From Candidatus Poseidoniaceae archaeon (lineage in GTDB: Archaea > Thermoplasmatota > Poseidoniia > Poseidoniales > Poseidoniaceae): a stretch of 32,000 bases of DNA. Shown here one piece after another: positions 1 through 32,000 of the stretch. Position numbers and translations under genes: made by a program. The DNA is taken from the NCBI GenBank assembly GCA_943789275.1, contig CALSTM010000001.1:210001-242000 (forward strand), read 5' to 3'. The notes under the pieces were generated by a model, which worked only from the letters and a program-made list of their open reading frames with translations, did not search any database and was not told where the DNA came from. Each line of letters starts with the position of its first letter. The stretch's first letter is position 1.

Positions 1-135
1 GGGTAAGTCAAAAACTCCCATTGCTCGTGTTCCTTTTCCCTGCCATCATTCCGATGTTTTTGCTCGGTGATCCAATGGCCATACTGATGCCATTGCTTGG
101 ATTGAATTGAGAAGAATCTCAAAGAAAGTTGTTCA

Positions 136-285
136 TCATGCGCCCTTGCGCTCGATGTTCTTTGGACGTAGTCCCTTATAGCTGCATTTTCTACAGCGCA
201 CAGCACGTACTGCGTTGCGTGCGTTGCAGCGCATGCAAATCTTGCGGTGAAGCAAGCGAGCTTCAGCTTCTGGGAATCGTGCCAT
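136..285 (-). CDS. rpl40e: 50S ribosomal protein eL40 (L40e), 49 aa; shorter than the ORF-track cutoff
   Basis: Hand translation of the minus strand from ATG (complement of 283-285) to TGA (complement of 136-138) gives [49 protein letters not shown]. The CxxC...CxxC zinc ribbon, strongly basic composition and [13 protein letters not shown]-terminus are typical of archaeal L40e. An ATTAAATA box (minus strand, 307-314) lies about 22 nt upstream. Confidence 0.85.
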
Positions 286-376
286 GGCTTTGCGACTCAC
301 TTCCCCTATTTAATCGCAACCGAGTGTCATAAAATGGATAGGGCATTGCTTCCAACTGTGCATTTGCTGGGAGAGT

Positions 377-1174
377 ATGGTTCAAGGTGTATCAGCGATT
401 CGGGAGAACATGCGTGTCCTACGCCTGCCGGCCATACACCACGACGCCAATTTGGTGGTCATTGGTGGCTCTATGGGGAGTCTTCTGATCGATGCAGGGA
501 CTTCATGGTATCAAGGATTGCAAGTTGAGCGAATCAAGGGCGTTCTGGATGAAGGCGGTAGTCTTGACCGCATTTTGTTAACCAGCAAACGGTATCCTTG
601 CTCCGGAGGGGCTCAGCACCTCTCCAAGTCGTTTGATGGTTGTGCTGTTCATGCCCACCCGGATGGACAGGCTGCATTGGAAACTGGAGATTTTTTCACC
701 ACTTGGGCGAACCGTTTCGATTCGGATATGCCACCGGTATTCACTCAAATAGTTGAGGATGGAGACGTCTTTGCATTGGGGGACGGACAAGTTGAGTCCG
801 TTGGCCTGCCAGGGCATTCATCGGATGGTATGGGGTATTGGATTCCTGAACAAAAGATGATGATTGTAGGTACGTTGATTCCTCGTGCTGACCGTCCGAC
901 TCGATGGGATTTGCCAAGTGGATGCCTACCGGATTTAATCTCCAGTCTACAACGGATTTTAACGTTCAAACCGAAGTCACTCATACCTCTTCAGGGGCCT
1001 GCTATCAAGGGATTGAAACATGTTCGGGAAGTTGTCGAGCAACACATCGAATTCTTCGAACAATGTTTAGAAAACGATGGGCAAGTGCCTCGTTCAGTAC
1101 CTCGACCTGCACAAACGGCATTGTGGTACACACCGCATCCGCCTTGGCCACTTGAAGAGAATGAAAGTCTCTAG
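377..1174 (+). CDS. Metallo-beta-lactamase-fold protein with a degenerate metal-binding motif
   Basis: 265-aa ORF with an MBL-like layout: LLIDAGT, then ILLTSKRYPCSGGA where THxHxDHxGG is expected, then GLPGHSSDGMGYW (PGHTxG-like). Its stop shares the CTAG tetranucleotide with the convergent gene. Confidence 0.6.
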   Translation: MVQGVSAIRENMRVLRLPAIHHDANLVVIGGSMGSLLIDAGTSWYQGLQVERIKGVLDEGGSLDRILLTSKRYPCSGGAQHLSKSFDGCAVHAHPDGQAALETGDFFTTWANRFDSDMPPVFTQIVEDGDVFALGDGQVESVGLPGHSSDGMGYWIPEQKMMIVGTLIPRADRPTRWDLPSGCLPDLISSLQRILTFKPKSLIPLQGPAIKGLKHVREVVEQHIEFFEQCLENDGQVPRSVPRPAQTALWYTPHPPWPLEENESL

Positions 1175-1788
1175 CCGAGGACAGGTAAGTCCAGCATCAG
1201 TGGTTGTGATTTTTCCTTACGTAATTGCTCTGATTCGAGGATTCGAGCACGCCTGTTGGCCCGTTGTGTTTCTTTCACTTGGAATTGTCTTGTGCCATCA
1301 AAAACATTGGTCGTTTCACCGGTCCAATCGTAAGTGCGTCGATTCCAACCGCTTTGAATCAAAATTGAGTCCCCAAGAACTCGAAGGCTTGTAATCGGTC
1401 CAGTGTGCGAAAAGAGGTGGACAACTCTCCCAGGGACCTGGTTTCCGATCACCCATACACTTCCATCTTGTGCTGCTGCTAGGAATTTCCCAGAGGAATC
1501 ACTCACTGCATTAATTGAGCGAACAATACCTCCTTCGATACTGAACTTATCGATGGTGTCGAGGCGTGGTAAAGAAAGGATGCTTATGCCACCGGTTGAA
1601 TCGCCGACAGCGACCATGTCATAGCATCCTGTTGGACCTTTCACGGCGAGGAGTACCGTCGCAACGGCTTCAAGTTTAATTTGCACCCTCGTTCCAAGTG
1701 TTGGACGCCAAACAATAGCACCGTCGTCCATGGCTACGAGGTTGCCTTCTGATGTGACAAGGCTACGGATGACTACTCTGTTGTTCAT
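1171..1788 (-). CDS. Hypothetical protein with WD40/beta-propeller-like repeats and a basic C-terminal helix
   Basis: 205-aa ORF with repeated strand-rich segments ending in D-G-x-V/I-W motifs (DDGAIVWR, QDGSVWVI, GDSILIQSGW). No specific family recognised. Confidence 0.4.
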   Translation of the reverse strand: MNNRVVIRSLVTSEGNLVAMDDGAIVWRPTLGTRVQIKLEAVATVLLAVKGPTGCYDMVAVGDSTGGISILSLPRLDTIDKFSIEGGIVRSINAVSDSSGKFLAAAQDGSVWVIGNQVPGRVVHLFSHTGPITSLRVLGDSILIQSGWNRRTYDWTGETTNVFDGTRQFQVKETQRANRRARILESEQLRKEKSQPLMLDLPVLG

Positions 1789-1860
1789 ACATACGAAAGC
1801 AGAGCCGTCGGTACACTTTCTTTCGCCACACCCCTCGGATGAAACTGAAAGTGAATATAA

Positions 1861-2139
1861 TCAGTAGGTGTCCTCAGACTTGTTGTCCTTCTTCCATTTC
1901 CGGTAGCAACTTTTGCAAACCCGTACTCGACCTTTACGTTCGGTGTAGCCGCTGTCACCCCAAACGTCGATAGCGTTGTCAATGGAAAGTGAGCGGCCAC
2001 CGAAACTCTTGTCGGCGAATCCATCGCAGGATTTGACGCCACAGGGAATTTCCCCGACCTTTTCCGAGGATTTCTTCTTTGTCGCTGTTTCTTCGCCAGA
2101 TTCAGCCTTATGCTTTCTCGCCTTCGATTTGAATCCCAT
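1861..2139 (-). CDS. Small basic zinc-ribbon-like protein (92 aa from the internal ATG)
   Basis: Starting at ATG 2139 (MGFKSKARKHK...) avoids overlap with the tfb stop. It has a lysine-rich N-terminus and CGVKSC ... CKSC cysteine pairs. Function unknown. Confidence 0.4.
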   Translation of the reverse strand: MGFKSKARKHKAESGEETATKKKSSEKVGEIPCGVKSCDGFADKSFGGRSLSIDNAIDVWGDSGYTERKGRVRVCKSCYRKWKKDNKSEDTY

Positions 2140-2194
2140 GTCTATTCGCCAACCGATGTCGTCCTTCAAGTTTCTCCTTCGTTTGAAGCAAAAT

Positions 2195-3208
2195 TCACTG
2201 CTTTGAAACTTCACCGAGCTGTCCAAGTAGCCCTTCAATGAGGCGAAGCAGACCACGAAGTGTCACTTCGGAGACATTGGCGACTTGACACACTTCAGAT
2301 TGTGTTCGGGGCGAGCTTGATTCGTTGGCCACTTTGTACAGTAACGCAGCAGCAACACCCATCGGTTTCTTTCCTTGCCACAACTCGTCATGCGGTTGAA
2401 TAACGCTCCACAAGTGGTCCAGTTGTGTGTGGATACTTGGTGGTAATTGTAGGTCTGAGATAAATTTGTCAAAGTACTGGTCTGGGGATGAGATCTTGTG
2501 GAGATTGAGTTTTCTCGACACCTGTCGAATCAGTCGGGACAATTCCTTTTCCTTGACATCAAACGCTTCTGAGATTTCACTGATTTGACGCGGCAGGTTT
2601 TCCTGTCTTGCTACAAGGTATGCGCATGCTGCAGTCACTCCAGCAATCGAACGCCCGGTTACGAAACCTTCACCGGACAAACGCCGGTAGAGTCGAGCGG
2701 ATTCTTCCTGCAATGGTTTTGGTAGGCCTGAATGGTCGCGTATGAATTGATTCGCACGTACCAAATTACGCTCTCGACTCTTTCGAGTCTTTGAGCGTTC
2801 ATCAATAACACGTCGGCGTCGCCATTCTCTCCTCGATTGAGAGGTTATCCCGTGTCTTCCTGCGCTGCCGGTGTTCAAATCGCGAACATCGATGGTGGTG
2901 TTGAGTCCTTTGTCGGCAAGGGTGTAGGTGAGCGGCTGGCCAACACGAGAGCGATCTTGGCTTCTGTCACGGTTGGTCCATTCAGCTCCTGGGTCGATCA
3001 CGTTCTCTTCGACAACAAGTCCGCAGCTGTTGCAGGTTATTTCGCCTCTGCTGTCGTCCATCTGCCAATCGGTGACACCGCAGTCCTCACAGGGCCGTGT
3101 GTGACCCTCAAGCGTGCGGCGGATGACGCCTGTACCGCTGCGGTTTGATTCGCCTTTCTGCTTTTTGTTCGGCTTCTCGCCTGCATTTCCTTCGGAGTAA
3201 ATTTTCAT
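2195..3208 (-). CDS. tfb: Transcription initiation factor IIB (TFB)
   Basis: N-terminal zinc ribbon CEDCG...CNSCG followed by VIDPGAEW, a B-linker (ERNLVRANQFI) and two cyclin-like repeats (GRSIAGVTAACAYLVAR; KPMGVAAALLYKVA). GAGGT lies 9 nt upstream of the ATG. Confidence 0.95.
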   Translation of the reverse strand: MKIYSEGNAGEKPNKKQKGESNRSGTGVIRRTLEGHTRPCEDCGVTDWQMDDSRGEITCNSCGLVVEENVIDPGAEWTNRDRSQDRSRVGQPLTYTLADKGLNTTIDVRDLNTGSAGRHGITSQSRREWRRRRVIDERSKTRKSRERNLVRANQFIRDHSGLPKPLQEESARLYRRLSGEGFVTGRSIAGVTAACAYLVARQENLPRQISEISEAFDVKEKELSRLIRQVSRKLNLHKISSPDQYFDKFISDLQLPPSIHTQLDHLWSVIQPHDELWQGKKPMGVAAALLYKVANESSSPRTQSEVCQVANVSEVTLRGLLRLIEGLLGQLGEVSKQ

Positions 3209-3244
3209 CTTGTTAACCTCATGTTACATAGTTGTCATCCGAGG

Positions 3245-3252
3245 TATATAAA
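3245..3252 (-). promoter_or_regulatory. Putative TATA box (TTTATATA on the minus strand) of the tfb promoter
   Basis: The minus strand reads GGGATTTATATACCTC. It sits 36 nt upstream of the tfb ATG, which fits archaeal TATA-to-TSS spacing and a short SD-containing leader. Confidence 0.4.
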
Positions 3253-3543
3253 TCCCACGAGGGGATGCTCGCCGTGGCTGAAACTGCGTGAAGCGGTTTT
3301 ACACTGTGGTGTCCGTGGTTGGCAACAATTAGGAACATCTCACTACTGATTATAAAAGGTTGTTTTCTGTTCGACAATGCAAGCGCTTGACATGCCTTGT
3401 TTCGTGCCCAACACTGAATTTTTTCACTGTCAGTTTCTTCCGAATAATCCGGCATCAACTCAATTCCTTCGTACCGAAATCACTGGAAATTGAACGGATA
3501 GTTCAAAGACGGTACGCGAGGGCAATGGGGTGAGGAGAGTTCT

Positions 3544-4845
3544 ATGCCAGCCACAGTCGTTCTTGGAGCCCAATGGGGAGATGAAGGAAAAGGAAAACTT
3601 GTCGACCGAATTGCCGAACAAGCCACTTGGGTGGCTCGCTTCCAAGGCGGCAACAATGCAGGACATACGGTTGTCCTTGGCGATCAAATACTGAAGTTCC
3701 ACCTCCTACCGTCTGGTATCACTCGCAAGGAATGTAACCTTGTCTTGGGTGATGGCATGGTGGTTGACCCATGGGTTCTCGACTCTGAGTTGACCGGTTG
3801 GAAAGACACGACAGGCGAAGACCCGCGTGGAGAGCGATTGTACGTCAGCGAAAGAGCGCATGTGATTCTTCCTTACCATCGCTTCCTCGACGGTTTGGAC
3901 AAGAAAATTGGAACCACTGGCAGAGGTATTGGCCCGACATATGCTGATAAAATCAATCGAATCGGTTTACGATTCGGAGACGTTGCTGAAGTGATGAGCG
4001 ATGAGAATTGGGCCGTTACTACCACGGAACGGATGAACGCAACCCTCGCAGCAGCCGGTTCTGAAGAGCGAATTACCGTCGCAGGTTTGCAGTCGGACGT
4101 CGAATGGATATGGAACGCTTACAAGACCTCAATCCGCAACACTGGCTTAATGCTTGATAACGCCCTCAAATTGGGTGAGCATGTCATCCTCGAAGGTGCT
4201 CAAGGATGCCTCTTGGATATCGACCAAGGTACTTTCCCGTTTGTCACCTCGTCAGTGACTTCTCTTGGTAATGCATCGCATGGTGCAGGTATTCATCCTG
4301 GACACGTCGAGGAAGTCATTGGAATCACCAAAGCCTACATCACTCGAGTCGGCCACGGTGCTATGCCAACTGAACTTGATGATGAGGCTGGAGAACACCT
4401 CGGAACGGTCGGCCATGAGTTTGGAACCACCACTGGACGTAAGCGTCGATGTGGATGGTTCGATGCGGTTGTCATGCGGCATGCAAACCGAATCAACGGT
4501 TTCACCGGGCTTGCACTCACCAAGTTGGATGTTTTAGGCGGGCTTGACGAAATCAACATCTGTGTAGCTTACGAATTGGATGGGAAAGAAATTCTCGAGA
4601 TGCCAGCCAGTGCTACAGCACTTGAACGCTGCAAGCCAATCTATGTCACCATGCCAGGATTCCCATCGTATTCTCTTGAGGAGTGGCTCGGAATCGCAAA
4701 GAAGGCGAACGACGGTGGTCTTGGCTATTCTGCGCTTCCAGCAGCGGCCCAACAATACATCAAGAAAATCGAAGCAATTGTCGGCGTTCCTTGCACAAGC
4801 GTTGGTGTTGGTCCTGACCGTAATGCAACCATTGATGCTGTTTAA
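3544..4845 (+). CDS. purA: Adenylosuccinate synthetase
   Basis: GAQWGDEGKGK P-loop, GNNAGHT, TTGRGIGPTY, GTTTGRKRRCGW and TKLDVL motifs. A GGTGAGGAG SD lies just upstream. Confidence 0.95.
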   Translation: MPATVVLGAQWGDEGKGKLVDRIAEQATWVARFQGGNNAGHTVVLGDQILKFHLLPSGITRKECNLVLGDGMVVDPWVLDSELTGWKDTTGEDPRGERLYVSERAHVILPYHRFLDGLDKKIGTTGRGIGPTYADKINRIGLRFGDVAEVMSDENWAVTTTERMNATLAAAGSEERITVAGLQSDVEWIWNAYKTSIRNTGLMLDNALKLGEHVILEGAQGCLLDIDQGTFPFVTSSVTSLGNASHGAGIHPGHVEEVIGITKAYITRVGHGAMPTELDDEAGEHLGTVGHEFGTTTGRKRRCGWFDAVVMRHANRINGFTGLALTKLDVLGGLDEINICVAYELDGKEILEMPASATALERCKPIYVTMPGFPSYSLEEWLGIAKKANDGGLGYSALPAAAQQYIKKIEAIVGVPCTSVGVGPDRNATIDAV

Positions 4846-4902
4846 TTTGAGTCACTTCGAGGTGAAGACTCAAAAAGGATTGACTCGACGCCGTGAATAC
4901 AG

Positions 4903-4978
4903 GGGCGTTTAGCTCAGTTGGAAGAGTGCTTGGTTTGCAACCAAGATGTCGTGGGTTCAAATCCCACAACGTCCACCA
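4903..4978 (+). tRNA. tRNA-Ala (anticodon UGC), CCA encoded
   Basis: Manual cloverleaf: acceptor GGGCGTT/AACGTCC with the G3:U70 alanine identity pair, D arm GCTC-AGTTGGAA-GAGT, anticodon arm CTTGG-TTTGCAA-CCAAG, T arm GTGGG-TTCAAAT-CCCAC, discriminator A, then CCA (4976-4978). Confidence 0.9.
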
Positions 4979-5159
4979 CCCCTCACGGATTCAAACCCCG
5001 CGAACGCATTACTGCGATGCATGAGCAACGGAGATTTTGAACCCCATACGGTTTGGACGCACAACAATCATAGGTATTTTTCTACACTGTTGGTCAAGGC
5101 GTGTTGGCACAAAGTGACACGACAAATCTTCACCGACAAAAGTATGTAGGGAGCGTGAC

Positions 5160-5585
5160 TTGAGTCAATTGAGGGAGCTGACAACTATGGAGTTTGATTG
5201 TCCACTTTCTCAACAGGAGCAAGCATGGCTTGATGGCGGCATTTCCAAATTCAACACTGGTCGTTACTGGCACGCTCACGAGGATTGGGAGGAGATGTGG
5301 AAGTCACTCAAAGTGAGAGAAGTTGAACTGCGTTACATCCGAGGTATCCAAGGACTGATCCAAACGACTGCCCTGATGTTCCAGTATGAGCGACAAAAGT
5401 CGCGTGGCATCGTGAAGATGTGGTATAAATTGACCGAGAAAATTGGCACGCCCGAATCGCCCCTGTTTGAGAATCTGTGGTGTGTAGACATTCCCAAAAT
5501 GCTTCATGATGTTCTTCCCTTCCTTGCCGATGCAACTGCTGATGAGCCCACATGGGGGCTCAACCCAAATGCAGTACTCATCTGA
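5160..5585 (+). CDS. DUF309-family protein
   Basis: FNTGRYWHAHEDWEEMWK matches the DUF309 signature (FN.g.yfeaHE.lE.lW). The ORF-track start is TTG 5160; ATG 5187 (MEFDC...) is an alternative. Confidence 0.65.
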   Translation: MSQLRELTTMEFDCPLSQQEQAWLDGGISKFNTGRYWHAHEDWEEMWKSLKVREVELRYIRGIQGLIQTTALMFQYERQKSRGIVKMWYKLTEKIGTPESPLFENLWCVDIPKMLHDVLPFLADATADEPTWGLNPNAVLI

Positions 5586-5636
5586 AGGCGGATGTAAACA
5601 GAAAAGGTTAATGCAGGGTTATTTCTTAGTAAAATC

Positions 5637-6176
5637 ATGACTGTGAAGAATTTGGTGATGGTTCTCGTGATGACGTCAATGGTCTTCGCTGGTTGTATAA
5701 GTGACCTTACACCGTTTGGCGGAGAGCATGTGGGTACTTTTGATATCGATACCCTCGGTACAGGAACAGCTGAGTCGGATGATATGATTGTGGAATTAGA
5801 GTTGATAAACAGCACATCCCCAATTCAATTCAACGATGGAACAACAGCACAAGATGGAGAAGAACACTACAGATTCCGCCTTGTGGTAGGCGACATTGAT
5901 GACGACAGCAGCCCCGCTTACGAATGCAGGTTAGCATCGAATTCACCAGATGATTGCCTTCTTGTCGAGTCGGTTGCAGACGGAGTATGGGACGCTGGTG
6001 AACGAATCACGTTAAGAGAAAACAATGTCGACATATGCAGCGAAGGTTGTCGAATTCAATTGACAATAATGAACGGAGATATCACCACCGAACAGGAAGA
6101 GAATCTACAATATATCGCCCAGGAATCAATAGGTGGACCTATTGGGCACACAACGAATTTTTGGATGAGTCAATGA
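5637..6176 (+). CDS. Secreted or lipid-anchored hypothetical protein
   Basis: N-terminal hydrophobic signal ending in a lipobox-like VFAGC, followed by an acidic mature region with four further Cys. No family recognised. Confidence 0.5.
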   Translation: MTVKNLVMVLVMTSMVFAGCISDLTPFGGEHVGTFDIDTLGTGTAESDDMIVELELINSTSPIQFNDGTTAQDGEEHYRFRLVVGDIDDDSSPAYECRLASNSPDDCLLVESVADGVWDAGERITLRENNVDICSEGCRIQLTIMNGDITTEQEENLQYIAQESIGGPIGHTTNFWMSQ

Positions 6177-6232
6177 ATCAAACAACTCACAGGCTCAATG
6201 CACTGCGGCACAAAGGTCGACATTTACCCTTC

Positions 6233-6631
6233 TTATCCTGAACGGTATGCTTCAAGGCAATAGGCTGCATTGATTGCAGCAGCGAATGTCATCCATGCAA
6301 TGTATGGCCACACCAACATCGATGCGGTAGGGACGGTTGCGTACGTAAGGTAAGCGTACATAACGGTAAAAAGTATCATGAAGACCAACATTCCAAACGA
6401 GAGCAGGTACCGTTCGGAATTGAATACAGACGGCCAAGCAAGGTTGAGAAGAAGTTGTGCAATGAACAAGAAAAGAATCCATTTGCTGTGCTTCAATTGC
6501 TCTGATTGGTTAAGTACGGTGGATATACTCACCGCCATACAGGTATAGAGAACCGCCCATATCGGGGCGACGACCCAACCTGGAGGCTGGAAGAACGGTT
6601 CGTATTCTGAATCAAAGGTCATCGAGTTCAT
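6233..6631 (-). CDS. tspO: TspO/MBR family tryptophan-rich sensory protein (short form)
   Basis: PPGWVVAPIWAVLY, AQLLLNLAWPSVFN and WPYIAWMTFAAAINAAY match TspO conserved segments. The ORF begins right at the PPxW motif with an in-frame TAG 12 codons upstream, so canonical TM1 is absent. Confidence 0.7.
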   Translation of the reverse strand: MNSMTFDSEYEPFFQPPGWVVAPIWAVLYTCMAVSISTVLNQSEQLKHSKWILFLFIAQLLLNLAWPSVFNSERYLLSFGMLVFMILFTVMYAYLTYATVPTASMLVWPYIAWMTFAAAINAAYCLEAYRSG

Positions 6632-6860
6632 CTTGTGTTCATGGTGATACGCTATAATTATGTGCTACGGTTCATAATCCGGATTTCTTACATTTGACCT
6701 TCAGGAAACTTTACCGACAGGTTTTTTCTACGCCGATGGCATTGTAATTTTCTTCGCATTGAAGGCCAAAGCAAGGGAGGGTTTTACATTACGGTGGCGC
6801 AATGGGTTTTTTAGACACCCTTCTTAGTTTGAATCTGCATCATGAAGTGAAAAACATTCT

Positions 6861-6868
6861 ATTATAAC
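6861..6868 (+). promoter_or_regulatory. Putative TATA box (ATTATAAC) for the fasciclin gene; near-leaderless
   Basis: AT-rich octamer 23 nt upstream of ATG 6891, with no SD between them. Confidence 0.3.
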
Positions 6869-6890
6869 TCACTCGCCAATTTTCGTCGTT

Positions 6891-9365
6891 ATGAGAAAGA
6901 CGATTGTATTTTTGATGATGACCCTGCTTTTAGCCGCCAGCCTACCGCTCAATTCGAGCGCAGGACCGTCTGATGACATCCCCACAAACGCCGCAGGAAC
7001 AGGCGTACATGACTCATTGGTCGCTGCACTCGCCCATGCGGGTCTCGTCTCAACCCTCCAAGGGCCTGGGCCCTTCACCGTGTTCGCACCGACAGACCAG
7101 GCTTTCGCTGCTGCTGGAATCGACTTAGCCGATTTTGATACGCCCGAGGAAAACGCAACCCTCTCTGATATCCTGTTGCACCACGTCTACTCTGGTGAGG
7201 TTCAATCAAGCGCTGTTACTGACGGCATGATCGCAGAAATGGTGAACGGTGACAATGTGAAATTCGGAGTGAACGGGGCTACAGTGACCGTTGGAACGGC
7301 AACAGTAACAACCGCTGATGTCATCTCTTCAAACGGAATCATTCACGTTATCGATACCGTCTTGATGCCGCCCGTCGACATCCCAGCAACCGCTCAAAGC
7401 ACCACCATTCACGACACGTTGGTCAATGCCGTCATTCAGGCCGATCTCCTCACGACTCTCCAAAGTCCAGGGCCGTTCACCGTCTTCGCACCAACAGACC
7501 AAGCGTTCATCGATGCTGGTATCAACTTGGCAGCACTCGACACGCCTGAAGGTAAAGCAACGCTTTCCGACATCCTTCTCTACCACGTTGTCCCGTCTGA
7601 GGTTCCTGCCTCTGCAGTCACCGAATGTATGGTGGCTGATGCGGCGAATGGACAGCCTCTCGCCTTCACTGTGGGAGACGGCGTTATGGTCAACGGTGCC
7701 AATGTCACCATGACCGACGTCATTACCAGTAACGGACTTATTCACGTCATTGACAAAGTTCTAACTCCAAGCGACACACCAAACGATATTCCCCGAACTG
7801 CACAATGCACTGGCCTACATGATTCGCTGGTTGCAGGAGTGATACAAGCTGAATTGCTTGAAACTCTTCAAGGTCCAGGACCGTTCACGGTCTTCGCACC
7901 GACCGACCAAGCCTTCATTGATGCCGGGATTGATTTGGCAGCACTCGATACTCCCGAAGGCAAGGCTACACTTGCCGACATTCTTCTTTACCACGTTGTA
8001 GCCGGAGAGGTACCAGCAGCGAATGTTACTGATTGTATGTCCGCAACTGCCGCAAACGGTCAGCCCTTGGCGTTCACCGTTGATGGAACTGTTATGGTGA
8101 ACGGCGCTACTGTCATCCAAGCAGATGTCGGTACAAGCAACGGATTCATTCATGTTATCGACAAAGTGCTTACCCCAACCGATACGCCCAACGACATTCC
8201 ACGAACGGCACAATGCACCGGGATTCACGATTCTCTTGTTGCTGGGGTTATCCAAGCTGAACTTCTCGTGACGCTTCAGGGAACGGGACCGTTCACGCTG
8301 TTTGCACCGACGGACCAGGCCTTTGCTGATGCCGGAATCGACCTTGCGGCTCTCGATACTGCTGAAGGCAAGGCAGCGCTCACCGACATCTTGCTCTACC
8401 ACGTAATTGCTGGTCAAATTCCATCCACTGCAGTTACGGAGTGCCTCACAGCCAACACTGTCAACGGTAATCCTGTTGCCTTTACCGTAGGTGACAGCGT
8501 CATGATCAACGATGCTACCGTCACACTTGCTGATGTGAACACCAGTAACGGTGTCATCCACGTGATTGACAAGGTCTTGACACCGACCACTACACCAAAC
8601 GATGTTCCACGCACTGCACAATGCACCGGCATACACGACTCGTTGGTTGCCGGTGTCATTCAAGCAGGCCTTCTGGAAACCCTTCAAGGCCCTGGGCCAT
8701 TCACCGTTTTTGCTCCAACAGACCAAGCATTCACGGATGCAGGAATCGATTTGGCAGCACTTGATACTGCAGAAGGACAAGCGGCACTGAGCGATATTCT
8801 ACTCTACCACGTGGTTGCCGGTGAAGTTCCAGCAGCCAACGTCACCGACTGTATGACTGCTACTGCTGTAAACGGCAACCCACTCTCGTTCACCGTCGGC
8901 ACTTCTGTCATGGTCAACGGAGCAACCGTTACCGCAACAGATGTTGCGACAAGCAACGGCATCATCCACGTCATTGACAAGGTTCTATCACCAACCGAAA
9001 CTCCGAATGATATTCCTCGTACAGCTCAATGCACGGGGATTCACAACTCACTGGTTGCCGCCGTCATTCAAGCGGACTTGCTCGAGACGCTCCAAGGTCC
9101 AGGCCCGTTCACCGTGTTTGCACCAACGGACCAAGCGTTCACCGATGCAGGCATTGATTTGGGCGCTCTGGATACGCCAGAAGGTAAGGCAGCACTTGCC
9201 GACATTCTGCTCTATCACGTTGTAGCAGGTGATGTCCCAGCAGCCAATGTCACGGAGTGTATGACTGCAGACGCTGTCAACGGTCAACCGCTTTCGTTCA
9301 CTGTCGGAGATTCCGTCATGGTGAACGGCGCCACCGTCACATCTGCCGGATGTCAGCACCAGTAA
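6891..9365 (+). CDS. Fasciclin (FAS1) repeat surface protein, N-terminal fragment: signal peptide plus FAS1 domains 1-5 and most of domain 6, ended by a frameshift
   Basis: Signal peptide MRKTIVFLMMTLLLAASLP. FAS1 hallmarks recur every 136 aa: GPFTVFAPTD(Q)AF, LLYHVV and SNG(I/V)IHVIDKVL. The reading frame ends in the middle of domain 6 (…VNGATVTSAGCQHQ*). Confidence 0.9.
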   Translation: MRKTIVFLMMTLLLAASLPLNSSAGPSDDIPTNAAGTGVHDSLVAALAHAGLVSTLQGPGPFTVFAPTDQAFAAAGIDLADFDTPEENATLSDILLHHVYSGEVQSSAVTDGMIAEMVNGDNVKFGVNGATVTVGTATVTTADVISSNGIIHVIDTVLMPPVDIPATAQSTTIHDTLVNAVIQADLLTTLQSPGPFTVFAPTDQAFIDAGINLAALDTPEGKATLSDILLYHVVPSEVPASAVTECMVADAANGQPLAFTVGDGVMVNGANVTMTDVITSNGLIHVIDKVLTPSDTPNDIPRTAQCTGLHDSLVAGVIQAELLETLQGPGPFTVFAPTDQAFIDAGIDLAALDTPEGKATLADILLYHVVAGEVPAANVTDCMSATAANGQPLAFTVDGTVMVNGATVIQADVGTSNGFIHVIDKVLTPTDTPNDIPRTAQCTGIHDSLVAGVIQAELLVTLQGTGPFTLFAPTDQAFADAGIDLAALDTAEGKAALTDILLYHVIAGQIPSTAVTECLTANTVNGNPVAFTVGDSVMINDATVTLADVNTSNGVIHVIDKVLTPTTTPNDVPRTAQCTGIHDSLVAGVIQAGLLETLQGPGPFTVFAPTDQAFTDAGIDLAALDTAEGQAALSDILLYHVVAGEVPAANVTDCMTATAVNGNPLSFTVGTSVMVNGATVTATDVATSNGIIHVIDKVLSPTETPNDIPRTAQCTGIHNSLVAAVIQADLLETLQGPGPFTVFAPTDQAFTDAGIDLGALDTPEGKAALADILLYHVVAGDVPAANVTECMTADAVNGQPLSFTVGDSVMVNGATVTSAGCQHQ

Positions 9366-10233
9366 CGGTGTGATTCATGTTATCGACAAGGTATTGTCTC
9401 CAACAGACACGCCAAACGACATCCCCCGCACTGCACAATGCACCGGTATTCACGATTCTTTGGTCGCAGCAGTGGTACAAGCAGAGTTGCTGACCACATT
9501 GCAGGGAGATGGGCCATTCACCCTTTTCGCTCCAACCGACCAAGCGTTCATCGATGCCGGCATTGATTTGGCAGCATTGGATACCGCTGATGGTAAAGCT
9601 GCTCTTACGGACATCCTGCTTTACCACGTTGTTGCTGGAGCAGTCCCTTCCTCGGCAGTTACCGAGTGCATGTCGGCAAACGCCGTCAACGGTCAACCGC
9701 TCTGGTTCACCGTCGCAGACACCGTCATGGTCAACGGTGCCACCGTAACCTTGGCAGATGTGAACACAAGCAACGGCGTCATCCACGTCATCGATAAGGT
9801 ATTGACCCCCACCGATACACCAAACGATTTGCCTCGAACTGCTCAATGCACAGGTGTGCACAACTCACTGGTCGCAGCTGTAATTCAGGCTGAACTACTG
9901 GTCACACTCCAGGGTGAAGGGCCGTTCACGCTCTTTGCTCCAACGGACCAAGCATTTGCCGATGCTGGTATCGATTTGGCAGCATTGGACACCCCTGAAG
10001 GAAAGGCTGCATTGACGGATATTCTCCTCCATCACGTCTATTCAGGCGCTGTCATGAGTGCCAACATCACCGACGGAATGGTTGTACAGATGGTCAACGG
10101 CGACAACATTACGCTGACGGTCACCACCGGAATGAGTGCTTCAGTACGCATCGGAAACGCAACGGTTACCGGTGCTGATGTGATGACCTCCAACGGTATC
10201 ATCCACGTCATTGACAAGGTATTGATGCCTCCG
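6975..10233 (+). repeat. Coding tandem repeat: eight FAS1-domain units with a 408-nt period
   Basis: Unit starts (GAC/GAT ATT/ATC = D-I/V-P) are at 6975, 7377, 7785, 8193, 8601, 9009, 9418 and 9826. The spacings are 402, 408, 408, 408, 408, 409 and 408 nt. Confidence 0.9.
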
Positions 10234-10770
10234 GCTGAAGATGCAACAGACACGACCGATACGACAGGTCAGACAGACGGTGCAAGCGGTGATTCAGACG
10301 ATGAAGGCGGATTCCTATGGATTCTTATCGTTGTGATTTTGGTCCTTGGCGGTGGCGCAGGCGGATTGTTGTTCATGCGCAGCCGAAGTGGGGATGATGA
10401 TGCTTCGAAGAACTTCGTTCAGGGCGGATTGGAAAACCAATTGCAACCGATTTCAACCACGTCATATGCAGGGACTCAAGCAGCAGCTGCAACCGCATAC
10501 GCAACTGAACCCGTGCAGCAAACTCAGCAGTATCAGCAAGTTCAACAAACTCAACAGTACCAACCTGCACAGCAAGTCGCACAAGTTGCTCCAGTGACTC
10601 AAGTTGCTCAAGTTCAGCCGGTTCAGACTGTGGAAGTCATTCCACAACCTGCTGTTGCCGAACCTACAGTTCTGCGACAATGGACCGATGAAGCAGGTTA
10701 CACCTGGAGAGCAATGGACGACGGTAACACCTACTGGTGGACCGGAACTGAGTGGCAAAAGTACTCTTGA
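9370..10770 (+). CDS. Fasciclin repeat surface protein, C-terminal fragment: end of domain 6, domains 7-8, TM anchor and Q-rich tail. It continues 6891..9365 in the +1 frame
   Basis: It starts mid-domain at (V)IHVIDKVL, exactly the segment missing from the upstream ORF, and has no signal peptide of its own. A TM helix FLWILIVVILVLGGGAGGLLFM is followed by a Q/V/A/P-rich tail. Confidence 0.85.
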   Translation: MIHVIDKVLSPTDTPNDIPRTAQCTGIHDSLVAAVVQAELLTTLQGDGPFTLFAPTDQAFIDAGIDLAALDTADGKAALTDILLYHVVAGAVPSSAVTECMSANAVNGQPLWFTVADTVMVNGATVTLADVNTSNGVIHVIDKVLTPTDTPNDLPRTAQCTGVHNSLVAAVIQAELLVTLQGEGPFTLFAPTDQAFADAGIDLAALDTPEGKAALTDILLHHVYSGAVMSANITDGMVVQMVNGDNITLTVTTGMSASVRIGNATVTGADVMTSNGIIHVIDKVLMPPAEDATDTTDTTGQTDGASGDSDDEGGFLWILIVVILVLGGGAGGLLFMRSRSGDDDASKNFVQGGLENQLQPISTTSYAGTQAAAATAYATEPVQQTQQYQQVQQTQQYQPAQQVAQVAPVTQVAQVQPVQTVEVIPQPAVAEPTVLRQWTDEAGYTWRAMDDGNTYWWTGTEWQKYS

Positions 10771-10776
10771 GTGAGT

Positions 10777-11340
10777 CTAAAGATTGTTCAGAATTTGACT
10801 GCAGGTCTTCACGGTGCAAAATTCACCGTGAAGGCTTGTTAGGGCTGTAGTATGGATGAGATCAGCATCGATCATCTCGCCATCCGGTGATTCTCGTGGG
10901 AACGTAGCGCATGCATCCGAGGCCAGTTCAACATCAAAGCCGAGGTTACCCGCCATTCTCACCGTAGTGGATACGCAGTGGTTGGTTGTGAGCCCTGCTA
11001 TGACCAAACTTGTCGTTCCGTTTTCTCGCAGGTAAGCTTCGAGTTCGGTACCTATGAAACCGCTGTTGACGTTTTTGACAAACTCCTTTTCACCGTTCAT
11101 TGGAATTGCCCAGTCATAGAACTCGAATCCTTGCGTTTCAGGTCTCAGGGGGCTACCCTCTTCTGTGGATGAATGGCGTACATGGACAATGTTGTGATGA
11201 CCAAGCCTCCAATGATGAATCAACGATTGGGTATTTATCTCAAAATGAGGGTTGTTCCGGATTCCCCATTTCGGGTCATCAAACCCCTTTTGACAATCAA
11301 TGAGTATCAGCGCAGTATTTTCATATCCAGTCACGACCAT
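10777..11340 (-). CDS. Isochorismatase-family cysteine hydrolase
   Basis: ALILIDCQKGF (catalytic Asp region), LVIAGLTTNHCVSTT (catalytic Cys) and a typical length of 187 aa. Confidence 0.85.
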   Translation of the reverse strand: MVVTGYENTALILIDCQKGFDDPKWGIRNNPHFEINTQSLIHHWRLGHHNIVHVRHSSTEEGSPLRPETQGFEFYDWAIPMNGEKEFVKNVNSGFIGTELEAYLRENGTTSLVIAGLTTNHCVSTTVRMAGNLGFDVELASDACATFPRESPDGEMIDADLIHTTALTSLHGEFCTVKTCSQILNNL

Positions 11341-11363
11341 GCTTCAAACTCCTTGTTTTGCTG

Positions 11364-11825
11364 TTATAAAATCCATAGTTTGAGTACTCGCGAATAGAAC
11401 ATGTAGGAAAAGATGAGAAGTGTAGGAGTGATCCAAGCAAGATAGAGTGTTTTGTTGATTGGTTGTAATTGTTTGTCTCCGTTGCGAAGGGCCTTGATCG
11501 ATGCCCACAGGAGGTAGACGAAGGCTCCGTAGATAAGCGGTGAGCCTGGATTGAAGTCCAATGCACTTGGAACGTCGAAGTGAGTGATGGCGACAAATCC
11601 ACGCGACATGCCGCAAAAAGGGCATTCGGTTCCGGTGAGGTGGTATATTGGACAGAGGCTCATTCCGTCGACTCTGCCGTGCGGAAGAACTGCTGAAACC
11701 ACCAGTGCGCCGCTGGTAACAGCGGCAGTAATGGATGCAGCATTGATTCCCGGCCATTTCATTGTACGGACGTTGAGATTCGGGTTAATGTCCTTTTTGT
11801 CGGCAGAACCATTATAATGCGACAT
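11364..11825 (-). CDS. DUF2752-family membrane protein
   Basis: CPIYHLTGTECPFCGMSRGF...NPGSPLIY matches the DUF2752 CP..G..CP.CG.(T/S)R signature and is followed by TM segments. The true start may be ATG 11762 (MKWPG...). Confidence 0.65.
   Translation of the reverse strand: MSHYNGSADKKDINPNLNVRTMKWPGINAASITAAVTSGALVVSAVLPHGRVDGMSLCPIYHLTGTECPFCGMSRGFVAITHFDVPSALDFNPGSPLIYGAFVYLLWASIKALRNGDKQLQPINKTLYLAWITPTLLIFSYMFYSRVLKLWIL
11811..11818. promoter_or_regulatory. Palindromic TATA-like box ATTATAAT between the divergent DUF2752 and TM2 genes
   Basis: It is self-complementary. It lies 22 nt upstream of ATG 11840 (+) and 49 nt upstream of ATG 11762 (-). Confidence 0.3.
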
Positions 11826-11839
11826 GCAGAGCGGGGGTT

Positions 11840-12083
11840 ATGCAACCACAAGGCATGGAACAAGCAGCAATGACATCAGACAAAGATTGGACAGCACTCC
11901 TGCTCCTCTCTCTCTCTCCTCGGAGGGCTCGGAGCGGATCACTTTTACACCGGGAAGACCGGAACAGGAATTCTCAAGCTCATCACTCTAGGCGGATGTA
12001 CAATCTGGGCTCTTATCGACTTGATCATGGTCATCACTGGTGGATTCAAGGACTCCAACGGCCTTCCAGTCACCAACAAGTGA
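11840..12083 (+). CDS. TM2-domain protein interrupted by a +1 frame change inside a (CT)6 tract. The track ORF 11840..12094 is a frame chimera
   Basis: Frame A gives M(11870)TSDKDWTALLLLSLS. The frame +1 from 11919 gives LLGGLGADHFYTGKTGTGILKLITLGGCTIWALIDLIMVITGGFKDSNGLPVTNK* (TGA 12081-12083), which is a textbook TM2 domain. That second frame has no start codon after its upstream TGA (11871-11873). Confidence 0.75.
11906..11918 (+). repeat. (CT)6C dinucleotide microsatellite at the TM2 frameshift site
   Basis: CTCTCTCTCTCTC read directly from the sequence. Confidence 0.95.
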
Positions 12084-12276
12084 TTCGCTCATAGAGCACA
12101 TCCACGATTGAACGGTTCTGCTGTGGCTTCGCCATAGCACCCGGATTCGACGTCACATCAGTCAAAAACTGGTTTCCAGGGAACGCACTCACAGGTGTAT
12201 TTCTCTCTTCCAGAGCTCGAATCTCGAACCTGAAGCATTCATCATATGACGCCTGGGCGGTCATTCAATTGATGAC

Positions 12277-13632
12277 TCAATCTCGGTTTGAACGATTGTT
12301 CTGGTTACCGCGGCTGTTTTGATTTCCGCGGTTATTACGGGAACGGTTGCCTCCGCGTGGGCGGCCCGATTGTTCTCCACCTGATGAACGGTTGTTGTTC
12401 TGCCTTCCTCGGTTTGAGTTTTGATGACGAGGACGCTTTTTGGTTCCAGACTTTTCTTTGATTTTCCCTGGTTTTTGCCCCGGTTTGGGGATTGCTCCAA
12501 TAAAATGGAATGGGTGTGAACTTTCGACAGGAATTTCTTTTCCGATCAGCTGCTGGATACCAACCAAATACCCGCTTTCCGAATCGTCACAGAAAGCGTA
12601 AGCAATACCGCTGCGGCCTGCACGGGCAGTTCTTCCAATACGGTGGACGTAACTTTCTGGTTCATTCGGCAAATCGTAATTGAAAACGTGCGTGATACCA
12701 TCGACATCGATTCCTCTGCTGGCAATGTCGGTCGCAACAAGAATAGGTATGGAACCGTCTTTGAATCCTGCTAATGCCCGAGTTCTGGCGCCTTGGCTCT
12801 TGTTACCGTGAATGGCGGCTGCTGCGATGTTGCTCTGGTCCAATTGCTTGACCAGCCGATTTGCACCGTGTTTGGTTCGTGTGAATACAATTCCACACTT
12901 TACCCGCTCATCCTTGATGAGTTGCACCAGCAATCTCCGCTTGTCTGCTTTTCTCAAGAACATGATTCTCTGTTCAATTCGGTCAACTGTCATTTCTTGT
13001 GGACTGACGTCGACCATGACTGCATTGTTCAAAAATGAACCAGCGAGCTTAGCGATCGATTTTGGCATTGTTGCGCTGAACAGCAGATTTTGACGCTTGT
13101 TTGGAAGGAGCTTGAGAACTTTCTCAATGTCTCGAATGAATCCCATGTCGAGCATTCGGTCTGCTTCATCCAGGACGAAGAATTCGACTTTGGTGATGTC
13201 TACAAAACCTTGCCCAATGAGGTCAAGAAGTCGCCCGGGCGTAGCAACGAGAATATCAAGTCCCTTTTGCAGAGCGCGAACTTGTGGATTTTGTTTAACA
13301 CCGCCAAAAATAACCCGATGTCGAATGTCCATGTGTTCACTGTAGGCAGCAAACCTTTCATCGATTTGTGCAGCCAGTTCACGGGTCGGTGAAAGAATAA
13401 GGGCGCGAATATATCGCTTTCCTTGTGGCCTTTTTCGGCCCATGATTTGCAGAACAGGTAAGGCAAATGCTGCTGTTTTACCGGTTCCGGTTTGAGCAAC
13501 ACCAAGCACATCTCGACCTTCAAGCAAGGGCGGAATAGATTGTTCTTGTACGGGTGTGGGTGAAGTATAGCCTTCTGAGGCTACAGCTTTGAGAAGTGTC
13601 TCGGAGAGTCCGAGTGATTGGAAATCGGTCAT
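12277..13632 (-). CDS. DEAD-box ATP-dependent RNA helicase (RhlE/DeaD-like) with an R/G/N-rich C-terminal tail
   Basis: Q motif GYTSPTPVQ, motif I AQTGTGKTAAF, Ia PTRELA, II DEAD, III SAT, VI HRIGRTARAG. The tail is RGGNRSRNNRGNQNSRGNQNNRSNRD. The track start is GTG 13668; ATG 13632 (MTDFQSLGL...) fits the family N-terminus better. Confidence 0.93.
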   Translation of the reverse strand: MTDFQSLGLSETLLKAVASEGYTSPTPVQEQSIPPLLEGRDVLGVAQTGTGKTAAFALPVLQIMGRKRPQGKRYIRALILSPTRELAAQIDERFAAYSEHMDIRHRVIFGGVKQNPQVRALQKGLDILVATPGRLLDLIGQGFVDITKVEFFVLDEADRMLDMGFIRDIEKVLKLLPNKRQNLLFSATMPKSIAKLAGSFLNNAVMVDVSPQEMTVDRIEQRIMFLRKADKRRLLVQLIKDERVKCGIVFTRTKHGANRLVKQLDQSNIAAAAIHGNKSQGARTRALAGFKDGSIPILVATDIASRGIDVDGITHVFNYDLPNEPESYVHRIGRTARAGRSGIAYAFCDDSESGYLVGIQQLIGKEIPVESSHPFHFIGAIPKPGQKPGKIKEKSGTKKRPRHQNSNRGRQNNNRSSGGEQSGRPRGGNRSRNNRGNQNSRGNQNNRSNRD

Positions 13633-13757
13633 GTTGTATCCCTCCAGTGAACCATCGTATCGGTCCACTGCATGCAGACCTCAATTCTCTTTGCCTAAAT
13701 ACCCGATTGACGATATACGGGCCACACCCCGTGAATCGCTGCATTCGTTGAGCGCCG

Positions 13758-15242
13758 TCACAGAATCGGTTGGTTTCGTAACCATTCTAAATCTGAAATG
13801 TAGAGTTGGCGAATGTCATCAAGACCGAGAACCAGCATAGCAAGCCGTTCGAGGCCCATTCCCCATGCGAGTACCGGTGAAGAGATGCCTAAAGGTTCGG
13901 TAACTTCAGGTCGGAAAATGCCTGCTCCACCCAGTTCCAACCACTTTCCTCTCCATTTGACTTCAATTTCGAGGCTTGGTTCTGTGTAAGGGAAATAGGC
14001 AGGGCGGACTCGAACTTCTGGATAGCCCATCTTTGCATAGAACGTTTTGAGCGTGGTAACAAGCATTTGCAAGTTTGCTCCTTCTTCCATGATGATTCCT
14101 TCAATTTGGTGGAACTCAGGGAGATGTGTTCTGTCAATTGCTTCCTTACGGAACACCCGGTCGACCGAAAAGACACGGCATGCTTCGGTTGGGTTCTCTG
14201 CAAGATATTGGATGGTGTTGACCGTTGTATGTGTGCGCAACAGCCCTTTTTCTGAGGTTTCGGCAGAGAACGAACCACCCCAACCCACCGAGCCGGTGTC
14301 TCCACCGTGTTCATGGATCGCACCCCAAGCATCCGTGAGGTGTTTTGGAAGCTCAATTGATTGAGGGTTTTCCAAGTAGAACGTGTCTTGCATTTCTCGT
14401 GCTGGATGGTCTTGTGGAATGAACAGAGCATCCATGTTCCATCCAGCAGTTTGAACATAGTCATCGACCAATTCTGAGAATCCCATCTCAAGGAATATGC
14501 TGCGTACACGCTCAATCAATGCCTGCATAGGATGGCTGCGTCCAGTTCTCGGTGTTGAGGATTCAAGCGTCACATCGAACGGTCTGTATTCGGCATCTTT
14601 CCATTCATCCGATTGCAGAAGTTCACTGGTAATCTCAGTAATGAATTGTTTTTCGACAAGTGAATCTGAAGCAACCGCCTGCCCGGCACTGGTCAGCGTC
14701 CATGTTCGTGTTGTCGATACAACCGATTCAATCAGGCCACGGCGTGATTTGAAATGCTCCAACATGTCGCTATCCAGCGAATCTTCAGGTTGTGGTAACG
14801 ATTGAATGAATGCAGTTCTCTCCGCAATTTGTGTCGTGACTTGCTCTGGATTTTCCGCGGCAAAGGCGCCATTGGACATTTGAACGCCCAACCGCTTCAT
14901 TAGTCCAACACCTGGCCCCGCCTCATGACGCTCAAAATTCGATTGGAGATTGGCCATTGATGGCTCTTCATGCGTTGAAATCCAACTCCATAATCGCGCT
15001 TCAAGCAGCCCACTCTCCTTTGCCTTGACGCCTTCAGTTGCGAGCCGCACGAGTGACGAACTGTTTTCCTTTGTTTTTACAAGCCCGCCGTTGGTAAGGC
15101 CATGTCCGGCTCCGACGGCGACCGCTTGGTCCTTCCATTGGCACGCTTCAAGAATTTCAGTGAGAGACCATTCATGCCCAGGCTTCTCTTGCATTCGGCG
15201 CAGCATTCTGCGCTCGGGGTTGAGCAAGGAGTCTGCGTCCAT
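13758..15242 (-). CDS. pheS: Phenylalanine--tRNA ligase alpha subunit (archaeal/eukaryal type)
   Basis: HPAREMQDTFY, the FRPEVTEPLGI...PVLAWGMGLERLAML class II motif 3, and RTHTT. The 611-aa track ORF extends upstream over the neighbouring gene, so ATG 15242 (or TTG 15257) is the plausible start. Confidence 0.9.
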   Translation of the reverse strand: MDADSLLNPERRMLRRMQEKPGHEWSLTEILEACQWKDQAVAVGAGHGLTNGGLVKTKENSSSLVRLATEGVKAKESGLLEARLWSWISTHEEPSMANLQSNFERHEAGPGVGLMKRLGVQMSNGAFAAENPEQVTTQIAERTAFIQSLPQPEDSLDSDMLEHFKSRRGLIESVVSTTRTWTLTSAGQAVASDSLVEKQFITEITSELLQSDEWKDAEYRPFDVTLESSTPRTGRSHPMQALIERVRSIFLEMGFSELVDDYVQTAGWNMDALFIPQDHPAREMQDTFYLENPQSIELPKHLTDAWGAIHEHGGDTGSVGWGGSFSAETSEKGLLRTHTTVNTIQYLAENPTEACRVFSVDRVFRKEAIDRTHLPEFHQIEGIIMEEGANLQMLVTTLKTFYAKMGYPEVRVRPAYFPYTEPSLEIEVKWRGKWLELGGAGIFRPEVTEPLGISSPVLAWGMGLERLAMLVLGLDDIRQLYISDLEWLRNQPIL

Positions 15243-15327
15243 GAGGCGTCGTGTCAATTCATGCCCTTCAATTCTATGGAGCCCCGAGGTCTTTTTGTGG
15301 ACTTTTGAAGCGATCGTTATTTGCCGC

Positions 15328-15702
15328 TTACTCTTCTTCTTCCCAGAGTGAAACAGCGCATGCTGGGCAAGTAAATTGACTTGGTCTATCCCCATCGAGT
15401 AACTCGATATGCCCACATGGTCCGCACATGACGGTGCACTTCTTCGGCTCATCAAGCGTGATGTCCACTCTGTACATGACACGTCCAGCATCAGGAAGTT
15501 GTGCTGAGTCCGGTTTCCAATTGGAAATTTCTTCGTCAGACATTCCCTTTTCAGTACGAATCGACATACCAAGTATGAACAAAACGATGCCACTTATCCC
15601 TATTGTTCCAGCGATGGACATGATGTTGGCAACGGTGAAAAAAGCCCCTGCGACAATGCATATTGCCCCTGCAATGAGGAAATTCTCTCTCGTCCCGGGC
15701 AT
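15328..15702 (-). CDS. Small membrane protein with a C-terminal zinc ribbon
   Basis: Two predicted TM helices (FLIAGAICIVAGAFFTV; GTIGISGIVLFILGM) followed by CGPCG...CPAC. It lies 9 nt downstream of the aminotransferase stop. Confidence 0.5.
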   Translation of the reverse strand: MPGTRENFLIAGAICIVAGAFFTVANIMSIAGTIGISGIVLFILGMSIRTEKGMSDEEISNWKPDSAQLPDAGRVMYRVDITLDEPKKCTVMCGPCGHIELLDGDRPSQFTCPACAVSLWEEEE

Positions 15703-15711
15703 CGTGATTCC

Positions 15712-17049
15712 TCACTTGAGTGCGTGTGCTAACGCTTCGGCGACGCGAGGAATGTGTTCCAACGGGACTGCACATAGGCCGATGCGAACCCCACCGGTGA
15801 GCGGAACGAGGTACACTTCTTGCTCAGCACAGGCCTCTGCAATCTTCTGTGGATCGTCATGTTCCAACCACGCAAAGAAGCCATCATGCGTTGGATTGAG
15901 GGGGACGTTCAGTTTTTCACATGACTCTTTGAGAAGGTTCCTGCGGTTCACAAGCAGGGACTGTAAGCGGTCCCTCTCAAGACCCCATGCCTTGCCACCT
16001 GCACTCGATGCATGCATTTCACTGACGGTATATTGTGCTACTCGAGGTGCTGCTGACCATGTCTGCCGTCCAGTAACCCCCATCACCATGTCGATTTTTT
16101 CGGTGACTTCTGCGTCGGGATGGATACTGACCAGAGCACCCGTTCGCAGGCCATAGATGGTGTGAGACTTCGAGAGCGAAAGAGCAAAGGTGATGAGGAA
16201 ATTTTCAGTCCATGGCCAACCCTCTTCAATTGATTCAAGAATGGTTTGGCTCCATCCATGAGGTTCTTCTGCATACAGATGATACGCAGAATCCAAGAGT
16301 AAAGTGTGGCCAACATTCTCGTTGGCAGAAGCGCTTTCCATCACCGCTTCAAGCACGGCCATTCGTCCTGCAGGCGTCAGAGAAAGTCCTGTAGGGTTAT
16401 GTGCTGGATCATTGAGCCAAATCATGACTTTGTCTTGGGTCGAACAGAGTGAGGCAAGTTTGGCTTTGAAATCTTCAATATCAACAAATGGATACGGCGA
16501 GTCATCGATTTTCGGTAACAGTGCATAGACTTCTGAACCCAAGTCACAGCCCGACAGGAATCCCTTGTAAGGGCCCCAGTGTCGGTCTCGAAGGAGTACT
16601 TTGTCGCCTCGGTTCGCAAAATTGGCTGCTGCGAGGAACAGTGCGCCAGAGCCACCCGGCGTTGCAGTTGCGGTCATCGAGATGCCGCACGCATCCATGG
16701 CGTCACGGTGCTCACCGAGAGCAAGAGTTTTGGCCAGATCGAGGAATGCTGGAAGTCCTTTCAACGGCGCATATGCGGCAATTTCGACTGGAGGTGCTGC
16801 CCGAATCGCTTCATCAACCACTTTGTTGATGGCGAGTGTTCCGTCGTCCTCAAGCAGTGCTCCAATGGTCCCATTTACGGCGTCAGCACCGTTTTTGACC
16901 GCTTCTTGGTACCGAGCCCACCATCCAAAGATGGTATCGTTACCGACCTTGGACTGGGAGTAGGGGTTGAGTAATCCTGCACCGGCATCGTGGTTCATGC
17001 CTCTCCGAATGCGGGCGTGTTCTTTGACTTGCCCCTTCCGCTGGTTCAA
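15712..17049 (-). CDS. Class I aspartate/aromatic aminotransferase (AspC/TyrB family)
   Basis: TATPGGSGAL, NDPAHNPTG, LLLDSAYH, the SLSKSHTIYGLRTGALV PLP-lysine motif, and a C-terminal GGVRIGLCAV. The start could be the internal ATG 16998. Confidence 0.9.
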   Translation of the reverse strand: MNQRKGQVKEHARIRRGMNHDAGAGLLNPYSQSKVGNDTIFGWWARYQEAVKNGADAVNGTIGALLEDDGTLAINKVVDEAIRAAPPVEIAAYAPLKGLPAFLDLAKTLALGEHRDAMDACGISMTATATPGGSGALFLAAANFANRGDKVLLRDRHWGPYKGFLSGCDLGSEVYALLPKIDDSPYPFVDIEDFKAKLASLCSTQDKVMIWLNDPAHNPTGLSLTPAGRMAVLEAVMESASANENVGHTLLLDSAYHLYAEEPHGWSQTILESIEEGWPWTENFLITFALSLSKSHTIYGLRTGALVSIHPDAEVTEKIDMVMGVTGRQTWSAAPRVAQYTVSEMHASSAGGKAWGLERDRLQSLLVNRRNLLKESCEKLNVPLNPTHDGFFAWLEHDDPQKIAEACAEQEVYLVPLTGGVRIGLCAVPLEHIPRVAEALAHALK

Positions 17050-17130
17050 AGAAATGCTTCGAATCCATGTCGTTTTCTTGTTGTTCTCTCCGTTTCATTC
17101 ATCAAGGGTAAGTGTCTCGGGCAGTTTGTC

Positions 17131-17203
17131 GCCTGTGTAGCATAGCTGGTAGTGCATCGGATTTGTAATCCGAAGGCCGGGGGTTCGAGTCCCTCCGCAG
17201 GCT
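17131..17203 (+). tRNA. tRNA-Thr (anticodon UGU), no encoded CCA
   Basis: Manual cloverleaf: acceptor GCCTGTG/CGCAGGC, D arm GCAT-AGCTGGTA-GTGC, anticodon arm TCGGA-TTTGTAA-TCCGA, variable AGGCC, T arm GGGGG-TTCGAGT-CCCTC, discriminator T. Confidence 0.9.
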
Positions 17204-17258
17204 CCTCACATTCACTGTACGTGAAAAATCCGATAAGCCTCCATCCAGTCGGTTTTTC

Positions 17259-17711
17259 ATGCGTCCGTTTCACCTTGCGTTTCCCGTTACGGATTTAGAC
17301 CAAACAGAACGATTCTATGTTGATGTGCTCGGGTGTGCAATTGGTCGTCGAACAGAGCACACCATCAATTTCAATTTTCATGGCCATCAAATCGTCTGTC
17401 ATTTGGTTCAGAAGATGCCAGATTATACTGACGGTGGACGGGTTGATGGTAAGCAAGTACCACCGTTTCATTTCGGTTTGGTAATGGAGTATGCGCAGTG
17501 GCATTCATTCCGAGACCAACTGCTCGCAAAGGAGGTTGATTTTCGACTCAAACCTCATATTCGTTATCCTGGGAAGGTTGGAGAGCAGGCGACGCTGTTC
17601 CTGAACGATCCGTCTGGAAATGCGATTGAATTCAAATCGTTCAAGGATGACGAACGGTTGTTTACGACCGCTGCCGGTTCTGAACATGAAGCAGGTGGAG
17701 GGGTTCTGTAA
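17259..17711 (+). CDS. VOC/glyoxalase-family protein
   Basis: The N-terminus FHLAFPVTDLDQTERFYVDVLGC is the typical first beta-alpha-beta-beta-beta module of the vicinal oxygen chelate fold. DPSGNAIEF occurs in the second half. Confidence 0.8.
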   Translation: MRPFHLAFPVTDLDQTERFYVDVLGCAIGRRTEHTINFNFHGHQIVCHLVQKMPDYTDGGRVDGKQVPPFHFGLVMEYAQWHSFRDQLLAKEVDFRLKPHIRYPGKVGEQATLFLNDPSGNAIEFKSFKDDERLFTTAAGSEHEAGGGVL

Positions 17712-17747
17712 GCGAATGCTCAAAGTCATGGATTCTTTGGGAGTGGT

Positions 17748-18626
17748 ATGGTGGCCCAACGACTGGACGGAAAAGCTTGTGCAGCAAAGGTCGAAGAAGA
17801 ACTCATTCAAAGGATTGCAGCATGCTTAGAGAAGAAGACTCAACCTCATTTGGCAGTCGTGATTGTTGGCGATGACCCGGCGAGCCATGTCTATGTTGGC
17901 TCGAAAGTCCGAGCCTGTGAGCGACTCGGTATTCGCAGTACTCATATTGAATTGCCGGCAAACGCTACCGAAGATGAAGTTCGTCAAACCATCGAATCGC
18001 TCAATAAACAAGATGGTTTGCACGGGATTCTTGTTCAATCGCCTCTTCCTAATCACATGGACGAAGAAGGTCTCACAGACCTCATCGACCCATCAAAGGA
18101 CGTCGATGGGTTCCATCCACAAAACTTAGGCCGTTTGGTTCAAGGTCGAATGGATGGGATGTTGCCATGTACGCCAAGCGGAGTCATGCGAATGTTGTCG
18201 TGGGCCGGGATTGAAACGGAAGGTAAAACTGCGGTGGTGTTGGGTCGTTCGAGAATAGTTGGGATGCCGCAATCGTTACTTCTGAGTGCGAAAGGTGTTG
18301 ATTCTACGGTCACAGTTGCTCATTCGAGAACCAAAGATACTCAGGCTCTTTGCTCAAGTGCGGACATTATCATCGCTGCGGTAGGTCGTCCGGAAATGGT
18401 GACTGCAGACTGGGTTAAAGAAGGCGCAGTTGTGGTTGATGTTGGCATCAATCGCGTTGATGACGACACCCGTGAACGTGGATGGCGGCTTGCAGGTGAC
18501 GTTCATCCCGATGTGGCCCTAAAGGCTGCATGGCTTTCACCGGTACCCGGCGGAGTCGGACCAATGACCATCGCCATGCTGATGGAAAATACAGTTCGTG
18601 CTGCAGAACTTTCGCTTTCGGTTTAA
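17748..18626 (+). CDS. folD: Bifunctional methylenetetrahydrofolate dehydrogenase/cyclohydrolase
   Basis: LDGK...PHLAVVIVGDDPASHVYVGSKVRACERLGI, DVDGFHP, GRSRIVGMP and VPGGVGPMTIAMLMENTV. Confidence 0.95.
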   Translation: MVAQRLDGKACAAKVEEELIQRIAACLEKKTQPHLAVVIVGDDPASHVYVGSKVRACERLGIRSTHIELPANATEDEVRQTIESLNKQDGLHGILVQSPLPNHMDEEGLTDLIDPSKDVDGFHPQNLGRLVQGRMDGMLPCTPSGVMRMLSWAGIETEGKTAVVLGRSRIVGMPQSLLLSAKGVDSTVTVAHSRTKDTQALCSSADIIIAAVGRPEMVTADWVKEGAVVVDVGINRVDDDTRERGWRLAGDVHPDVALKAAWLSPVPGGVGPMTIAMLMENTVRAAELSLSV

Positions 18627-18660
18627 CAACGCTCATAGGTTGGCAACGACAGCAGCATGT

Positions 18661-19512
18661 ATGGACCCGAAAGCACCACGCCTTGCGACAGCATCGCTCG
18701 TGTTGGGTTTAATCGCAGCTGTATGTGCCATTGTCAGTTCTGTTCTGAAACTCGGCTTTGTCGATGGATTTGGTACCGAAGAAATGGCTATGGTCATTGT
18801 CTCAACGGTTCTTTTCATCGTCTCGTTCTTGGCATCAAGAGAGCGTGAGCAAATGGAAATGATATCTGCGCCGACACTGGAAGAGCAATTTTCTGCGATC
18901 GAATCAATGCCAACACAATTCCGCTCTTCTTCTACGAATGTTGATTCAATTGAATTTGAAACAAAACCGGCTGAAGCCTCGCAACCGCAAGCCATGGCCA
19001 CCTCTCTTCTTGGAGACTTCAAGGATGTACAACCGGAAAATGTTACCGATGCCTTTGCAACGTTGTCAACCGGGATGGGTTCTGTCGGAACACAACACGT
19101 CGAGATGAATCCAGCACCCCACCGTCACACACAGCAAGGCCGTGAAGTGTTCAAATCCTCTCGCTCGACCGAAGACACCTTCGACCGACTGGAAGTTCAG
19201 AACATCCCGCTCCCCGGGCAAGTGAATACCAAGCCAACTCCTGAACTCCCATGGCAAACGTCGAATCGTGAGTTCCAAACTGAAGGTTCTACACAGGTCT
19301 CTCTACCAACACAAATAACGCAACCGGTGCCTCAAACCGAAGTACAGGTGGAACCCATCGCTGAATCACAGATGCGCATTGACCACTTACCGAGCATGCC
19401 GAACCTCGATGAGTTGTTTGAAGCACCTCCAGCCCAAACCGTCTCACATCTTCCAGAACAACCCAGCACCCCCTCTCTTCCGGACTTACCAAACCTCGAC
19501 GACTTGTTTTAG
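18661..19512 (+). CDS. Hypothetical membrane-anchored protein with a long disordered P/Q/E/T-rich region and a duplicated C-terminal PNLD(D/E)LF motif
   Basis: Starting at ATG 18661 avoids overlap with folD. It has two N-terminal TM helices followed by low-complexity sequence. No family recognised. Confidence 0.5.
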   Translation: MDPKAPRLATASLVLGLIAAVCAIVSSVLKLGFVDGFGTEEMAMVIVSTVLFIVSFLASREREQMEMISAPTLEEQFSAIESMPTQFRSSSTNVDSIEFETKPAEASQPQAMATSLLGDFKDVQPENVTDAFATLSTGMGSVGTQHVEMNPAPHRHTQQGREVFKSSRSTEDTFDRLEVQNIPLPGQVNTKPTPELPWQTSNREFQTEGSTQVSLPTQITQPVPQTEVQVEPIAESQMRIDHLPSMPNLDELFEAPPAQTVSHLPEQPSTPSLPDLPNLDDLF

Positions 19513-19555
19513 CACGCTGCATAGTTCAATAGAGGTTGAGCGGTTGGGTTGTAAC

Positions 19556-20455
19556 ATGTGGACCGAAGCGTTTGATCTTCACAGTCATTCCACCAACAGC
19601 GATGGTGAACATCCAGTCGCGGACGTGGCGAAGATGATGGCTGAGTCCAAGGTCCAATTTTGGTCATTAACCGACCACGATACCATTTCGGGGTGGAGTT
19701 CAGGAAAGCAGGCTGCAGAATCTGAAGGGATGAAGTTCATTCCTGGCGTTGAGATTACCTGTATGCCCGGTCTTGAAGCAAATGCTGCAGTCATGGAAAC
19801 AAGACAACGAGACCGTGCTTCCGATTCGTGGCATCTCTTGGCGTATTTCCCGCACATTGAATTTTCCAGTAAGGGTCACATGGATTTCGAAGCATGGTTA
19901 GCACCGTTGGGTCAAGGTCGAATTCCACGTATGAAGACGATGGTACAACGGCTCGAAGAACTTGGAATGCCCATTGATTTTGACGCCGTTGTAGCGCGTG
20001 CAGGGGATTCAGTCGGCCGACCGCACTTGGCAGATGAAATGATCGCAGCCGGTTATGTTGAGACAAGACAACAGGCGTTTGACGAATGGATTGGAGACGG
20101 TAAGCCCGTTCACATCACTCGGCCTAAACCGAGCATTGCTGAGGCCTGCAAGGCCGTGCATGAGGCAGGAGGTTTCACATCCCTGGCTCATCCACTTTAC
20201 TATTGCATTGACACTGCAGACCTTGTCCAATTCTGCCTTGATGCGGGTGTTGATGCCATCGAATGTTTCCACCGGAGTCATTCCGATGCTTATCGACATG
20301 AACTTTGGTCAGCCGCCAAGAAGGCCGAACTTGGGGTGACATGTGGCTCAGATTTCCACGGACGTATGTACAATCAATCCCCTGGACGTATGGCAGTGCC
20401 GTTATCGACACTCCCTCCTTCCCTCAATCGGATGGCAAAACTTCTTTTCGAGTGA
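19556..20455 (+). CDS. PHP-domain metal-dependent phosphoesterase (TrpH/YciV-like)
   Basis: FDLHSHSTNSDGEH, SLTDHDT, GVEITC, SLAHP and CGSDFHG motifs. ATG 19556 (MWTEAFDLHSHS) was chosen because the longer track ORF overlaps the upstream gene. Confidence 0.85.
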   Translation: MWTEAFDLHSHSTNSDGEHPVADVAKMMAESKVQFWSLTDHDTISGWSSGKQAAESEGMKFIPGVEITCMPGLEANAAVMETRQRDRASDSWHLLAYFPHIEFSSKGHMDFEAWLAPLGQGRIPRMKTMVQRLEELGMPIDFDAVVARAGDSVGRPHLADEMIAAGYVETRQQAFDEWIGDGKPVHITRPKPSIAEACKAVHEAGGFTSLAHPLYYCIDTADLVQFCLDAGVDAIECFHRSHSDAYRHELWSAAKKAELGVTCGSDFHGRMYNQSPGRMAVPLSTLPPSLNRMAKLLFE

Positions 20456-21269
20456 TTGCATCAATCACTATGGCGATTTCGAAAAGAATGACCACAGGCA
20501 TGGCTACGAGGAACAGCGAAAGCGGGTCTGGTGGAGACAAAAAAGCTCCGAGAATAAACGCACTAAACCAAATGTGGCGCCGATAGGAGCGAACGGTTGC
20601 TCGACGAACCAATCCGAGTCGCAATACAGCGAGTGTGACGAGGGGGGCTTGAAATCCGACTGCAGAAGCGAGTGCCAAATTCGCAATGAATCCAATGTAA
20701 CTGGTGAGTCTCCACTCAGTTGAAAGGCCCGCACTTTGCGCATCGGTCGTGAGGTATTCAAGCAACATCGGTGTAAGCCAATTCCACGAATAGTAGATTC
20801 CGGCAACCATCAAAGTGAGGGCCGATACAAACGTCATGAGCATCGTCATGTTCGGACGAGGTGTTTTGAAATCAAGTTCTGCAAGGCGTTGACGAACGGC
20901 AAAATGTTTGCTTGCTTTCCAACTTCCCTCTGAAAGGAACACGACAACCATGCACATGAGTCCCACATGGGCAGCCAATCTTACTTGAAGCAAAATGAAC
21001 TCGACCGGTGTGATCACAATAATCTCGACGTCGCTTGGAAGCCGCTGTGGCTCAATCAGCCATGCGATAAAAGTTCGAGTGAGTGGAAACGTTGCGACAA
21101 AGCCAATTGCGAACACGAGGGCGAGCATTTTCACTCTTGAGCGAAGATGGGTGCGGAATTGTGAGAGCATTTCGCCGCCGGGTGAATCAAGCAGTTCATC
21201 CACTGCACTGACCAATCGTTCGGCTCCTGCCATTGTTGTGAGGACGAGGCAGACCCTCATAACACACAC
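20424..21269 (-). CDS. tatC: Sec-independent (Tat) protein translocase subunit TatC
   Basis: THLRSRVKMLALVF (HL.ELR.R-like N-terminus), six TM segments, and FLSPPDPLSLFLVAMPVVILFE, the signature TatC C-terminal motif. Confidence 0.85.
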   Translation of the reverse strand: MCVMRVCLVLTTMAGAERLVSAVDELLDSPGGEMLSQFRTHLRSRVKMLALVFAIGFVATFPLTRTFIAWLIEPQRLPSDVEIIVITPVEFILLQVRLAAHVGLMCMVVVFLSEGSWKASKHFAVRQRLAELDFKTPRPNMTMLMTFVSALTLMVAGIYYSWNWLTPMLLEYLTTDAQSAGLSTEWRLTSYIGFIANLALASAVGFQAPLVTLAVLRLGLVRRATVRSYRRHIWFSAFILGAFLSPPDPLSLFLVAMPVVILFEIAIVIDAITRKEVLPSD

Positions 21270-21281
21270 TCATCGTGAATG

Positions 21282-22715
21282 TCATTCTTGTTCCCAGAGA
21301 TGAGACGGTGTTGAGTCGTAGAACTTCCTGTTGTATTTCTTGAGCCGACGGATGCGATTGATGACAAAGCCAGTCATCCACAGGGATGCAAGTGAAAGAG
21401 CGATGGCTTGACCCATCAAGTCCTGATGATAATCGTTTAACACGCGAACTTGAATGACATCACCCGTTGAGTTCTGACTCGGGTTATGCATCATGATGTA
21501 ATGGAAGACCATTGGGGAATCGATGACCACTCCAAGTGTCGACTGTGGAGGTACATACTGAACCTCTCCAATACTCTTCACGATGCTCCAATCAATCGAG
21601 CCGTTTTCCATCGCAGGAGGTGCGATGTCGACCATGAGAACAACCACCTCCATGGTGATGGAATCATCGAGATTCGTTATGTTGGAATGAACATTCATCC
21701 CAGGTTCGAACTTCTGTATAATCTCAAACCGTGAGTCATCAGGTCCAAGTTGGTAGGATATGCGTTCATCGACGTGCGTTTCTTGGTACTGAACGGCCAT
21801 GAGAATCGTGGTGAGTAACAGCAATGCGACGATTCCCTCTACCAGCAAATGCTGACGAATCTTTTTGCTCGTGAATCCTTTGAAGAAACTACCGTAATCA
21901 TTTCGCAACCTCGGTTGGAGGTGGTGGATGAACAATGCTCCAACACCGCCAATTAACATTCCAAGTGGTATGTCGATGAACCAATGGATGCCAAGATAAA
22001 GAATGGTGAATATGAACAACACTGTATTCAGCAATACGAACATGTGGTATCGGAAATGCCGCCACTCCCGAAGTGTTCCTCCGTTTTCTCGCACATGCAG
22101 ATAATTAAGCAGCAGAATACCGAACGGTATGGCGACATGCAGAGATGGAACAGCATTGTCGAGTGGGTCATGCGTTGCATAGAATACGCTGTACCATCCC
22201 TCGTGATACAGCAGCGATTCCATTCCTGGTATCCAGGAGGATGTGACTTCCACATTAAAAAACAGGTAATAAGGAACGGCCAGAGCGTAAATCAGCAGAT
22301 AATTCAGGGCCACTTTGTCCGTCATGTCTCGGTCGCCAGTGTAGGCGAAGTACACGGTTGTGACGTAAATCAAGAACAGGTAAATGAACAGGTAATGGAA
22401 ATTAAGGAATGAAGTGAGCGTGTCGTTGAGGAAGAACTCTTGAACATGCTGTGTAAAGTCCCCTTCGAGCGAATAGACGGCTTGTGTCCAATGTCCAGTT
22501 CGCAATTTAATCGGTTCGTTGAGCGCATCGGTAATCGACTTCCACTTGATGATGACAATGTAACCCATTGCGTGAAGGTAGTACCGTTGGTCGTGAAAAA
22601 CCTGCAACCAACGCTTCATTGGGACACGCATTGCAGGCTTGTGGGCAGTGAATGCCCAACAAATAATTGGCGTCAACACCAAGATGAGCCCCATCATGAT
22701 GCCATAGGGGTCCAT
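21282..22715 (-). CDS. PAP2-superfamily (PAP2_3/IPC-synthase-like) integral membrane protein with a C-terminal extracytoplasmic domain of about 190 aa
   Basis: Multi-TM N-terminal half carrying the PAP2 C2 motif VPSLHVA and the C3 motif HWFID (HxxxD). No C1 KxxxxxxRP was seen, as in head-group transferase-type PAP2 proteins. Confidence 0.55.
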   Translation of the reverse strand: MDPYGIMMGLILVLTPIICWAFTAHKPAMRVPMKRWLQVFHDQRYYLHAMGYIVIIKWKSITDALNEPIKLRTGHWTQAVYSLEGDFTQHVQEFFLNDTLTSFLNFHYLFIYLFLIYVTTVYFAYTGDRDMTDKVALNYLLIYALAVPYYLFFNVEVTSSWIPGMESLLYHEGWYSVFYATHDPLDNAVPSLHVAIPFGILLLNYLHVRENGGTLREWRHFRYHMFVLLNTVLFIFTILYLGIHWFIDIPLGMLIGGVGALFIHHLQPRLRNDYGSFFKGFTSKKIRQHLLVEGIVALLLLTTILMAVQYQETHVDERISYQLGPDDSRFEIIQKFEPGMNVHSNITNLDDSITMEVVVLMVDIAPPAMENGSIDWSIVKSIGEVQYVPPQSTLGVVIDSPMVFHYIMMHNPSQNSTGDVIQVRVLNDYHQDLMGQAIALSLASLWMTGFVINRIRRLKKYNRKFYDSTPSHLWEQE

Positions 22716-22843
22716 GTTTTGACGGGCGTAGGGATTTCATATAGGTATTATGACGAACATGACCGGTAAAGCGGCTTCCGTTTACTCACGAAGATGGGGC
22801 ACAGCATCATTACGCTTAGAAAGGAGTTCTCATTGGATGTAAC

Positions 22844-24001
22844 ATGGTGCAAAAATGGAACCAAGCACCTGAGAACACTTTGGAGAGTCTTCGGCACGCC
22901 ATTCAATTCAACGACGGCATCGAATTTGACTTACGATTGACCAGTGATCAAGAACTGATTTTGCATCATGACGCACACCTTTCAGTACCGGAGTCCAAAT
23001 ACCCGCATTCGGTGAAGTGGACTGAAAACCACACGCTTGAAGAGTTAACATCGTTGGGCTTTCTCTCGTTCAAAGCTATGCTTGAAGACCCCGTGATACA
23101 CTCAGAGTGGCGCGACAAGGGTAAAATGGGTTGTGTGGAATTCAAACGTCCACACCCTCGTGCTCTCTACGGCGGTGGATTTTTTGGGAAAAAGCAACAT
23201 ATCTCTCATATGAGTCATATGATCTCGAAAGCCGAAGTCTTGCTCGATGAATACGAGATTCCCCATGAAAACGCCGTCTACTATGCATTCCATACTGGAA
23301 TGGAATCTTCAGCCAAGATGGCTCAAACAAAACGTCCTTGGGCGAATTTAACTCCATACATCCCCCCATTCGGAACCTATTACACCAAAAGAATGCGTGG
23401 TACTTTACAGTTCTTGGGCACTCCATTGGCTCGATTGATTCACGCCAATAAAGACGCAGGCGCTGCAATGGCTCCCTGTGCTGTCGAGTATTTCTTACCT
23501 CCACAGAATTGGCTCACGTTCGGTCGGACAGGCGGCTTAAAAGGCGACCGAATACGGCGTGTGAATGCACATCAGGGTGGATATCCGATTTACGTCTGGC
23601 CTGCAAACCTCGACACTGAATACGATATTCTCAATGCCGGTTTGACGGGGCTTACAGATTGTTCAGACCCTGATGTTACTTGGTTGCCTTCGGGGCACTT
23701 GAGATGGACTCAACCGGCGACCAAACCTCTTGATGCTCAGCAAACTGAACTCCTCCATTCTGCAACTGCTTCAAATCATCTTGACATTTTGAAAGAACTT
23801 CAAACCCATGTACTCCCATGGTCTGATTGCGATGCTCAGCGTAAAACCGAGCTCATCGATATGTGGAAAGAAAAATGGCAGTGGAGCGATTCAACCGCAG
23901 CCATCCTCGAGCGTTCAAGTGATGCATCGCCCCCATGGGAAGCGATACGGCTGCTCGGCCATCGAGGCTCAGGGAAGACTTCACGCCCAGTTTTGAAGTG
24001 A
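22844..24001 (+). CDS. Glycerophosphodiester phosphodiesterase (GDPD) family protein, apparently circularly permuted
   Basis: PENTLESLRHAIQFNDGIEFDLRLTSDQELILHHD (ENT, E-x-D, HD motifs), CVEFK, and YVWPANLDTEYDILNAGLTGLTDCSDPD (the WTVN...GVDGIITD-like end of the barrel). The N-terminal HRG strand is missing, and LLGHRGSG appears at the extreme C-terminus. Confidence 0.8.
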   Translation: MVQKWNQAPENTLESLRHAIQFNDGIEFDLRLTSDQELILHHDAHLSVPESKYPHSVKWTENHTLEELTSLGFLSFKAMLEDPVIHSEWRDKGKMGCVEFKRPHPRALYGGGFFGKKQHISHMSHMISKAEVLLDEYEIPHENAVYYAFHTGMESSAKMAQTKRPWANLTPYIPPFGTYYTKRMRGTLQFLGTPLARLIHANKDAGAAMAPCAVEYFLPPQNWLTFGRTGGLKGDRIRRVNAHQGGYPIYVWPANLDTEYDILNAGLTGLTDCSDPDVTWLPSGHLRWTQPATKPLDAQQTELLHSATASNHLDILKELQTHVLPWSDCDAQRKTELIDMWKEKWQWSDSTAAILERSSDASPPWEAIRLLGHRGSGKTSRPVLK

Positions 24002-24004
24002 GTC

Positions 24005-25189
24005 TCACTCGATATGTCGAAGCGTTTGTGCTTCAGCGATGTACTTGGGTCGATAAATTGGCGTACCCTTTCCGTTCCGCAAAACAGCACGCTCATCGAC
24101 GATTTGTGCACCAATTCCTGCTACACGAGCCCATCCAAAGAAGGTGGTGTAATAGGTTGGGTCGGTGAATCCAATGTGGTGCAATAAAGCGCCACTTGCG
24201 ATGTCGACGTTGGCGTTTGGGTTGCTGATCTTTGGATTCTCAGCAAGGACACGAGGAGCAACTTCTCGCAGCGTTGTAACAATTTTGAAGTTTTCATCGT
24301 CAGGGCAAATTTCAGAGCCAAGTTCGAATTGAGCAGTAGCGCGAGGGTCCTCAGCCCGAAGGACTGCGTGGCCAAAGCCAAAGATTGGTCGCTTTGCTTC
24401 GAGTTCAGCTCTCACGAATGCTTCAACCTCAGTCGGGTCGCTGGTTCCTACCTTCAGCACAAATTCAAGGCAGGATTGATTTGCTCGTCCGTGAAGAGGC
24501 CCTGAAAGTGCATTCATTGCACCGGCCATCGAAGAGTAAACGGTTGCCTTGCCTGATGCGATTGCCTTACCTGAAAAGGTCGAGAGGTTGCCGCCACCAT
24601 GGTCCATATGAAGAACGAGATAGGTAGAAATTACACGCTTCATTTTCGCTTTGTCGACCCCTTCAAAATCGAGCGCATGAACAAATCGGTCAACGAGGTT
24701 CATCGATGTGTCATCAGCGGGAATATCGTTTTCTCGACCTTCACGGATTCTGAAAATGAGTCCCATCAAACGAGGCATCCGTGCAACGAGATTCAGTGCA
24801 TCTTCCTTCCAATCCTCGGTAGTTTCCAACATGCCCAAGGTGTGTATGCCAATGCTGAGCCAGTCCATTGGATGGCCGAATTTTGGTAAAGTTTTGAGTA
24901 CAGATTCCAAATCTCCAGGGATCGCAGCACGGTTCGCAAGGTCTTGACGGAAAGCAGAGGACTGTTCATCGGTCGGAAGTTCCTTGTGGAACAAGAGGTA
25001 AACGATATCCTCAGGGTCAAATTGGGCCAATTCGGAAATCGGATAGCCGCAGTAATGAACGCCTTCAGTTGGCGTGACATATGAGGTGCGGCAAGTGCCA
25101 ACTGGAACGCCTCTTAGGCCAGTGTTGAGGTGGTTCTCAGTCACTTCCAAGAGTACCTTCTTGTCTGCCAAATGCTCCCCTCGGAACAT
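24005..25189 (-). CDS. gltA: Citrate synthase (or 2-methylcitrate synthase) family
   Basis: LSGPLHGRANQ, GFGHAVLRAEDPRA and DIASGALLHHIGF are conserved catalytic His/Asp regions of the citrate synthase family. Confidence 0.93.
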   Translation of the reverse strand: MFRGEHLADKKVLLEVTENHLNTGLRGVPVGTCRTSYVTPTEGVHYCGYPISELAQFDPEDIVYLLFHKELPTDEQSSAFRQDLANRAAIPGDLESVLKTLPKFGHPMDWLSIGIHTLGMLETTEDWKEDALNLVARMPRLMGLIFRIREGRENDIPADDTSMNLVDRFVHALDFEGVDKAKMKRVISTYLVLHMDHGGGNLSTFSGKAIASGKATVYSSMAGAMNALSGPLHGRANQSCLEFVLKVGTSDPTEVEAFVRAELEAKRPIFGFGHAVLRAEDPRATAQFELGSEICPDDENFKIVTTLREVAPRVLAENPKISNPNANVDIASGALLHHIGFTDPTYYTTFFGWARVAGIGAQIVDERAVLRNGKGTPIYRPKYIAEAQTLRHIE

Positions 25190-25264
25190 TCCACATACCT
25201 CTTTCGTATAAAGGCGGCTCCTCCATATTCAACTGTAAACAATCGGTAGAGTGCCTTCTGGACC

Positions 25265-25732
25265 CTATTTTCTGTTCCAAGGTGGCCAAGAACGGAAACC
25301 CTTTGTCGATTCTCTGTCGGCAAAGACGTGGATGCGGATTGACTCTCCATCAATCACAAGCGCATCATCAGCAGTAAGCCCGGGGCATGTTTCTTTGACT
25401 TCTTTCCAAGCTCGGTCTGTAGCGAGATTTTCGCCCCACCATGGGAACGCTGCACATTGTTGCGGGCGAACGGTATAGATGGTGCATTGCTTGTTGCCAT
25501 CCAAATAGATGCATACATCATCCACCGGGCGACTTTTGAGCACATATCGGCCGTCTAAGGTTTGCCGACAGTCTCTTTCCAACCAATCCTCCACTTCCAT
25601 TTTGTGATGCTTAGAAATTCGTTCAGCATCTGTTATGGACAGGTAAACAATTCCACCTGGCTCATCACAGCATTTGCCACAATTCGCTTGACATGAGAAG
25701 GCTACGCCTTCCATCCACCATGGAGGTCTCAT
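25265..25732 (-). CDS. YkgJ-family zinc/iron-chelating CxxCxxCC-domain protein
   Basis: CQANCGKCCDEPGG, then CIYLDGNKQCTIYTVRPQQCAAFPWW, matching the UPF0153/YkgJ pattern. Its ATG overlaps the upstream stop (ATGA). Confidence 0.7.
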   Translation of the reverse strand: MRPPWWMEGVAFSCQANCGKCCDEPGGIVYLSITDAERISKHHKMEVEDWLERDCRQTLDGRYVLKSRPVDDVCIYLDGNKQCTIYTVRPQQCAAFPWWGENLATDRAWKEVKETCPGLTADDALVIDGESIRIHVFADRESTKGFRSWPPWNRK

Positions 25733-27762
25733 TCTTCTTCACCCATCAGCATGTTTTGAACGGGGTGTAATCGGCCAAGACGAATTTTACGTGGCTCAGC
25801 GGTATGGTCAAGTAAATCCATCATGTCAACGCTGCCGGAGTCTACGTTCCATTCTCCAGCAGGCTCATGGCTGTCGAGAGGATCTACGGTTTTCTTTGAT
25901 GAGCGTCGACCGACTTTTCGCCTTTCTTTTTCAACAGTATCTTCTTCCATTTCTGGCCAAGGCTCGCGGTCGGGATCAAATTCAGTAAGATTACTTTCCA
26001 TTCTCCGTAATTCATCTGCGATGGATATCAATTCCTCGATGGTTGCTTCGGAAGTACGCTCGGAGAGGTCGTGAAGTTTTGATTCAAGATGACCAAGTTG
26101 TTTTGAACTCTCAATTAAATCCCTTTCAAAGGAATTGATTTTGCTATCGAATGCCTCATCCAAATCGGTCAACACATCAGCCGCCAGTCCGATATCACGG
26201 TCTTCAATTCGACCTTTGCGAGCAACAAGATGTTGCTCTCTCTCATGCATATTCAATACCGATGGTGCAGCAGGCGCTGTATCCTCCAATGCAATTTTGA
26301 GATATTCAGCGTGGCGTCTGTCACCTGATGCGGCGAGATCACGGGCGTCAAGTTCTGGTGGGATGTACTCGTCGACTCCGATTTCAGGTAACTCAGAATA
26401 GAGGTCTATACCTCCATGAACTTCGTCACTGTATACTGTGTCAACAGCAGAATTGATGAGTCGCATAGCGATGTCCTCTACTTTTTCTCGCTCCGCTAGA
26501 GGTTGCACCGATTGAAGGTCAAGTTGATTTGAAAGCAGGGCAGTGACGTCTTCTCCATCCAGTACCTCCTCACCGGATTGAAGAGCGAGAGCGACCAAGT
26601 CGAAATTGGCTTTTGTCGATTGCCATCCAATGGTATCTTTCAAGACCAGGCTTGCCAATTGACTGTCGTTCATCATGAGGCCTTTCTTGTGCGAAAGATG
26701 TCGTGCATAGAGAACCATGCTTGTCGATTGTGGAGGCTCAAGTTGCACCGAGGCTGCATGACGGGTGAGTTCCCACAGACGCGAGGTAGGCCAATCATCG
26801 GGAGTGCTCTTCGAAGTGAGCAGTACGTGAACGCCAAGATTGAGTGCATAGTCAACCATCATGCCAAGTTCGTGGGCGAGTTCGGGATGGTTCACGTGTG
26901 CGTCAATATCGTCAATTGCAAGCAATCTTGCGTTCACCAACGTATCTTGCCAGCCTTCTGGCAAGCGTTCCAATCCTGCGAACTCCGCACCTGTAAGCAG
27001 GTAGACATTCCCTTCTTGACGGCGCAGTACTGCTTGAGCAGTCGCATGAAGCAGGTGCGTTCTTCCTGTTTGTGATGCGCCGATGAAGAGGAGTGGGTTG
27101 AGTTGACCTCCAGGTGAATCAACCACCGCCTCAGCAGCCTGAGTTGCGCGTGTATTTTCTGGAATGCTAAACCACTGTTTGAAACTCTTCCGAACCTCGG
27201 GACGTAAACGTGATGGCCATACACCTTCAGTTGGGAGTATGACGCTGTGGTGGAACGGTGAAGTTTCATCGTCAGGTGCCAAATCGTTTGCAAGAATTTG
27301 GGTCGTAAGGCCACGATGGCCATCAAGAACCGACTTCCATACCGGGCTGCCATCGTGTTCCATCCCCAAGTAACCGTCTTCGACAGGCCCTTCCTGCTGT
27401 TCGATGGAATCGAATGTTCGTTGGCGTAACGACCGAATGCGACGTGCCGCTATGTCCGAGAGTGAATCTCCGTTGGATTGAAATTCGATGGCAGGCTTTC
27501 TTCGTTCAGTTTGCTTGCCCAAAACGCCGTTAGCTACCAATTGAAACGTCGGTCGCTCAACACTTTCAGTTCGTTGCAGCAGTGTGCCTTTACGTCGGTC
27601 CACGACATCATTCTTGCCGAGCAATCGATTCAGTTTCGAGTTCGAGGGTTCAGAACGCTGTCGATTCTGAGGTGCGATTCGTTCGATTCCTGAGCCAGTT
27701 TGGTCCAGTTTTTGTCGAGCAAGCTCAAGGGCAAGAGCGAGTTTCTCACGCCGTGGATTCAT
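25729..27762 (-). CDS. DnaA/Hda-family AAA+ ATPase-like protein with long disordered and coiled-coil flanks; no DnaA DNA-binding domain
   Basis: Residues about 195-400 (AVVDSPGGQLNPLLFIGASQTGRTHLLHA ... ARLLAIDDID ... VHVLLTSKSTPDDW ... SRLWELTRHAASVQLEPP) align motif by motif with bacterial DnaA domain III (NPLFiYGgvGlGKTHLLHA, LLlIDDIQ, iiLTSDrpP, SRf.wGl.v.iepP). The N-terminus is basic and disordered; the C-terminus is an acidic coiled coil. Confidence 0.7.
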   Translation of the reverse strand: MNPRREKLALALELARQKLDQTGSGIERIAPQNRQRSEPSNSKLNRLLGKNDVVDRRKGTLLQRTESVERPTFQLVANGVLGKQTERRKPAIEFQSNGDSLSDIAARRIRSLRQRTFDSIEQQEGPVEDGYLGMEHDGSPVWKSVLDGHRGLTTQILANDLAPDDETSPFHHSVILPTEGVWPSRLRPEVRKSFKQWFSIPENTRATQAAEAVVDSPGGQLNPLLFIGASQTGRTHLLHATAQAVLRRQEGNVYLLTGAEFAGLERLPEGWQDTLVNARLLAIDDIDAHVNHPELAHELGMMVDYALNLGVHVLLTSKSTPDDWPTSRLWELTRHAASVQLEPPQSTSMVLYARHLSHKKGLMMNDSQLASLVLKDTIGWQSTKANFDLVALALQSGEEVLDGEDVTALLSNQLDLQSVQPLAEREKVEDIAMRLINSAVDTVYSDEVHGGIDLYSELPEIGVDEYIPPELDARDLAASGDRRHAEYLKIALEDTAPAAPSVLNMHEREQHLVARKGRIEDRDIGLAADVLTDLDEAFDSKINSFERDLIESSKQLGHLESKLHDLSERTSEATIEELISIADELRRMESNLTEFDPDREPWPEMEEDTVEKERRKVGRRSSKKTVDPLDSHEPAGEWNVDSGSVDMMDLLDHTAEPRKIRLGRLHPVQNMLMGEEE

Positions 27763-29726
27763 TCGCCTTTCGCCTCCATTTCCTTGCGAAGCCGTTCCCT
27801 GTCTTCAAGTTCCCACACGCTGAGTTTATCTTCCAGTGAAGGTTTCGACTGCTGGCGAAAGGCACCTTCGCGACTTGGTTTTTCGTGTTGGTTTTGCTCT
27901 CTTGCACCGGGTCGGGCCATATGCGGGGTGAGTGATGTTTCGGTGTTGACCGGCTTCCTACTTTTCACCGCATCAAGTGGTCGATTCGGCAGGGGTGTCT
28001 TTGGAAGCCTATGTTCGCGGGTGTTGACATGTTGGCGAGTGGCATCCAGTACTGATGAATGTAATTTTGGAACAGCAGCCATTTTTTCAACCGCTCTCTC
28101 TTGTCGCTGCGTGTAGTTCTCAAGAGTCGAAGAGAACGCTTGCGGTGGTTGAATACTGCCTGCGTCCACTTCACTGAGTTCTTTTGCTTCAGGCGCATTT
28201 CTTACTGCTGCAAACAAAGCGCGCTGCTTTTTTTGGTTTGGTCGTGGCAAAGCCCTCTTTTTCTTCCTTCGAATCTTTTGCGCCTTTCGAGGGCCAGTTG
28301 ACTGCACGCCAGGCATGCGCTCTGCATGCGCACTCGCTGTATGTGAATGCTCAAATTGAGCGCTCGGAACAACTGGTTTAGCAACCTCTGGAAGGGTTCT
28401 TGGAATTGGAGCGTCAGTGGGCTGAGGTCTCTGTTCGATGGCCACCGGTTGTTGGTGGTTTGCAACTGGCTCAGCATTCTTGTTCGTCGGTTCCGGTTCT
28501 TCTTCATTGCTCCATTCTTGAACAACGGAATGCAGTGATTCTGTGGCGGCTTGAACTTCTTCTGACTCGGGAGCGTCGAATCCACCTTCCATCGTCCCAA
28601 AAACACTGGATTGCGGTGCGATAGGGCCGCCGTTCGATGACCAAATCGCTTGTTGCAGTTGTTGTTCAATCCATTCCCGTTCTTCTTCACTGGCTGGGGC
28701 GCATAATGGATGGTCAAGAAGAAGGTCGGGTTCAAGGTTCCAGTGCTCCAATACCGATGCCTCAAGGTCGGTCATGTAGCGTGAGAGGTGCTGGCGTGTG
28801 GTCATTGAAAAGGCGTTGAAGTCAGCTGTCGTCAAGAACAGATGGTCTTCCAAGCGAACTCCATCAACGATGTCTCGCAGGAAATTTACAATCCTGTCAT
28901 CACCGTGTATACTTGAGAGGTACTCGATTCCTTCAAGGACAACCACTGCGCGAAGGTTCTCCCACAGGAACGAGTCGATTTTACGTCGGATGTTTTCGAG
29001 GCTCGGTTCCGTAGATTTGGTGCTGCTGTTCTGCGAGAGCCAACTGCTTGACGCAATTGGAATGTTGTGTTCGACATTGAGTGATTCTATGTCGTGTCGG
29101 GCTAGAACCAGCAACGGGCGCCCGTGAACTGCCAATTGTCCCGCCAGGTCGAACAATGGTGATGGGTCTGGTGAGTCAAACAAGTACGCATCACCCGGCC
29201 GAAGCATTTTTTCCAATCCATCGAAACGCTGCATCATTGCACGGCTTCGTTGACGCAAAGCCTCGGGTGCTTCAACAACCGTTTCCATTTCCGGGAGGCG
29301 TTCTTCACGGCGCCAACTGCTTGTTCGATACCTTGCTTTTGACCACCACGGGTGCTCGTTATTTTCTGAACTCTGCTTTTGCTCGGTTTGCAACTGCGCT
29401 TCAGGGTACAGATCGAGAATCCGGTCCACATCAGACAGCGGCAACTCATGGACGGCAAGAAGTGAATCGAGGAGTGCACAATCGCTTTCGATGTCGAGTA
29501 AGGCTTCGAGAGCCATACTGATCGAGGTGGCTTCATGCACCGCCATCATGGGGATTCCCTCTTTGAAAGCAATGTGGCCTATGCGAGGCATTTGTTCCTT
29601 TGGCCGACGTTCAATACGCAGGTATCCCGTCGTCGATAATCTGGCGATGTCGGAGGAAAGAAGTTGCAATGAATCCGGTCCCCCTCGGCGGACTTCCGTA
29701 ACATCTCCTTGCGGCAATTCCACCAT
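27759..29726 (-). CDS. DUF835-like domain protein with an N-terminal GYLRIE...GxIxFxxG module and a basic, P/Q-rich disordered tail of about 300 aa
   Basis: Residues about 175-330 (GDAYLFDS...GRPLLVLARHDIESL...SWLSQ...ENLRAVVVLEGIEYLSSIHGDDRIVNFLRDIVD...HLFLTTADFNAFS) match the archaeal DUF835 pattern as I remember it (G..gLcitR, WLt, vvlLDglEYLi..ngf..vl.Fl..l.D). No Walker A motif is present. Confidence 0.6.
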   Translation of the reverse strand: MVELPQGDVTEVRRGGPDSLQLLSSDIARLSTTGYLRIERRPKEQMPRIGHIAFKEGIPMMAVHEATSISMALEALLDIESDCALLDSLLAVHELPLSDVDRILDLYPEAQLQTEQKQSSENNEHPWWSKARYRTSSWRREERLPEMETVVEAPEALRQRSRAMMQRFDGLEKMLRPGDAYLFDSPDPSPLFDLAGQLAVHGRPLLVLARHDIESLNVEHNIPIASSSWLSQNSSTKSTEPSLENIRRKIDSFLWENLRAVVVLEGIEYLSSIHGDDRIVNFLRDIVDGVRLEDHLFLTTADFNAFSMTTRQHLSRYMTDLEASVLEHWNLEPDLLLDHPLCAPASEEEREWIEQQLQQAIWSSNGGPIAPQSSVFGTMEGGFDAPESEEVQAATESLHSVVQEWSNEEEPEPTNKNAEPVANHQQPVAIEQRPQPTDAPIPRTLPEVAKPVVPSAQFEHSHTASAHAERMPGVQSTGPRKAQKIRRKKKRALPRPNQKKQRALFAAVRNAPEAKELSEVDAGSIQPPQAFSSTLENYTQRQERAVEKMAAVPKLHSSVLDATRQHVNTREHRLPKTPLPNRPLDAVKSRKPVNTETSLTPHMARPGAREQNQHEKPSREGAFRQQSKPSLEDKLSVWELEDRERLRKEMEAKGE

Positions 29727-29730
29727 ATTC

Positions 29731-29752
29731 GCTCACCCCTTCGGGGTGATGC
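29731..29752 (-). promoter_or_regulatory. Hairpin sequestering the SD-like GGGGTGA immediately upstream of the 27759..29726 start codon
   Basis: The minus strand reads GCA-TCACCCC-GAA-GGGGTGA-GC GAAT ATG. The 7-bp perfect stem has a 3' arm that is the only SD-like element (6 nt from the ATG), and flanking GC/GC can extend the stem. Confidence 0.3.
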
Positions 29753-29895
29753 TTACGAGACACTTCTTGAAAGGTCCGGCTCGTTTCATTCATCGAACAG
29801 CATTTCACGCCCTCGTAGATGGAGCCAAATCGAAGTTTCGGTGTTCTTAGAGCGAAGTACCGTGAAGTTGAAGGTGTTCACCCAAATGGTACACT

Positions 29896-30549
29896 ATGAG
29901 CGAGCGTCAGGCCGAATTGTCTGTAGAAATGCGACGCTTCAATGTTCTTCCAATCGCTCGACCTTTCACGGTACGGTTTGTGGGGTATCTCTTGGTTTAC
30001 GAAATGGGCGTTCTCCTCTTGTTTCGACTGCTGCTTCCTTTCATTGAGTACACTTTCCTGTTGTACCTGCTCATCATTGCCCTTTCCATCGGTGGGGGCC
30101 TCTACTTCTACCGTCGAGCACCGATGCTGAATATTCCTCTTGCTGTGAATATGAATCATCCCTTCATGAGCGATGCTGAACTCGGAAACGCAATGGTCAT
30201 GGTACAATTTTCGGATGGGGCTTGGGCAGACATAGGTAAGGGCAGAGTACGTTTGACGGCTGATGAGTTGATGGGAGGGACGTTGCTCATACGAGATGAC
30301 GACGACTATACCGTGATTGGGCATTTCAGTCATCGCCAACAATCGCACCCGTGGCTCAAACGATTCGTGATTCTCATCAACCAAGCCATTGCATTGCGCG
30401 ATGCGGTCAACGGTGATGAAGACACCATTGAGGATGCCCGTGAGCGTGAAGCCATTGATTACGGATTACTTGAGCGTTCATGGTTGGAGGTCGATGAAAA
30501 TCTAGAAATCGAACCTGAAGGCATTTTTAGCAAGTTGAGAAGAGAGTAA
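29896..30549 (+). CDS. Hypothetical membrane protein (two TM helices plus a soluble acidic C-terminal domain)
   Basis: 217-aa ORF with hydrophobic helices VGYLLVYEMGVLLLFRLLL and FLLYLLIIALSIGGGLYF. It was preferred over the overlapping antisense ORF 29878..30384 on composition. Confidence 0.45.
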   Translation: MSERQAELSVEMRRFNVLPIARPFTVRFVGYLLVYEMGVLLLFRLLLPFIEYTFLLYLLIIALSIGGGLYFYRRAPMLNIPLAVNMNHPFMSDAELGNAMVMVQFSDGAWADIGKGRVRLTADELMGGTLLIRDDDDYTVIGHFSHRQQSHPWLKRFVILINQAIALRDAVNGDEDTIEDAREREAIDYGLLERSWLEVDENLEIEPEGIFSKLRRE

Positions 30550-30610
30550 ATGCATATTCTTGTGGATTTATTGGCCTTCACATTGAAAACCTGTACTCCA
30601 TCGGAGGGGT

Positions 30611-31222
30611 GTGGAAACATCGGCACGTTGGCAAGGGCGTCTCGACGCTTTAGGCTCAAAAGAGCGTGAAACTCTGCTGGGGACATCCCTTTCTCGTCGC
30701 TTCACCCTCTTGCCATTATGGCTCTCTCACCCGTCGAACATTTCTGCCTTTTACGGCCTCTTAGTTTCATTGGCGTTAATTCTGCCTTACCGATTTGCAC
30801 AAGCTTCAGACAGTTGGCTCACCAACTGGATTTTCCATTCTTCGCTGATTATGGTGGCATGCTTGCTGCTCGGAATGCTTTCTCTCATCATTGTTCGAGT
30901 TACAAAGCGTTTCCCAGTGACGCCTCCGCGGTATATTCTCTATCCGATGCCGTTTGTTGGATTTGCGCTGCTCACCATCTCCCTTACCGAGATGCTTGAA
31001 TTACCACAAAGTCTCATTTGGCTTCTTTTACTCCTCCCAGGTCCGATGTATGTTCATCTTTCTTGGGCTCCACGTTGGCGTCTTTTGTGCCAGCTTGAGG
31101 ACAACCAAAACCCGTTTGAAGGTCTCGAACACGAATACCAAGAACCATTGAACGATGCCGAAGAAATTGCTGGCGGAGACGATGAACTTCTTTCGGTCGT
31201 CGATGCACTGGAAGAAGAGTGA
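30611..31222 (+). CDS. Hypothetical polytopic membrane protein with an acidic C-terminus
   Basis: 203-aa ORF (GTG start) with 4-5 hydrophobic segments and a DAEEIAGGDDELLSVVDALEEE tail. No family recognised. Confidence 0.45.
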   Translation: METSARWQGRLDALGSKERETLLGTSLSRRFTLLPLWLSHPSNISAFYGLLVSLALILPYRFAQASDSWLTNWIFHSSLIMVACLLLGMLSLIIVRVTKRFPVTPPRYILYPMPFVGFALLTISLTEMLELPQSLIWLLLLLPGPMYVHLSWAPRWRLLCQLEDNQNPFEGLEHEYQEPLNDAEEIAGGDDELLSVVDALEEE

Positions 31223-31232
31223 ACGTACAGCC

Positions 31233-31661
31233 TCACTGCTTGTTTTCGAGCCTGATGTAATTGACTTGACTTACTGCGACTAATTTTCCGTTCGTATCGT
31301 AAAGGTCAGCACGAGCGAGACACATTGTTCGCCCAATTCGAACAACATGGGCTTTGCAAACGACGTCCGTATGACAAGGTCGCAAAAATCGTATATTGAA
31401 ATCAGTCGTAGCAACGTGTGCATCCGCTCCGATTTCGGTTAAAATCGACCAACAGGTAACCGTGTCAGCGATTGTTCCAAGCATCCCTCCATGGAATGTT
31501 TCGTAAATACCATCCCAGCGCTTATGGCGTGGGACGGTCGCTTCACAATGGCCCTTTTCCAGTTTGTTAATTTTCATGCCAAGGGTTTCCACAATTGGAA
31601 TCGATTGAATCCTTGCATCGAGGGATTGGAGTTGTTCATCGGTCAATGTCGCACTGTTCAC
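31233..31661 (-). CDS. PaaI/hotdog-fold acyl-CoA thioesterase
   Basis: IPIVETLGMKI...LEKGHCEA...ETFHGGMLGTIADTV...GRTMCLARADL is the canonical PaaI-family pattern. Length is 142 aa. Confidence 0.85.
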   Translation of the reverse strand: MNSATLTDEQLQSLDARIQSIPIVETLGMKINKLEKGHCEATVPRHKRWDGIYETFHGGMLGTIADTVTCWSILTEIGADAHVATTDFNIRFLRPCHTDVVCKAHVVRIGRTMCLARADLYDTNGKLVAVSQVNYIRLENKQ

Positions 31662-31670
31662 AGCATCACC

Positions 31671-32000
31671 TCAGATAAGGTTGAGTTTTGGGCCAACTTT
31701 TTCGAACAGTCGAAGCACTTCGTCGAGATCATCTCGGGTTAGGCCGGCAGACATTTGCGTTCGAATTCTGGCTTTGTCTCTGGCCACCATTGGAAACACG
31801 ATGGCTCCAGCCATGACTCCTTCATCCCCGAGGGCCTTAGTCATGGCTTTGGCTACGCTTGATTCTCCACACATCACTGGTATAATCGGTGTGACGGAAT
31901 TCCCTGTATCAAATCCGAGCGATTGCAGTTCTTTTCTGAAGTAGTCGGTATTTTCCCACAGCCGTGCGTGGTGTTGTGGCTCATCCATGAGGACTTCAAT
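31671..32000 (-). CDS. kbl: Glycine C-acetyltransferase / 2-amino-3-ketobutyrate CoA ligase, C-terminal part (gene runs off the window)
   Basis: RLWENTDYFRKELQSLGF...TPIIPVM.GE...FPMVARDKARIRTQMSAGLTRDDLDEV closely parallels the Kbl C-terminus (ARIRTQMSAAHT). The frame stays open to position 32000. Confidence 0.8.
   Translation of the reverse strand: MEVLMDEPQHHARLWENTDYFRKELQSLGFDTGNSVTPIIPVMCGESSVAKAMTKALGDEGVMAGAIVFPMVARDKARIRTQMSAGLTRDDLDEVLRLFEKVGPKLNLI

What the first reader, a model, noticed from the sequence alone, without database searches (positions are those of the whole stretch)
11840..12083. TM2-domain gene frameshifted inside a (CT)6 microsatellite; the ORF-track protein is a frame chimera
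The listed 84-aa ORF reads MQPQGMEQAAMTSDKDWTALLLLSLS, then nonsense (PRRARSGSLLHREDRNRNSQAHH...). Shifting +1 after the CT run gives LLGGLGADHFYTGKTGTGILKLITLGGCTIWALIDLIMVITGGFKDSNGLPVTNK*. Joined to DKDWTALLLLSLS, this is a complete canonical TM2 domain (two TM helices with the G.LG.H.FY.G motif). The +1 frame has no start codon of its own. Adding one CT unit, or removing one base or two CT units, restores a 71-81 aa protein. Dinucleotide tracts inside 5' coding regions are the classical substrate for slipped-strand ON/OFF switching. That would be notable in an archaeon, but a sequencing indel is equally possible. The fasciclin gene 2.5 kb upstream also carries a one-base excess.
Basis: seen in the sequence. 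Interest (0 to 1): 0.65.

Follow-up and report, generated by a model that had tools for sequence, protein, structure and literature searches.

The report
Broken TM2 gene: probable assembly artefact
A small, conserved membrane-protein gene of a marine archaeon looks broken by one extra C, but comparison with about 20 near-identical genomes points to an assembly error from mixed strains, not an on/off switch.

Summary
The 84-aa ORF at 11840-12094 is a frame chimera. The +1 frame from 11919 to 12083 encodes the rest of a TM2-domain protein. The repaired protein hits Pfam TM2 over the full profile (63.6 bits, E 2e-17). The organism is a Poseidoniaceae (Marine Group II) archaeon.

The phase-variation reading is not supported.
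- Orthologues are 80 aa. Eighteen of 20 conspecific contigs read (CT)5-TTCC, codons TCT CTC TTC CTC.
- The window differs by a single C at 11916, not by a CT unit.
- Deleting that C gives a protein that exists exactly on another 611-kb contig.
- No CT-unit length variant was found anywhere.
- Other Poseidoniales species have no CT run at this site.

The +1 in the fasciclin gene at 9341 is a hybrid of two intact haplotypes. It recurs on four different flanking SNP backgrounds. Two other contigs carry a different +1 in the same TM2 tract, and it equals both alleles of a known C/T SNP placed in tandem. One-base indels in this contig series are almost all insertions inside conserved ORFs.

Most likely (about 0.75) the frameshift is a consensus artefact of a strain-mixed, probably long-read, assembly. 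A real private frameshift is about 0.2 and a real switch about 0.04. Only reads can settle it.

The parts
11840..11914 (+). 5' part of the TM2-domain gene, codons 1-25 (MQPQGMEQAAMTSDKDWTALLLLSL), in the frame of the ATG at 11840
   Evidence: The N-terminus M1-M11 is nearly invariant in 24 orthologues.
11906..11918 (+). (CT)6 followed by C; the only dinucleotide run of 5 or more units in the window
   Evidence: Intact conspecific alleles read (CT)5-TTCC here.
11916..11916 (+). The extra C that shifts the frame. It sits between the two T of codon 26 (TTC, Phe) of the intact allele.
   Evidence: It is the only length difference from the 18 conspecific contigs with an intact TM2 gene. Deleting it gives P0115, found exactly on a 611-kb contig.
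11919..12083 (+). 3' part of the TM2-domain gene in the +1 frame (LGGLGADHFYTGK...PVTNK plus stop), codons 27-80 of the intact protein
   Evidence: From 11917 to the stop at 12083 the DNA is identical to L021, so there is no decay downstream of the shift.
11364..11825 (-). DUF2752 gene, the divergent neighbour of the TM2 gene. Its true start is probably Met22 at 11762.
   Evidence: Pfam PF10825 at 53.5 bits. The pair is conserved in 22 Poseidoniales loci and, in tandem, in many bacteria. The sister lineage has 132-aa gene calls.
11811..11818 (+). ATTATAAT, a TATA-like box about 25 nt upstream of the ATG at 11840. It suggests a leaderless TM2 mRNA.
   Evidence: Read. The spacing rule for archaeal promoters is from general knowledge (inference).
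9341..9341 (+). Extra base in the fasciclin gene that splits a 1292-aa ORF into 824 + 466 aa. It is a hybrid of haplotype A (AC-TCTGG) and haplotype B (AC-ATTGC).
   Evidence: The same +1 occurs in 8 of 20 other contigs on four different flanking SNP combinations.

Best explanation
The locus is an ordinary, conserved 80-aa TM2-domain membrane-protein gene of a Poseidoniaceae archaeon. The protein has two transmembrane helices joined by a short loop with a DHF motif. The gene is paired with a divergent DUF2752 gene.

The extra C at 11916 is most likely not in the organism's DNA. It is probably a consensus or polishing artefact of a metagenome assembly built from a mixture of nearly identical strains. 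The assembly is probably long-read, Flye-style.

Proposed mechanism: where co-occurring strains differ by a SNP or a multi-base change in low-complexity sequence, reads align with paired gaps. The consensus then accepts the 'insertion' half and rejects the 'deletion' half, so both alleles end up in tandem and the ORF gains one base.

Shown:
- the +1 and its exact position;
- the intact allele in relatives;
- the both-alleles-in-tandem structure at the fasciclin site and in the TM2 tract of two other contigs;
- the insertion bias of one-base indels in this contig series.

Inferred:
- that the window's own C arose the same way;
- that the assemblies are long-read.
For: 1. The +C is unique to the window among 21 conspecific contigs (99.4-99.9% identical). 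Eighteen others read CTCCTCTCTCTCTTCCTC.
2. The same TM2 haplotype (G11894, G11962) without the C exists on contig L021 and encodes P0115.
3. The fasciclin +1 at 9341 in the same window is a hybrid of two intact haplotypes. It occurs on A..A, B..B, B..A and A..mixed flanking SNP backgrounds in 8 of 20 other contigs. Homologous recombination cannot produce this; per-column consensus of mixed reads can.
4. Two other contigs (L117, L121) have a different +1 in the same TM2 tract, TCT[CT]TCTTCC. This is exactly the C allele (Leu25) and the T allele (Phe25) of a SNP in tandem. Both alleles occur intact elsewhere, the T allele in three short-read assemblies.
5. L018 has +C exactly where L020 has a 9-nt insertion. 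L013 has two +C around a SNP.
6. In this contig series I counted at least 9 distinct 1-nt insertion events against 1 deletion, all inside conserved ORFs. The more divergent L020 has only intergenic 1-nt indels and an in-frame 9-nt one.
7. The 9-mer CTCTCTTCC occurs 3 times in the intact 20-kb reference. Two of the three sites carry a private 1-nt indel at the TT: +C in the window, -T in L021.
8. There is no decay downstream of the shift, and the partner DUF2752 gene is intact.
9. The gene is conserved at 80 aa across the order.
Against: - The partner allele needed for a both-alleles-in-tandem origin of the window's own C was not found. It would be F26L (CTC) or F26S (TCC) on this background, and neither is in the 15-billion-protein collection. 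The only SLLLGG alleles found use different codons (TCA CTT CTC) in a sister lineage.
- The window is otherwise clean. It has no indels against four relatives over 14005-32000 and only two 1-nt indels over 3623-22065. It is not a generally noisy assembly.
- Real mutations also favour low-complexity tracts.
- No reads were available, and the sequencing platform could not be identified.
Confidence: 0.75

Rival explanations
1. This is a genuine, recent, strain-private frameshift. One lineage of this Poseidoniaceae population acquired a single C insertion in the CT-rich part of the first transmembrane helix. It now carries a TM2 null allele, a young pseudogene, with no regulatory meaning.
For: - The sequence as given carries the shift.
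- No partner allele for a merge artefact was found.
- The rest of the window is indel-free against relatives.
- Low-complexity tracts are natural indel hot spots.
- The window has a few other rare alleles (6848, 11014, 12222), so it is a distinct haplotype.
Against: - The allele is seen on one contig only (P0125 on 1 contig).
- The same haplotype occurs intact elsewhere.
- The gene is strongly conserved, and nothing has decayed downstream of the shift.
- The same contig carries a frameshift that looks like an artefact, 2.5 kb away.
- The insertion-only bias in this contig series is opposite to the deletion bias of real prokaryotic mutation. That bias is general knowledge and was not tested here.
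Confidence: 0.2
2. This is a contingency locus. The CT-rich tract is a real hypermutable site, and recurrent +1 changes switch the TM2 protein OFF and back ON in the population.
For: - The tract lies in the 5' coding region and is the longest dinucleotide run in the window.
- Three of 21 conspecific contigs carry a +1 in this 13-nt tract, through two different insertions.
- CT repeats of 6-10 units in a 5' coding region do drive switching of H. pylori sabA (PMC2715451).
Against: - No allele differs by a CT unit. The changes are +C and +T.
- The ON allele has only an imperfect (CT)5.
- The (CT)7 ON product is absent from 15 billion proteins.
- No other Poseidoniales species has a repeat at this site.
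- The +T allele is explained as two SNP alleles in tandem.
- OFF alleles are seen only in one series of large contigs. Every short-read contig fetched is intact (L002, L125-L127), although those were fetched through their intact protein, so that comparison is biased.
- L121 has three scattered insertions in the gene, which is not tract-limited switching.
Confidence: 0.04
3. This is programmed ribosomal frameshifting. Ribosomes shift by +1 or -2 on the CUCUCU run and make a full-length TM2 protein from the shifted gene.
For: A dinucleotide run lets a tRNA re-pair after a 2-nt slip (inference only). The downstream frame is intact.
Against: The frameshift is not conserved. Orthologues and 18 of 20 conspecific contigs encode the protein in one frame. 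No stimulatory element was looked for or noticed.
Confidence: 0.01

Closest known systems
TM2-domain proteins (Pfam PF05154; bacterial YozV-type small proteins; metazoan TM2D1-3 / almondex)
   Same: The repaired protein matches the full TM2 profile. It has two hydrophobic helices joined by a short loop with D-H-F at the position of the DRF motif described for TM2D proteins (PMC8714088).
   Different: It is a minimal 80-aa protein with no signal peptide or extracellular domain. It has DHF instead of DRF. Its function in prokaryotes is unknown. In the window, the ORF is interrupted.
CT-dinucleotide phase variation in 5' coding regions of Helicobacter pylori outer-membrane protein genes (sabA; PMC2715451)
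   Same: A CT run lies in the 5' coding region that encodes a hydrophobic segment. A (CT)6 allele is out of frame.
   Different: In sabA, the alleles differ by whole CT units (6, 7, 8, 9, 10). About half of strains are in frame, and mixtures exist within a strain. Here the change is a single C, the in-frame allele is an imperfect (CT)5, no unit variants exist, and the tract is not conserved.
Frameshift artefacts from collapsing strain heterogeneity during consensus or polishing of metagenome assemblies
   Same: One-base insertions sit at sites where co-occurring haplotypes differ, and both alleles are present in tandem. This is the case for fasciclin 9341 and for the TM2 tract in L117/L121. 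The insertions recur across assemblies of one series and show mosaic flanking SNPs.
   Different: For the window's own C at 11916, the second allele has not been observed. The platform and pipeline of the assemblies could not be established.

Membership tests
TM2 domain family (PF05154) | Profile match above the curated gathering score over the whole domain | tested here: met
   The repaired protein scores 63.6 bits against a cut-off of 27.9, E 2e-17, profile 2-51 of 51. The unrepaired chimera has no hit.
TM2 domain family (PF05154) | Two transmembrane helices joined by a short loop carrying a D-R/H-F motif | tested here: met
   The alignment of 25 sequences has invariant D34 H35 F36, G29, L31, G32, G39 and K40, with hydrophobic stretches around residues 17-33 and 43-66. 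The DRF motif is described in PMC8714088.
TM2 domain family (PF05154) | Uninterrupted reading frame | tested here: not met
   In the window, one extra C at 11916 splits the gene. The frame is intact in 18 of 20 conspecific contigs.
Simple-sequence-repeat phase-variable (contingency) gene | Repeat tract inside the 5' coding region or promoter | tested here: met
   The tract at 11906-11918 covers codons 23-27 of an 80-codon gene.
Simple-sequence-repeat phase-variable (contingency) gene | Alleles differ by gain or loss of whole repeat units | tested here: not met
   The differences are +C (window) and +T (L117, L121). No change of 2 or 4 nt occurs among 21 conspecific contigs. The (CT)7 product is absent from the protein collection.
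Simple-sequence-repeat phase-variable (contingency) gene | Repeat tract maintained in relatives | tested here: not met
   In the 17 other Poseidoniales loci where the site could be read, the gene has no dinucleotide run of 3 or more units there. The run comes from the codon choice CTC CTC TCT CTC TTC in one species.
Simple-sequence-repeat phase-variable (contingency) gene | Mixture of tract lengths within one strain or sample (read level) | not testable with these tools
   No reads were available. Two JGI metagenome scans for the flanks found nothing.
Programmed ribosomal frameshift gene | Frameshift site conserved among orthologues | tested here: not met
   All orthologues and 18 of 20 conspecific contigs are in one frame.
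Haplotype-merge consensus artefact | The inserted base equals the alternative allele of a segregating variant at that position (both alleles in tandem) | tested here: inconclusive
   Met for fasciclin 9341 and for the TM2 tract of L117/L121. For the window's C at 11916, the required F26L or F26S allele was not found.
Haplotype-merge consensus artefact | Reads do not contain the inserted base | not testable with these tools
   No read data were available.

The most novel reading that the evidence does not exclude
The CT-rich stretch encoding the first transmembrane helix could be a genuine mutational hot spot in this Marine Group II archaeon. It would repeatedly generate +1 OFF alleles (3 of 21 contigs, two different insertions), giving contingency-like loss and regain of a conserved TM2 membrane protein. 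That would be a first example of repeat-associated phase variation in a planktonic archaeon.
Probability: 0.04. Interest if true: 0.6.

Novelty: not a real feature. Interest (0 to 1): 0.08.

Why it matters
The biological interest is small. The gene is an ordinary, conserved TM2-domain gene, and the apparent switch is most likely not in the DNA.

The practical value is a warning. The window's contig is recorded in NCBI and ENA. Several sister contigs, at least two of them also held in NCBI, carry +1 'frameshifts' at sites where co-occurring strains differ. These will be annotated as pseudogenes and can be misread as phase variation, pseudogenisation or programmed frameshifting.

If the frameshift were real and reversible, it would be a rare case of repeat-associated switching in archaea. 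The evidence here gives that little room.

Tried and rejected
1. Exact look-up of the 84-aa chimera with the look-up of encoding contigs found nothing, twice. The listing of cluster members shows it on a single 630,584-bp contig, which I take to be the window's own.
2. Two scans of JGI metagenome contigs, using the flanks of the tract and a variable gap, were meant to give an unbiased distribution of tract lengths. Both returned 0 matches.
3. Searches for the source project or platform by accession (ERZ10646, ERZ1064, JAOGAA, CALTMP, GCA_028143885, GCA_943845165, MDA9156286) found no paper. A keyword search for Poseidoniales with Flye gave nothing I could link. 'Long-read assembly' therefore remains an inference from the contig names (contig_N, scaffold_N) and sizes of 0.4-1.0 Mb.
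4. I tested whether the SLLLGG alleles (P0116, P0123) are the second haplotype behind the window's C. They belong to a sister lineage with codons TCA CTT CTC and many other SNPs, so they do not supply the needed allele.
5. Exact look-ups of SLL and SLS alleles on the three close backgrounds found none in the collection.
6. I checked partial or odd-length homologues (P0093, P0124, P0089 and others) for chimeras at the tract. None has one. P0124 is a stop-codon loss, and P0088 has scrambled residues near the C-terminus on a different contig.
7. Programmed frameshifting was considered and rejected because the shift is not conserved.

Full report
**Observation.** ATG at 11840 opens an 84-aa ORF (11840-12094) that begins MQPQGMEQAAMTSDKDWTALLLLSLS and then runs into unrelated residues. 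A (CT)6 run followed by C lies at 11906-11918. The +1 frame reads SLLGGLGADHFYTGKTGTGILKLITLGGCTIWALIDLIMVITGGFKDSNGLPVTNK and stops at 12081-12083. That frame has a stop at 11871-11873 and no start codon before the tract. The 81-aa protein repaired by adding one CT matches Pfam TM2 (PF05154) over profile positions 2-51 of 51, at 63.6 bits and E 2e-17. The chimera matches nothing. (CT)6 is the only dinucleotide run of 5 or more units in the window, against 0.03 runs of 6 or more expected.

**Organism and gene.** A homology search with the repaired protein returned 114 clusters. The closest are named Candidatus Poseidoniaceae / Poseidoniales, that is Marine Group II archaea. Nearly all are 80 aa and uninterrupted. 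The alignment shows a strongly conserved small protein:
- a nearly invariant N-terminus MQPQGMEQAAMTSDKDW;
- two hydrophobic helices;
- invariant G29, L31, G32, D34, H35, F36, G39 and K40.

DHF sits where metazoan TM2D proteins have the DRF loop motif (PMC8714088).

**What the frameshift is at the DNA level.** I fetched DNA for 20 conspecific contigs that cover the gene, 99.4-99.9% identical to the window apart from L020 at 98.9%. Eighteen read CTC CTG CTC CTC TCT CTC TTC CTC GGA, which is (CT)5 followed by TTCC. The window differs by a single C at 11916, inserted between the two T of the Phe26 codon. This turns (CT)5-T into (CT)6. The event is +1 nt, not a gain or loss of a CT unit.

Deleting C11916 gives a protein (P0115) that exists exactly on another 611-kb contig, L021. 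That contig shares the window's two SNPs in the gene, G11894 and G11962. The chimera itself is on record on one contig only, of 630,584 bp in NCBI and ENA, presumably the window's source. The (CT)7 product and a Ser26 variant are absent from the 15-billion-protein collection.

In the 17 other Poseidoniales loci where the site could be read there is no dinucleotide run of 3 or more units. The run is a by-product of codon choice in this one species. Downstream of the shift, from 11917 to the stop at 12083, the window is identical to L021.

**Is the window a noisy assembly?** No. Over 14005-32000 it has no indels and only 6-12 mismatches against four relatives. Over 3623-22065 it has exactly two 1-nt length differences from the intact consensus, the TM2 C and the fasciclin base. 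Both break conserved ORFs.

**The fasciclin frameshift is a hybrid of two haplotypes.** Two intact haplotypes exist at 9326-9348:
- A: AAC GGC GCC ACC GTC AC-T CTG GCG;
- B: AAT GGT GCT ACT GTC AC-A TTG CCT.

The broken contigs read ACATCTG, which is the A of haplotype B plus the TC of haplotype A. This same +1 is found in the window and 8 of 20 other contigs, seven by alignment and L006 by its gene calls. The flanking SNPs come in four combinations: A on both sides, B on both sides, B then A, and A then mixed. Homologous recombination keeps register and cannot create the extra base. Independent insertions of the other haplotype's base at exactly the polymorphic position on both backgrounds are implausible. 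A per-column consensus of mixed reads, aligned as an insertion plus a deletion, explains it directly.

**The same signature in the TM2 tract of other contigs.** I retrieved contigs through the neighbouring isochorismatase gene, which is unbiased with respect to TM2 state. This gave 10 large contigs, and two of them (L117 and L121) lack a TM2 gene call. Both read TCT[CT]TCTTCC. The intact Leu25 allele has C at that position. An intact Phe25 allele, otherwise identical over the ~95 nt compared, has T there in three independent short-read assemblies, L125-L127. So these frameshifts are the two SNP alleles in tandem. L121 has two further 1-nt insertions in the gene.

Other private indels fit the same picture:
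- L018 has +C exactly where L020 has a 9-nt in-frame insertion.
- L013 has two +C flanking a SNP.
- L021 lacks a T at window position 12208.

The L021 deletion and the window's +C both fall on the TT of the 9-mer CTCTCTTCC. That 9-mer occurs only three times in the intact 20-kb reference. In this contig series I count at least nine distinct 1-nt insertion events against one deletion, all inside ORFs. The more divergent L020 shows only intergenic 1-nt indels and an in-frame 9-nt one. Real prokaryotic mutation is biased towards deletions, and frameshifts in conserved genes are purged; this point is general knowledge and was not tested here.

**Conclusion on mechanism.** The best explanation is that the extra C is a consensus artefact of a strain-mixed assembly and that the real gene is intact. 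The assembly is probably long-read: contigs are named contig_N or scaffold_N and are 0.4-1.0 Mb (inference). I give this about 0.75.

The weak point is that the second allele needed for a both-alleles-in-tandem origin of this particular C was not found. It would be Leu26 CTC or Ser26 TCC on this background. The only SLLLGG alleles use other codons in a sister lineage.

A genuine, very recent private frameshift remains possible at about 0.2. Phase variation gets about 0.04:
- no unit-length variants exist;
- the ON tract is short and imperfect;
- the tract is not conserved;
- the one other OFF allele is explained as an allele merge;
- in the documented CT-repeat system, H. pylori sabA, alleles differ by whole CT units and ON and OFF are both common (PMC2715451).

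Programmed frameshifting is excluded for practical purposes, because relatives encode the protein in one frame.

**Comparison with known systems and novelty.** The gene is a member of the TM2 family on all sequence criteria except the interrupted frame. It is not a member of the contingency-locus class, because three of four testable defining features fail. The remaining value is as a data-quality flag for public records.

**Dead ends.**
- Two JGI metagenome scans for an unbiased tract-length distribution returned nothing.
- Literature searches could not identify the sequencing project or platform.
- The look-up of encoding contigs could not locate the chimera.

**By-product.** TM2 and DUF2752 form a widely conserved gene pair. 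The two genes are divergent in all 22 testable Poseidoniales loci. In 30 of 57 bacterial TM2 loci a DUF2752 gene lies close by: directly downstream on the same strand in 27, upstream and divergent in two, and about 1.5 kb downstream in one. The bacteria span many phyla, and six hits were confirmed by Pfam. No paper in the library mentions DUF2752.

Noticed in passing
window 11364-11825 (-) and 11840-12083 (+); loci L026-L105: TM2 and DUF2752 form a conserved gene pair. The two genes are divergent, with start codons 14-77 nt apart, in all 22 testable Poseidoniales loci. In 30 of 57 bacterial TM2 loci a DUF2752 homologue lies close by: 27 directly downstream on the same strand, two upstream and divergent, one about 1.5 kb downstream. 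The bacteria include Chloroflexota, Acidobacteriota, Actinomycetota, Bacteroidota, Cloacimonadota and Clostridia. Six hits were confirmed as PF10825. No paper in the library mentions DUF2752. This suggests a two-component membrane module of unknown function.
   Followed up: partly
window 9326-9348 (fasciclin gene 6891-10770): The 1292-aa fasciclin-repeat gene is split 824 + 466 aa by an extra base at 9341. The site is a hybrid of two intact haplotypes. The same +1 recurs in 8 of 20 other contigs on four flanking SNP combinations, which indicates a consensus artefact of mixed strains.
   Followed up: yes
L117 (ERZ10646082 contig_18532) and L121 (ERZ10646634 contig_11491), TM2 gene; equivalent to window 11909-11915, ~12021 and ~12034: Two other public contigs have a different +1 in the same tract, TCT[CT]TCTTCC, which equals both alleles of the Leu25/Phe25 SNP in tandem. 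L121 has two more 1-nt insertions in the gene.
   Followed up: yes
window 12203-12211; L021 10363-10370: L021 lacks one T in CTCTCTTCC at window position 12208. This is the same 9-mer as the intact TM2 tract. Two of the three copies of this 9-mer in 20 kb carry a private 1-nt indel at the TT. It is either a motif-specific error or a hot spot.
   Followed up: partly
window 12070-12264 (-): A 64-aa ORF overlaps the 3' end of the TM2 gene and is called as a gene in most conspecific contigs. It has no Pfam hit on record, is not called in L020, L021 or the sister lineage, and has a higher SNP density than TM2. It is probably not a real gene.
   Followed up: no
window ~12395-12409 (3' end of the DEAD-box helicase gene 12277-13668, -): The low-complexity C-terminal tail of the DEAD-box helicase varies in frame by 6-18 nt among conspecific contigs, giving products of 451-457 aa.
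   Followed up: no
window ~5003-5186; L015, L016, L019 ~1500-3100: A strain-variable insertion of about 1.3-1.8 kb, with two unannotated ORFs (149 aa and 262-309 aa), lies between the adenylosuccinate synthetase gene and the DUF309 gene in some contigs. It is absent from the window.
   Followed up: no
window 11811-11818: ATTATAAT lies about 25 nt upstream of the TM2 ATG, which fits an archaeal TATA box for a leaderless mRNA. It falls inside the 153-aa DUF2752 ORF. That gene therefore probably starts at Met22 (11762), as in the 132-aa calls of the sister lineage.
   Followed up: no
P0088 (JGI, 643-kb contig) and P0124 (ENA, 2.6-kb contig): Other odd TM2 alleles exist in public data. P0088 has a scrambled stretch near the C-terminus that returns to frame, as if from two compensating shifts. 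P0124 has lost its stop codon and is 88 aa.
   Followed up: no

Follow-up and report, generated by a model that had tools for sequence, protein, structure and literature searches.

The window, by which we mean the whole 32,000-nucleotide stretch of DNA that was analysed, carries on its + strand a complete open reading frame (ORF) at 22844-24001 that encodes 385 amino acids plus a stop codon and is read here as a circularly permuted GDPD-family phosphodiesterase. The N-terminus reads MVQKWNQAPENTL, starting 8 residues ahead of the GDPD 'PENT' motif, and the C-terminus reads ...RLLGHRGSGKTSRPVLK before the stop, the last residues being GKTSRPVLK. The His373 codon, CAT, occupies 23960-23962 and is followed by CGA (R374, 23963-23965) and GGC, which complete an HRG motif. 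None of the 8 codons (K G V L I G C N) between an in-frame TAG and the ATG is an ATG, GTG or TTG. The original prediction had described the ORF, the TAG, the His codon and the position of HRG correctly. Current annotation of the gene goes no further than 'hypothetical' or 'GDPD family protein'. The features of the locus are as follows, with the evidence for each in brackets.

22817..22819, + strand: in-frame TAG stop (9 codons before the ATG; closes the frame upstream)
22844..22879, + strand: new N-terminus, aa 1-12, MVQKWNQAPENT (Pfam match from profile position 7; conservation)
22916..22972, + strand: canonical beta-2 with E27 and D29, then H41-H42-D43 (alignment to 2pz0; invariance; strands 25-32 and 38-40)
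23126..23158, + strand: canonical beta-3, aa 95-105, GCVEFKRPHPR, with E99 and K101 (HMMER alignment; invariance; strand 95-100)
23588..23659, + strand: beta-7 IYVWP (aa 249-253) to beta-8 GLTGLTD (aa 266-272) (canonical alignment; strands 249-252 and 268-271)
23672..23929, + strand: Trp-rich helical linker, aa 277-362 (helices 298-305, 312-322, 331-345 and 351-357, pLDDT >90)
23930..23974, + strand: relocated beta-1 and catalytic motif, aa 363-377, PPWEAIRLLGHRGSG (conservation; codon saturation; strand 370-372; rotated alignment)
23975..24001, + strand: C-terminal tail K-T-S-R-P-V-L-K and stop (conservation; gap in the rotated hhalign alignment; pLDDT 91)

On the upstream side, a PAP2-family gene in divergent orientation ends 128 bp before the ORF, and a convergent citrate synthase gene lies 3 bp past its stop, leaving no room for missing sequence. 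Among the best 80 species-representative loci, the convergent citrate synthase gene is present at 76, across the order, and the divergent PAP2 neighbour at 59, in Poseidoniaceae-type loci only. The citrate synthase neighbour says nothing about the function of the permuted GDPD, and the adjacency of PAP2 is a weak hint of a link to lipids.

The first 12 residues begin in the former beta-1/alpha-1 loop; they include W5, which is conserved, and the P-E-N-T with which alpha-1 opens. Further along the chain, E27, D29 and H42 align to E44, D46 and H59 of 2pz0 (H42-D43 to H59-D60), and E99-x-K101 aligns to IEIK of 7e0v and VELK of 4oec in HMMER. By these alignments, E27 and D29 are the predicted metal ligands on beta-2, E99 is the predicted third ligand, on beta-3 together with K101, and H42 is the putative general acid/base His of the GDPD insert. 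The segment from beta-7 to beta-8 aligns to the canonical 'VYVWTVN...GVAAIITD', with which a GDPD barrel normally ends. The linker then leads from beta-8 to where the relocated beta-1 begins. Its predicted length of about 95 aa was roughly right; the actual figure is about 86-100 residues by choice of ends, with 101 from D272 to H373. Linker length is variable in the family, with 54-104 residues separating the Asp of beta-8 from the catalytic His. In the tail, K378, T379, R381, P382 and V383 are conserved; together with aa 1-8, the tail accounts for some 13 residues added where beta-1 formerly passed into alpha-1, which appear as a 13-residue gap in the rotated hhalign alignment.

Conservation of the C-terminal HRG in Poseidoniales

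The permuted topology, which the original prediction had proposed to look for in orthologues, was found in 168 homologue clusters of about 382-392 aa. The HRG lies within the last 30 residues in 139/140 long family members and before PENT in 0/140, so that a normal N-terminal HRG, named at the outset as an observation that would count against the permutation, was not seen among these homologues. At the level of genomes, 79/80 species representatives (best 80 loci, all Poseidoniales) have the C-terminal HRG, and the exception runs off its contig. The permuted topology is present in both Poseidoniales families and is unchanged in the distant members, at 24-38% identity. No family-like sequence with HRG before PENT was found; the only sequences of that order were canonical GDPDs, matching with E values of about 1e-10 or weaker.

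In the divergent set, N11, D24, G25, E27, D29, R31, D35, H42, E99, K101, F149, P171 and G266 are invariant, as are H373, R374, G375 and G377. Across the 80 loci, the His of the C-terminal motif is encoded by CAC in 38 and CAT in 41, the Arg by all six of its codons and the Gly by all four. The C-terminal HRG is under strong purifying selection, its codons being saturated with synonymous changes. The placement of HRG at the C-terminus across the family is far beyond chance. The family also has motifs of its own, namely KRPHP-x4-GGG after beta-3, YVWP, and PPW before the last strand.

A hidden HRG was sought in the 300 nt upstream of the 80 loci in three frames, and 12 loci contained one, mostly one and the same conserved 'S*FHRGP'-like string, some 50 codons before the ORF. 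Stop codons stand between this string and the ORF, the beginning of the divergent gene overlaps it, and several loci have it in another frame. In one locus (L040), an in-frame GGSHRGX directly follows a stop codon and contains an ambiguous base; it was judged to be due to chance.

Relation to canonical GDPDs and effect of rotation

In Pfam, residues 7-86 match positions 7-70 of the 244-position GDPD profile (PF03009) with 48.6 bits (gathering score, 23.6), the match beginning just past the HRG positions of the profile, and the barrel beyond residue 86 is too diverged for a Pfam match. NCBIfam gave sub-threshold partial matches only, indicating that it has no dedicated model for the family. The family profile matches 21 solved GDPD-family sequences, the best being 2pz0 (E 3.8e-14).

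We rotated the sequence and the family profile by placing the C-terminal 24 residues ahead of residue 1. In hhalign, the score of the family profile against a canonical GDPD rose from 130.5 in the native order to 145.5 after rotation, and coverage of the 236 canonical positions was extended from residues 11-233 (query 1-283) to 2-233, in an alignment that runs in order over all eight strands. In Pfam, rotation adds 2.7-5.6 bits and lets the match reach profile position 1. The HRG of the family aligns with the canonical HRG only after rotation, and MAFFT then places R-L-L-G-H-R-G on the canonical V-I-A-H-R-G; beta-3 is unaligned in this MAFFT alignment of the rotated family with canonical sequences, and the equivalence of E99 and K101 was taken from HMMER (7e0v, 4oec). 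Canonical GDPDs have HRG, 5-8 residues, PENT and the remaining elements up to beta-8, in that order. The present protein has its HRG 12 residues from the C-terminus, and is thus a topological variant of GDPD. It has the hallmark of a circular permutant, in that A-B has become B-A and rotation restores a higher-scoring alignment, with a segment A of about 10 residues. With so short a relocated segment, the evidence for its homology to beta-1 consists of a brief motif and a modest rise in score.

The AlphaFold model has a pLDDT of 91.6 and a pTM of 0.90. Seven barrel strands precede the linker (25-32, 95-100, 144-148, 166-168, 209-213, 249-252 and 268-271), and a final strand, 370-372, stands directly before HRG with a pLDDT of about 94, the last 25 residues scoring 91-94. 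The strand count and these confidence values suggest that strand 370-372 fills the beta-1 slot. In a Foldseek search against the PDB, the top 50 hits were GDPD-family folds, nearly all of them annotated GDPDs, with probability 1.00, E values down to 4.7e-8, target-normalised TM-scores of 0.5-0.69 and sequential alignments.

The protein thus has the same TIM-barrel fold (Foldseek probability 1.00) as canonical GDPDs of the GlpQ/UgpQ type (PF03009; e.g. T. tengcongensis 2PZ0, B. subtilis GlpQ 5T91/5T9B, T. kodakarensis 4OEC and P. furiosus 7E0V). Common to both are the catalytic set HRG, PENT, E-x-D, HD and E-x-K, which is invariant in the Poseidoniales family, and the beta-7/beta-8 signature 'VWx...G..x..TD'. 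Unlike the canonical enzymes, the Poseidoniales protein has beta-1/HRG after beta-8, past a helical linker of 54-104 residues, and its family adds about 13 residues at the former beta-1/alpha-1 junction as well as its own motifs (KRPHP-x4-GGG, PPW). Compared with the lysophosphatidylglycerol phospholipase D of S. aureus, LpgD (8GHH), H373 corresponds to His51, H42 to His93 and E27 to Glu78 by alignment, so that by alignment the permuted protein would share the active site of two histidines and a divalent metal; LpgD differs in its canonical strand order, its N-terminal membrane helix and its known substrate.

Naturally permuted (beta/alpha)8 barrels include the GH70 glucansucrases, compared with GH13 alpha-amylases, and transaldolase, compared with class I aldolases. 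As in these cases, the chain of the TIM barrel starts at another strand than in its relatives while the catalytic residues are kept. The permuted GDPD differs from them in belonging to the PLC-like phosphodiesterase superfamily, in the relocation of one strand with a long helical connector added, and in a cut that falls in the active-site loop between two catalytic motifs.

Proposed mechanism, alternatives and origin

The original prediction, a circular permutation of the GDPD barrel that makes beta-1/HRG C-terminal, agrees with the family-wide order, the invariance, the effect of rotation and the AlphaFold model. Our main reading, to which we assign a probability of roughly 0.8, is that the protein is a genuine, probably active, metal-dependent GDPD-family phosphodiesterase with a circularly permuted (beta/alpha)8 barrel. 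The chain would start in the loop after beta-1, at PENT, run through the canonical beta-2 to beta-8 (aa 1-272) and enter a helical linker of about 90 residues, after which the hydrophobic strand with His373-Arg374-Gly375 would slot into its own barrel as the eighth strand, flanked by beta-8 and beta-2. His373 and Arg374 would thereby come to stand beside the putative metal ligands E27, D29 and E99, and beside His42 and K101. The glycerol 2-OH, activated by the HRG histidine and the metal, would give a cyclic phosphate intermediate, with His42 acting as both general acid and general base. These catalytic assignments for the metal and for both histidines are taken from LpgD (PMC10404611). The LpgD mutant H51A, altered in the HRG histidine, retains part of its activity (PMC10404611), indicating that this histidine enhances the rate and is not strictly essential there. 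Since all of the catalytic residues are conserved, divalent-metal-dependent activity is predicted for the permuted protein, the likely substrate being a glycerophosphodiester.

The C-terminal strand might have another history or another partner. A C-terminal extension could have acquired an HRG-like strand independently, displacing an original beta-1 that was later lost, with no tandem intermediate. This scenario would fit the mere 10 or so residues common to canonical beta-1 and the modest gains on rotation, a linker devoid of GDPD-like sequence, and the failure to find a family-specific tandem intermediate among the best 150 of 1396 profile hits. We nevertheless regard such convergence as unlikely, in view of the full signature of hydrophobic strand, small residue, H-R-G and small residue (R-L-I-G-H-R-G-S vs V-I-A-H-R-G-A), and of the lesser parsimony of a de novo gain compared with duplication, tandem GDPD fusions being common. 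It is also conceivable that beta-1/HRG inserts into the barrel of a neighbouring subunit, yielding an obligate strand-swapped oligomer in place of a self-completed monomer. The linker of about 90 residues is far longer than a connection from beta-8 to beta-1 needs, permutation intermediates and TIM-barrel fragments can complement in trans, and cis and trans insertion look alike in an AlphaFold prediction, which is monomer-only. The monomer model is, however, one compact unit (pTM 0.90) whose C-terminal strand has a pLDDT of about 94, and well-supported natural variants with far shorter linkers (the P0127 cluster has 61 residues and P0137 has 54) fit closure in cis, making an obligate domain swap rather improbable.

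Loss of function or an error in the data would do away with the permuted enzyme altogether. If an N-terminal deletion had killed the enzyme, the protein could be a GDPD-like binding protein with a conserved C-terminus serving, for example, as an interaction motif; Pfam indeed covers only the first third of the domain, and sequence assigns no roles to many of the lineage-specific conserved motifs. Such a dead protein appears very unlikely: E27, D29, H42, E99, K101 and H373/R374 are all invariant, unlike in a pseudoenzyme, and the C-terminal motif is exactly the missing catalytic one. The probability is negligible that a mis-called start, a frameshift or an assembly error created the arrangement, or that the C-terminal HRG is the decaying remnant of a tandem GDPD gene downstream. 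Some database entries do have longer N-termini (P0028, P0029 and P0032), and 'HRG' occurs somewhere upstream in a few loci. The long N-termini, however, are antisense readings of the divergent PAP2 gene, the P0029 extension matching the antisense ORF 22440-22769, and against a relic, the downstream gene is the convergent citrate synthase, 3 bp away, at 76 of the best 80 loci. Furthermore, hundreds of independent assemblies show the identical topology, and the C-terminal residues are under strong purifying selection. Conservation of the topology throughout the family thus excludes an artefact of start site or assembly.

On the permuted-enzyme reading, a plausible origin is a tandem duplication of GDPD, after which the first beta-1 and all sequence past the second beta-1 were lost. 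The original prediction had suggested a search for tandem-GDPD intermediates. Tandem GDPD-GDPD proteins do exist in generic form (P0233, P0248, P0251, P0256, P0262 and P0267), and in these the beta-8 of copy 1, a linker and the beta-1/HRG of copy 2 stand in the arrangement that duplication and truncation need. They differ from the family in that both domains are complete and canonical and are without the family-specific motifs, and their matches to the family profile are confined to its generic N-terminal part (E 1e-12 to 1e-8). Neither a tandem intermediate with family-specific motifs nor a close non-permuted sister group was present among the best 150 of 1396 profile hits. These proteins illustrate the precursor architecture and need not be the ancestors.

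One further sequence, P0253, was considered as a minimal permuted member (275 aa, linker of about 15 residues, end IIMHRGCG) and was set aside as a singleton with an AlphaFold pLDDT of 61; a search of 5.8 billion proteins returned no relatives of it. The pLDDT of its C-terminal half is below 50, and its gene context is unrelated.

Few TIM barrels are circularly permuted in nature, and those that are serve as textbook-level cases of the evolution of topology. Our literature searches returned nothing relevant on circular permutation in GDPD or phosphodiesterases, nor on GDPD in Marine Group II/Poseidoniales, and within the literature searched the present case would be the first circular permutation found for the GDPD/PLC-like phosphodiesterase superfamily. 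The cut is unusual in that the catalytic His-Arg is parted from PENT by the whole length of the chain. The gene is a natural system for testing the permutation-by-duplication model as well as the order of barrel folding. It also serves as a warning that a domain match beginning at profile position 7 may hide a complete enzyme. In the surface ocean, Marine Group II (Poseidoniales) ranks with the most abundant archaea, and the protein is a candidate enzyme for the use of glycerophosphodiesters (phospholipid head groups) by these uncultured heterotrophs.

Finally, the relocated strand could itself be a functional device, with beta-1/HRG docking reversibly, or into a partner subunit, and thereby switching the phosphodiesterase on, a proposal that we consider speculative and improbable. 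The strand would be tethered on a long Trp-rich helical arm, with both termini at the mouth of the active site. The trigger might be binding of the arm to membrane or lipid, possibly together with the adjacent PAP2 lipid phosphatase in Poseidoniaceae. If so, the protein would be a regulated 'split-barrel' enzyme acting on the lipid head groups of archaeal or prey membranes.

Boundaries and family membership of the GDPD gene

The GDPD gene is hemmed in by neighbours on either side in the window, with the PAP2-superfamily gene boundary lying 128 bp upstream of the ORF.

Features of the locus
20424-21269, - strand: TatC, following the PAP2-superfamily gene
21282-22715, - strand: PAP2-superfamily membrane protein gene, 477 aa, lipid phosphatase-like, divergent from the GDPD gene
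22817-22819, + strand: in-frame TAG upstream of the GDPD ORF
22844-24001, + strand: GDPD-family ORF, 385 aa, N-terminus MVQKWNQAPENTL, C-terminus ...PPWEAIRLLGHRGSGKTSRPVLK*
23960-23962, + strand: His373 codon, within the GDPD ORF
24005-25189, - strand: citrate synthase gene, convergent, 3 bp past the GDPD stop

The in-frame TAG reported 8 codons before the ATG in the original prediction was seen in the window sequence, and these 8 codons contain no alternative start codon. The Pfam GDPD profile (PF03009) matched residues 7-86 at profile positions 7-70 of 244 (48.6 bits), and therefore begins right after the profile's HRG positions. The PDB sequence matches were all GDPDs and covered the same region; E27, D29 and H42 were aligned with E44, D46 and H59 of 2pz0, and in HMMER alignments with the family profile E99-x-K101 falls on the canonical E-x-K of the archaeal GDPDs 7e0v and 4oec. 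The HMM match, the fold and the full set of catalytic residues all assign the protein to the GDPD family, and it departs from that family in one defining feature, the order of its elements: canonical GDPDs carry HRG before PENT, whereas this family carries HRG at the C-terminus, after beta-8 and a helical linker. No dedicated NCBIfam model exists for the permuted family, whose proteins are publicly annotated as 'hypothetical' or 'GDPD family protein'. Since no N-terminal hydrophobic signal-like segment was found on reading the sequence by eye, the protein is probably cytoplasmic.

A Shine-Dalgarno-like AAAGGAG (22820-22826) lies 17 nt 5' of the ATG, and a one-codon ORF, ATG-TAA (22837-22842), stands between them. 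This layout (22820-22846) may be a quirk of spacing; alternatively, it may form a mini-ORF or serve re-initiation.

Conservation of the permuted order

A search of 5.8 billion proteins yielded 168 homologue clusters at E <= 0.001, and the matches listed had full-length coverage, mostly at 382-392 aa, with Poseidoniales (Marine Group II) assemblies as their source. Two alignments, of 24 and 77 sequences, showed both the N-terminal 'W-x-Q-A-P-E-N-T-L' and the C-terminal 'R-[LMI]-I-G-H-R-G-S-G-K-T-x-R-P-V' to be conserved, with H373, R374 and G375 invariant. When a profile was run against 1.84 billion cluster representatives, the members gained, at only 24-38% identity, shared both ends. The invariant columns of this divergent set (N11, D24, G25, E27, D29, R31, D35, H42, E99, K101, F149, P171, G266, H373, R374, G375 and G377) are in essence the catalytic residues of GDPDs together with the C-terminal HRG. 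Two further elements are family-specific: an invariant K-R-P-H-P-x4-G-G-G directly after the beta-3 E-x-K (aa 102-112; 23147-23179), and conserved linker tryptophans (W280, W288, W326, W341, W345, W347 and W365; aa 280-365).

HRG lay inside the last 30 residues in 139/140 long family members and before PENT in none of the 140, so that homologues with a normal N-terminal HRG, which would have undercut the permutation, were not encountered among them; among the best 150 of 1396 profile matches, HRG before PENT occurred only in canonical GDPDs (E ~1e-10 or weaker). Orthologues with the same topology were found across the Poseidoniales: in 80 species-representative genomes, all Poseidoniales and covering both families, including the original MG-II genome CM001443.1, 79 carried the C-terminal HRG and the remaining locus runs off its contig. 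The G-H-R-G codons are synonymously saturated (His CAC 38, CAT 41; Arg all six codons; Gly all four), which shows purifying selection on the residues themselves. Judged from these sequences, the permuted order is a family trait and no local accident.

A lost N-terminal HRG was considered as an alternative, and stray upstream 'HRG' strings were rejected as such, being out of frame or behind stop codons. They occurred in 12/80 loci, above chance expectation, and most are explained by 'S*[FSC]HRGP' (+ strand reading; loci L013, L015, L029, L036, L039, L042 and L046), a conserved nucleotide motif ~50 codons 5' of the GDPD start and near the start of the divergent gene, to whose start or leader region it probably belongs. 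The sole locus of the 80 with an in-frame HRG near PENT, L040 (NZMN01000023.1), reads GGSHRGXFMKQGLNWKPAPENT, with HRG 16 codons upstream of E-N-T; it directly follows a stop codon, contains an ambiguous base and was judged a chance occurrence. The N-terminal extensions (40-155 aa) of the database entries P0028, P0029, P0032 and P0096 come from reading the upstream divergent gene in antisense, and that of P0029, '...DWRQYQDEPHHDSIGVHIW', parallels the spurious window ORF 22440-22769 (+), '...NNWRQHQDEPHHDAIGVHVL'. These extended public gene calls are start-site mis-annotations.

Rotated alignments and predicted structure

When the last residues of the protein were placed first, the Pfam match reached profile position 1 and gained 2.7-5.6 bits. 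The native family profile aligned residues 1-283 with positions 11-233 of 236 of the canonical GDPD alignment (profile-profile score 130.5, E 4e-18), whereas the rotated profile covered positions 2-233 (145.5, E 2.5e-20) and set R-l-I-G-H-R-G on the canonical V-i-a-H-R-G, leaving 13 surplus residues at the junction. MAFFT alignment of the rotated family with canonical sequences placed the C-terminal strand identically, and aligned 'GYPIYVWP...LNAGLTGLTD' with the canonical 'GYPVYVWTVN...IKAGVAAIITD'.

The structure prediction called for originally gave a confident AlphaFold2 model (77 sequences; mean pLDDT 91.6, pTM 0.90; pLDDT 91-94 in the last 25 residues). The best 50 Foldseek matches in the PDB were all GDPD-family folds, nearly all annotated GDPD (probability 1.00, E down to 4.7e-8, target-normalised TM-score 0.5-0.69).

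Secondary structure predicted by AlphaFold2
aa 25-32: strand, canonical beta-2
aa 38-40: strand, hairpin of the GDPD insert
aa 95-100: strand, beta-3
aa 144-148, 166-168, 209-213: strands
aa 249-252: strand, beta-7
aa 268-271: strand, beta-8
between aa 298 and 357: four helices, after beta-8
aa 370-372: final strand, immediately N-terminal to HRG

These positions indicate that the N-terminal 272 residues give only seven barrel strands, and the predicted C-terminal strand is the obvious candidate for the eighth. From the strand count, the confidence values and the rotated alignments, we infer that residues 367-375 would lie over canonical beta-1, with His373 at the metal site. In most members the catalytic His lies 101 residues beyond the beta-8 Asp (range 54-104), and in the P0127 homologue cluster (132 member sequences) 61 residues beyond it; the helical arm is therefore partly dispensable, which fits closure of the barrel in cis. 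A Logan contig encodes P0253 (L083 8001-8828), a GDPD-like singleton of 275 aa that has no HRG at its N-terminus and ends ...IRFTDHAADYPRHGDDEDNQIIMHRGCGMGPFTP. It may be permuted in minimal form, its linker only ~15 residues long; having no relatives, an unrelated gene context and a poor AlphaFold model (pLDDT 61), it was set aside as evidence. Taken together, the C-terminal HRG is real, and the family-wide order, the rotated alignments and the strand count of the model support the proposed circular permutation, in which the HRG strand moved from the N- to the C-terminus.

Origin, catalysis and gene context

Classically, such a protein would arise when a gene is duplicated in tandem and then loses the first beta-1 and whatever lies past the second. 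Generic tandem GDPD-GDPD fusions of canonical domains do exist in a number of unrelated proteins, 468-902 aa long (P0233, P0248, P0251, P0256, P0262, P0266 and P0267), so the precursor architecture is available, but among the best 150 of 1396 profile matches no intermediate or non-permuted sister with the family's own motifs was found. Duplication and truncation thus stay the presumed origin, with convergent strand replacement as a minor alternative. Natural circular permutation of TIM barrels occurs in other families (GH70 versus GH13; transaldolase versus class I aldolases). Full-text literature searches found it reported neither in GDPD nor in PLC-like phosphodiesterases, and turned up no paper on the GDPDs of Marine Group II; the rearranged GDPD adds a new topological variant to a known enzyme family.

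On the model of GDPDs already studied, and with roles carried over from Staphylococcus aureus LpgD (PMC10404611), E27, D29 and E99 would hold the metal. The metal and His373 would jointly activate the glycerol 2-hydroxyl, giving a cyclic phosphate intermediate, while His42 would serve first as general acid and next as general base. The HRG-histidine mutant of LpgD retained part of its activity (PMC10404611).

The PAP2 neighbour is retained in 59/80 Poseidoniales loci, all Poseidoniaceae-type; Thalassarchaeaceae-type loci lack it and have TatC on the other strand. Across the whole order the convergent citrate synthase is kept (76/80). From these two patterns, the context says little on function. 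Only 3 bp separate the ends of the GDPD and citrate synthase genes in the window (24001-24005), and in locus L001 (7179-7191) the two overlap by 13 bp, which leaves no room for separate terminators. Further along, two large genes overlap, 25729-27762 (-) and 27759-29726 (-): one product, of 677 aa, has a weak bacterial DnaA-type ATPase domain (PF00308, E 5e-10), unusual for an archaeon, and the other is a DUF835 protein of 655 aa. The two genes are also paired at the locus of a 49%-identity relative (L001/L002).

What the first reader, a model, noticed from the sequence alone, without database searches (positions are those of the whole stretch)
25265..29726. Translationally coupled three-gene cassette: DUF835-like protein, then DnaA/Hda-family AAA+ protein, then YkgJ-type CxxCxxCC protein
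Three consecutive minus-strand genes are joined by ATGA stop/start overlaps. At 27759-27762 the sequence GGCGAATGAATCC encodes both ...KGE* and MNPRR. At 25729-25732 the sequence GAAGAATGAGACC encodes both ...EEE* and MRPPW. This arrangement is a hallmark of co-translated, stoichiometric partners. Gene 1 (655 aa) combines an N-terminal GYLRIE/GxIxF module, a DUF835-like core and a basic disordered tail of about 300 aa. Gene 2 (677 aa) places a DnaA-domain-III-like AAA+ module between a basic disordered N-terminus and an acidic coiled-coil C-terminus. Gene 3 is a small metal-cluster protein. I know of no characterised system with this composition. A DnaA-family ATPase is also unexpected in a genome that uses archaeal machinery (TFB, eL40). 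The complementary charge of the two disordered tails suggests the proteins interact. Citrate synthase follows 75 nt downstream on the same strand and may or may not belong to the unit.
Basis: partly seen in the sequence, partly recalled or inferred. Interest (0 to 1): 0.8.

Follow-up and report, generated by a model that had tools for sequence, protein, structure and literature searches.

The report
Conserved DnaA-like/iKaiC operon of Poseidoniales
Three overlapping genes found in every Marine Group II (Poseidoniales) archaeal genome examined encode a dead KaiC-like protein, a bacterial-type DnaA/Hda-like ATPase module with a degenerate active site, and a small cysteine-rich metal protein; the set is real and uncharacterised, and it looks like a regulatory scaffold rather than a replication initiator.

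Summary
Three minus-strand ORFs (655, 677 and 155 aa) are joined by ATGA overlaps. All three proposed Pfam families pass their curated cut-offs: DUF835, Bac_DnaA and CxxCxxCC.

The triad keeps the same order and place in every related locus checked, down to 27% identity. The −4 nt overlap is kept at 58/72 g1/g2 junctions and 68/77 g2/g3 junctions. Relatives were confirmed in 412 matching stretches of GTDB species genomes (listed titles almost all Poseidoniales or generic archaeal names).

- **g1:** an unassigned α/β N-domain, an inactivated RecA/KaiC-fold DUF835 core with no P-loop, and a disordered tail.
- **g2:** a true DnaA/Hda-type AAA+ module (TM 0.72–0.78) without DnaA domains I or IV. 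Its Walker-A "lysine" is R 56% / K 31% / C 11%.
- **g3:** a YkgJ-type protein, absent from two loci.

Citrate synthase has its own strongly conserved BRE/TATA-like box, so it is not an obligatory member. The DUF4388/PATAN idea for g1 was not confirmed (P≈0.02). The "complementary tails" claim is only half right.

My best reading is a co-translated complex of two pseudo-NTPases acting as a nucleotide-sensing scaffold. This is a new variant of known kinds, and its function is untested.

The parts
27759..29726 (-). g1: 655-aa protein made of an N-domain, a Trp-rich linker, a DUF835/iKaiC core and a disordered tail
   Evidence: ORF. Pfam DUF835 at 43.7 bits. 247 homologues, named ones from Poseidoniales/Euryarchaeota MAGs. 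AF2 model of aa 1-345, pLDDT 75.
29391..29726 (-). g1 N-terminal α/β domain (aa 1-112), holding the TGYLRIE and GHIAFKEG motifs; family unassigned
   Evidence: Predicted order β-α-β-β-β-β-α-β-α, pLDDT ~80. 27 invariant columns. No Pfam DUF4388 hit; DUF2226 at E=0.008 in 1 of 10 members. hhalign against PATAN gives P=0.02-0.03, empirical 4-5/200.
29202..29390 (-). g1 low-confidence linker (aa 113-175) with invariant W127, W128, W138, R140, R143-L144-P145 and P154-E155
   Evidence: pLDDT below 50. Invariant columns. Alignment.
28707..29201 (-). g1 DUF835 core (aa 176-340): RecA/KaiC-like fold without a Walker A motif
   Evidence: Foldseek hits RecA, FlaH (4yds) and KaiC CI at E 4e-5 to 1e-3. The sequence after β1 reads DSPDPSP instead of GxxxxGK[ST]. 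Galperin et al. 2018 class DUF835 as iKaiC.
27762..28706 (-). g1 tail, not modelled and inferred disordered (aa 341-655), net charge 0, with conserved short motifs
   Evidence: Alignment. Charge profile.
28167..28346 (-). Conserved basic patch of the g1 tail (aa 461-520, GPRKAQKIRRKKKR...)
   Evidence: +11 to +12 per 40 aa. The GPR..+I+RRKK motif is conserved across the family.
27759..27762 (-). ATGA overlap of the g1 stop and the g2 start
   Evidence: Read directly. −4 overlap in 58/72 loci.
25729..27762 (-). g2: 677-aa protein made of an N-region, a DnaA/Hda-type AAA+ module and an acidic helical C-terminal half
   Evidence: ORF. Bac_DnaA at 40.2 bits. Family profile hits the B. subtilis DnaA chain 8btg_A (its AAA+ region, residues 100-325) at E=1.1e-17. 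Foldseek hits DnaA domain III and Hda at TMt 0.72-0.78.
27223..27762 (-). g2 N-region (aa 1-180), mostly low confidence, mildly basic, with conserved motifs (SKLNRLLGK; LLQR..RPTF.LVAD.VLG; DG.PVW)
   Evidence: pLDDT profile. Alignment. Charge.
26527..27222 (-). g2 AAA+ base and lid (aa 181-412)
   Evidence: pLDDT 80-90. Aligns to DnaA residues 100-325 including the lid. Fold match.
27058..27081 (-). g2 Walker A, GASQTGRT (aa 228-235), with Arg in place of the catalytic Lys
   Evidence: Across 192 members the position is R107/K59/C21, while G233, S/T235, D284 and D285 are ≥97% conserved.
25978..26346 (-). g2 long helices (aa 473-595) inside the acidic C-terminal half
   Evidence: Helices H473-495, H505-514, H521-572 and H575-595. 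C-terminal half net charge −38.
25729..25746 (-). g2 C-terminal M-G-E-E-E-stop (ATG GGT GAA GAA GAA TGA). It also encodes the GGTGA Shine-Dalgarno site and the ATG of g3.
   Evidence: Read directly. 50/77 loci end in GEEE, almost always with a GGT Gly codon. Lost in L044, which lacks g3.
25265..25732 (-). g3: 155-aa YkgJ-type CxxCxxCC protein
   Evidence: Pfam at 45.8 bits. 52-95% identical across loci. Absent in L044 and L069.
29766..29779 (-). BRE/TATA-like box upstream of g1 (CCGGACCTTTCAAG)
   Evidence: A related box is visible at the same place in all 25 aligned upstream regions, most degenerate in L046/L068. It was the only match in the window to the regular expression used.
29731..29752 (-). 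g1 leader inverted repeat CACCCC-gaa-GGGGTG, which embeds the Shine-Dalgarno site
   Evidence: −14.3 kcal/mol, z=−2.8. 85.6% of cells paired in 15 loci, but no covariation.
25206..25220 (-). BRE/TATA-like box GAGCCGCCTTTATAC in the g3-CS spacer. It marks the downstream boundary of the unit.
   Evidence: A CTTTATAC or CTTATAC box is visible in the spacer of essentially all 54 loci. My regular expression scored 31 of them within 15-45 nt of the start codon. The TATA centre lies 35-39 nt before the start in 30 instances.

Best explanation
**What it is.** g1-g2-g3 is a vertically inherited three-gene operon found in Poseidoniales (Marine Group II archaea) and in no other lineage that the searches could identify. 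A BRE/TATA-like box and a Shine-Dalgarno-containing leader precede g1. The two internal boundaries are ATGA overlaps with Shine-Dalgarno motifs inside the upstream gene. The three proteins are therefore most likely made from one mRNA by coupled translation.

**The proteins.**
- g1 is an unassigned α/β N-domain, then an inactivated KaiC/RecA-fold DUF835 domain with no P-loop, then a disordered tail with one basic patch.
- g2 is a DnaA/Hda-type AAA+ module (base plus lid) without DnaA domains I or IV. A motif-bearing N-region and an acidic helical C-terminal half flank it.
- In g2 the nucleotide pocket is conserved (G233, S/T235, D284-D285, sensor-II Arg in 86% of members). The catalytic Walker-A residue toggles between R, K and C.
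- g3 is a Cys-rich metal-binding accessory that a few genomes lack.

**Most likely mechanism.** g1 and g2 assemble in fixed stoichiometry into a complex of two "dead" P-loop folds. g2 binds nucleotide but rarely or never hydrolyses it. The complex works as a nucleotide-state-dependent adaptor or scaffold. Conserved linear motifs in the disordered regions recruit partners. Functional analogues are Hda, ArlH/FlaH and the iKaiC output domains. It is not a replication initiator.

**Shown:** anatomy, folds, motif statistics, synteny and coupling geometry.
**Inferred:** complex formation, nucleotide binding and the scaffold role.
For: - **Gene order.** The same order, up2-up1 | g1-g2-g3-CS, appears in all loci that are long enough. 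This includes members at the detection limit (P0323 at 98 bits, P0305 at 106 bits).
- **Overlaps.** The −4 nt overlap is kept in 58/72 and 68/77 junctions.
- **Unit boundaries.** Conserved promoter-like boxes occur only before g1 and before CS.
- **g2 fold.** It matches DnaA domain III and Hda. NCBIfam equivalog cut-offs are missed by 4-7 fold, and no Bac_DnaA_C or DnaA_N domain is found.
- **g2 active site.** Walker A is R107/K59/C21 of 192 members, while the rest of the pocket stays conserved.
- **g1 core.** It has a RecA/KaiC/FlaH fold without a Walker A motif. Galperin et al. 2018 (PMC5847659) class DUF835 as iKaiC, an output domain of archaeal response regulators.
- **Motifs and charge.** Both proteins carry conserved short motifs inside low-confidence regions. 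The g2 C-terminal half has charge −38, and g1 has a conserved +12 patch.
- **No mobile-element signal.** No defence family matches, no close viral relatives exist, and the flanks are housekeeping genes.
Against: - No direct evidence exists that the proteins bind each other or bind nucleotide. No multimer prediction or experiment was possible.
- The whole neighbourhood, including CS and the divergent membrane genes, is also syntenic. Gene order alone therefore does not single out the triad.
- K-to-R Walker A variants of some AAA+ proteins keep weak activity, and 31% of members keep Lys. Hydrolysis may matter in part of the family.
- "Scaffold" is a weak functional statement, and the cellular process is unknown.
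- g3 is missing in L044 and L069, so the obligatory unit may be only g1-g2.
Confidence: 0.45

Rival explanations
1. Replication-linked regulator. A DnaA-family module, acquired from bacteria, was retained as an Hda/DnaC-like factor. Together with the RecA-fold g1 (compare the DnaC-DnaB loader-helicase pair) and the basic patch of g1, it would act on DNA or on the archaeal Orc1/Cdc6-MCM machinery to control initiation.
For: - Every characterised DnaA-family AAA+ protein (DnaA, Hda, DnaC/DnaI, IstB) works on DNA replication or transposition complexes. This is background knowledge.
- The best sequence and structure matches are DnaA domain III, Hda and DnaC.
- The g1 fold list includes the T7 gp4 helicase and RecA.
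- g1 has a conserved Lys/Arg patch.
- Raymann et al. 2014 infer that Marine Group II also took up bacterial DNA gyrase by an independent transfer.
Against: - g2 has no DNA-binding domain IV and no domain I.
- No Hda-type clamp-binding motif is visible in the N-terminus (read).
- The arginine-finger position aligns to Leu/Thr, and the Walker A Lys is not conserved.
- Marine Group II has canonical Orc1/Cdc6.
- The 32-kb window holds no replication gene, and its cumulative GC skew stays flat.
- Bacterial tandem DnaA-like proteins sit in MglA/MglB/PATAN operons. DnaA-type modules are therefore also recruited outside replication.
Confidence: 0.2
2. Archaeal counterpart of bacterial PATAN / MglA-MglB / DnaA-like polarity modules. 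The g1 N-domain would be a minimal PATAN domain. The pairing of PATAN with a DnaA-like AAA+ module would be an ancient functional link, controlling cell polarity, surface structures or motility.
For: - Thirteen bacterial loci encode parts or all of the array [PATAN-TPR]-Roadblock-Roadblock-small GTPase-tandem DnaA-like-[PATAN-TPR]; the contigs long enough show it complete, and the GTPase and DnaA-like genes overlap by 4 nt.
- The g1 N-domain aligns to the conserved N-half of PATAN in the expected motif order. g1 columns 15-63 match PATAN columns 11-50, including the tG.L.v ... G.i.F..G....A series.
- The Roadblock control gives P=0.73.
Against: - The similarity is not significant. hhalign gives P=0.02-0.03 with probability about 2%, and 4-5 of 200 shuffles reach the same score.
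- Pfam DUF4388 is not hit in any of 10 members, even at E≤10.
- Per domain, the tandem proteins (50-92 bits) are no closer to g2 than canonical DnaA or Hda (93-99 bits).
- No GTPase, Roadblock or TPR gene lies in the archaeal locus.
Confidence: 0.12
3. Neighbours by descent only. The three genes are co-transcribed for economy but act separately, and the overlaps are a by-product of genome compaction in streamlined marine archaea.
For: - The whole 10-kb neighbourhood is syntenic, including CS, GDPD in most lineages, and up1/up2.
- ATGA overlaps are common in compact genomes. This is background knowledge.
- g3 can be lost without loss of g1-g2.
Against: - g1 and g2 are never found apart in any locus or lineage examined, down to 27% identity.
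- Nearly all other neighbours in the window are not overlapped this way.
- g1 and g2 evolve fast, yet both keep matching sets of short motifs.
Confidence: 0.1

Closest known systems
Hda (DnaA-related regulatory inactivator, TIGR03420)
   Same: - It is a single DnaA-type AAA+ base-plus-lid module without DNA-binding domain IV.
- The predicted g2 core superposes on Shewanella Hda (3bos, 3sc3) and E. coli Hda (5x06) at TMt 0.65-0.77.
- It is a regulatory rather than an initiating member of the family.
   Different: - g2 scores 46.7 bits against a 194.8-bit equivalog cut-off.
- g2 is three times longer, with a 180-aa N-region and a 270-aa acidic helical tail.
- Its Walker-A Lys is not conserved.
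- No clamp-binding motif is visible.
- The host is an archaeon in which I found no report of a canonical DnaA.
DnaA domain III (Bac_DnaA, PF00308)
   Same: - It is the best sequence match (8btg, E=1.1e-17, aligned over residues 100-325) and the best structural match (8bv3, TMt 0.78, rmsd 3.4 Å).
- DnaA-family signatures are kept, including NPL..G, DD and the ..N.L.. helix.
   Different: - DnaA_N and Bac_DnaA_C domains are absent.
- g2 scores 47.6 bits against 343.9 for TIGR00362.
- The segment between Walker A and Walker B is shortened.
- The arginine-finger position is not Arg.
DUF835 / iKaiC output domains of archaeal signalling proteins; ArlH (FlaH)
   Same: - The g1 core passes the Pfam DUF835 threshold.
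- It folds like KaiC CI, FlaH and RecA.
- Galperin et al. 2018 describe DUF835 as a divergent, probably inactivated KaiC-superfamily domain found in REC-DUF835 response regulators of Methanomicrobia and Thermoplasmata.
   Different: - g1 has no REC, PAS or membrane input domain. It has a family-specific N-domain and a 315-aa tail instead.
- Its partner is a DnaA-type AAA+ protein.
- No such pairing was found in the searchable literature.
DnaC/DnaI-DnaB loader-helicase pair
   Same: A DnaA-family AAA+ protein is encoded next to, and presumably binds, a RecA-fold protein. DnaC is among the profile hits (6qel, E=1.4e-4). The T7 gp4 helicase is among the g1 fold hits.
   Different: - g1 lacks Walker A and the helicase motifs, and it belongs to DUF835 rather than DnaB.
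- g2 is closer to DnaA and Hda than to DnaC.
- The resemblance is one of architecture only.
Bacterial tandem DnaA-like proteins in MglA/MglB/PATAN operons (e.g. Gemmatimonadales HKV76304.1)
   Same: - They are non-initiator DnaA-family AAA+ proteins.
- They are translationally coupled by a 4-nt overlap to regulatory partners.
   Different: - They carry two AAA+ modules with intact GKT motifs.
- Their partners are a small GTPase, Roadblock and PATAN-TPR proteins, not DUF835 or CxxCxxCC proteins.
- Per-domain scores are no closer to g2 than canonical DnaA.
YkgJ/UPF0153 family (PF03692 CxxCxxCC)
   Same: g3 matches the model end to end (profile positions 2-85 of 85, 45.8 bits) and keeps the CxxCxxCC cysteines.
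   Different: - No NCBIfam model matches and no solved structure is related.
- The family itself has no established function.

Membership tests
DnaA (chromosomal replication initiator, TIGR00362) | Score at or above the equivalog cut-off | tested here: not met
   47.6 bits against 343.9.
DnaA (chromosomal replication initiator, TIGR00362) | C-terminal DNA-binding domain IV (Bac_DnaA_C) and N-terminal domain I (DnaA_N) | tested here: not met
   Pfam finds only Bac_DnaA in g2. A canonical DnaA scanned in the same way (P0307) shows all three domains.
DnaA/Hda-type AAA+ module (Pfam Bac_DnaA) | Pfam gathering score, and the DnaA-type AAA+ fold including the lid | tested here: met
   40.2 bits against 23. 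Profile hit to DnaA at E=1.1e-17. TMt 0.72-0.78 to DnaA domain III and Hda.
Hda (TIGR03420) | Equivalog cut-off | tested here: not met
   46.7 bits against 194.8.
Hda (TIGR03420) | N-terminal clamp-binding motif (QL[SP]LPL type; recalled from the literature) | tested here: not met
   No such motif appears in the aligned N-termini (MNPRREKLALALELARQ...). An archaeal PCNA-binding equivalent was not tested.
Catalytically active AAA+ ATPase | Walker A GxxxxGK[ST] lysine | tested here: not met
   GASQTGRT in the window. Family counts are R107/K59/C21 of 192.
Catalytically active AAA+ ATPase | Walker B acidic pair, sensor II Arg, arginine finger | tested here: inconclusive
   D284 and D285 are 97-98% conserved. 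Sensor-II Arg is present in 86% of members but is Gln in the window. The DnaA R285-equivalent aligns to Leu/Thr, with an R/K residue 1-2 positions later. Nucleotide binding itself is not testable here.
DUF835 (PF05763) / iKaiC | Pfam gathering score and RecA/KaiC-like fold | tested here: met
   43.7 bits against 33.1. Foldseek hits RecA, FlaH and KaiC.
Active KaiC/RecA ATPase | P-loop after strand β1 | tested here: not met
   The sequence is AYLFDSPDPSPLFD, with no GxxxxGK[ST].
PATAN / DUF4388 (PF14332) | Significant match to the family profile | tested here: inconclusive
   No Pfam hit in 10 members at E≤10. hhalign against 13 bona fide PATAN domains gives P=0.021-0.029 with probability ~2%. 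The empirical test gives 4-5/200. The motif order agrees but significance is lacking.
YkgJ / CxxCxxCC (PF03692) | Pfam gathering score with full-length model coverage | tested here: met
   45.8 bits against 23, profile positions 2-85 of 85.
Translationally coupled operon | Stop/start overlap conserved among orthologous loci, and a Shine-Dalgarno site within the upstream gene | tested here: met
   −4 overlap in 58/72 and 68/77 junctions. GGAGG lies 12 nt before the g2 ATG and GGTGA 7 nt before the g3 ATG.
Translationally coupled operon | A single polycistronic transcript | not testable with these tools
   Indirect evidence only: conserved promoter-like boxes lie before g1 and before CS, and none can fit at the overlaps.
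Anti-phage defence system (PADLOC) | Match to any defence model | tested here: not met
   No family matches any of the three proteins.

The most novel reading that the evidence does not exclude
Poseidoniales, among the most abundant planktonic archaea, depend on a lineage-defining complex. It would be built from a bacterial-type DnaA-family module turned into a nucleotide-sensing pseudo-ATPase, docked on an inactivated KaiC-like platform. This complex would couple metabolic or redox state to chromosome replication or cell-cycle control exerted on the archaeal Orc1/Cdc6-MCM machinery. Two observations motivate the metabolic link: the YkgJ-type metal protein, and a promoter-like motif shared with citrate synthase. 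If true, this would be an archaeal analogue of RIDA-type control, invented from borrowed bacterial parts.
Probability: 0.15. Interest if true: 0.85.

Novelty: new variant of a known kind. Interest (0 to 1): 0.6.

Why it matters
DnaA-family AAA+ proteins are treated as a bacterial hallmark. Here a divergent branch is fixed as a single, syntenic core gene in an entire, globally abundant and still uncultured archaeal order. It is always coupled to an inactivated KaiC-like protein.

- **A new pairing.** It adds a new combination of two pseudo-NTPases to the small set of known "dead ATPase" regulators such as Hda, ArlH and the iKaiC domains.
- **Annotation.** It corrects the automatic annotations of g2 homologues as "chromosomal replication initiation ATPase DnaA" and "DnaA/Hda family protein" in metagenome and MAG records.
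- **A natural experiment.** The Walker-A residue toggles between K, R and C, which bears on how much catalysis such modules need.
- **Testability.** Three soluble proteins can be expressed heterologously. More than 400 orthologue pairs are available for co-evolution analysis.
- **A further lead.** An uncharacterised tandem DnaA-like protein in bacterial MglA/MglB/PATAN operons suggests that DnaA-type modules have been recruited outside replication more than once.

Tried and rejected
1. **"Tandem bacterial proteins are the closest relatives of g2."** The ranking summed two domains. Per-domain scores place them no closer than DnaA or Hda. Rejected.
2. **PATAN/DUF4388 identity of the g1 N-domain.**
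   - The Pfam scan of 10 members was negative.
   - hhalign against 2 and then 13 PATAN domains, with and without the α-helical insertion, gave P about 0.02-0.05.
   - The last large protein search, seeded with the N-domain alignment, returned only fragments of the same family.
   - The result is inconclusive.
4. **Defence system or mobile element.** PADLOC was negative. The only viral hits were 22-24% identical generic AAA+ proteins. No repeats or integrases were seen, and the flanks are housekeeping genes. Rejected.
5. **The g1 leader hairpin as a structured RNA.** It is stable, but it shows no covariation because the 3' arm is the invariant Shine-Dalgarno site. No Rfam family matches.
6. 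**Weak Pfam hints in g2** (CATASP at E=0.011, Med21, VPS51). All fall far below their cut-offs and were ignored.
7. **The first metagenome scan** failed because the alignment was too diverse. The second used generic Walker-A patterns, so most of its 80 loci were canonical DnaA. Only 13 tandem-type operon loci were usable in all, including L088 and L089 fetched earlier.
8. **Makarova et al. 2017** (KaiC-like hubs, PMC5717392) is not held.
9. **Citrate synthase as a fourth member.** It has its own conserved promoter-like box, so it is not required for the unit.

Full report
**1. Observation**

The window contains three consecutive minus-strand ORFs: g1 at 27759..29726 (655 aa), g2 at 25729..27762 (677 aa) and g3 at 25265..25732 (155 aa). 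I read the junctions directly. ...GGCGAATGAATCC... encodes KGE-stop and MNPRR. ...GAAGAATGAGACC... encodes EEE-stop and MRPPW. Citrate synthase (CS, 24005..25189) follows after 75 nt.

Pfam confirms all three proposed families above their curated cut-offs:

| Protein | Family | Score (bits) | Cut-off (bits) |
|---|---|---|---|
| g1 | DUF835 | 43.7 | 33.1 |
| g2 | Bac_DnaA | 40.2 | 23 |
| g3 | CxxCxxCC | 45.8 | 23 |

The rest of the window is ordinary archaeal housekeeping. It holds TFB, PurA, PheRS, FolD, TatC, a DEAD-box helicase and two tRNAs. Base composition is even and cumulative GC skew is flat.

**2. Who carries it**

- g1 has a 100%-identical database entry. Named relatives are "Candidatus Poseidoniaceae/Poseidoniales archaeon".
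- g2 has 90 homologues down to 27% identity. Most are unnamed; some are auto-annotated "chromosomal replication initiation ATPase DnaA".
Of the 80 loci listed, nearly all carry Poseidoniales or generic archaeal names, and three carry bacterial names.
- Those three bacterial-named MAG contigs carry the archaeal gene order and are probably mis-binned.

**3. Synteny and coupling**

- In every locus long enough to judge, the order is up2(−) up1(−) | g1 g2 g3 CS.
- This also holds for members recovered only by an exhaustive profile search (P0236).
- It holds for members at the limit of detection too (P0323 at 98 bits and P0305 at 106 bits against the family profile).
- I saw no archaeal relative of g2 outside this locus type.
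- The −4 nt overlap is kept at 58 of 72 g1/g2 junctions and 68 of 77 g2/g3 junctions. Most of the rest are −8 or −11.
- GDPD, further downstream, moves in some lineages.
- g3 is absent in L044 and L069 and was not called in L087.

**4. Unit boundaries**

*The CS promoter.*
- The g3-CS spacer carries a near-invariant BRE/TATA-like box, GAGCCGnCTTTATAC, at window 25206-25220.
- A CTTTATAC or CTTATAC variant is visible in essentially all 54 spacers examined. The TATA centre lies 35-39 nt before a start codon in 30 instances, and that start codon is preceded by a Shine-Dalgarno site.
- By this spacing, CS in the window probably starts at TTG 25171 rather than ATG 25189.

*The g1 promoter and leader.*
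- A related box, GAGCCGGACCTTTCAAG (29766-29779), lies about 45 nt before the g1 ATG. A related box is visible in all 25 aligned upstream regions, most degenerate in L046 and L068.
- An inverted repeat, CACCCC-gaa-GGGGTG, follows and embeds the Shine-Dalgarno site. Its predicted energy is −14.3 kcal/mol with z = −2.8.
- The repeat shows no covariation, because its 3' arm is invariant.

*Interpretation.*
- In this window, a CCG...CTTT[A/C]A box precedes only g1 and CS, and none of the 18 other gene starts inspected.
- I conclude that g1-g2-g3 is one transcription unit and that CS is separately promoted. The shared box raises the possibility of common regulation.
- No Rfam family lies in the cassette.

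**5. g2**

*Fold and family.*
- The family profile hits B. subtilis DnaA (8btg) at E = 1.1e-17. The alignment covers the AAA+ base and lid: profile positions 178-395 against DnaA residues 100-325.
- The AF2 model has pLDDT 80-90 over aa ~200-410.
- Its best structural matches are DnaA domain III (8bv3, TMt 0.78; 2z4r, 0.76) and Hda (3bos, 0.72; 5x06, 0.77).
- It is not an orthologue of either protein. NCBIfam gives 47.6 bits against 343.9 for DnaA, and 46.7 bits against 194.8 for Hda.
- DnaA_N and Bac_DnaA_C are absent. A canonical DnaA scanned in the same way shows all three domains.

*Active-site residues across 192 non-identical members.*

| Position | Finding |
|---|---|
| Walker-A "lysine" | R 107, K 59, C 21 |
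| G233 | 99% conserved |
| S/T235 | 99% conserved |
| D284 and D285 | 97-98% conserved |
| Sensor-II Arg | 86% of members; Gln in this window |
| DnaA arginine-finger position | aligns to Leu/Thr |

The pocket is therefore under selection, but the catalytic lysine is not.

*Flanking regions.*
- The N-terminal 180 aa are mostly low-confidence but carry conserved motifs.
- The C-terminal half has long helices at aa 473-595 and a net charge of −38. The family median is −40.
- The conserved C-terminal GEEE is encoded by GGT GAA GAA GAA TGA. GGTGA is the Shine-Dalgarno site for g3, and the Gly codon is almost always GGT. The motif is lost in L044, which lacks g3. At least part of this "acidic tail" conservation is therefore a nucleotide-level constraint.

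**6. g1**

- The AF2 model of aa 1-345 (pLDDT 75) shows a compact N-domain (aa 1-112), a low-confidence Trp-rich linker with invariant residues, and a Rossmann-like core.
- The best matches of the core are RecA, S. acidocaldarius FlaH (4yds) and KaiC CI, at E from 4e-5 to 1e-3.
- The position of the P-loop reads DSPDPSP.
- Galperin et al. 2018 (PMC5847659) class DUF835 as iKaiC. They describe it as a divergent, possibly inactivated KaiC-superfamily domain in REC-DUF835 response regulators.
- The tail (aa 341-655) is net neutral, with a family median of −10. An acidic stretch is followed by a conserved basic patch, GPRKAQKIRRKKKR, at +12 per 40 aa.

**7. The DUF4388/PATAN idea**

- Pfam finds no DUF4388 in g1 or in 10 isolated N-domains at E ≤ 10. 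One member hits DUF2226 at E = 0.008.
- I built a 13-sequence PATAN profile from bacterial loci. hhalign aligns g1 columns 15-63 to PATAN columns 11-50 in the expected motif order, but with P = 0.021-0.029.
- Column-shuffled queries reach the observed score 4-5 times in 200. The Roadblock control gives P = 0.73.
- Homology is therefore neither shown nor excluded.

**8. A side discovery and a corrected inference**

- The exhaustive profile search ranked bacterial proteins of about 650 aa with two Bac_DnaA domains above canonical DnaA. Those with a source name are labelled Gemmatimonadales "DnaA/Hda family protein".
- Per-domain rescoring showed that this ranking is an artefact of summing two domains. 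The tandem proteins score 50-92 bits per domain, against 93-99 bits for DnaA and Hda.
- Their context is still notable. Thirteen loci encode parts or all of the array [PATAN-TPR]-Roadblock-Roadblock-small GTPase-tandem DnaA-like-[PATAN-TPR]; the longer contigs show it complete, and the GTPase and DnaA-like genes overlap by 4 nt.
- The MglA/MglB-PATAN link is known (Wuichet & Søgaard-Andersen 2014, PMC4316618). That paper does not mention a DnaA-like member.
- This shows that DnaA-type modules are used outside replication.

**9. How it most likely works**

*Shown.* The unit is one conserved operon with coupled-translation geometry. It encodes an inactivated RecA/KaiC fold, a DnaA/Hda fold with a conserved pocket but a variable catalytic residue, conserved linear motifs in disordered regions, and a metal-cluster-type accessory.

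*Inferred.* g1 and g2 form a stoichiometric complex. g2 binds nucleotide with little or no hydrolysis, and the nucleotide state gates partner recruitment. The comparison is with Hda, ArlH/FlaH and the iKaiC output domains. I put this at 0.45.

*Rivals.*
- A replication-linked Hda/DnaC-like regulator (0.2). Against it: there is no DNA-binding domain, Marine Group II has Orc1/Cdc6 (Raymann et al. 2014), and the locus has no replication context.
- An archaeal version of the PATAN/MglAB/DnaA-like modules (0.12).
- Mere neighbours by descent (0.1).
- Defence or mobile-element readings are rejected.

**10. Novelty**

Searches for DnaA together with Poseidoniales or Marine Group II find only one virus paper, which I did not open. 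DUF835 appears in a single paper. The archaeal replication phylogenomics paper never mentions DnaA.

The parts belong to known superfamilies. The combination, the archaeal DnaA-family branch and the K/R/C toggling appear undescribed. I class the finding as a new variant of a known kind, with interest 0.6.

Noticed in passing
window 25206-25220 (−), 25171: A near-invariant BRE/TATA-like box, GAGCCGnCTTTATAC, lies in the g3-citrate synthase spacer; a CTTTATAC or CTTATAC variant is visible in essentially all 54 loci. By its 38-39 nt spacing to the start codon, CS in this window probably begins at TTG 25171 and not at the annotated-style ATG 25189.
   Followed up: yes
window 29766-29779 and 25206-25220 (−): In this window, the unusual CCG...CTTT[A/C]A promoter-like box precedes only g1 and citrate synthase, and none of the 18 other gene starts inspected. 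This hints at co-regulation of the operon and CS by a common factor or a common BRE type.
   Followed up: partly
window 29731-29752 (−): The g1 leader has an inverted repeat, CACCCC-gaa-GGGGTG, that sequesters the Shine-Dalgarno site (−14.3 kcal/mol, z=−2.8). It is 85.6% paired in 15 loci but shows no covariation, because the 3' arm is the invariant Shine-Dalgarno site. It may act as a translational gate or a 5'-end stabiliser.
   Followed up: partly
window 25729-25746 (−): Dual coding: the conserved g2 C-terminus G-E-E-E-stop is GGT GAA GAA GAA TGA, which also forms the GGTGA Shine-Dalgarno site and the ATG of g3. The Gly codon is almost always GGT. L044, which lacks g3, has lost the motif.
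   Followed up: yes
window 29896-30549 (+) and 30611-31222 (+): Two family-less predicted membrane proteins (217 and 203 aa, the second with an acidic tail) are transcribed divergently from g1. They are syntenic with the operon in all loci long enough to show them. They may be membrane partners, but this was not tested.
   Followed up: partly
L089:1-8271; also L088, L093-L100, L102-L104, L133: A recurrent bacterial operon (source-named examples: Gemmatimonadales): TPR, PATAN(DUF4388)-TPR, TPR, two Roadblock/LC7 proteins, a small Arf/Rag-like GTPase, a 650-aa protein with two intact DnaA-type AAA+ domains (4-nt overlap with the GTPase gene), and PATAN-TPR. No paper found with the terms PATAN, MglA and DnaA reports the tandem DnaA-like component, and the one opened (PMC4316618) does not mention it.
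   Followed up: partly
L044, L069 (and L087:7872-8515): g3 (CxxCxxCC) is missing between g2 and CS in two species-level genomes, and was not called in a third. The obligatory pair is therefore g1-g2.
   Followed up: partly
L048, L058, L080: Contigs assigned to bacterial MAGs (Rhodobiaceae, Salipiger bermudensis, Salinimicrobium) carry the complete archaeal up2-up1-g1-g2-g3-CS gene order. They are probably mis-binned Poseidoniales contigs.
   Followed up: no
window 6891-9365 (+) and 9370-10770 (+): Two adjacent large fasciclin-repeat proteins (six and two FAS1 stretches; 544 and 198 bits) are likely cell-surface or adhesion proteins of this planktonic archaeon.
   Followed up: no
window 27058-27081 (−); family-wide: The Walker-A catalytic position toggles among Arg (56%), Lys (31%) and Cys (11%) within one orthologous family, while the rest of the P-loop is fixed. 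This is a natural series for testing how much catalysis the module needs.
   Followed up: yes
window 4903-4978 (+), 17131-17205 (+): tRNA-Ala(TGC) and tRNA-Thr(TGT) genes. These are the only Rfam or ARAGORN hits in the window.
   Followed up: yes

Follow-up and report, generated by a model that had tools for sequence, protein, structure and literature searches.

A DnaA-like AAA+ module with arginine in its Walker A motif, conserved beside an inactivated KaiC-like gene in Poseidoniales: a probable nucleotide-binding switch or scaffold

Introduction

DnaA-family AAA+ proteins are replication factors of bacteria, and archaea initiate replication with Orc1/Cdc6. The window analyzed here, a 32,000-nucleotide stretch of contig CALSTM010000001.1, comes from an archaeon of the order Poseidoniales (Marine Group II), which is among the most abundant groups of planktonic archaea. 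It contains a gene whose product carries a DnaA-like AAA+ module, with an arginine in place of the Walker A lysine. What does such a module do in such a cell: does it act as an origin-binding initiator, as a motor, or as something else? An initial annotation, made from the sequence alone, had favored a nucleotide-gated switch or scaffold, similar in spirit to the regulatory Hda protein.

Organization and conservation of the gene

The gene is complete. Its product starts with a region specific to the family, continues with the AAA+ module and a linker, and closes with a coiled coil and a charged tail:

25729..27762, minus strand: complete DnaA-like gene, an ORF of 677 aa
27208..27762, minus strand: N-terminal region, aa 1–185, with the family-specific conserved motifs SKLNRLLGK, LLQR..RPTF, DGxPVW and WP
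26533..27207, minus strand: DnaA-domain-III-type AAA+ module (Pfam PF00308), aa ~186–410, with the base at aa 186–345 and the lid at aa 346–410
25978..26202, minus strand: long helical, coiled-coil-like segment, aa 521–595 (AF2 helices 521–572 and 575–595, pLDDT 76–89)
25732..25743, minus strand: conserved C-terminal tetrapeptide GEEE, with G674, E675 and E676 invariant or nearly so

The translation contains GGQLNPLLFIGASQTGRTHLLHATAQ, and the strings LLAIDDID, LLTSKS, SRL and LEPP, quoted in the initial annotation, are all present in it. The N-terminal region gave no known-domain match in Pfam, NCBIfam or PDB searches and was modeled by AF2 with low confidence (pLDDT 45–75); conservation reaches 90% or more in 25 of its 185 columns. 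Conserved residues of the coiled-coil-like segment include L556, E560, A573, L578, D583 and E589, and ahead of the terminal GEEE lie a basic cluster, KERRKVGRRSSKK, and an acidic tail; AF2 models the tail as disordered.

Homologue searches returned 88 full-length or partial sequences, and a genome scan located an orthologue in 76 Poseidoniales species loci. The dN/dS ratio is 0.03–0.1 for the gene and 0.02–0.04 (about 0.03) for the module, and conservation along the protein peaks in the AAA+ base. The DnaA-like gene is thus a real, strongly conserved gene of Poseidoniales.

Genomic context

The DnaA-like gene is situated between two other conserved genes:

27759..29726, minus strand: upstream partner gene, 655 aa, matching Pfam DUF835 (E 2.9e-11)
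25265..25732, minus strand: gene for a CxxCxxCC protein (PF03692), 155 aa, putatively Zn/Fe-binding (Pfam E 1e-11)

Gene ends within the cluster abut or overlap; the stop codon of the partner gene overlaps the start of the DnaA-like gene by 4 nt, and the start of the CxxCxxCC gene overlaps the DnaA-like stop by the same length. The order DUF835, DnaA-like, CxxCxxCC, citrate synthase is kept in nearly all of those among the 76 loci whose reach suffices, and also in distant members with 26–30% identity. A DUF835 gene lies directly upstream in all loci reaching that far, and the CxxCxxCC gene lies directly downstream in nearly all loci extending that far, with L058 as the sole exception. Further neighbors include TFB, PheRS, TatC and purA, which indicates a chromosomal, housekeeping context. 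A search for a mobile-element or defence origin gave no matches in viral contigs, PHROGs or PADLOC.

The partner protein is composed of a conserved N-terminal domain (aa 1–110), the DUF835 domain (aa ~175–330; 28737–29204) and a long, low-complexity tail that is basic and proline-rich. Its DUF835 domain is RecA-like, with AF2 and Foldseek matches to FlaH, RecA and KaiC, and is devoid of any P-loop. DUF835 has been classed as iKaiC and described as an output domain of archaeal signaling, an inactivated form of KaiC (PMC5847659). For the N-terminal domain, hhalign against four PATAN sequences aligned no more than 19 columns (P 0.04), and against Roadblock it returned nothing; Pfam gave no more than weak DUF2226 matches in 2 of 10 orthologues, and a profile search run over 5.8 billion proteins retrieved family fragments only. 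A PATAN/DUF4388 or Roadblock identity of this domain, which would have linked it to the bacterial MglA/PATAN clusters, is not claimed on these results.

Given the synteny and the overlapping reading frames, a partnership between the DnaA-like protein and the DUF835 protein is likely. Our literature search turned up no paper that associates DUF835 with a DnaA-type AAA+ protein, and nothing relevant to the DnaA-like family in work on MGII/Poseidoniales. Neither the archaeal host nor the constant pairing, in one operon, with an inactivated KaiC-like protein had a place in the earlier reading of the gene.

Placement of the AAA+ module in the DnaA/Hda clade

The segment first annotated as DnaA-like, 26563–27180, corresponds to aa 195–400 and covers the AAA+ base and lid. 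The window protein matches Pfam Bac_DnaA (PF00308) with 40.2 bits (E 5.3e-10; gathering cut-off 23 bits), far beyond chance, and the same model is matched by all 63 family members scanned. When the family profile was compared with the PDB, DnaA of B. subtilis came first (2e-17), ahead of DnaC (2e-4), IstB (0.08) and Hda (0.1). The DnaA and Hda models of NCBIfam each reach about 1e-12 with the window protein, which stays far under the cut-off of the DnaA equivalog TIGR00362 (47.6 bits against 343.9) and under that of the Hda equivalog TIGR03420 (46.7 against 194.8). IstB is matched weakly by 8 of the 63 members, and its NCBIfam model scores 13.6 bits with the window protein (E 0.041; cut-off 200). 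Orc1/Cdc6 did not match in Pfam (63 members), in NCBIfam (window protein) or in the PDB profile search. The proposed DnaA affinity has therefore withstood comparison with the Orc1/Cdc6 and IstB profiles.

The structural model points in the same direction. AF2 predicts aa 180–410 with a pLDDT of 80–90, and Foldseek aligns this model to DnaA domain III (8bv3) with a TM score of 0.82 and to Hda (3bos/5x06) with 0.74–0.78; ranks 1–16 are DnaA or Hda throughout, and chains of RuvB, RFC and the proteasome rank later. Taken together, profiles and model place the module with the DnaA/Hda clade and not with Orc1/Cdc6. Within that clade, its profile lies much nearer to DnaA than to Hda; the DnaC/IstB matches are weak, and with these proteins and Orc1/Cdc6 the module has the general initiator-clade AAA+ fold in common.

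DnaA domain III is the best match in both sequence and fold. Common to the two are the lead-in F-x-x-[FW] ... PG..(Y)NPL, the P-loop G..G[KR][ST]HLLHA, a hhhhDD Walker B, an arginine equivalent to R281, the EPP motif and the lid domain. Unlike DnaA, the archaeal protein lacks domains I, II and IV, contains large unrelated N- and C-terminal regions, and has a β2–β3 segment about 8 residues shorter, with Arg in Walker A, Leu at the arginine finger, Lys at sensor 1 and Gln at sensor 2. None of the 63 members matches Bac_DnaA_C, the helix-turn-helix of domain IV, and the C-terminal half is predicted to be coiled coil and disordered tail. The earlier statement that no such domain follows is thus borne out, and a role as an origin-binding initiator is, as had been proposed, unlikely.

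Bacterial two-module DnaA/Hda proteins initially appeared to be the nearest outside relatives of the family; this proved to be an artefact of summing two modules, since with per-domain scoring a single-module true DnaA outscores them. The NJ tree gives the family no specific sister group.

Variation at Walker A position 234

27058..27081, minus strand: Walker A/P-loop, G228-A-S-Q-T-G-R234-T235, with the R234 codon AGA at 27061–27063

The ORF confirms the arginine at the Walker A lysine position, encoded by AGA, a single base from the lysine codon AAA. Across the window and the 76 species-level loci (77 sequences), position 234 is Arg in 50, Lys in 24 and Cys in 2. Lysine also occurs in an orthologue with 73% identity, and one lineage (L004/P0006) has gone back from Arg to Lys (AAG); Cys is confined to a few lineages (L007, L052, P0081–83). 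Six kinds of Arg codon are in use over 48 of the loci scanned: AGA, AGG and CGA occur in the closest relatives, to which the wider clade adds CGC, CGT and CGG. Since the relatives encode Arg by varied codons, the residue is not a sequencing error, and the use of six codons across 48 loci marks it as ancient. The initial annotation had named lysine in orthologues as grounds for rejecting its reading; on these terms the lysines formally count against it. The K/R/C pattern argues for lability of the site, not for error.

The P-loop glycines, described earlier as altered, are so in part: the window's clade has lost the second Gly, but G228 and G233, along with S/T235, are conserved across the family. 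The canonical GxxGxGK[ST] is retained in about a third of species, including basal clades; GDTGCGKSH, of the L054 type, is an example of such a lysine P-loop.

These data also bear on an artefactual origin, whether a codon error, a decaying pseudogene or the replication initiator of a mobile element. The single-base distance from AAA would fit the first of these, and archaeal viruses and plasmids are known to carry DnaA-like ATPases, which would fit the last. Against them stand the six arginine codons, an intact ORF under a dN/dS of about 0.03, chromosomal synteny fixed across the order and the lack of relatives in viral contigs, PHROGs and PADLOC; we regard the probability of an artefact as negligible.

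Catalytic and nucleotide-pocket residues

26908..26913, minus strand: Walker B acidic pair D284-D285 in LLAIDDID, invariant in alignments A1 and A3
26809..26817, minus strand: sensor-1 region T316-S317-K318, with Lys in place of the Asp of DnaA "TSD"
26761..26784, minus strand: box VII-like helix S327-R328-L-W-E-L332-T-R334, from ungapped HMM and MAFFT alignments to DnaA
26620..26622, minus strand: sensor-2 position Q381, where DnaA and most family members have Arg (GWR)

In E. coli DnaA, the catalytic roles are taken by the Walker A GKT, the sensor-1 Asp, the arginine finger R285 and the sensor-2 R334. The corresponding set in the window protein is R234, K318, L332 and Q381, none of them canonical. 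The sensor-1 position is K, N, M, T, V, L, S or R in archaeal family members and D in all bona fide DnaA tabulated (9 of 11 of the TSDR/SSDR type, with two SDC variants). The SRL motif had been described as box VII-like; its arginine, R328, is indeed conserved, but it aligns to R281 of E. coli DnaA, and the finger position R285 corresponds to L332. This position is hydrophobic in the family, a few deep-branching archaeal members excepted, and the basic residue at 334 (R/K334) is conserved. In the AF2 model, a helix at 328–334 is followed by a strand at 337–341. A slight ambiguity comes from a BLASTP alternative, in which inserted gaps bring SRL into line with SRF, the arginine-finger motif. 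At sensor 2, replacement by Q, H or N is restricted to the window's subclade.

By contrast with the catalytic set, the residues N222, P223, G233, H236, L237, D284 and D285 show no variation in alignments A1 and A3, and the Walker B pair is also invariant in the 76 loci, one masked residue aside. Judged by its residues, the catalytic apparatus of the DnaA-type module is dismantled, and those predicted to hold Mg-nucleotide (G...G-x-[ST] in the P-loop, DD in Walker B) are kept under very strong purifying selection.

This combination is relevant to two readings that lie on either side of a nucleotide-binding switch. The module could be a purely structural pseudo-AAA+ domain, which has lost nucleotide binding and keeps the fold as an interaction platform; the tolerance of K, R and C at position 234, the joint absence of the finger, the sensor-1 Asp and the window's sensor-2 Arg, and the missing second P-loop Gly in the window's clade are all compatible with it. 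Non-binding pseudo-NTPases, however, usually lose their pocket residues, as exemplified by the P-loop-less DUF835 neighbor, whereas here more than 70 species keep G228, G233, S/T235 and the Walker B DD with (almost) no variation, at a dN/dS of about 0.03, so that we consider a purely structural role unlikely, albeit deserving of some weight. Conversely, the module could be a working but slow ATPase or timer, in which Arg replaces Lys and another basic residue, such as R/K334, serves as a trans finger in an oligomer. The canonical GxxGxGKS of basal clades, the invariant Walker B DD, the conserved R328 and basic 334, and the reversion to lysine in one lineage could be read this way; however, a K-to-R change in Walker A generally abolishes or strongly reduces hydrolysis, the finger, sensor-1 Asp and, here, sensor-2 Arg are missing together, and Cys variants occur at position 234. 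We rate slow hydrolysis as improbable.

Comparison with Hda

The P-loop of the module is closely similar to that of Hda, with Arg for Lys in each case: GRTHLLHA in the window, GRSHLLHA in E. coli and GRTHLIHA in Shewanella. Hda sequences with this native substitution are those of E. coli (b2496), REGAGRSHLLHA, and Shewanella (3bos/3sc3), GPVKSGRTHLIHA. Hda is an ADP-bound, non-hydrolysing regulator that binds ADP or CDP, and its box VII arginine finger (R153 in E. coli) is required to trigger DnaA-ATP hydrolysis (PMC5397184). Because Hda natively carries the arginine and binds ADP/CDP, the comparison, previously drawn only in spirit, can be made literally as far as the GR[ST] P-loop is concerned, although by profile the family is far closer to DnaA. 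By the same token, the K-to-R change is real but less telling an oddity than had been thought, and it is not exotic in the DnaA/Hda clade. The arginine of the archaeal family arose independently of that of Hda, since the family is much closer to DnaA by profile and its basal members have Lys.

Both proteins also lack a DNA-binding domain and have a similar fold with a shortened β2–β3 insertion. They differ in that Hda is a single-domain protein of ~230–250 aa with an N-terminal clamp motif, QL[SD]LF, and the essential finger R153, whereas the archaeal protein has 677 aa, no such motif and Leu at the finger position. In BLASTP, the window protein matches Hda with an E-value of 0.019 over 24 aa. 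We know of no beta clamp in the archaeal host.

Bacterial two-module DnaA/Hda proteins of ~650 aa (e.g., HKV76304.1, Gemmatimonadales) provide a further comparison. Like the archaeal protein, they are long multidomain non-initiators with DnaA-type AAA+ and without domain IV; unlike it, they contain two canonical GKT modules, group in a clade of their own in the NJ tree, and are encoded in MglA-like GTPase, MglB-Roadblock, PATAN-TPR and Che signaling clusters, not with DUF835.

These likenesses raise the possibility of an archaeal functional analogue of Hda/DnaA-type regulators, controlling the replication cycle through Orc1/Cdc6, PCNA or the origin. DnaA-clade descent and the P-loop, domain and insertion features in common with Hda would agree with such a role. 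It is nevertheless very unlikely: the protein contains neither a clamp-binding nor a PIP-like motif (by eye), and it is devoid of a DNA-binding domain and of the arginine finger on which Hda action depends; replication genes are not adjacent, the profile is far from Hda (E 0.1), and the bacterial two-module proteins examined, found in MglA/MglB/PATAN/Che clusters, indicate that the fold is also used outside replication.

A probable nucleotide-binding switch or scaffold

We propose that the module is probably a DnaA-derived, non-motor nucleotide-binding switch or scaffold, likely acting with the iKaiC-like partner, and not an origin-binding initiator. The switch-or-scaffold reading offered earlier remains the best one, although the function itself we infer from sequence. 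A DnaA-domain-III domain may have been acquired from bacteria and then re-purposed. The finger and the sensor-1 Asp are missing family-wide, a large clade has Arg for the Walker A Lys, and in the window's subclade the sensor-2 Arg is gone as well, together with the second Gly of the P-loop. Residue conservation and the Hda precedent suggest that the module would still bind nucleotide without being a motor or an efficient hydrolase, and that it may work as a nucleotide-state-dependent switch or scaffold, comparable with ADP-bound Hda and its GR[ST] P-loop. The operon structure is consistent with a complex with the DUF835 protein, and possibly with the CxxCxxCC protein, in which the N-terminal region, the coiled coil and the charged GEEE tail could serve as interaction surfaces.

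A bolder version, which we put forward as a long shot, is that a captured bacterial DnaA domain became a nucleotide-sensing pseudo-ATPase and, together with iKaiC, forms a two-pseudo-NTPase complex controlling a core cellular process, for example replication licensing, the cell cycle or cell organization. If true, archaea would have built, independently, a counterpart of Hda-type regulation whose P-loop converged on the same K-to-R change. The DnaA-derived module is in any case fixed as a core chromosomal gene across an entire, globally abundant archaeal order. Confirmation of the preferred switch or scaffold would provide a clear natural case of an initiator ATPase turned into a nucleotide-binding adaptor, with a P-loop change convergent with that of Hda, and a functional handle on two uncharacterized, highly conserved genes of the uncultured Marine Group II.

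Two features of the family run counter to a switch. The Cys variants would imply that the protein can do without a positive charge at position 234, and perhaps without tight nucleotide binding, and the species with GxxGxGK[ST] could still hydrolyze ATP slowly. The K/R/C variation across species also constitutes a set of natural variants for the role of Walker A in a non-catalytic AAA+ protein.

The DnaA-like gene and its AAA+ module

The DnaA-like gene is situated in an ordinary archaeal chromosomal neighbourhood (TFB, PheRS alpha, DEAD-box helicase, adenylosuccinate synthetase, FolD, TatC, citrate synthase and two tRNAs) and is flanked by two genes on the same strand:

27759..29726, minus strand: upstream DUF835 protein, 655 aa, composed of an N-terminal domain, a disordered linker, the DUF835 domain and a long basic, Pro-rich tail
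29397-29726, minus strand: N-terminal domain of the DUF835 protein (aa 1-110), well predicted, type unassigned
25729..27762, minus strand: DnaA-like ORF, 677 aa
25265..25732, minus strand: downstream CxxCxxCC putative metal-binding protein, 155 aa

The minus-strand translation of the DnaA-like ORF contains GGQLNPLLFIGASQTGRTHLLHATAQ, in which R234 is encoded by AGA at 27063..27061. The initial annotation had described a DnaA-like AAA+ module with arginine at the Walker A lysine position at 26563-27180, corresponding to aa 195-400; ORF, codon, profiles and fold agree with this observation, and LLAIDDID (Walker B), LLTSKS, SRL and LEPP are all found in the translated ORF where they had been placed. 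In Pfam, Bac_DnaA matched aa 193-322 at 40.2 bits (cut-off 23, E 5.3e-10), while the NCBIfam DnaA and Hda models tied at about 1e-12, both far under their equivalog cut-offs. The AlphaFold2 model, built from an alignment of 63 homologues, is of good confidence at aa 180-410 (pLDDT 80-90), and the best 16 Foldseek matches to it in the PDB were exclusively DnaA domain III or Hda (TM 0.82 for 8bv3, 0.78 for 5x06 and 0.74 for 3bos). Given these four lines of evidence, the DnaA-type match is beyond chance.

Placement among AAA+ clades

Searched against PDB structures, the family profile scored best with DnaA (2e-17), followed by DnaC (2e-4), IstB (0.08) and Hda (0.1), with no match to Orc1/Cdc6. 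All 63 family members scanned matched Bac_DnaA and 8 matched IstB; none of the 63 matched the Cdc6/ORC families or the DnaA C-terminal domain, and the protein thus lacks the DNA-binding domain IV, as had been proposed. We assign the module to the DnaA clade of AAA+ domains; in pairwise comparison it matches E. coli DnaA at E 1e-13 (28% over 189 aa) and E. coli Hda at only E 0.019 (24 aa).

The suggested likeness to Hda holds literally for the motif: the P-loops of E. coli Hda (REGAGRSHLLHA) and Shewanella Hda (GPVKSGRTHLIHA) also carry arginine for lysine, which is therefore the native state of Hda, an ADP-bound regulator crystallised with ADP or CDP (PMC5397184). As a trait already known from the DnaA/Hda clade, the replacement is not surprising on its own. 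Here the arginine is convergent, given that basal family members carry lysine and that the family lies much closer to DnaA than to Hda. An Hda-like role in regulating replication, which the shared arginine would recall, is very improbable. The protein does not qualify as an Hda in size, clamp-binding motif, arginine finger or profile score, nor as DnaA proper in domain IV, catalytic residues or profile score. The novelty lies in the setting: the family is archaeal, order-wide and uncharacterised, has an architecture of its own and is partnered by an inactivated KaiC (iKaiC).

Distribution of the family

A search of 5.8 billion proteins yielded 88 members of the family, about 550-790 aa long and nearly all marine metagenomic, and an exhaustive profile search added remoter members at 26-30% identity, one of them on a 1.86-Mb contig. 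Scanning one genome per GTDB species placed the gene in 76 loci, in single copy in each. Their labels are Poseidoniales, Poseidoniaceae, MG-II or 'Methanobacteriota/euryarchaeote' MAGs, and the original MG-II genome CM001443.1 is among them. The gene occurs throughout the archaeal order Poseidoniales. The one exception to the archaeal labels, a contig (NZFX01000059.1) filed under a 'Phycisphaerae bacterium' MAG, holds the whole archaeal block DUF835/DnaA-like/CxxCxxCC/citrate synthase and is probably a mis-binned Poseidoniales contig. Source databases name the family 'chromosomal replication initiation ATPase DnaA', 'DnaA/Hda family protein' or 'hypothetical', and our literature search found no paper discussing it.

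Variability of the Walker A position

Across the window and the 76 loci (one truncated), residue 234 is most often Arg (50 sequences), followed by Lys (24) and Cys (2). The initial annotation had regarded lysine in orthologues as evidence against its claim; such orthologues do occur, and they reveal a labile position rather than an error. Arginine is encoded by CGC (21), CGT (12), AGA (5), AGG (4), CGA (4) and CGG (1), with AGA, AGG and CGA in the closest relatives of the window, and is therefore old and maintained rather than a base-calling error. This codon spread, together with the lack of any sign of a mobile element or defence island around the gene, makes an artefact or a mobile-element gene hardly tenable.

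In the NJ tree, basal clades retain the canonical P-loop G(E/D)SG(C/T)GKS, and a single large clade of MGIIa has arginine. Within this clade, L004/P0006 (AAG; 73% identity to the window) has reverted to lysine and locus L007 (TGT) has switched to cysteine; deeper branches contain a second, independent arginine (proteins P0087/P0088, GPEGVGRSH) and further lysine forms. The second P-loop glycine was lost stepwise, from GESGTGRS through GPSETGRS to GASQTGRT.

The clade of loci L048-L051 keeps the Walker A lysine (GDSQTGKSH) and, alone among MGIIa clades, has lost the box VII arginine (ASSLW versus ASRLW), which may represent a compensatory or alternative route of degeneration.

Active site and selection

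HMM and MAFFT alignments to true DnaA, which fit the helix predicted at 328-334 and the strand predicted at 337-341, place R328 (the conserved SRL arginine) opposite E. coli R281, the leading arginine of DnaA DRLRSRF; the gapped BLASTP alternative, pairing SRL with SRF, is less likely. The arginine-finger position (E. coli R285) is leucine in the window and hydrophobic in most members, and the aspartate of the sensor-1 TSD is lysine in the window protein and variable across the family. Most members have the sensor-2 arginine (GWR); it is replaced, by Q, H or N, in the window's own subclade only. G228, G233, S/T235 and Walker B D284-D285 are invariant or nearly so, and conservation within the protein is highest in the AAA+ base. 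Measured against relatives at dS 0.66-2.6, dN/dS is 0.02-0.04 in the AAA+ module versus 0.08-0.12 in the N-terminal region. The catalytic set is thus degenerate, with pocket residues conserved under strong purifying selection.

Strong constraint combined with loss of catalytic residues is what one would expect of a module that binds nucleotide without hydrolysing it, and we hypothesize that the domain binds nucleotide and does not act as a motor. A structural pseudo-AAA+ fold holding no nucleotide is unlikely beside the near-invariant pocket, and a slow but active ATPase, beside the replaced catalytic positions, is quite improbable.

Genomic context

The DnaA-like start overlaps the stop of the upstream gene by 4 nt, and its stop overlaps the downstream start by 4 nt. 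The order DUF835, DnaA-like, CxxCxxCC, citrate synthase is preserved in nearly all of the 76 loci extending far enough, the sole exception being L058, which has no CxxCxxCC match, and it recurs in the most distant members; the operon partners are fixed. The partner's DUF835 domain (Pfam E 2.9e-11) has a RecA/KaiC/FlaH fold without a P-loop, and DUF835 has been classed (PMC5847659) as an inactivated KaiC that serves as an output domain in archaeal signalling. We suggest that the DnaA-like protein, its domain presumably acquired from bacteria, forms a complex with the iKaiC protein and serves as a switch or scaffold. Of the initial interpretation, the clade, the absence of domain IV and the Hda likeness are thus borne out, and the switch or scaffold role is a proposal from sequence.

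The partner's N-terminal domain is strongly conserved (MVELPQGDV.E.RRGG...GYIRIER...G.i.F..G.P..A.HE...G.EALL.IE.D), with a confident fold; it matched no known family beyond a weak DUF2226 hit in 2 of 10 orthologues, and resembles PATAN/DUF4388 by eye, without statistical support.

Synteny over 19379-29726 (PHP, TatC, PAP2, GDPD, citrate synthase, CxxCxxCC, DnaA-like, DUF835) extends to very distant Poseidoniales (loci L080, L085, L086, L087). Gene-order conservation of such length is unusual in archaea.

Bacterial proteins with two DnaA-type modules

The exhaustive profile search also picked up numerous bacterial proteins, about 650 aa long, in which two DnaA-type modules lie in tandem and domain IV is absent. 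Their apparent status as nearest relatives is a summation effect, as true DnaA scores higher per module, and the archaeal family forms a separate long-branched clade in the NJ tree. In 6 of 6 contexts, the two-module proteins adjoin MglA-like small GTPase, MglB/Roadblock and/or PATAN-TPR proteins:

L079, 40-3057: two-module context
L081, 1640-6962: two-module context
L082, 912-4501: two-module context
L083, 107-2672: two-module context
L084, 1674-12085: two-module context, followed by cheR-cheD-cheB-cheW, the only one with che genes

Evidently, non-replicative signalling systems have recruited DnaA-type AAA+ modules that lack domain IV, and the two-module proteins appear to be a component of MglA/PATAN signalling clusters that has not been described. 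Attempts to tie the archaeal operon to these clusters by way of a PATAN-like domain at the N-terminus of its DUF835 partner did not establish such a link.

Tails and other genes of the window

At the C-terminus of the DnaA-like protein, a nearly invariant GEEE (25732-25743, minus strand) follows an acidic disordered tail. Basic clusters occur in the low-complexity tails of both this protein (KERRKVGRRSSKK, ~25860-25900, minus strand) and its DUF835 partner (KIRRKKKRALPRPNQKKQR, ~27900-28300, minus strand); together with GEEE, they may act as short linear motifs that contact partners, nucleic acid or membrane.

Two adjacent large fasciclin (FAS1) repeat proteins, at 6891-9365 (plus strand; 824 aa, six repeats) and 9370-10770 (plus strand; 466 aa, two repeats), are probably secreted or surface adhesion proteins. 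In the 385-aa protein at 22844-24001 (plus strand), the glycerophosphodiester phosphodiesterase family match is confined to the first ~85 residues.
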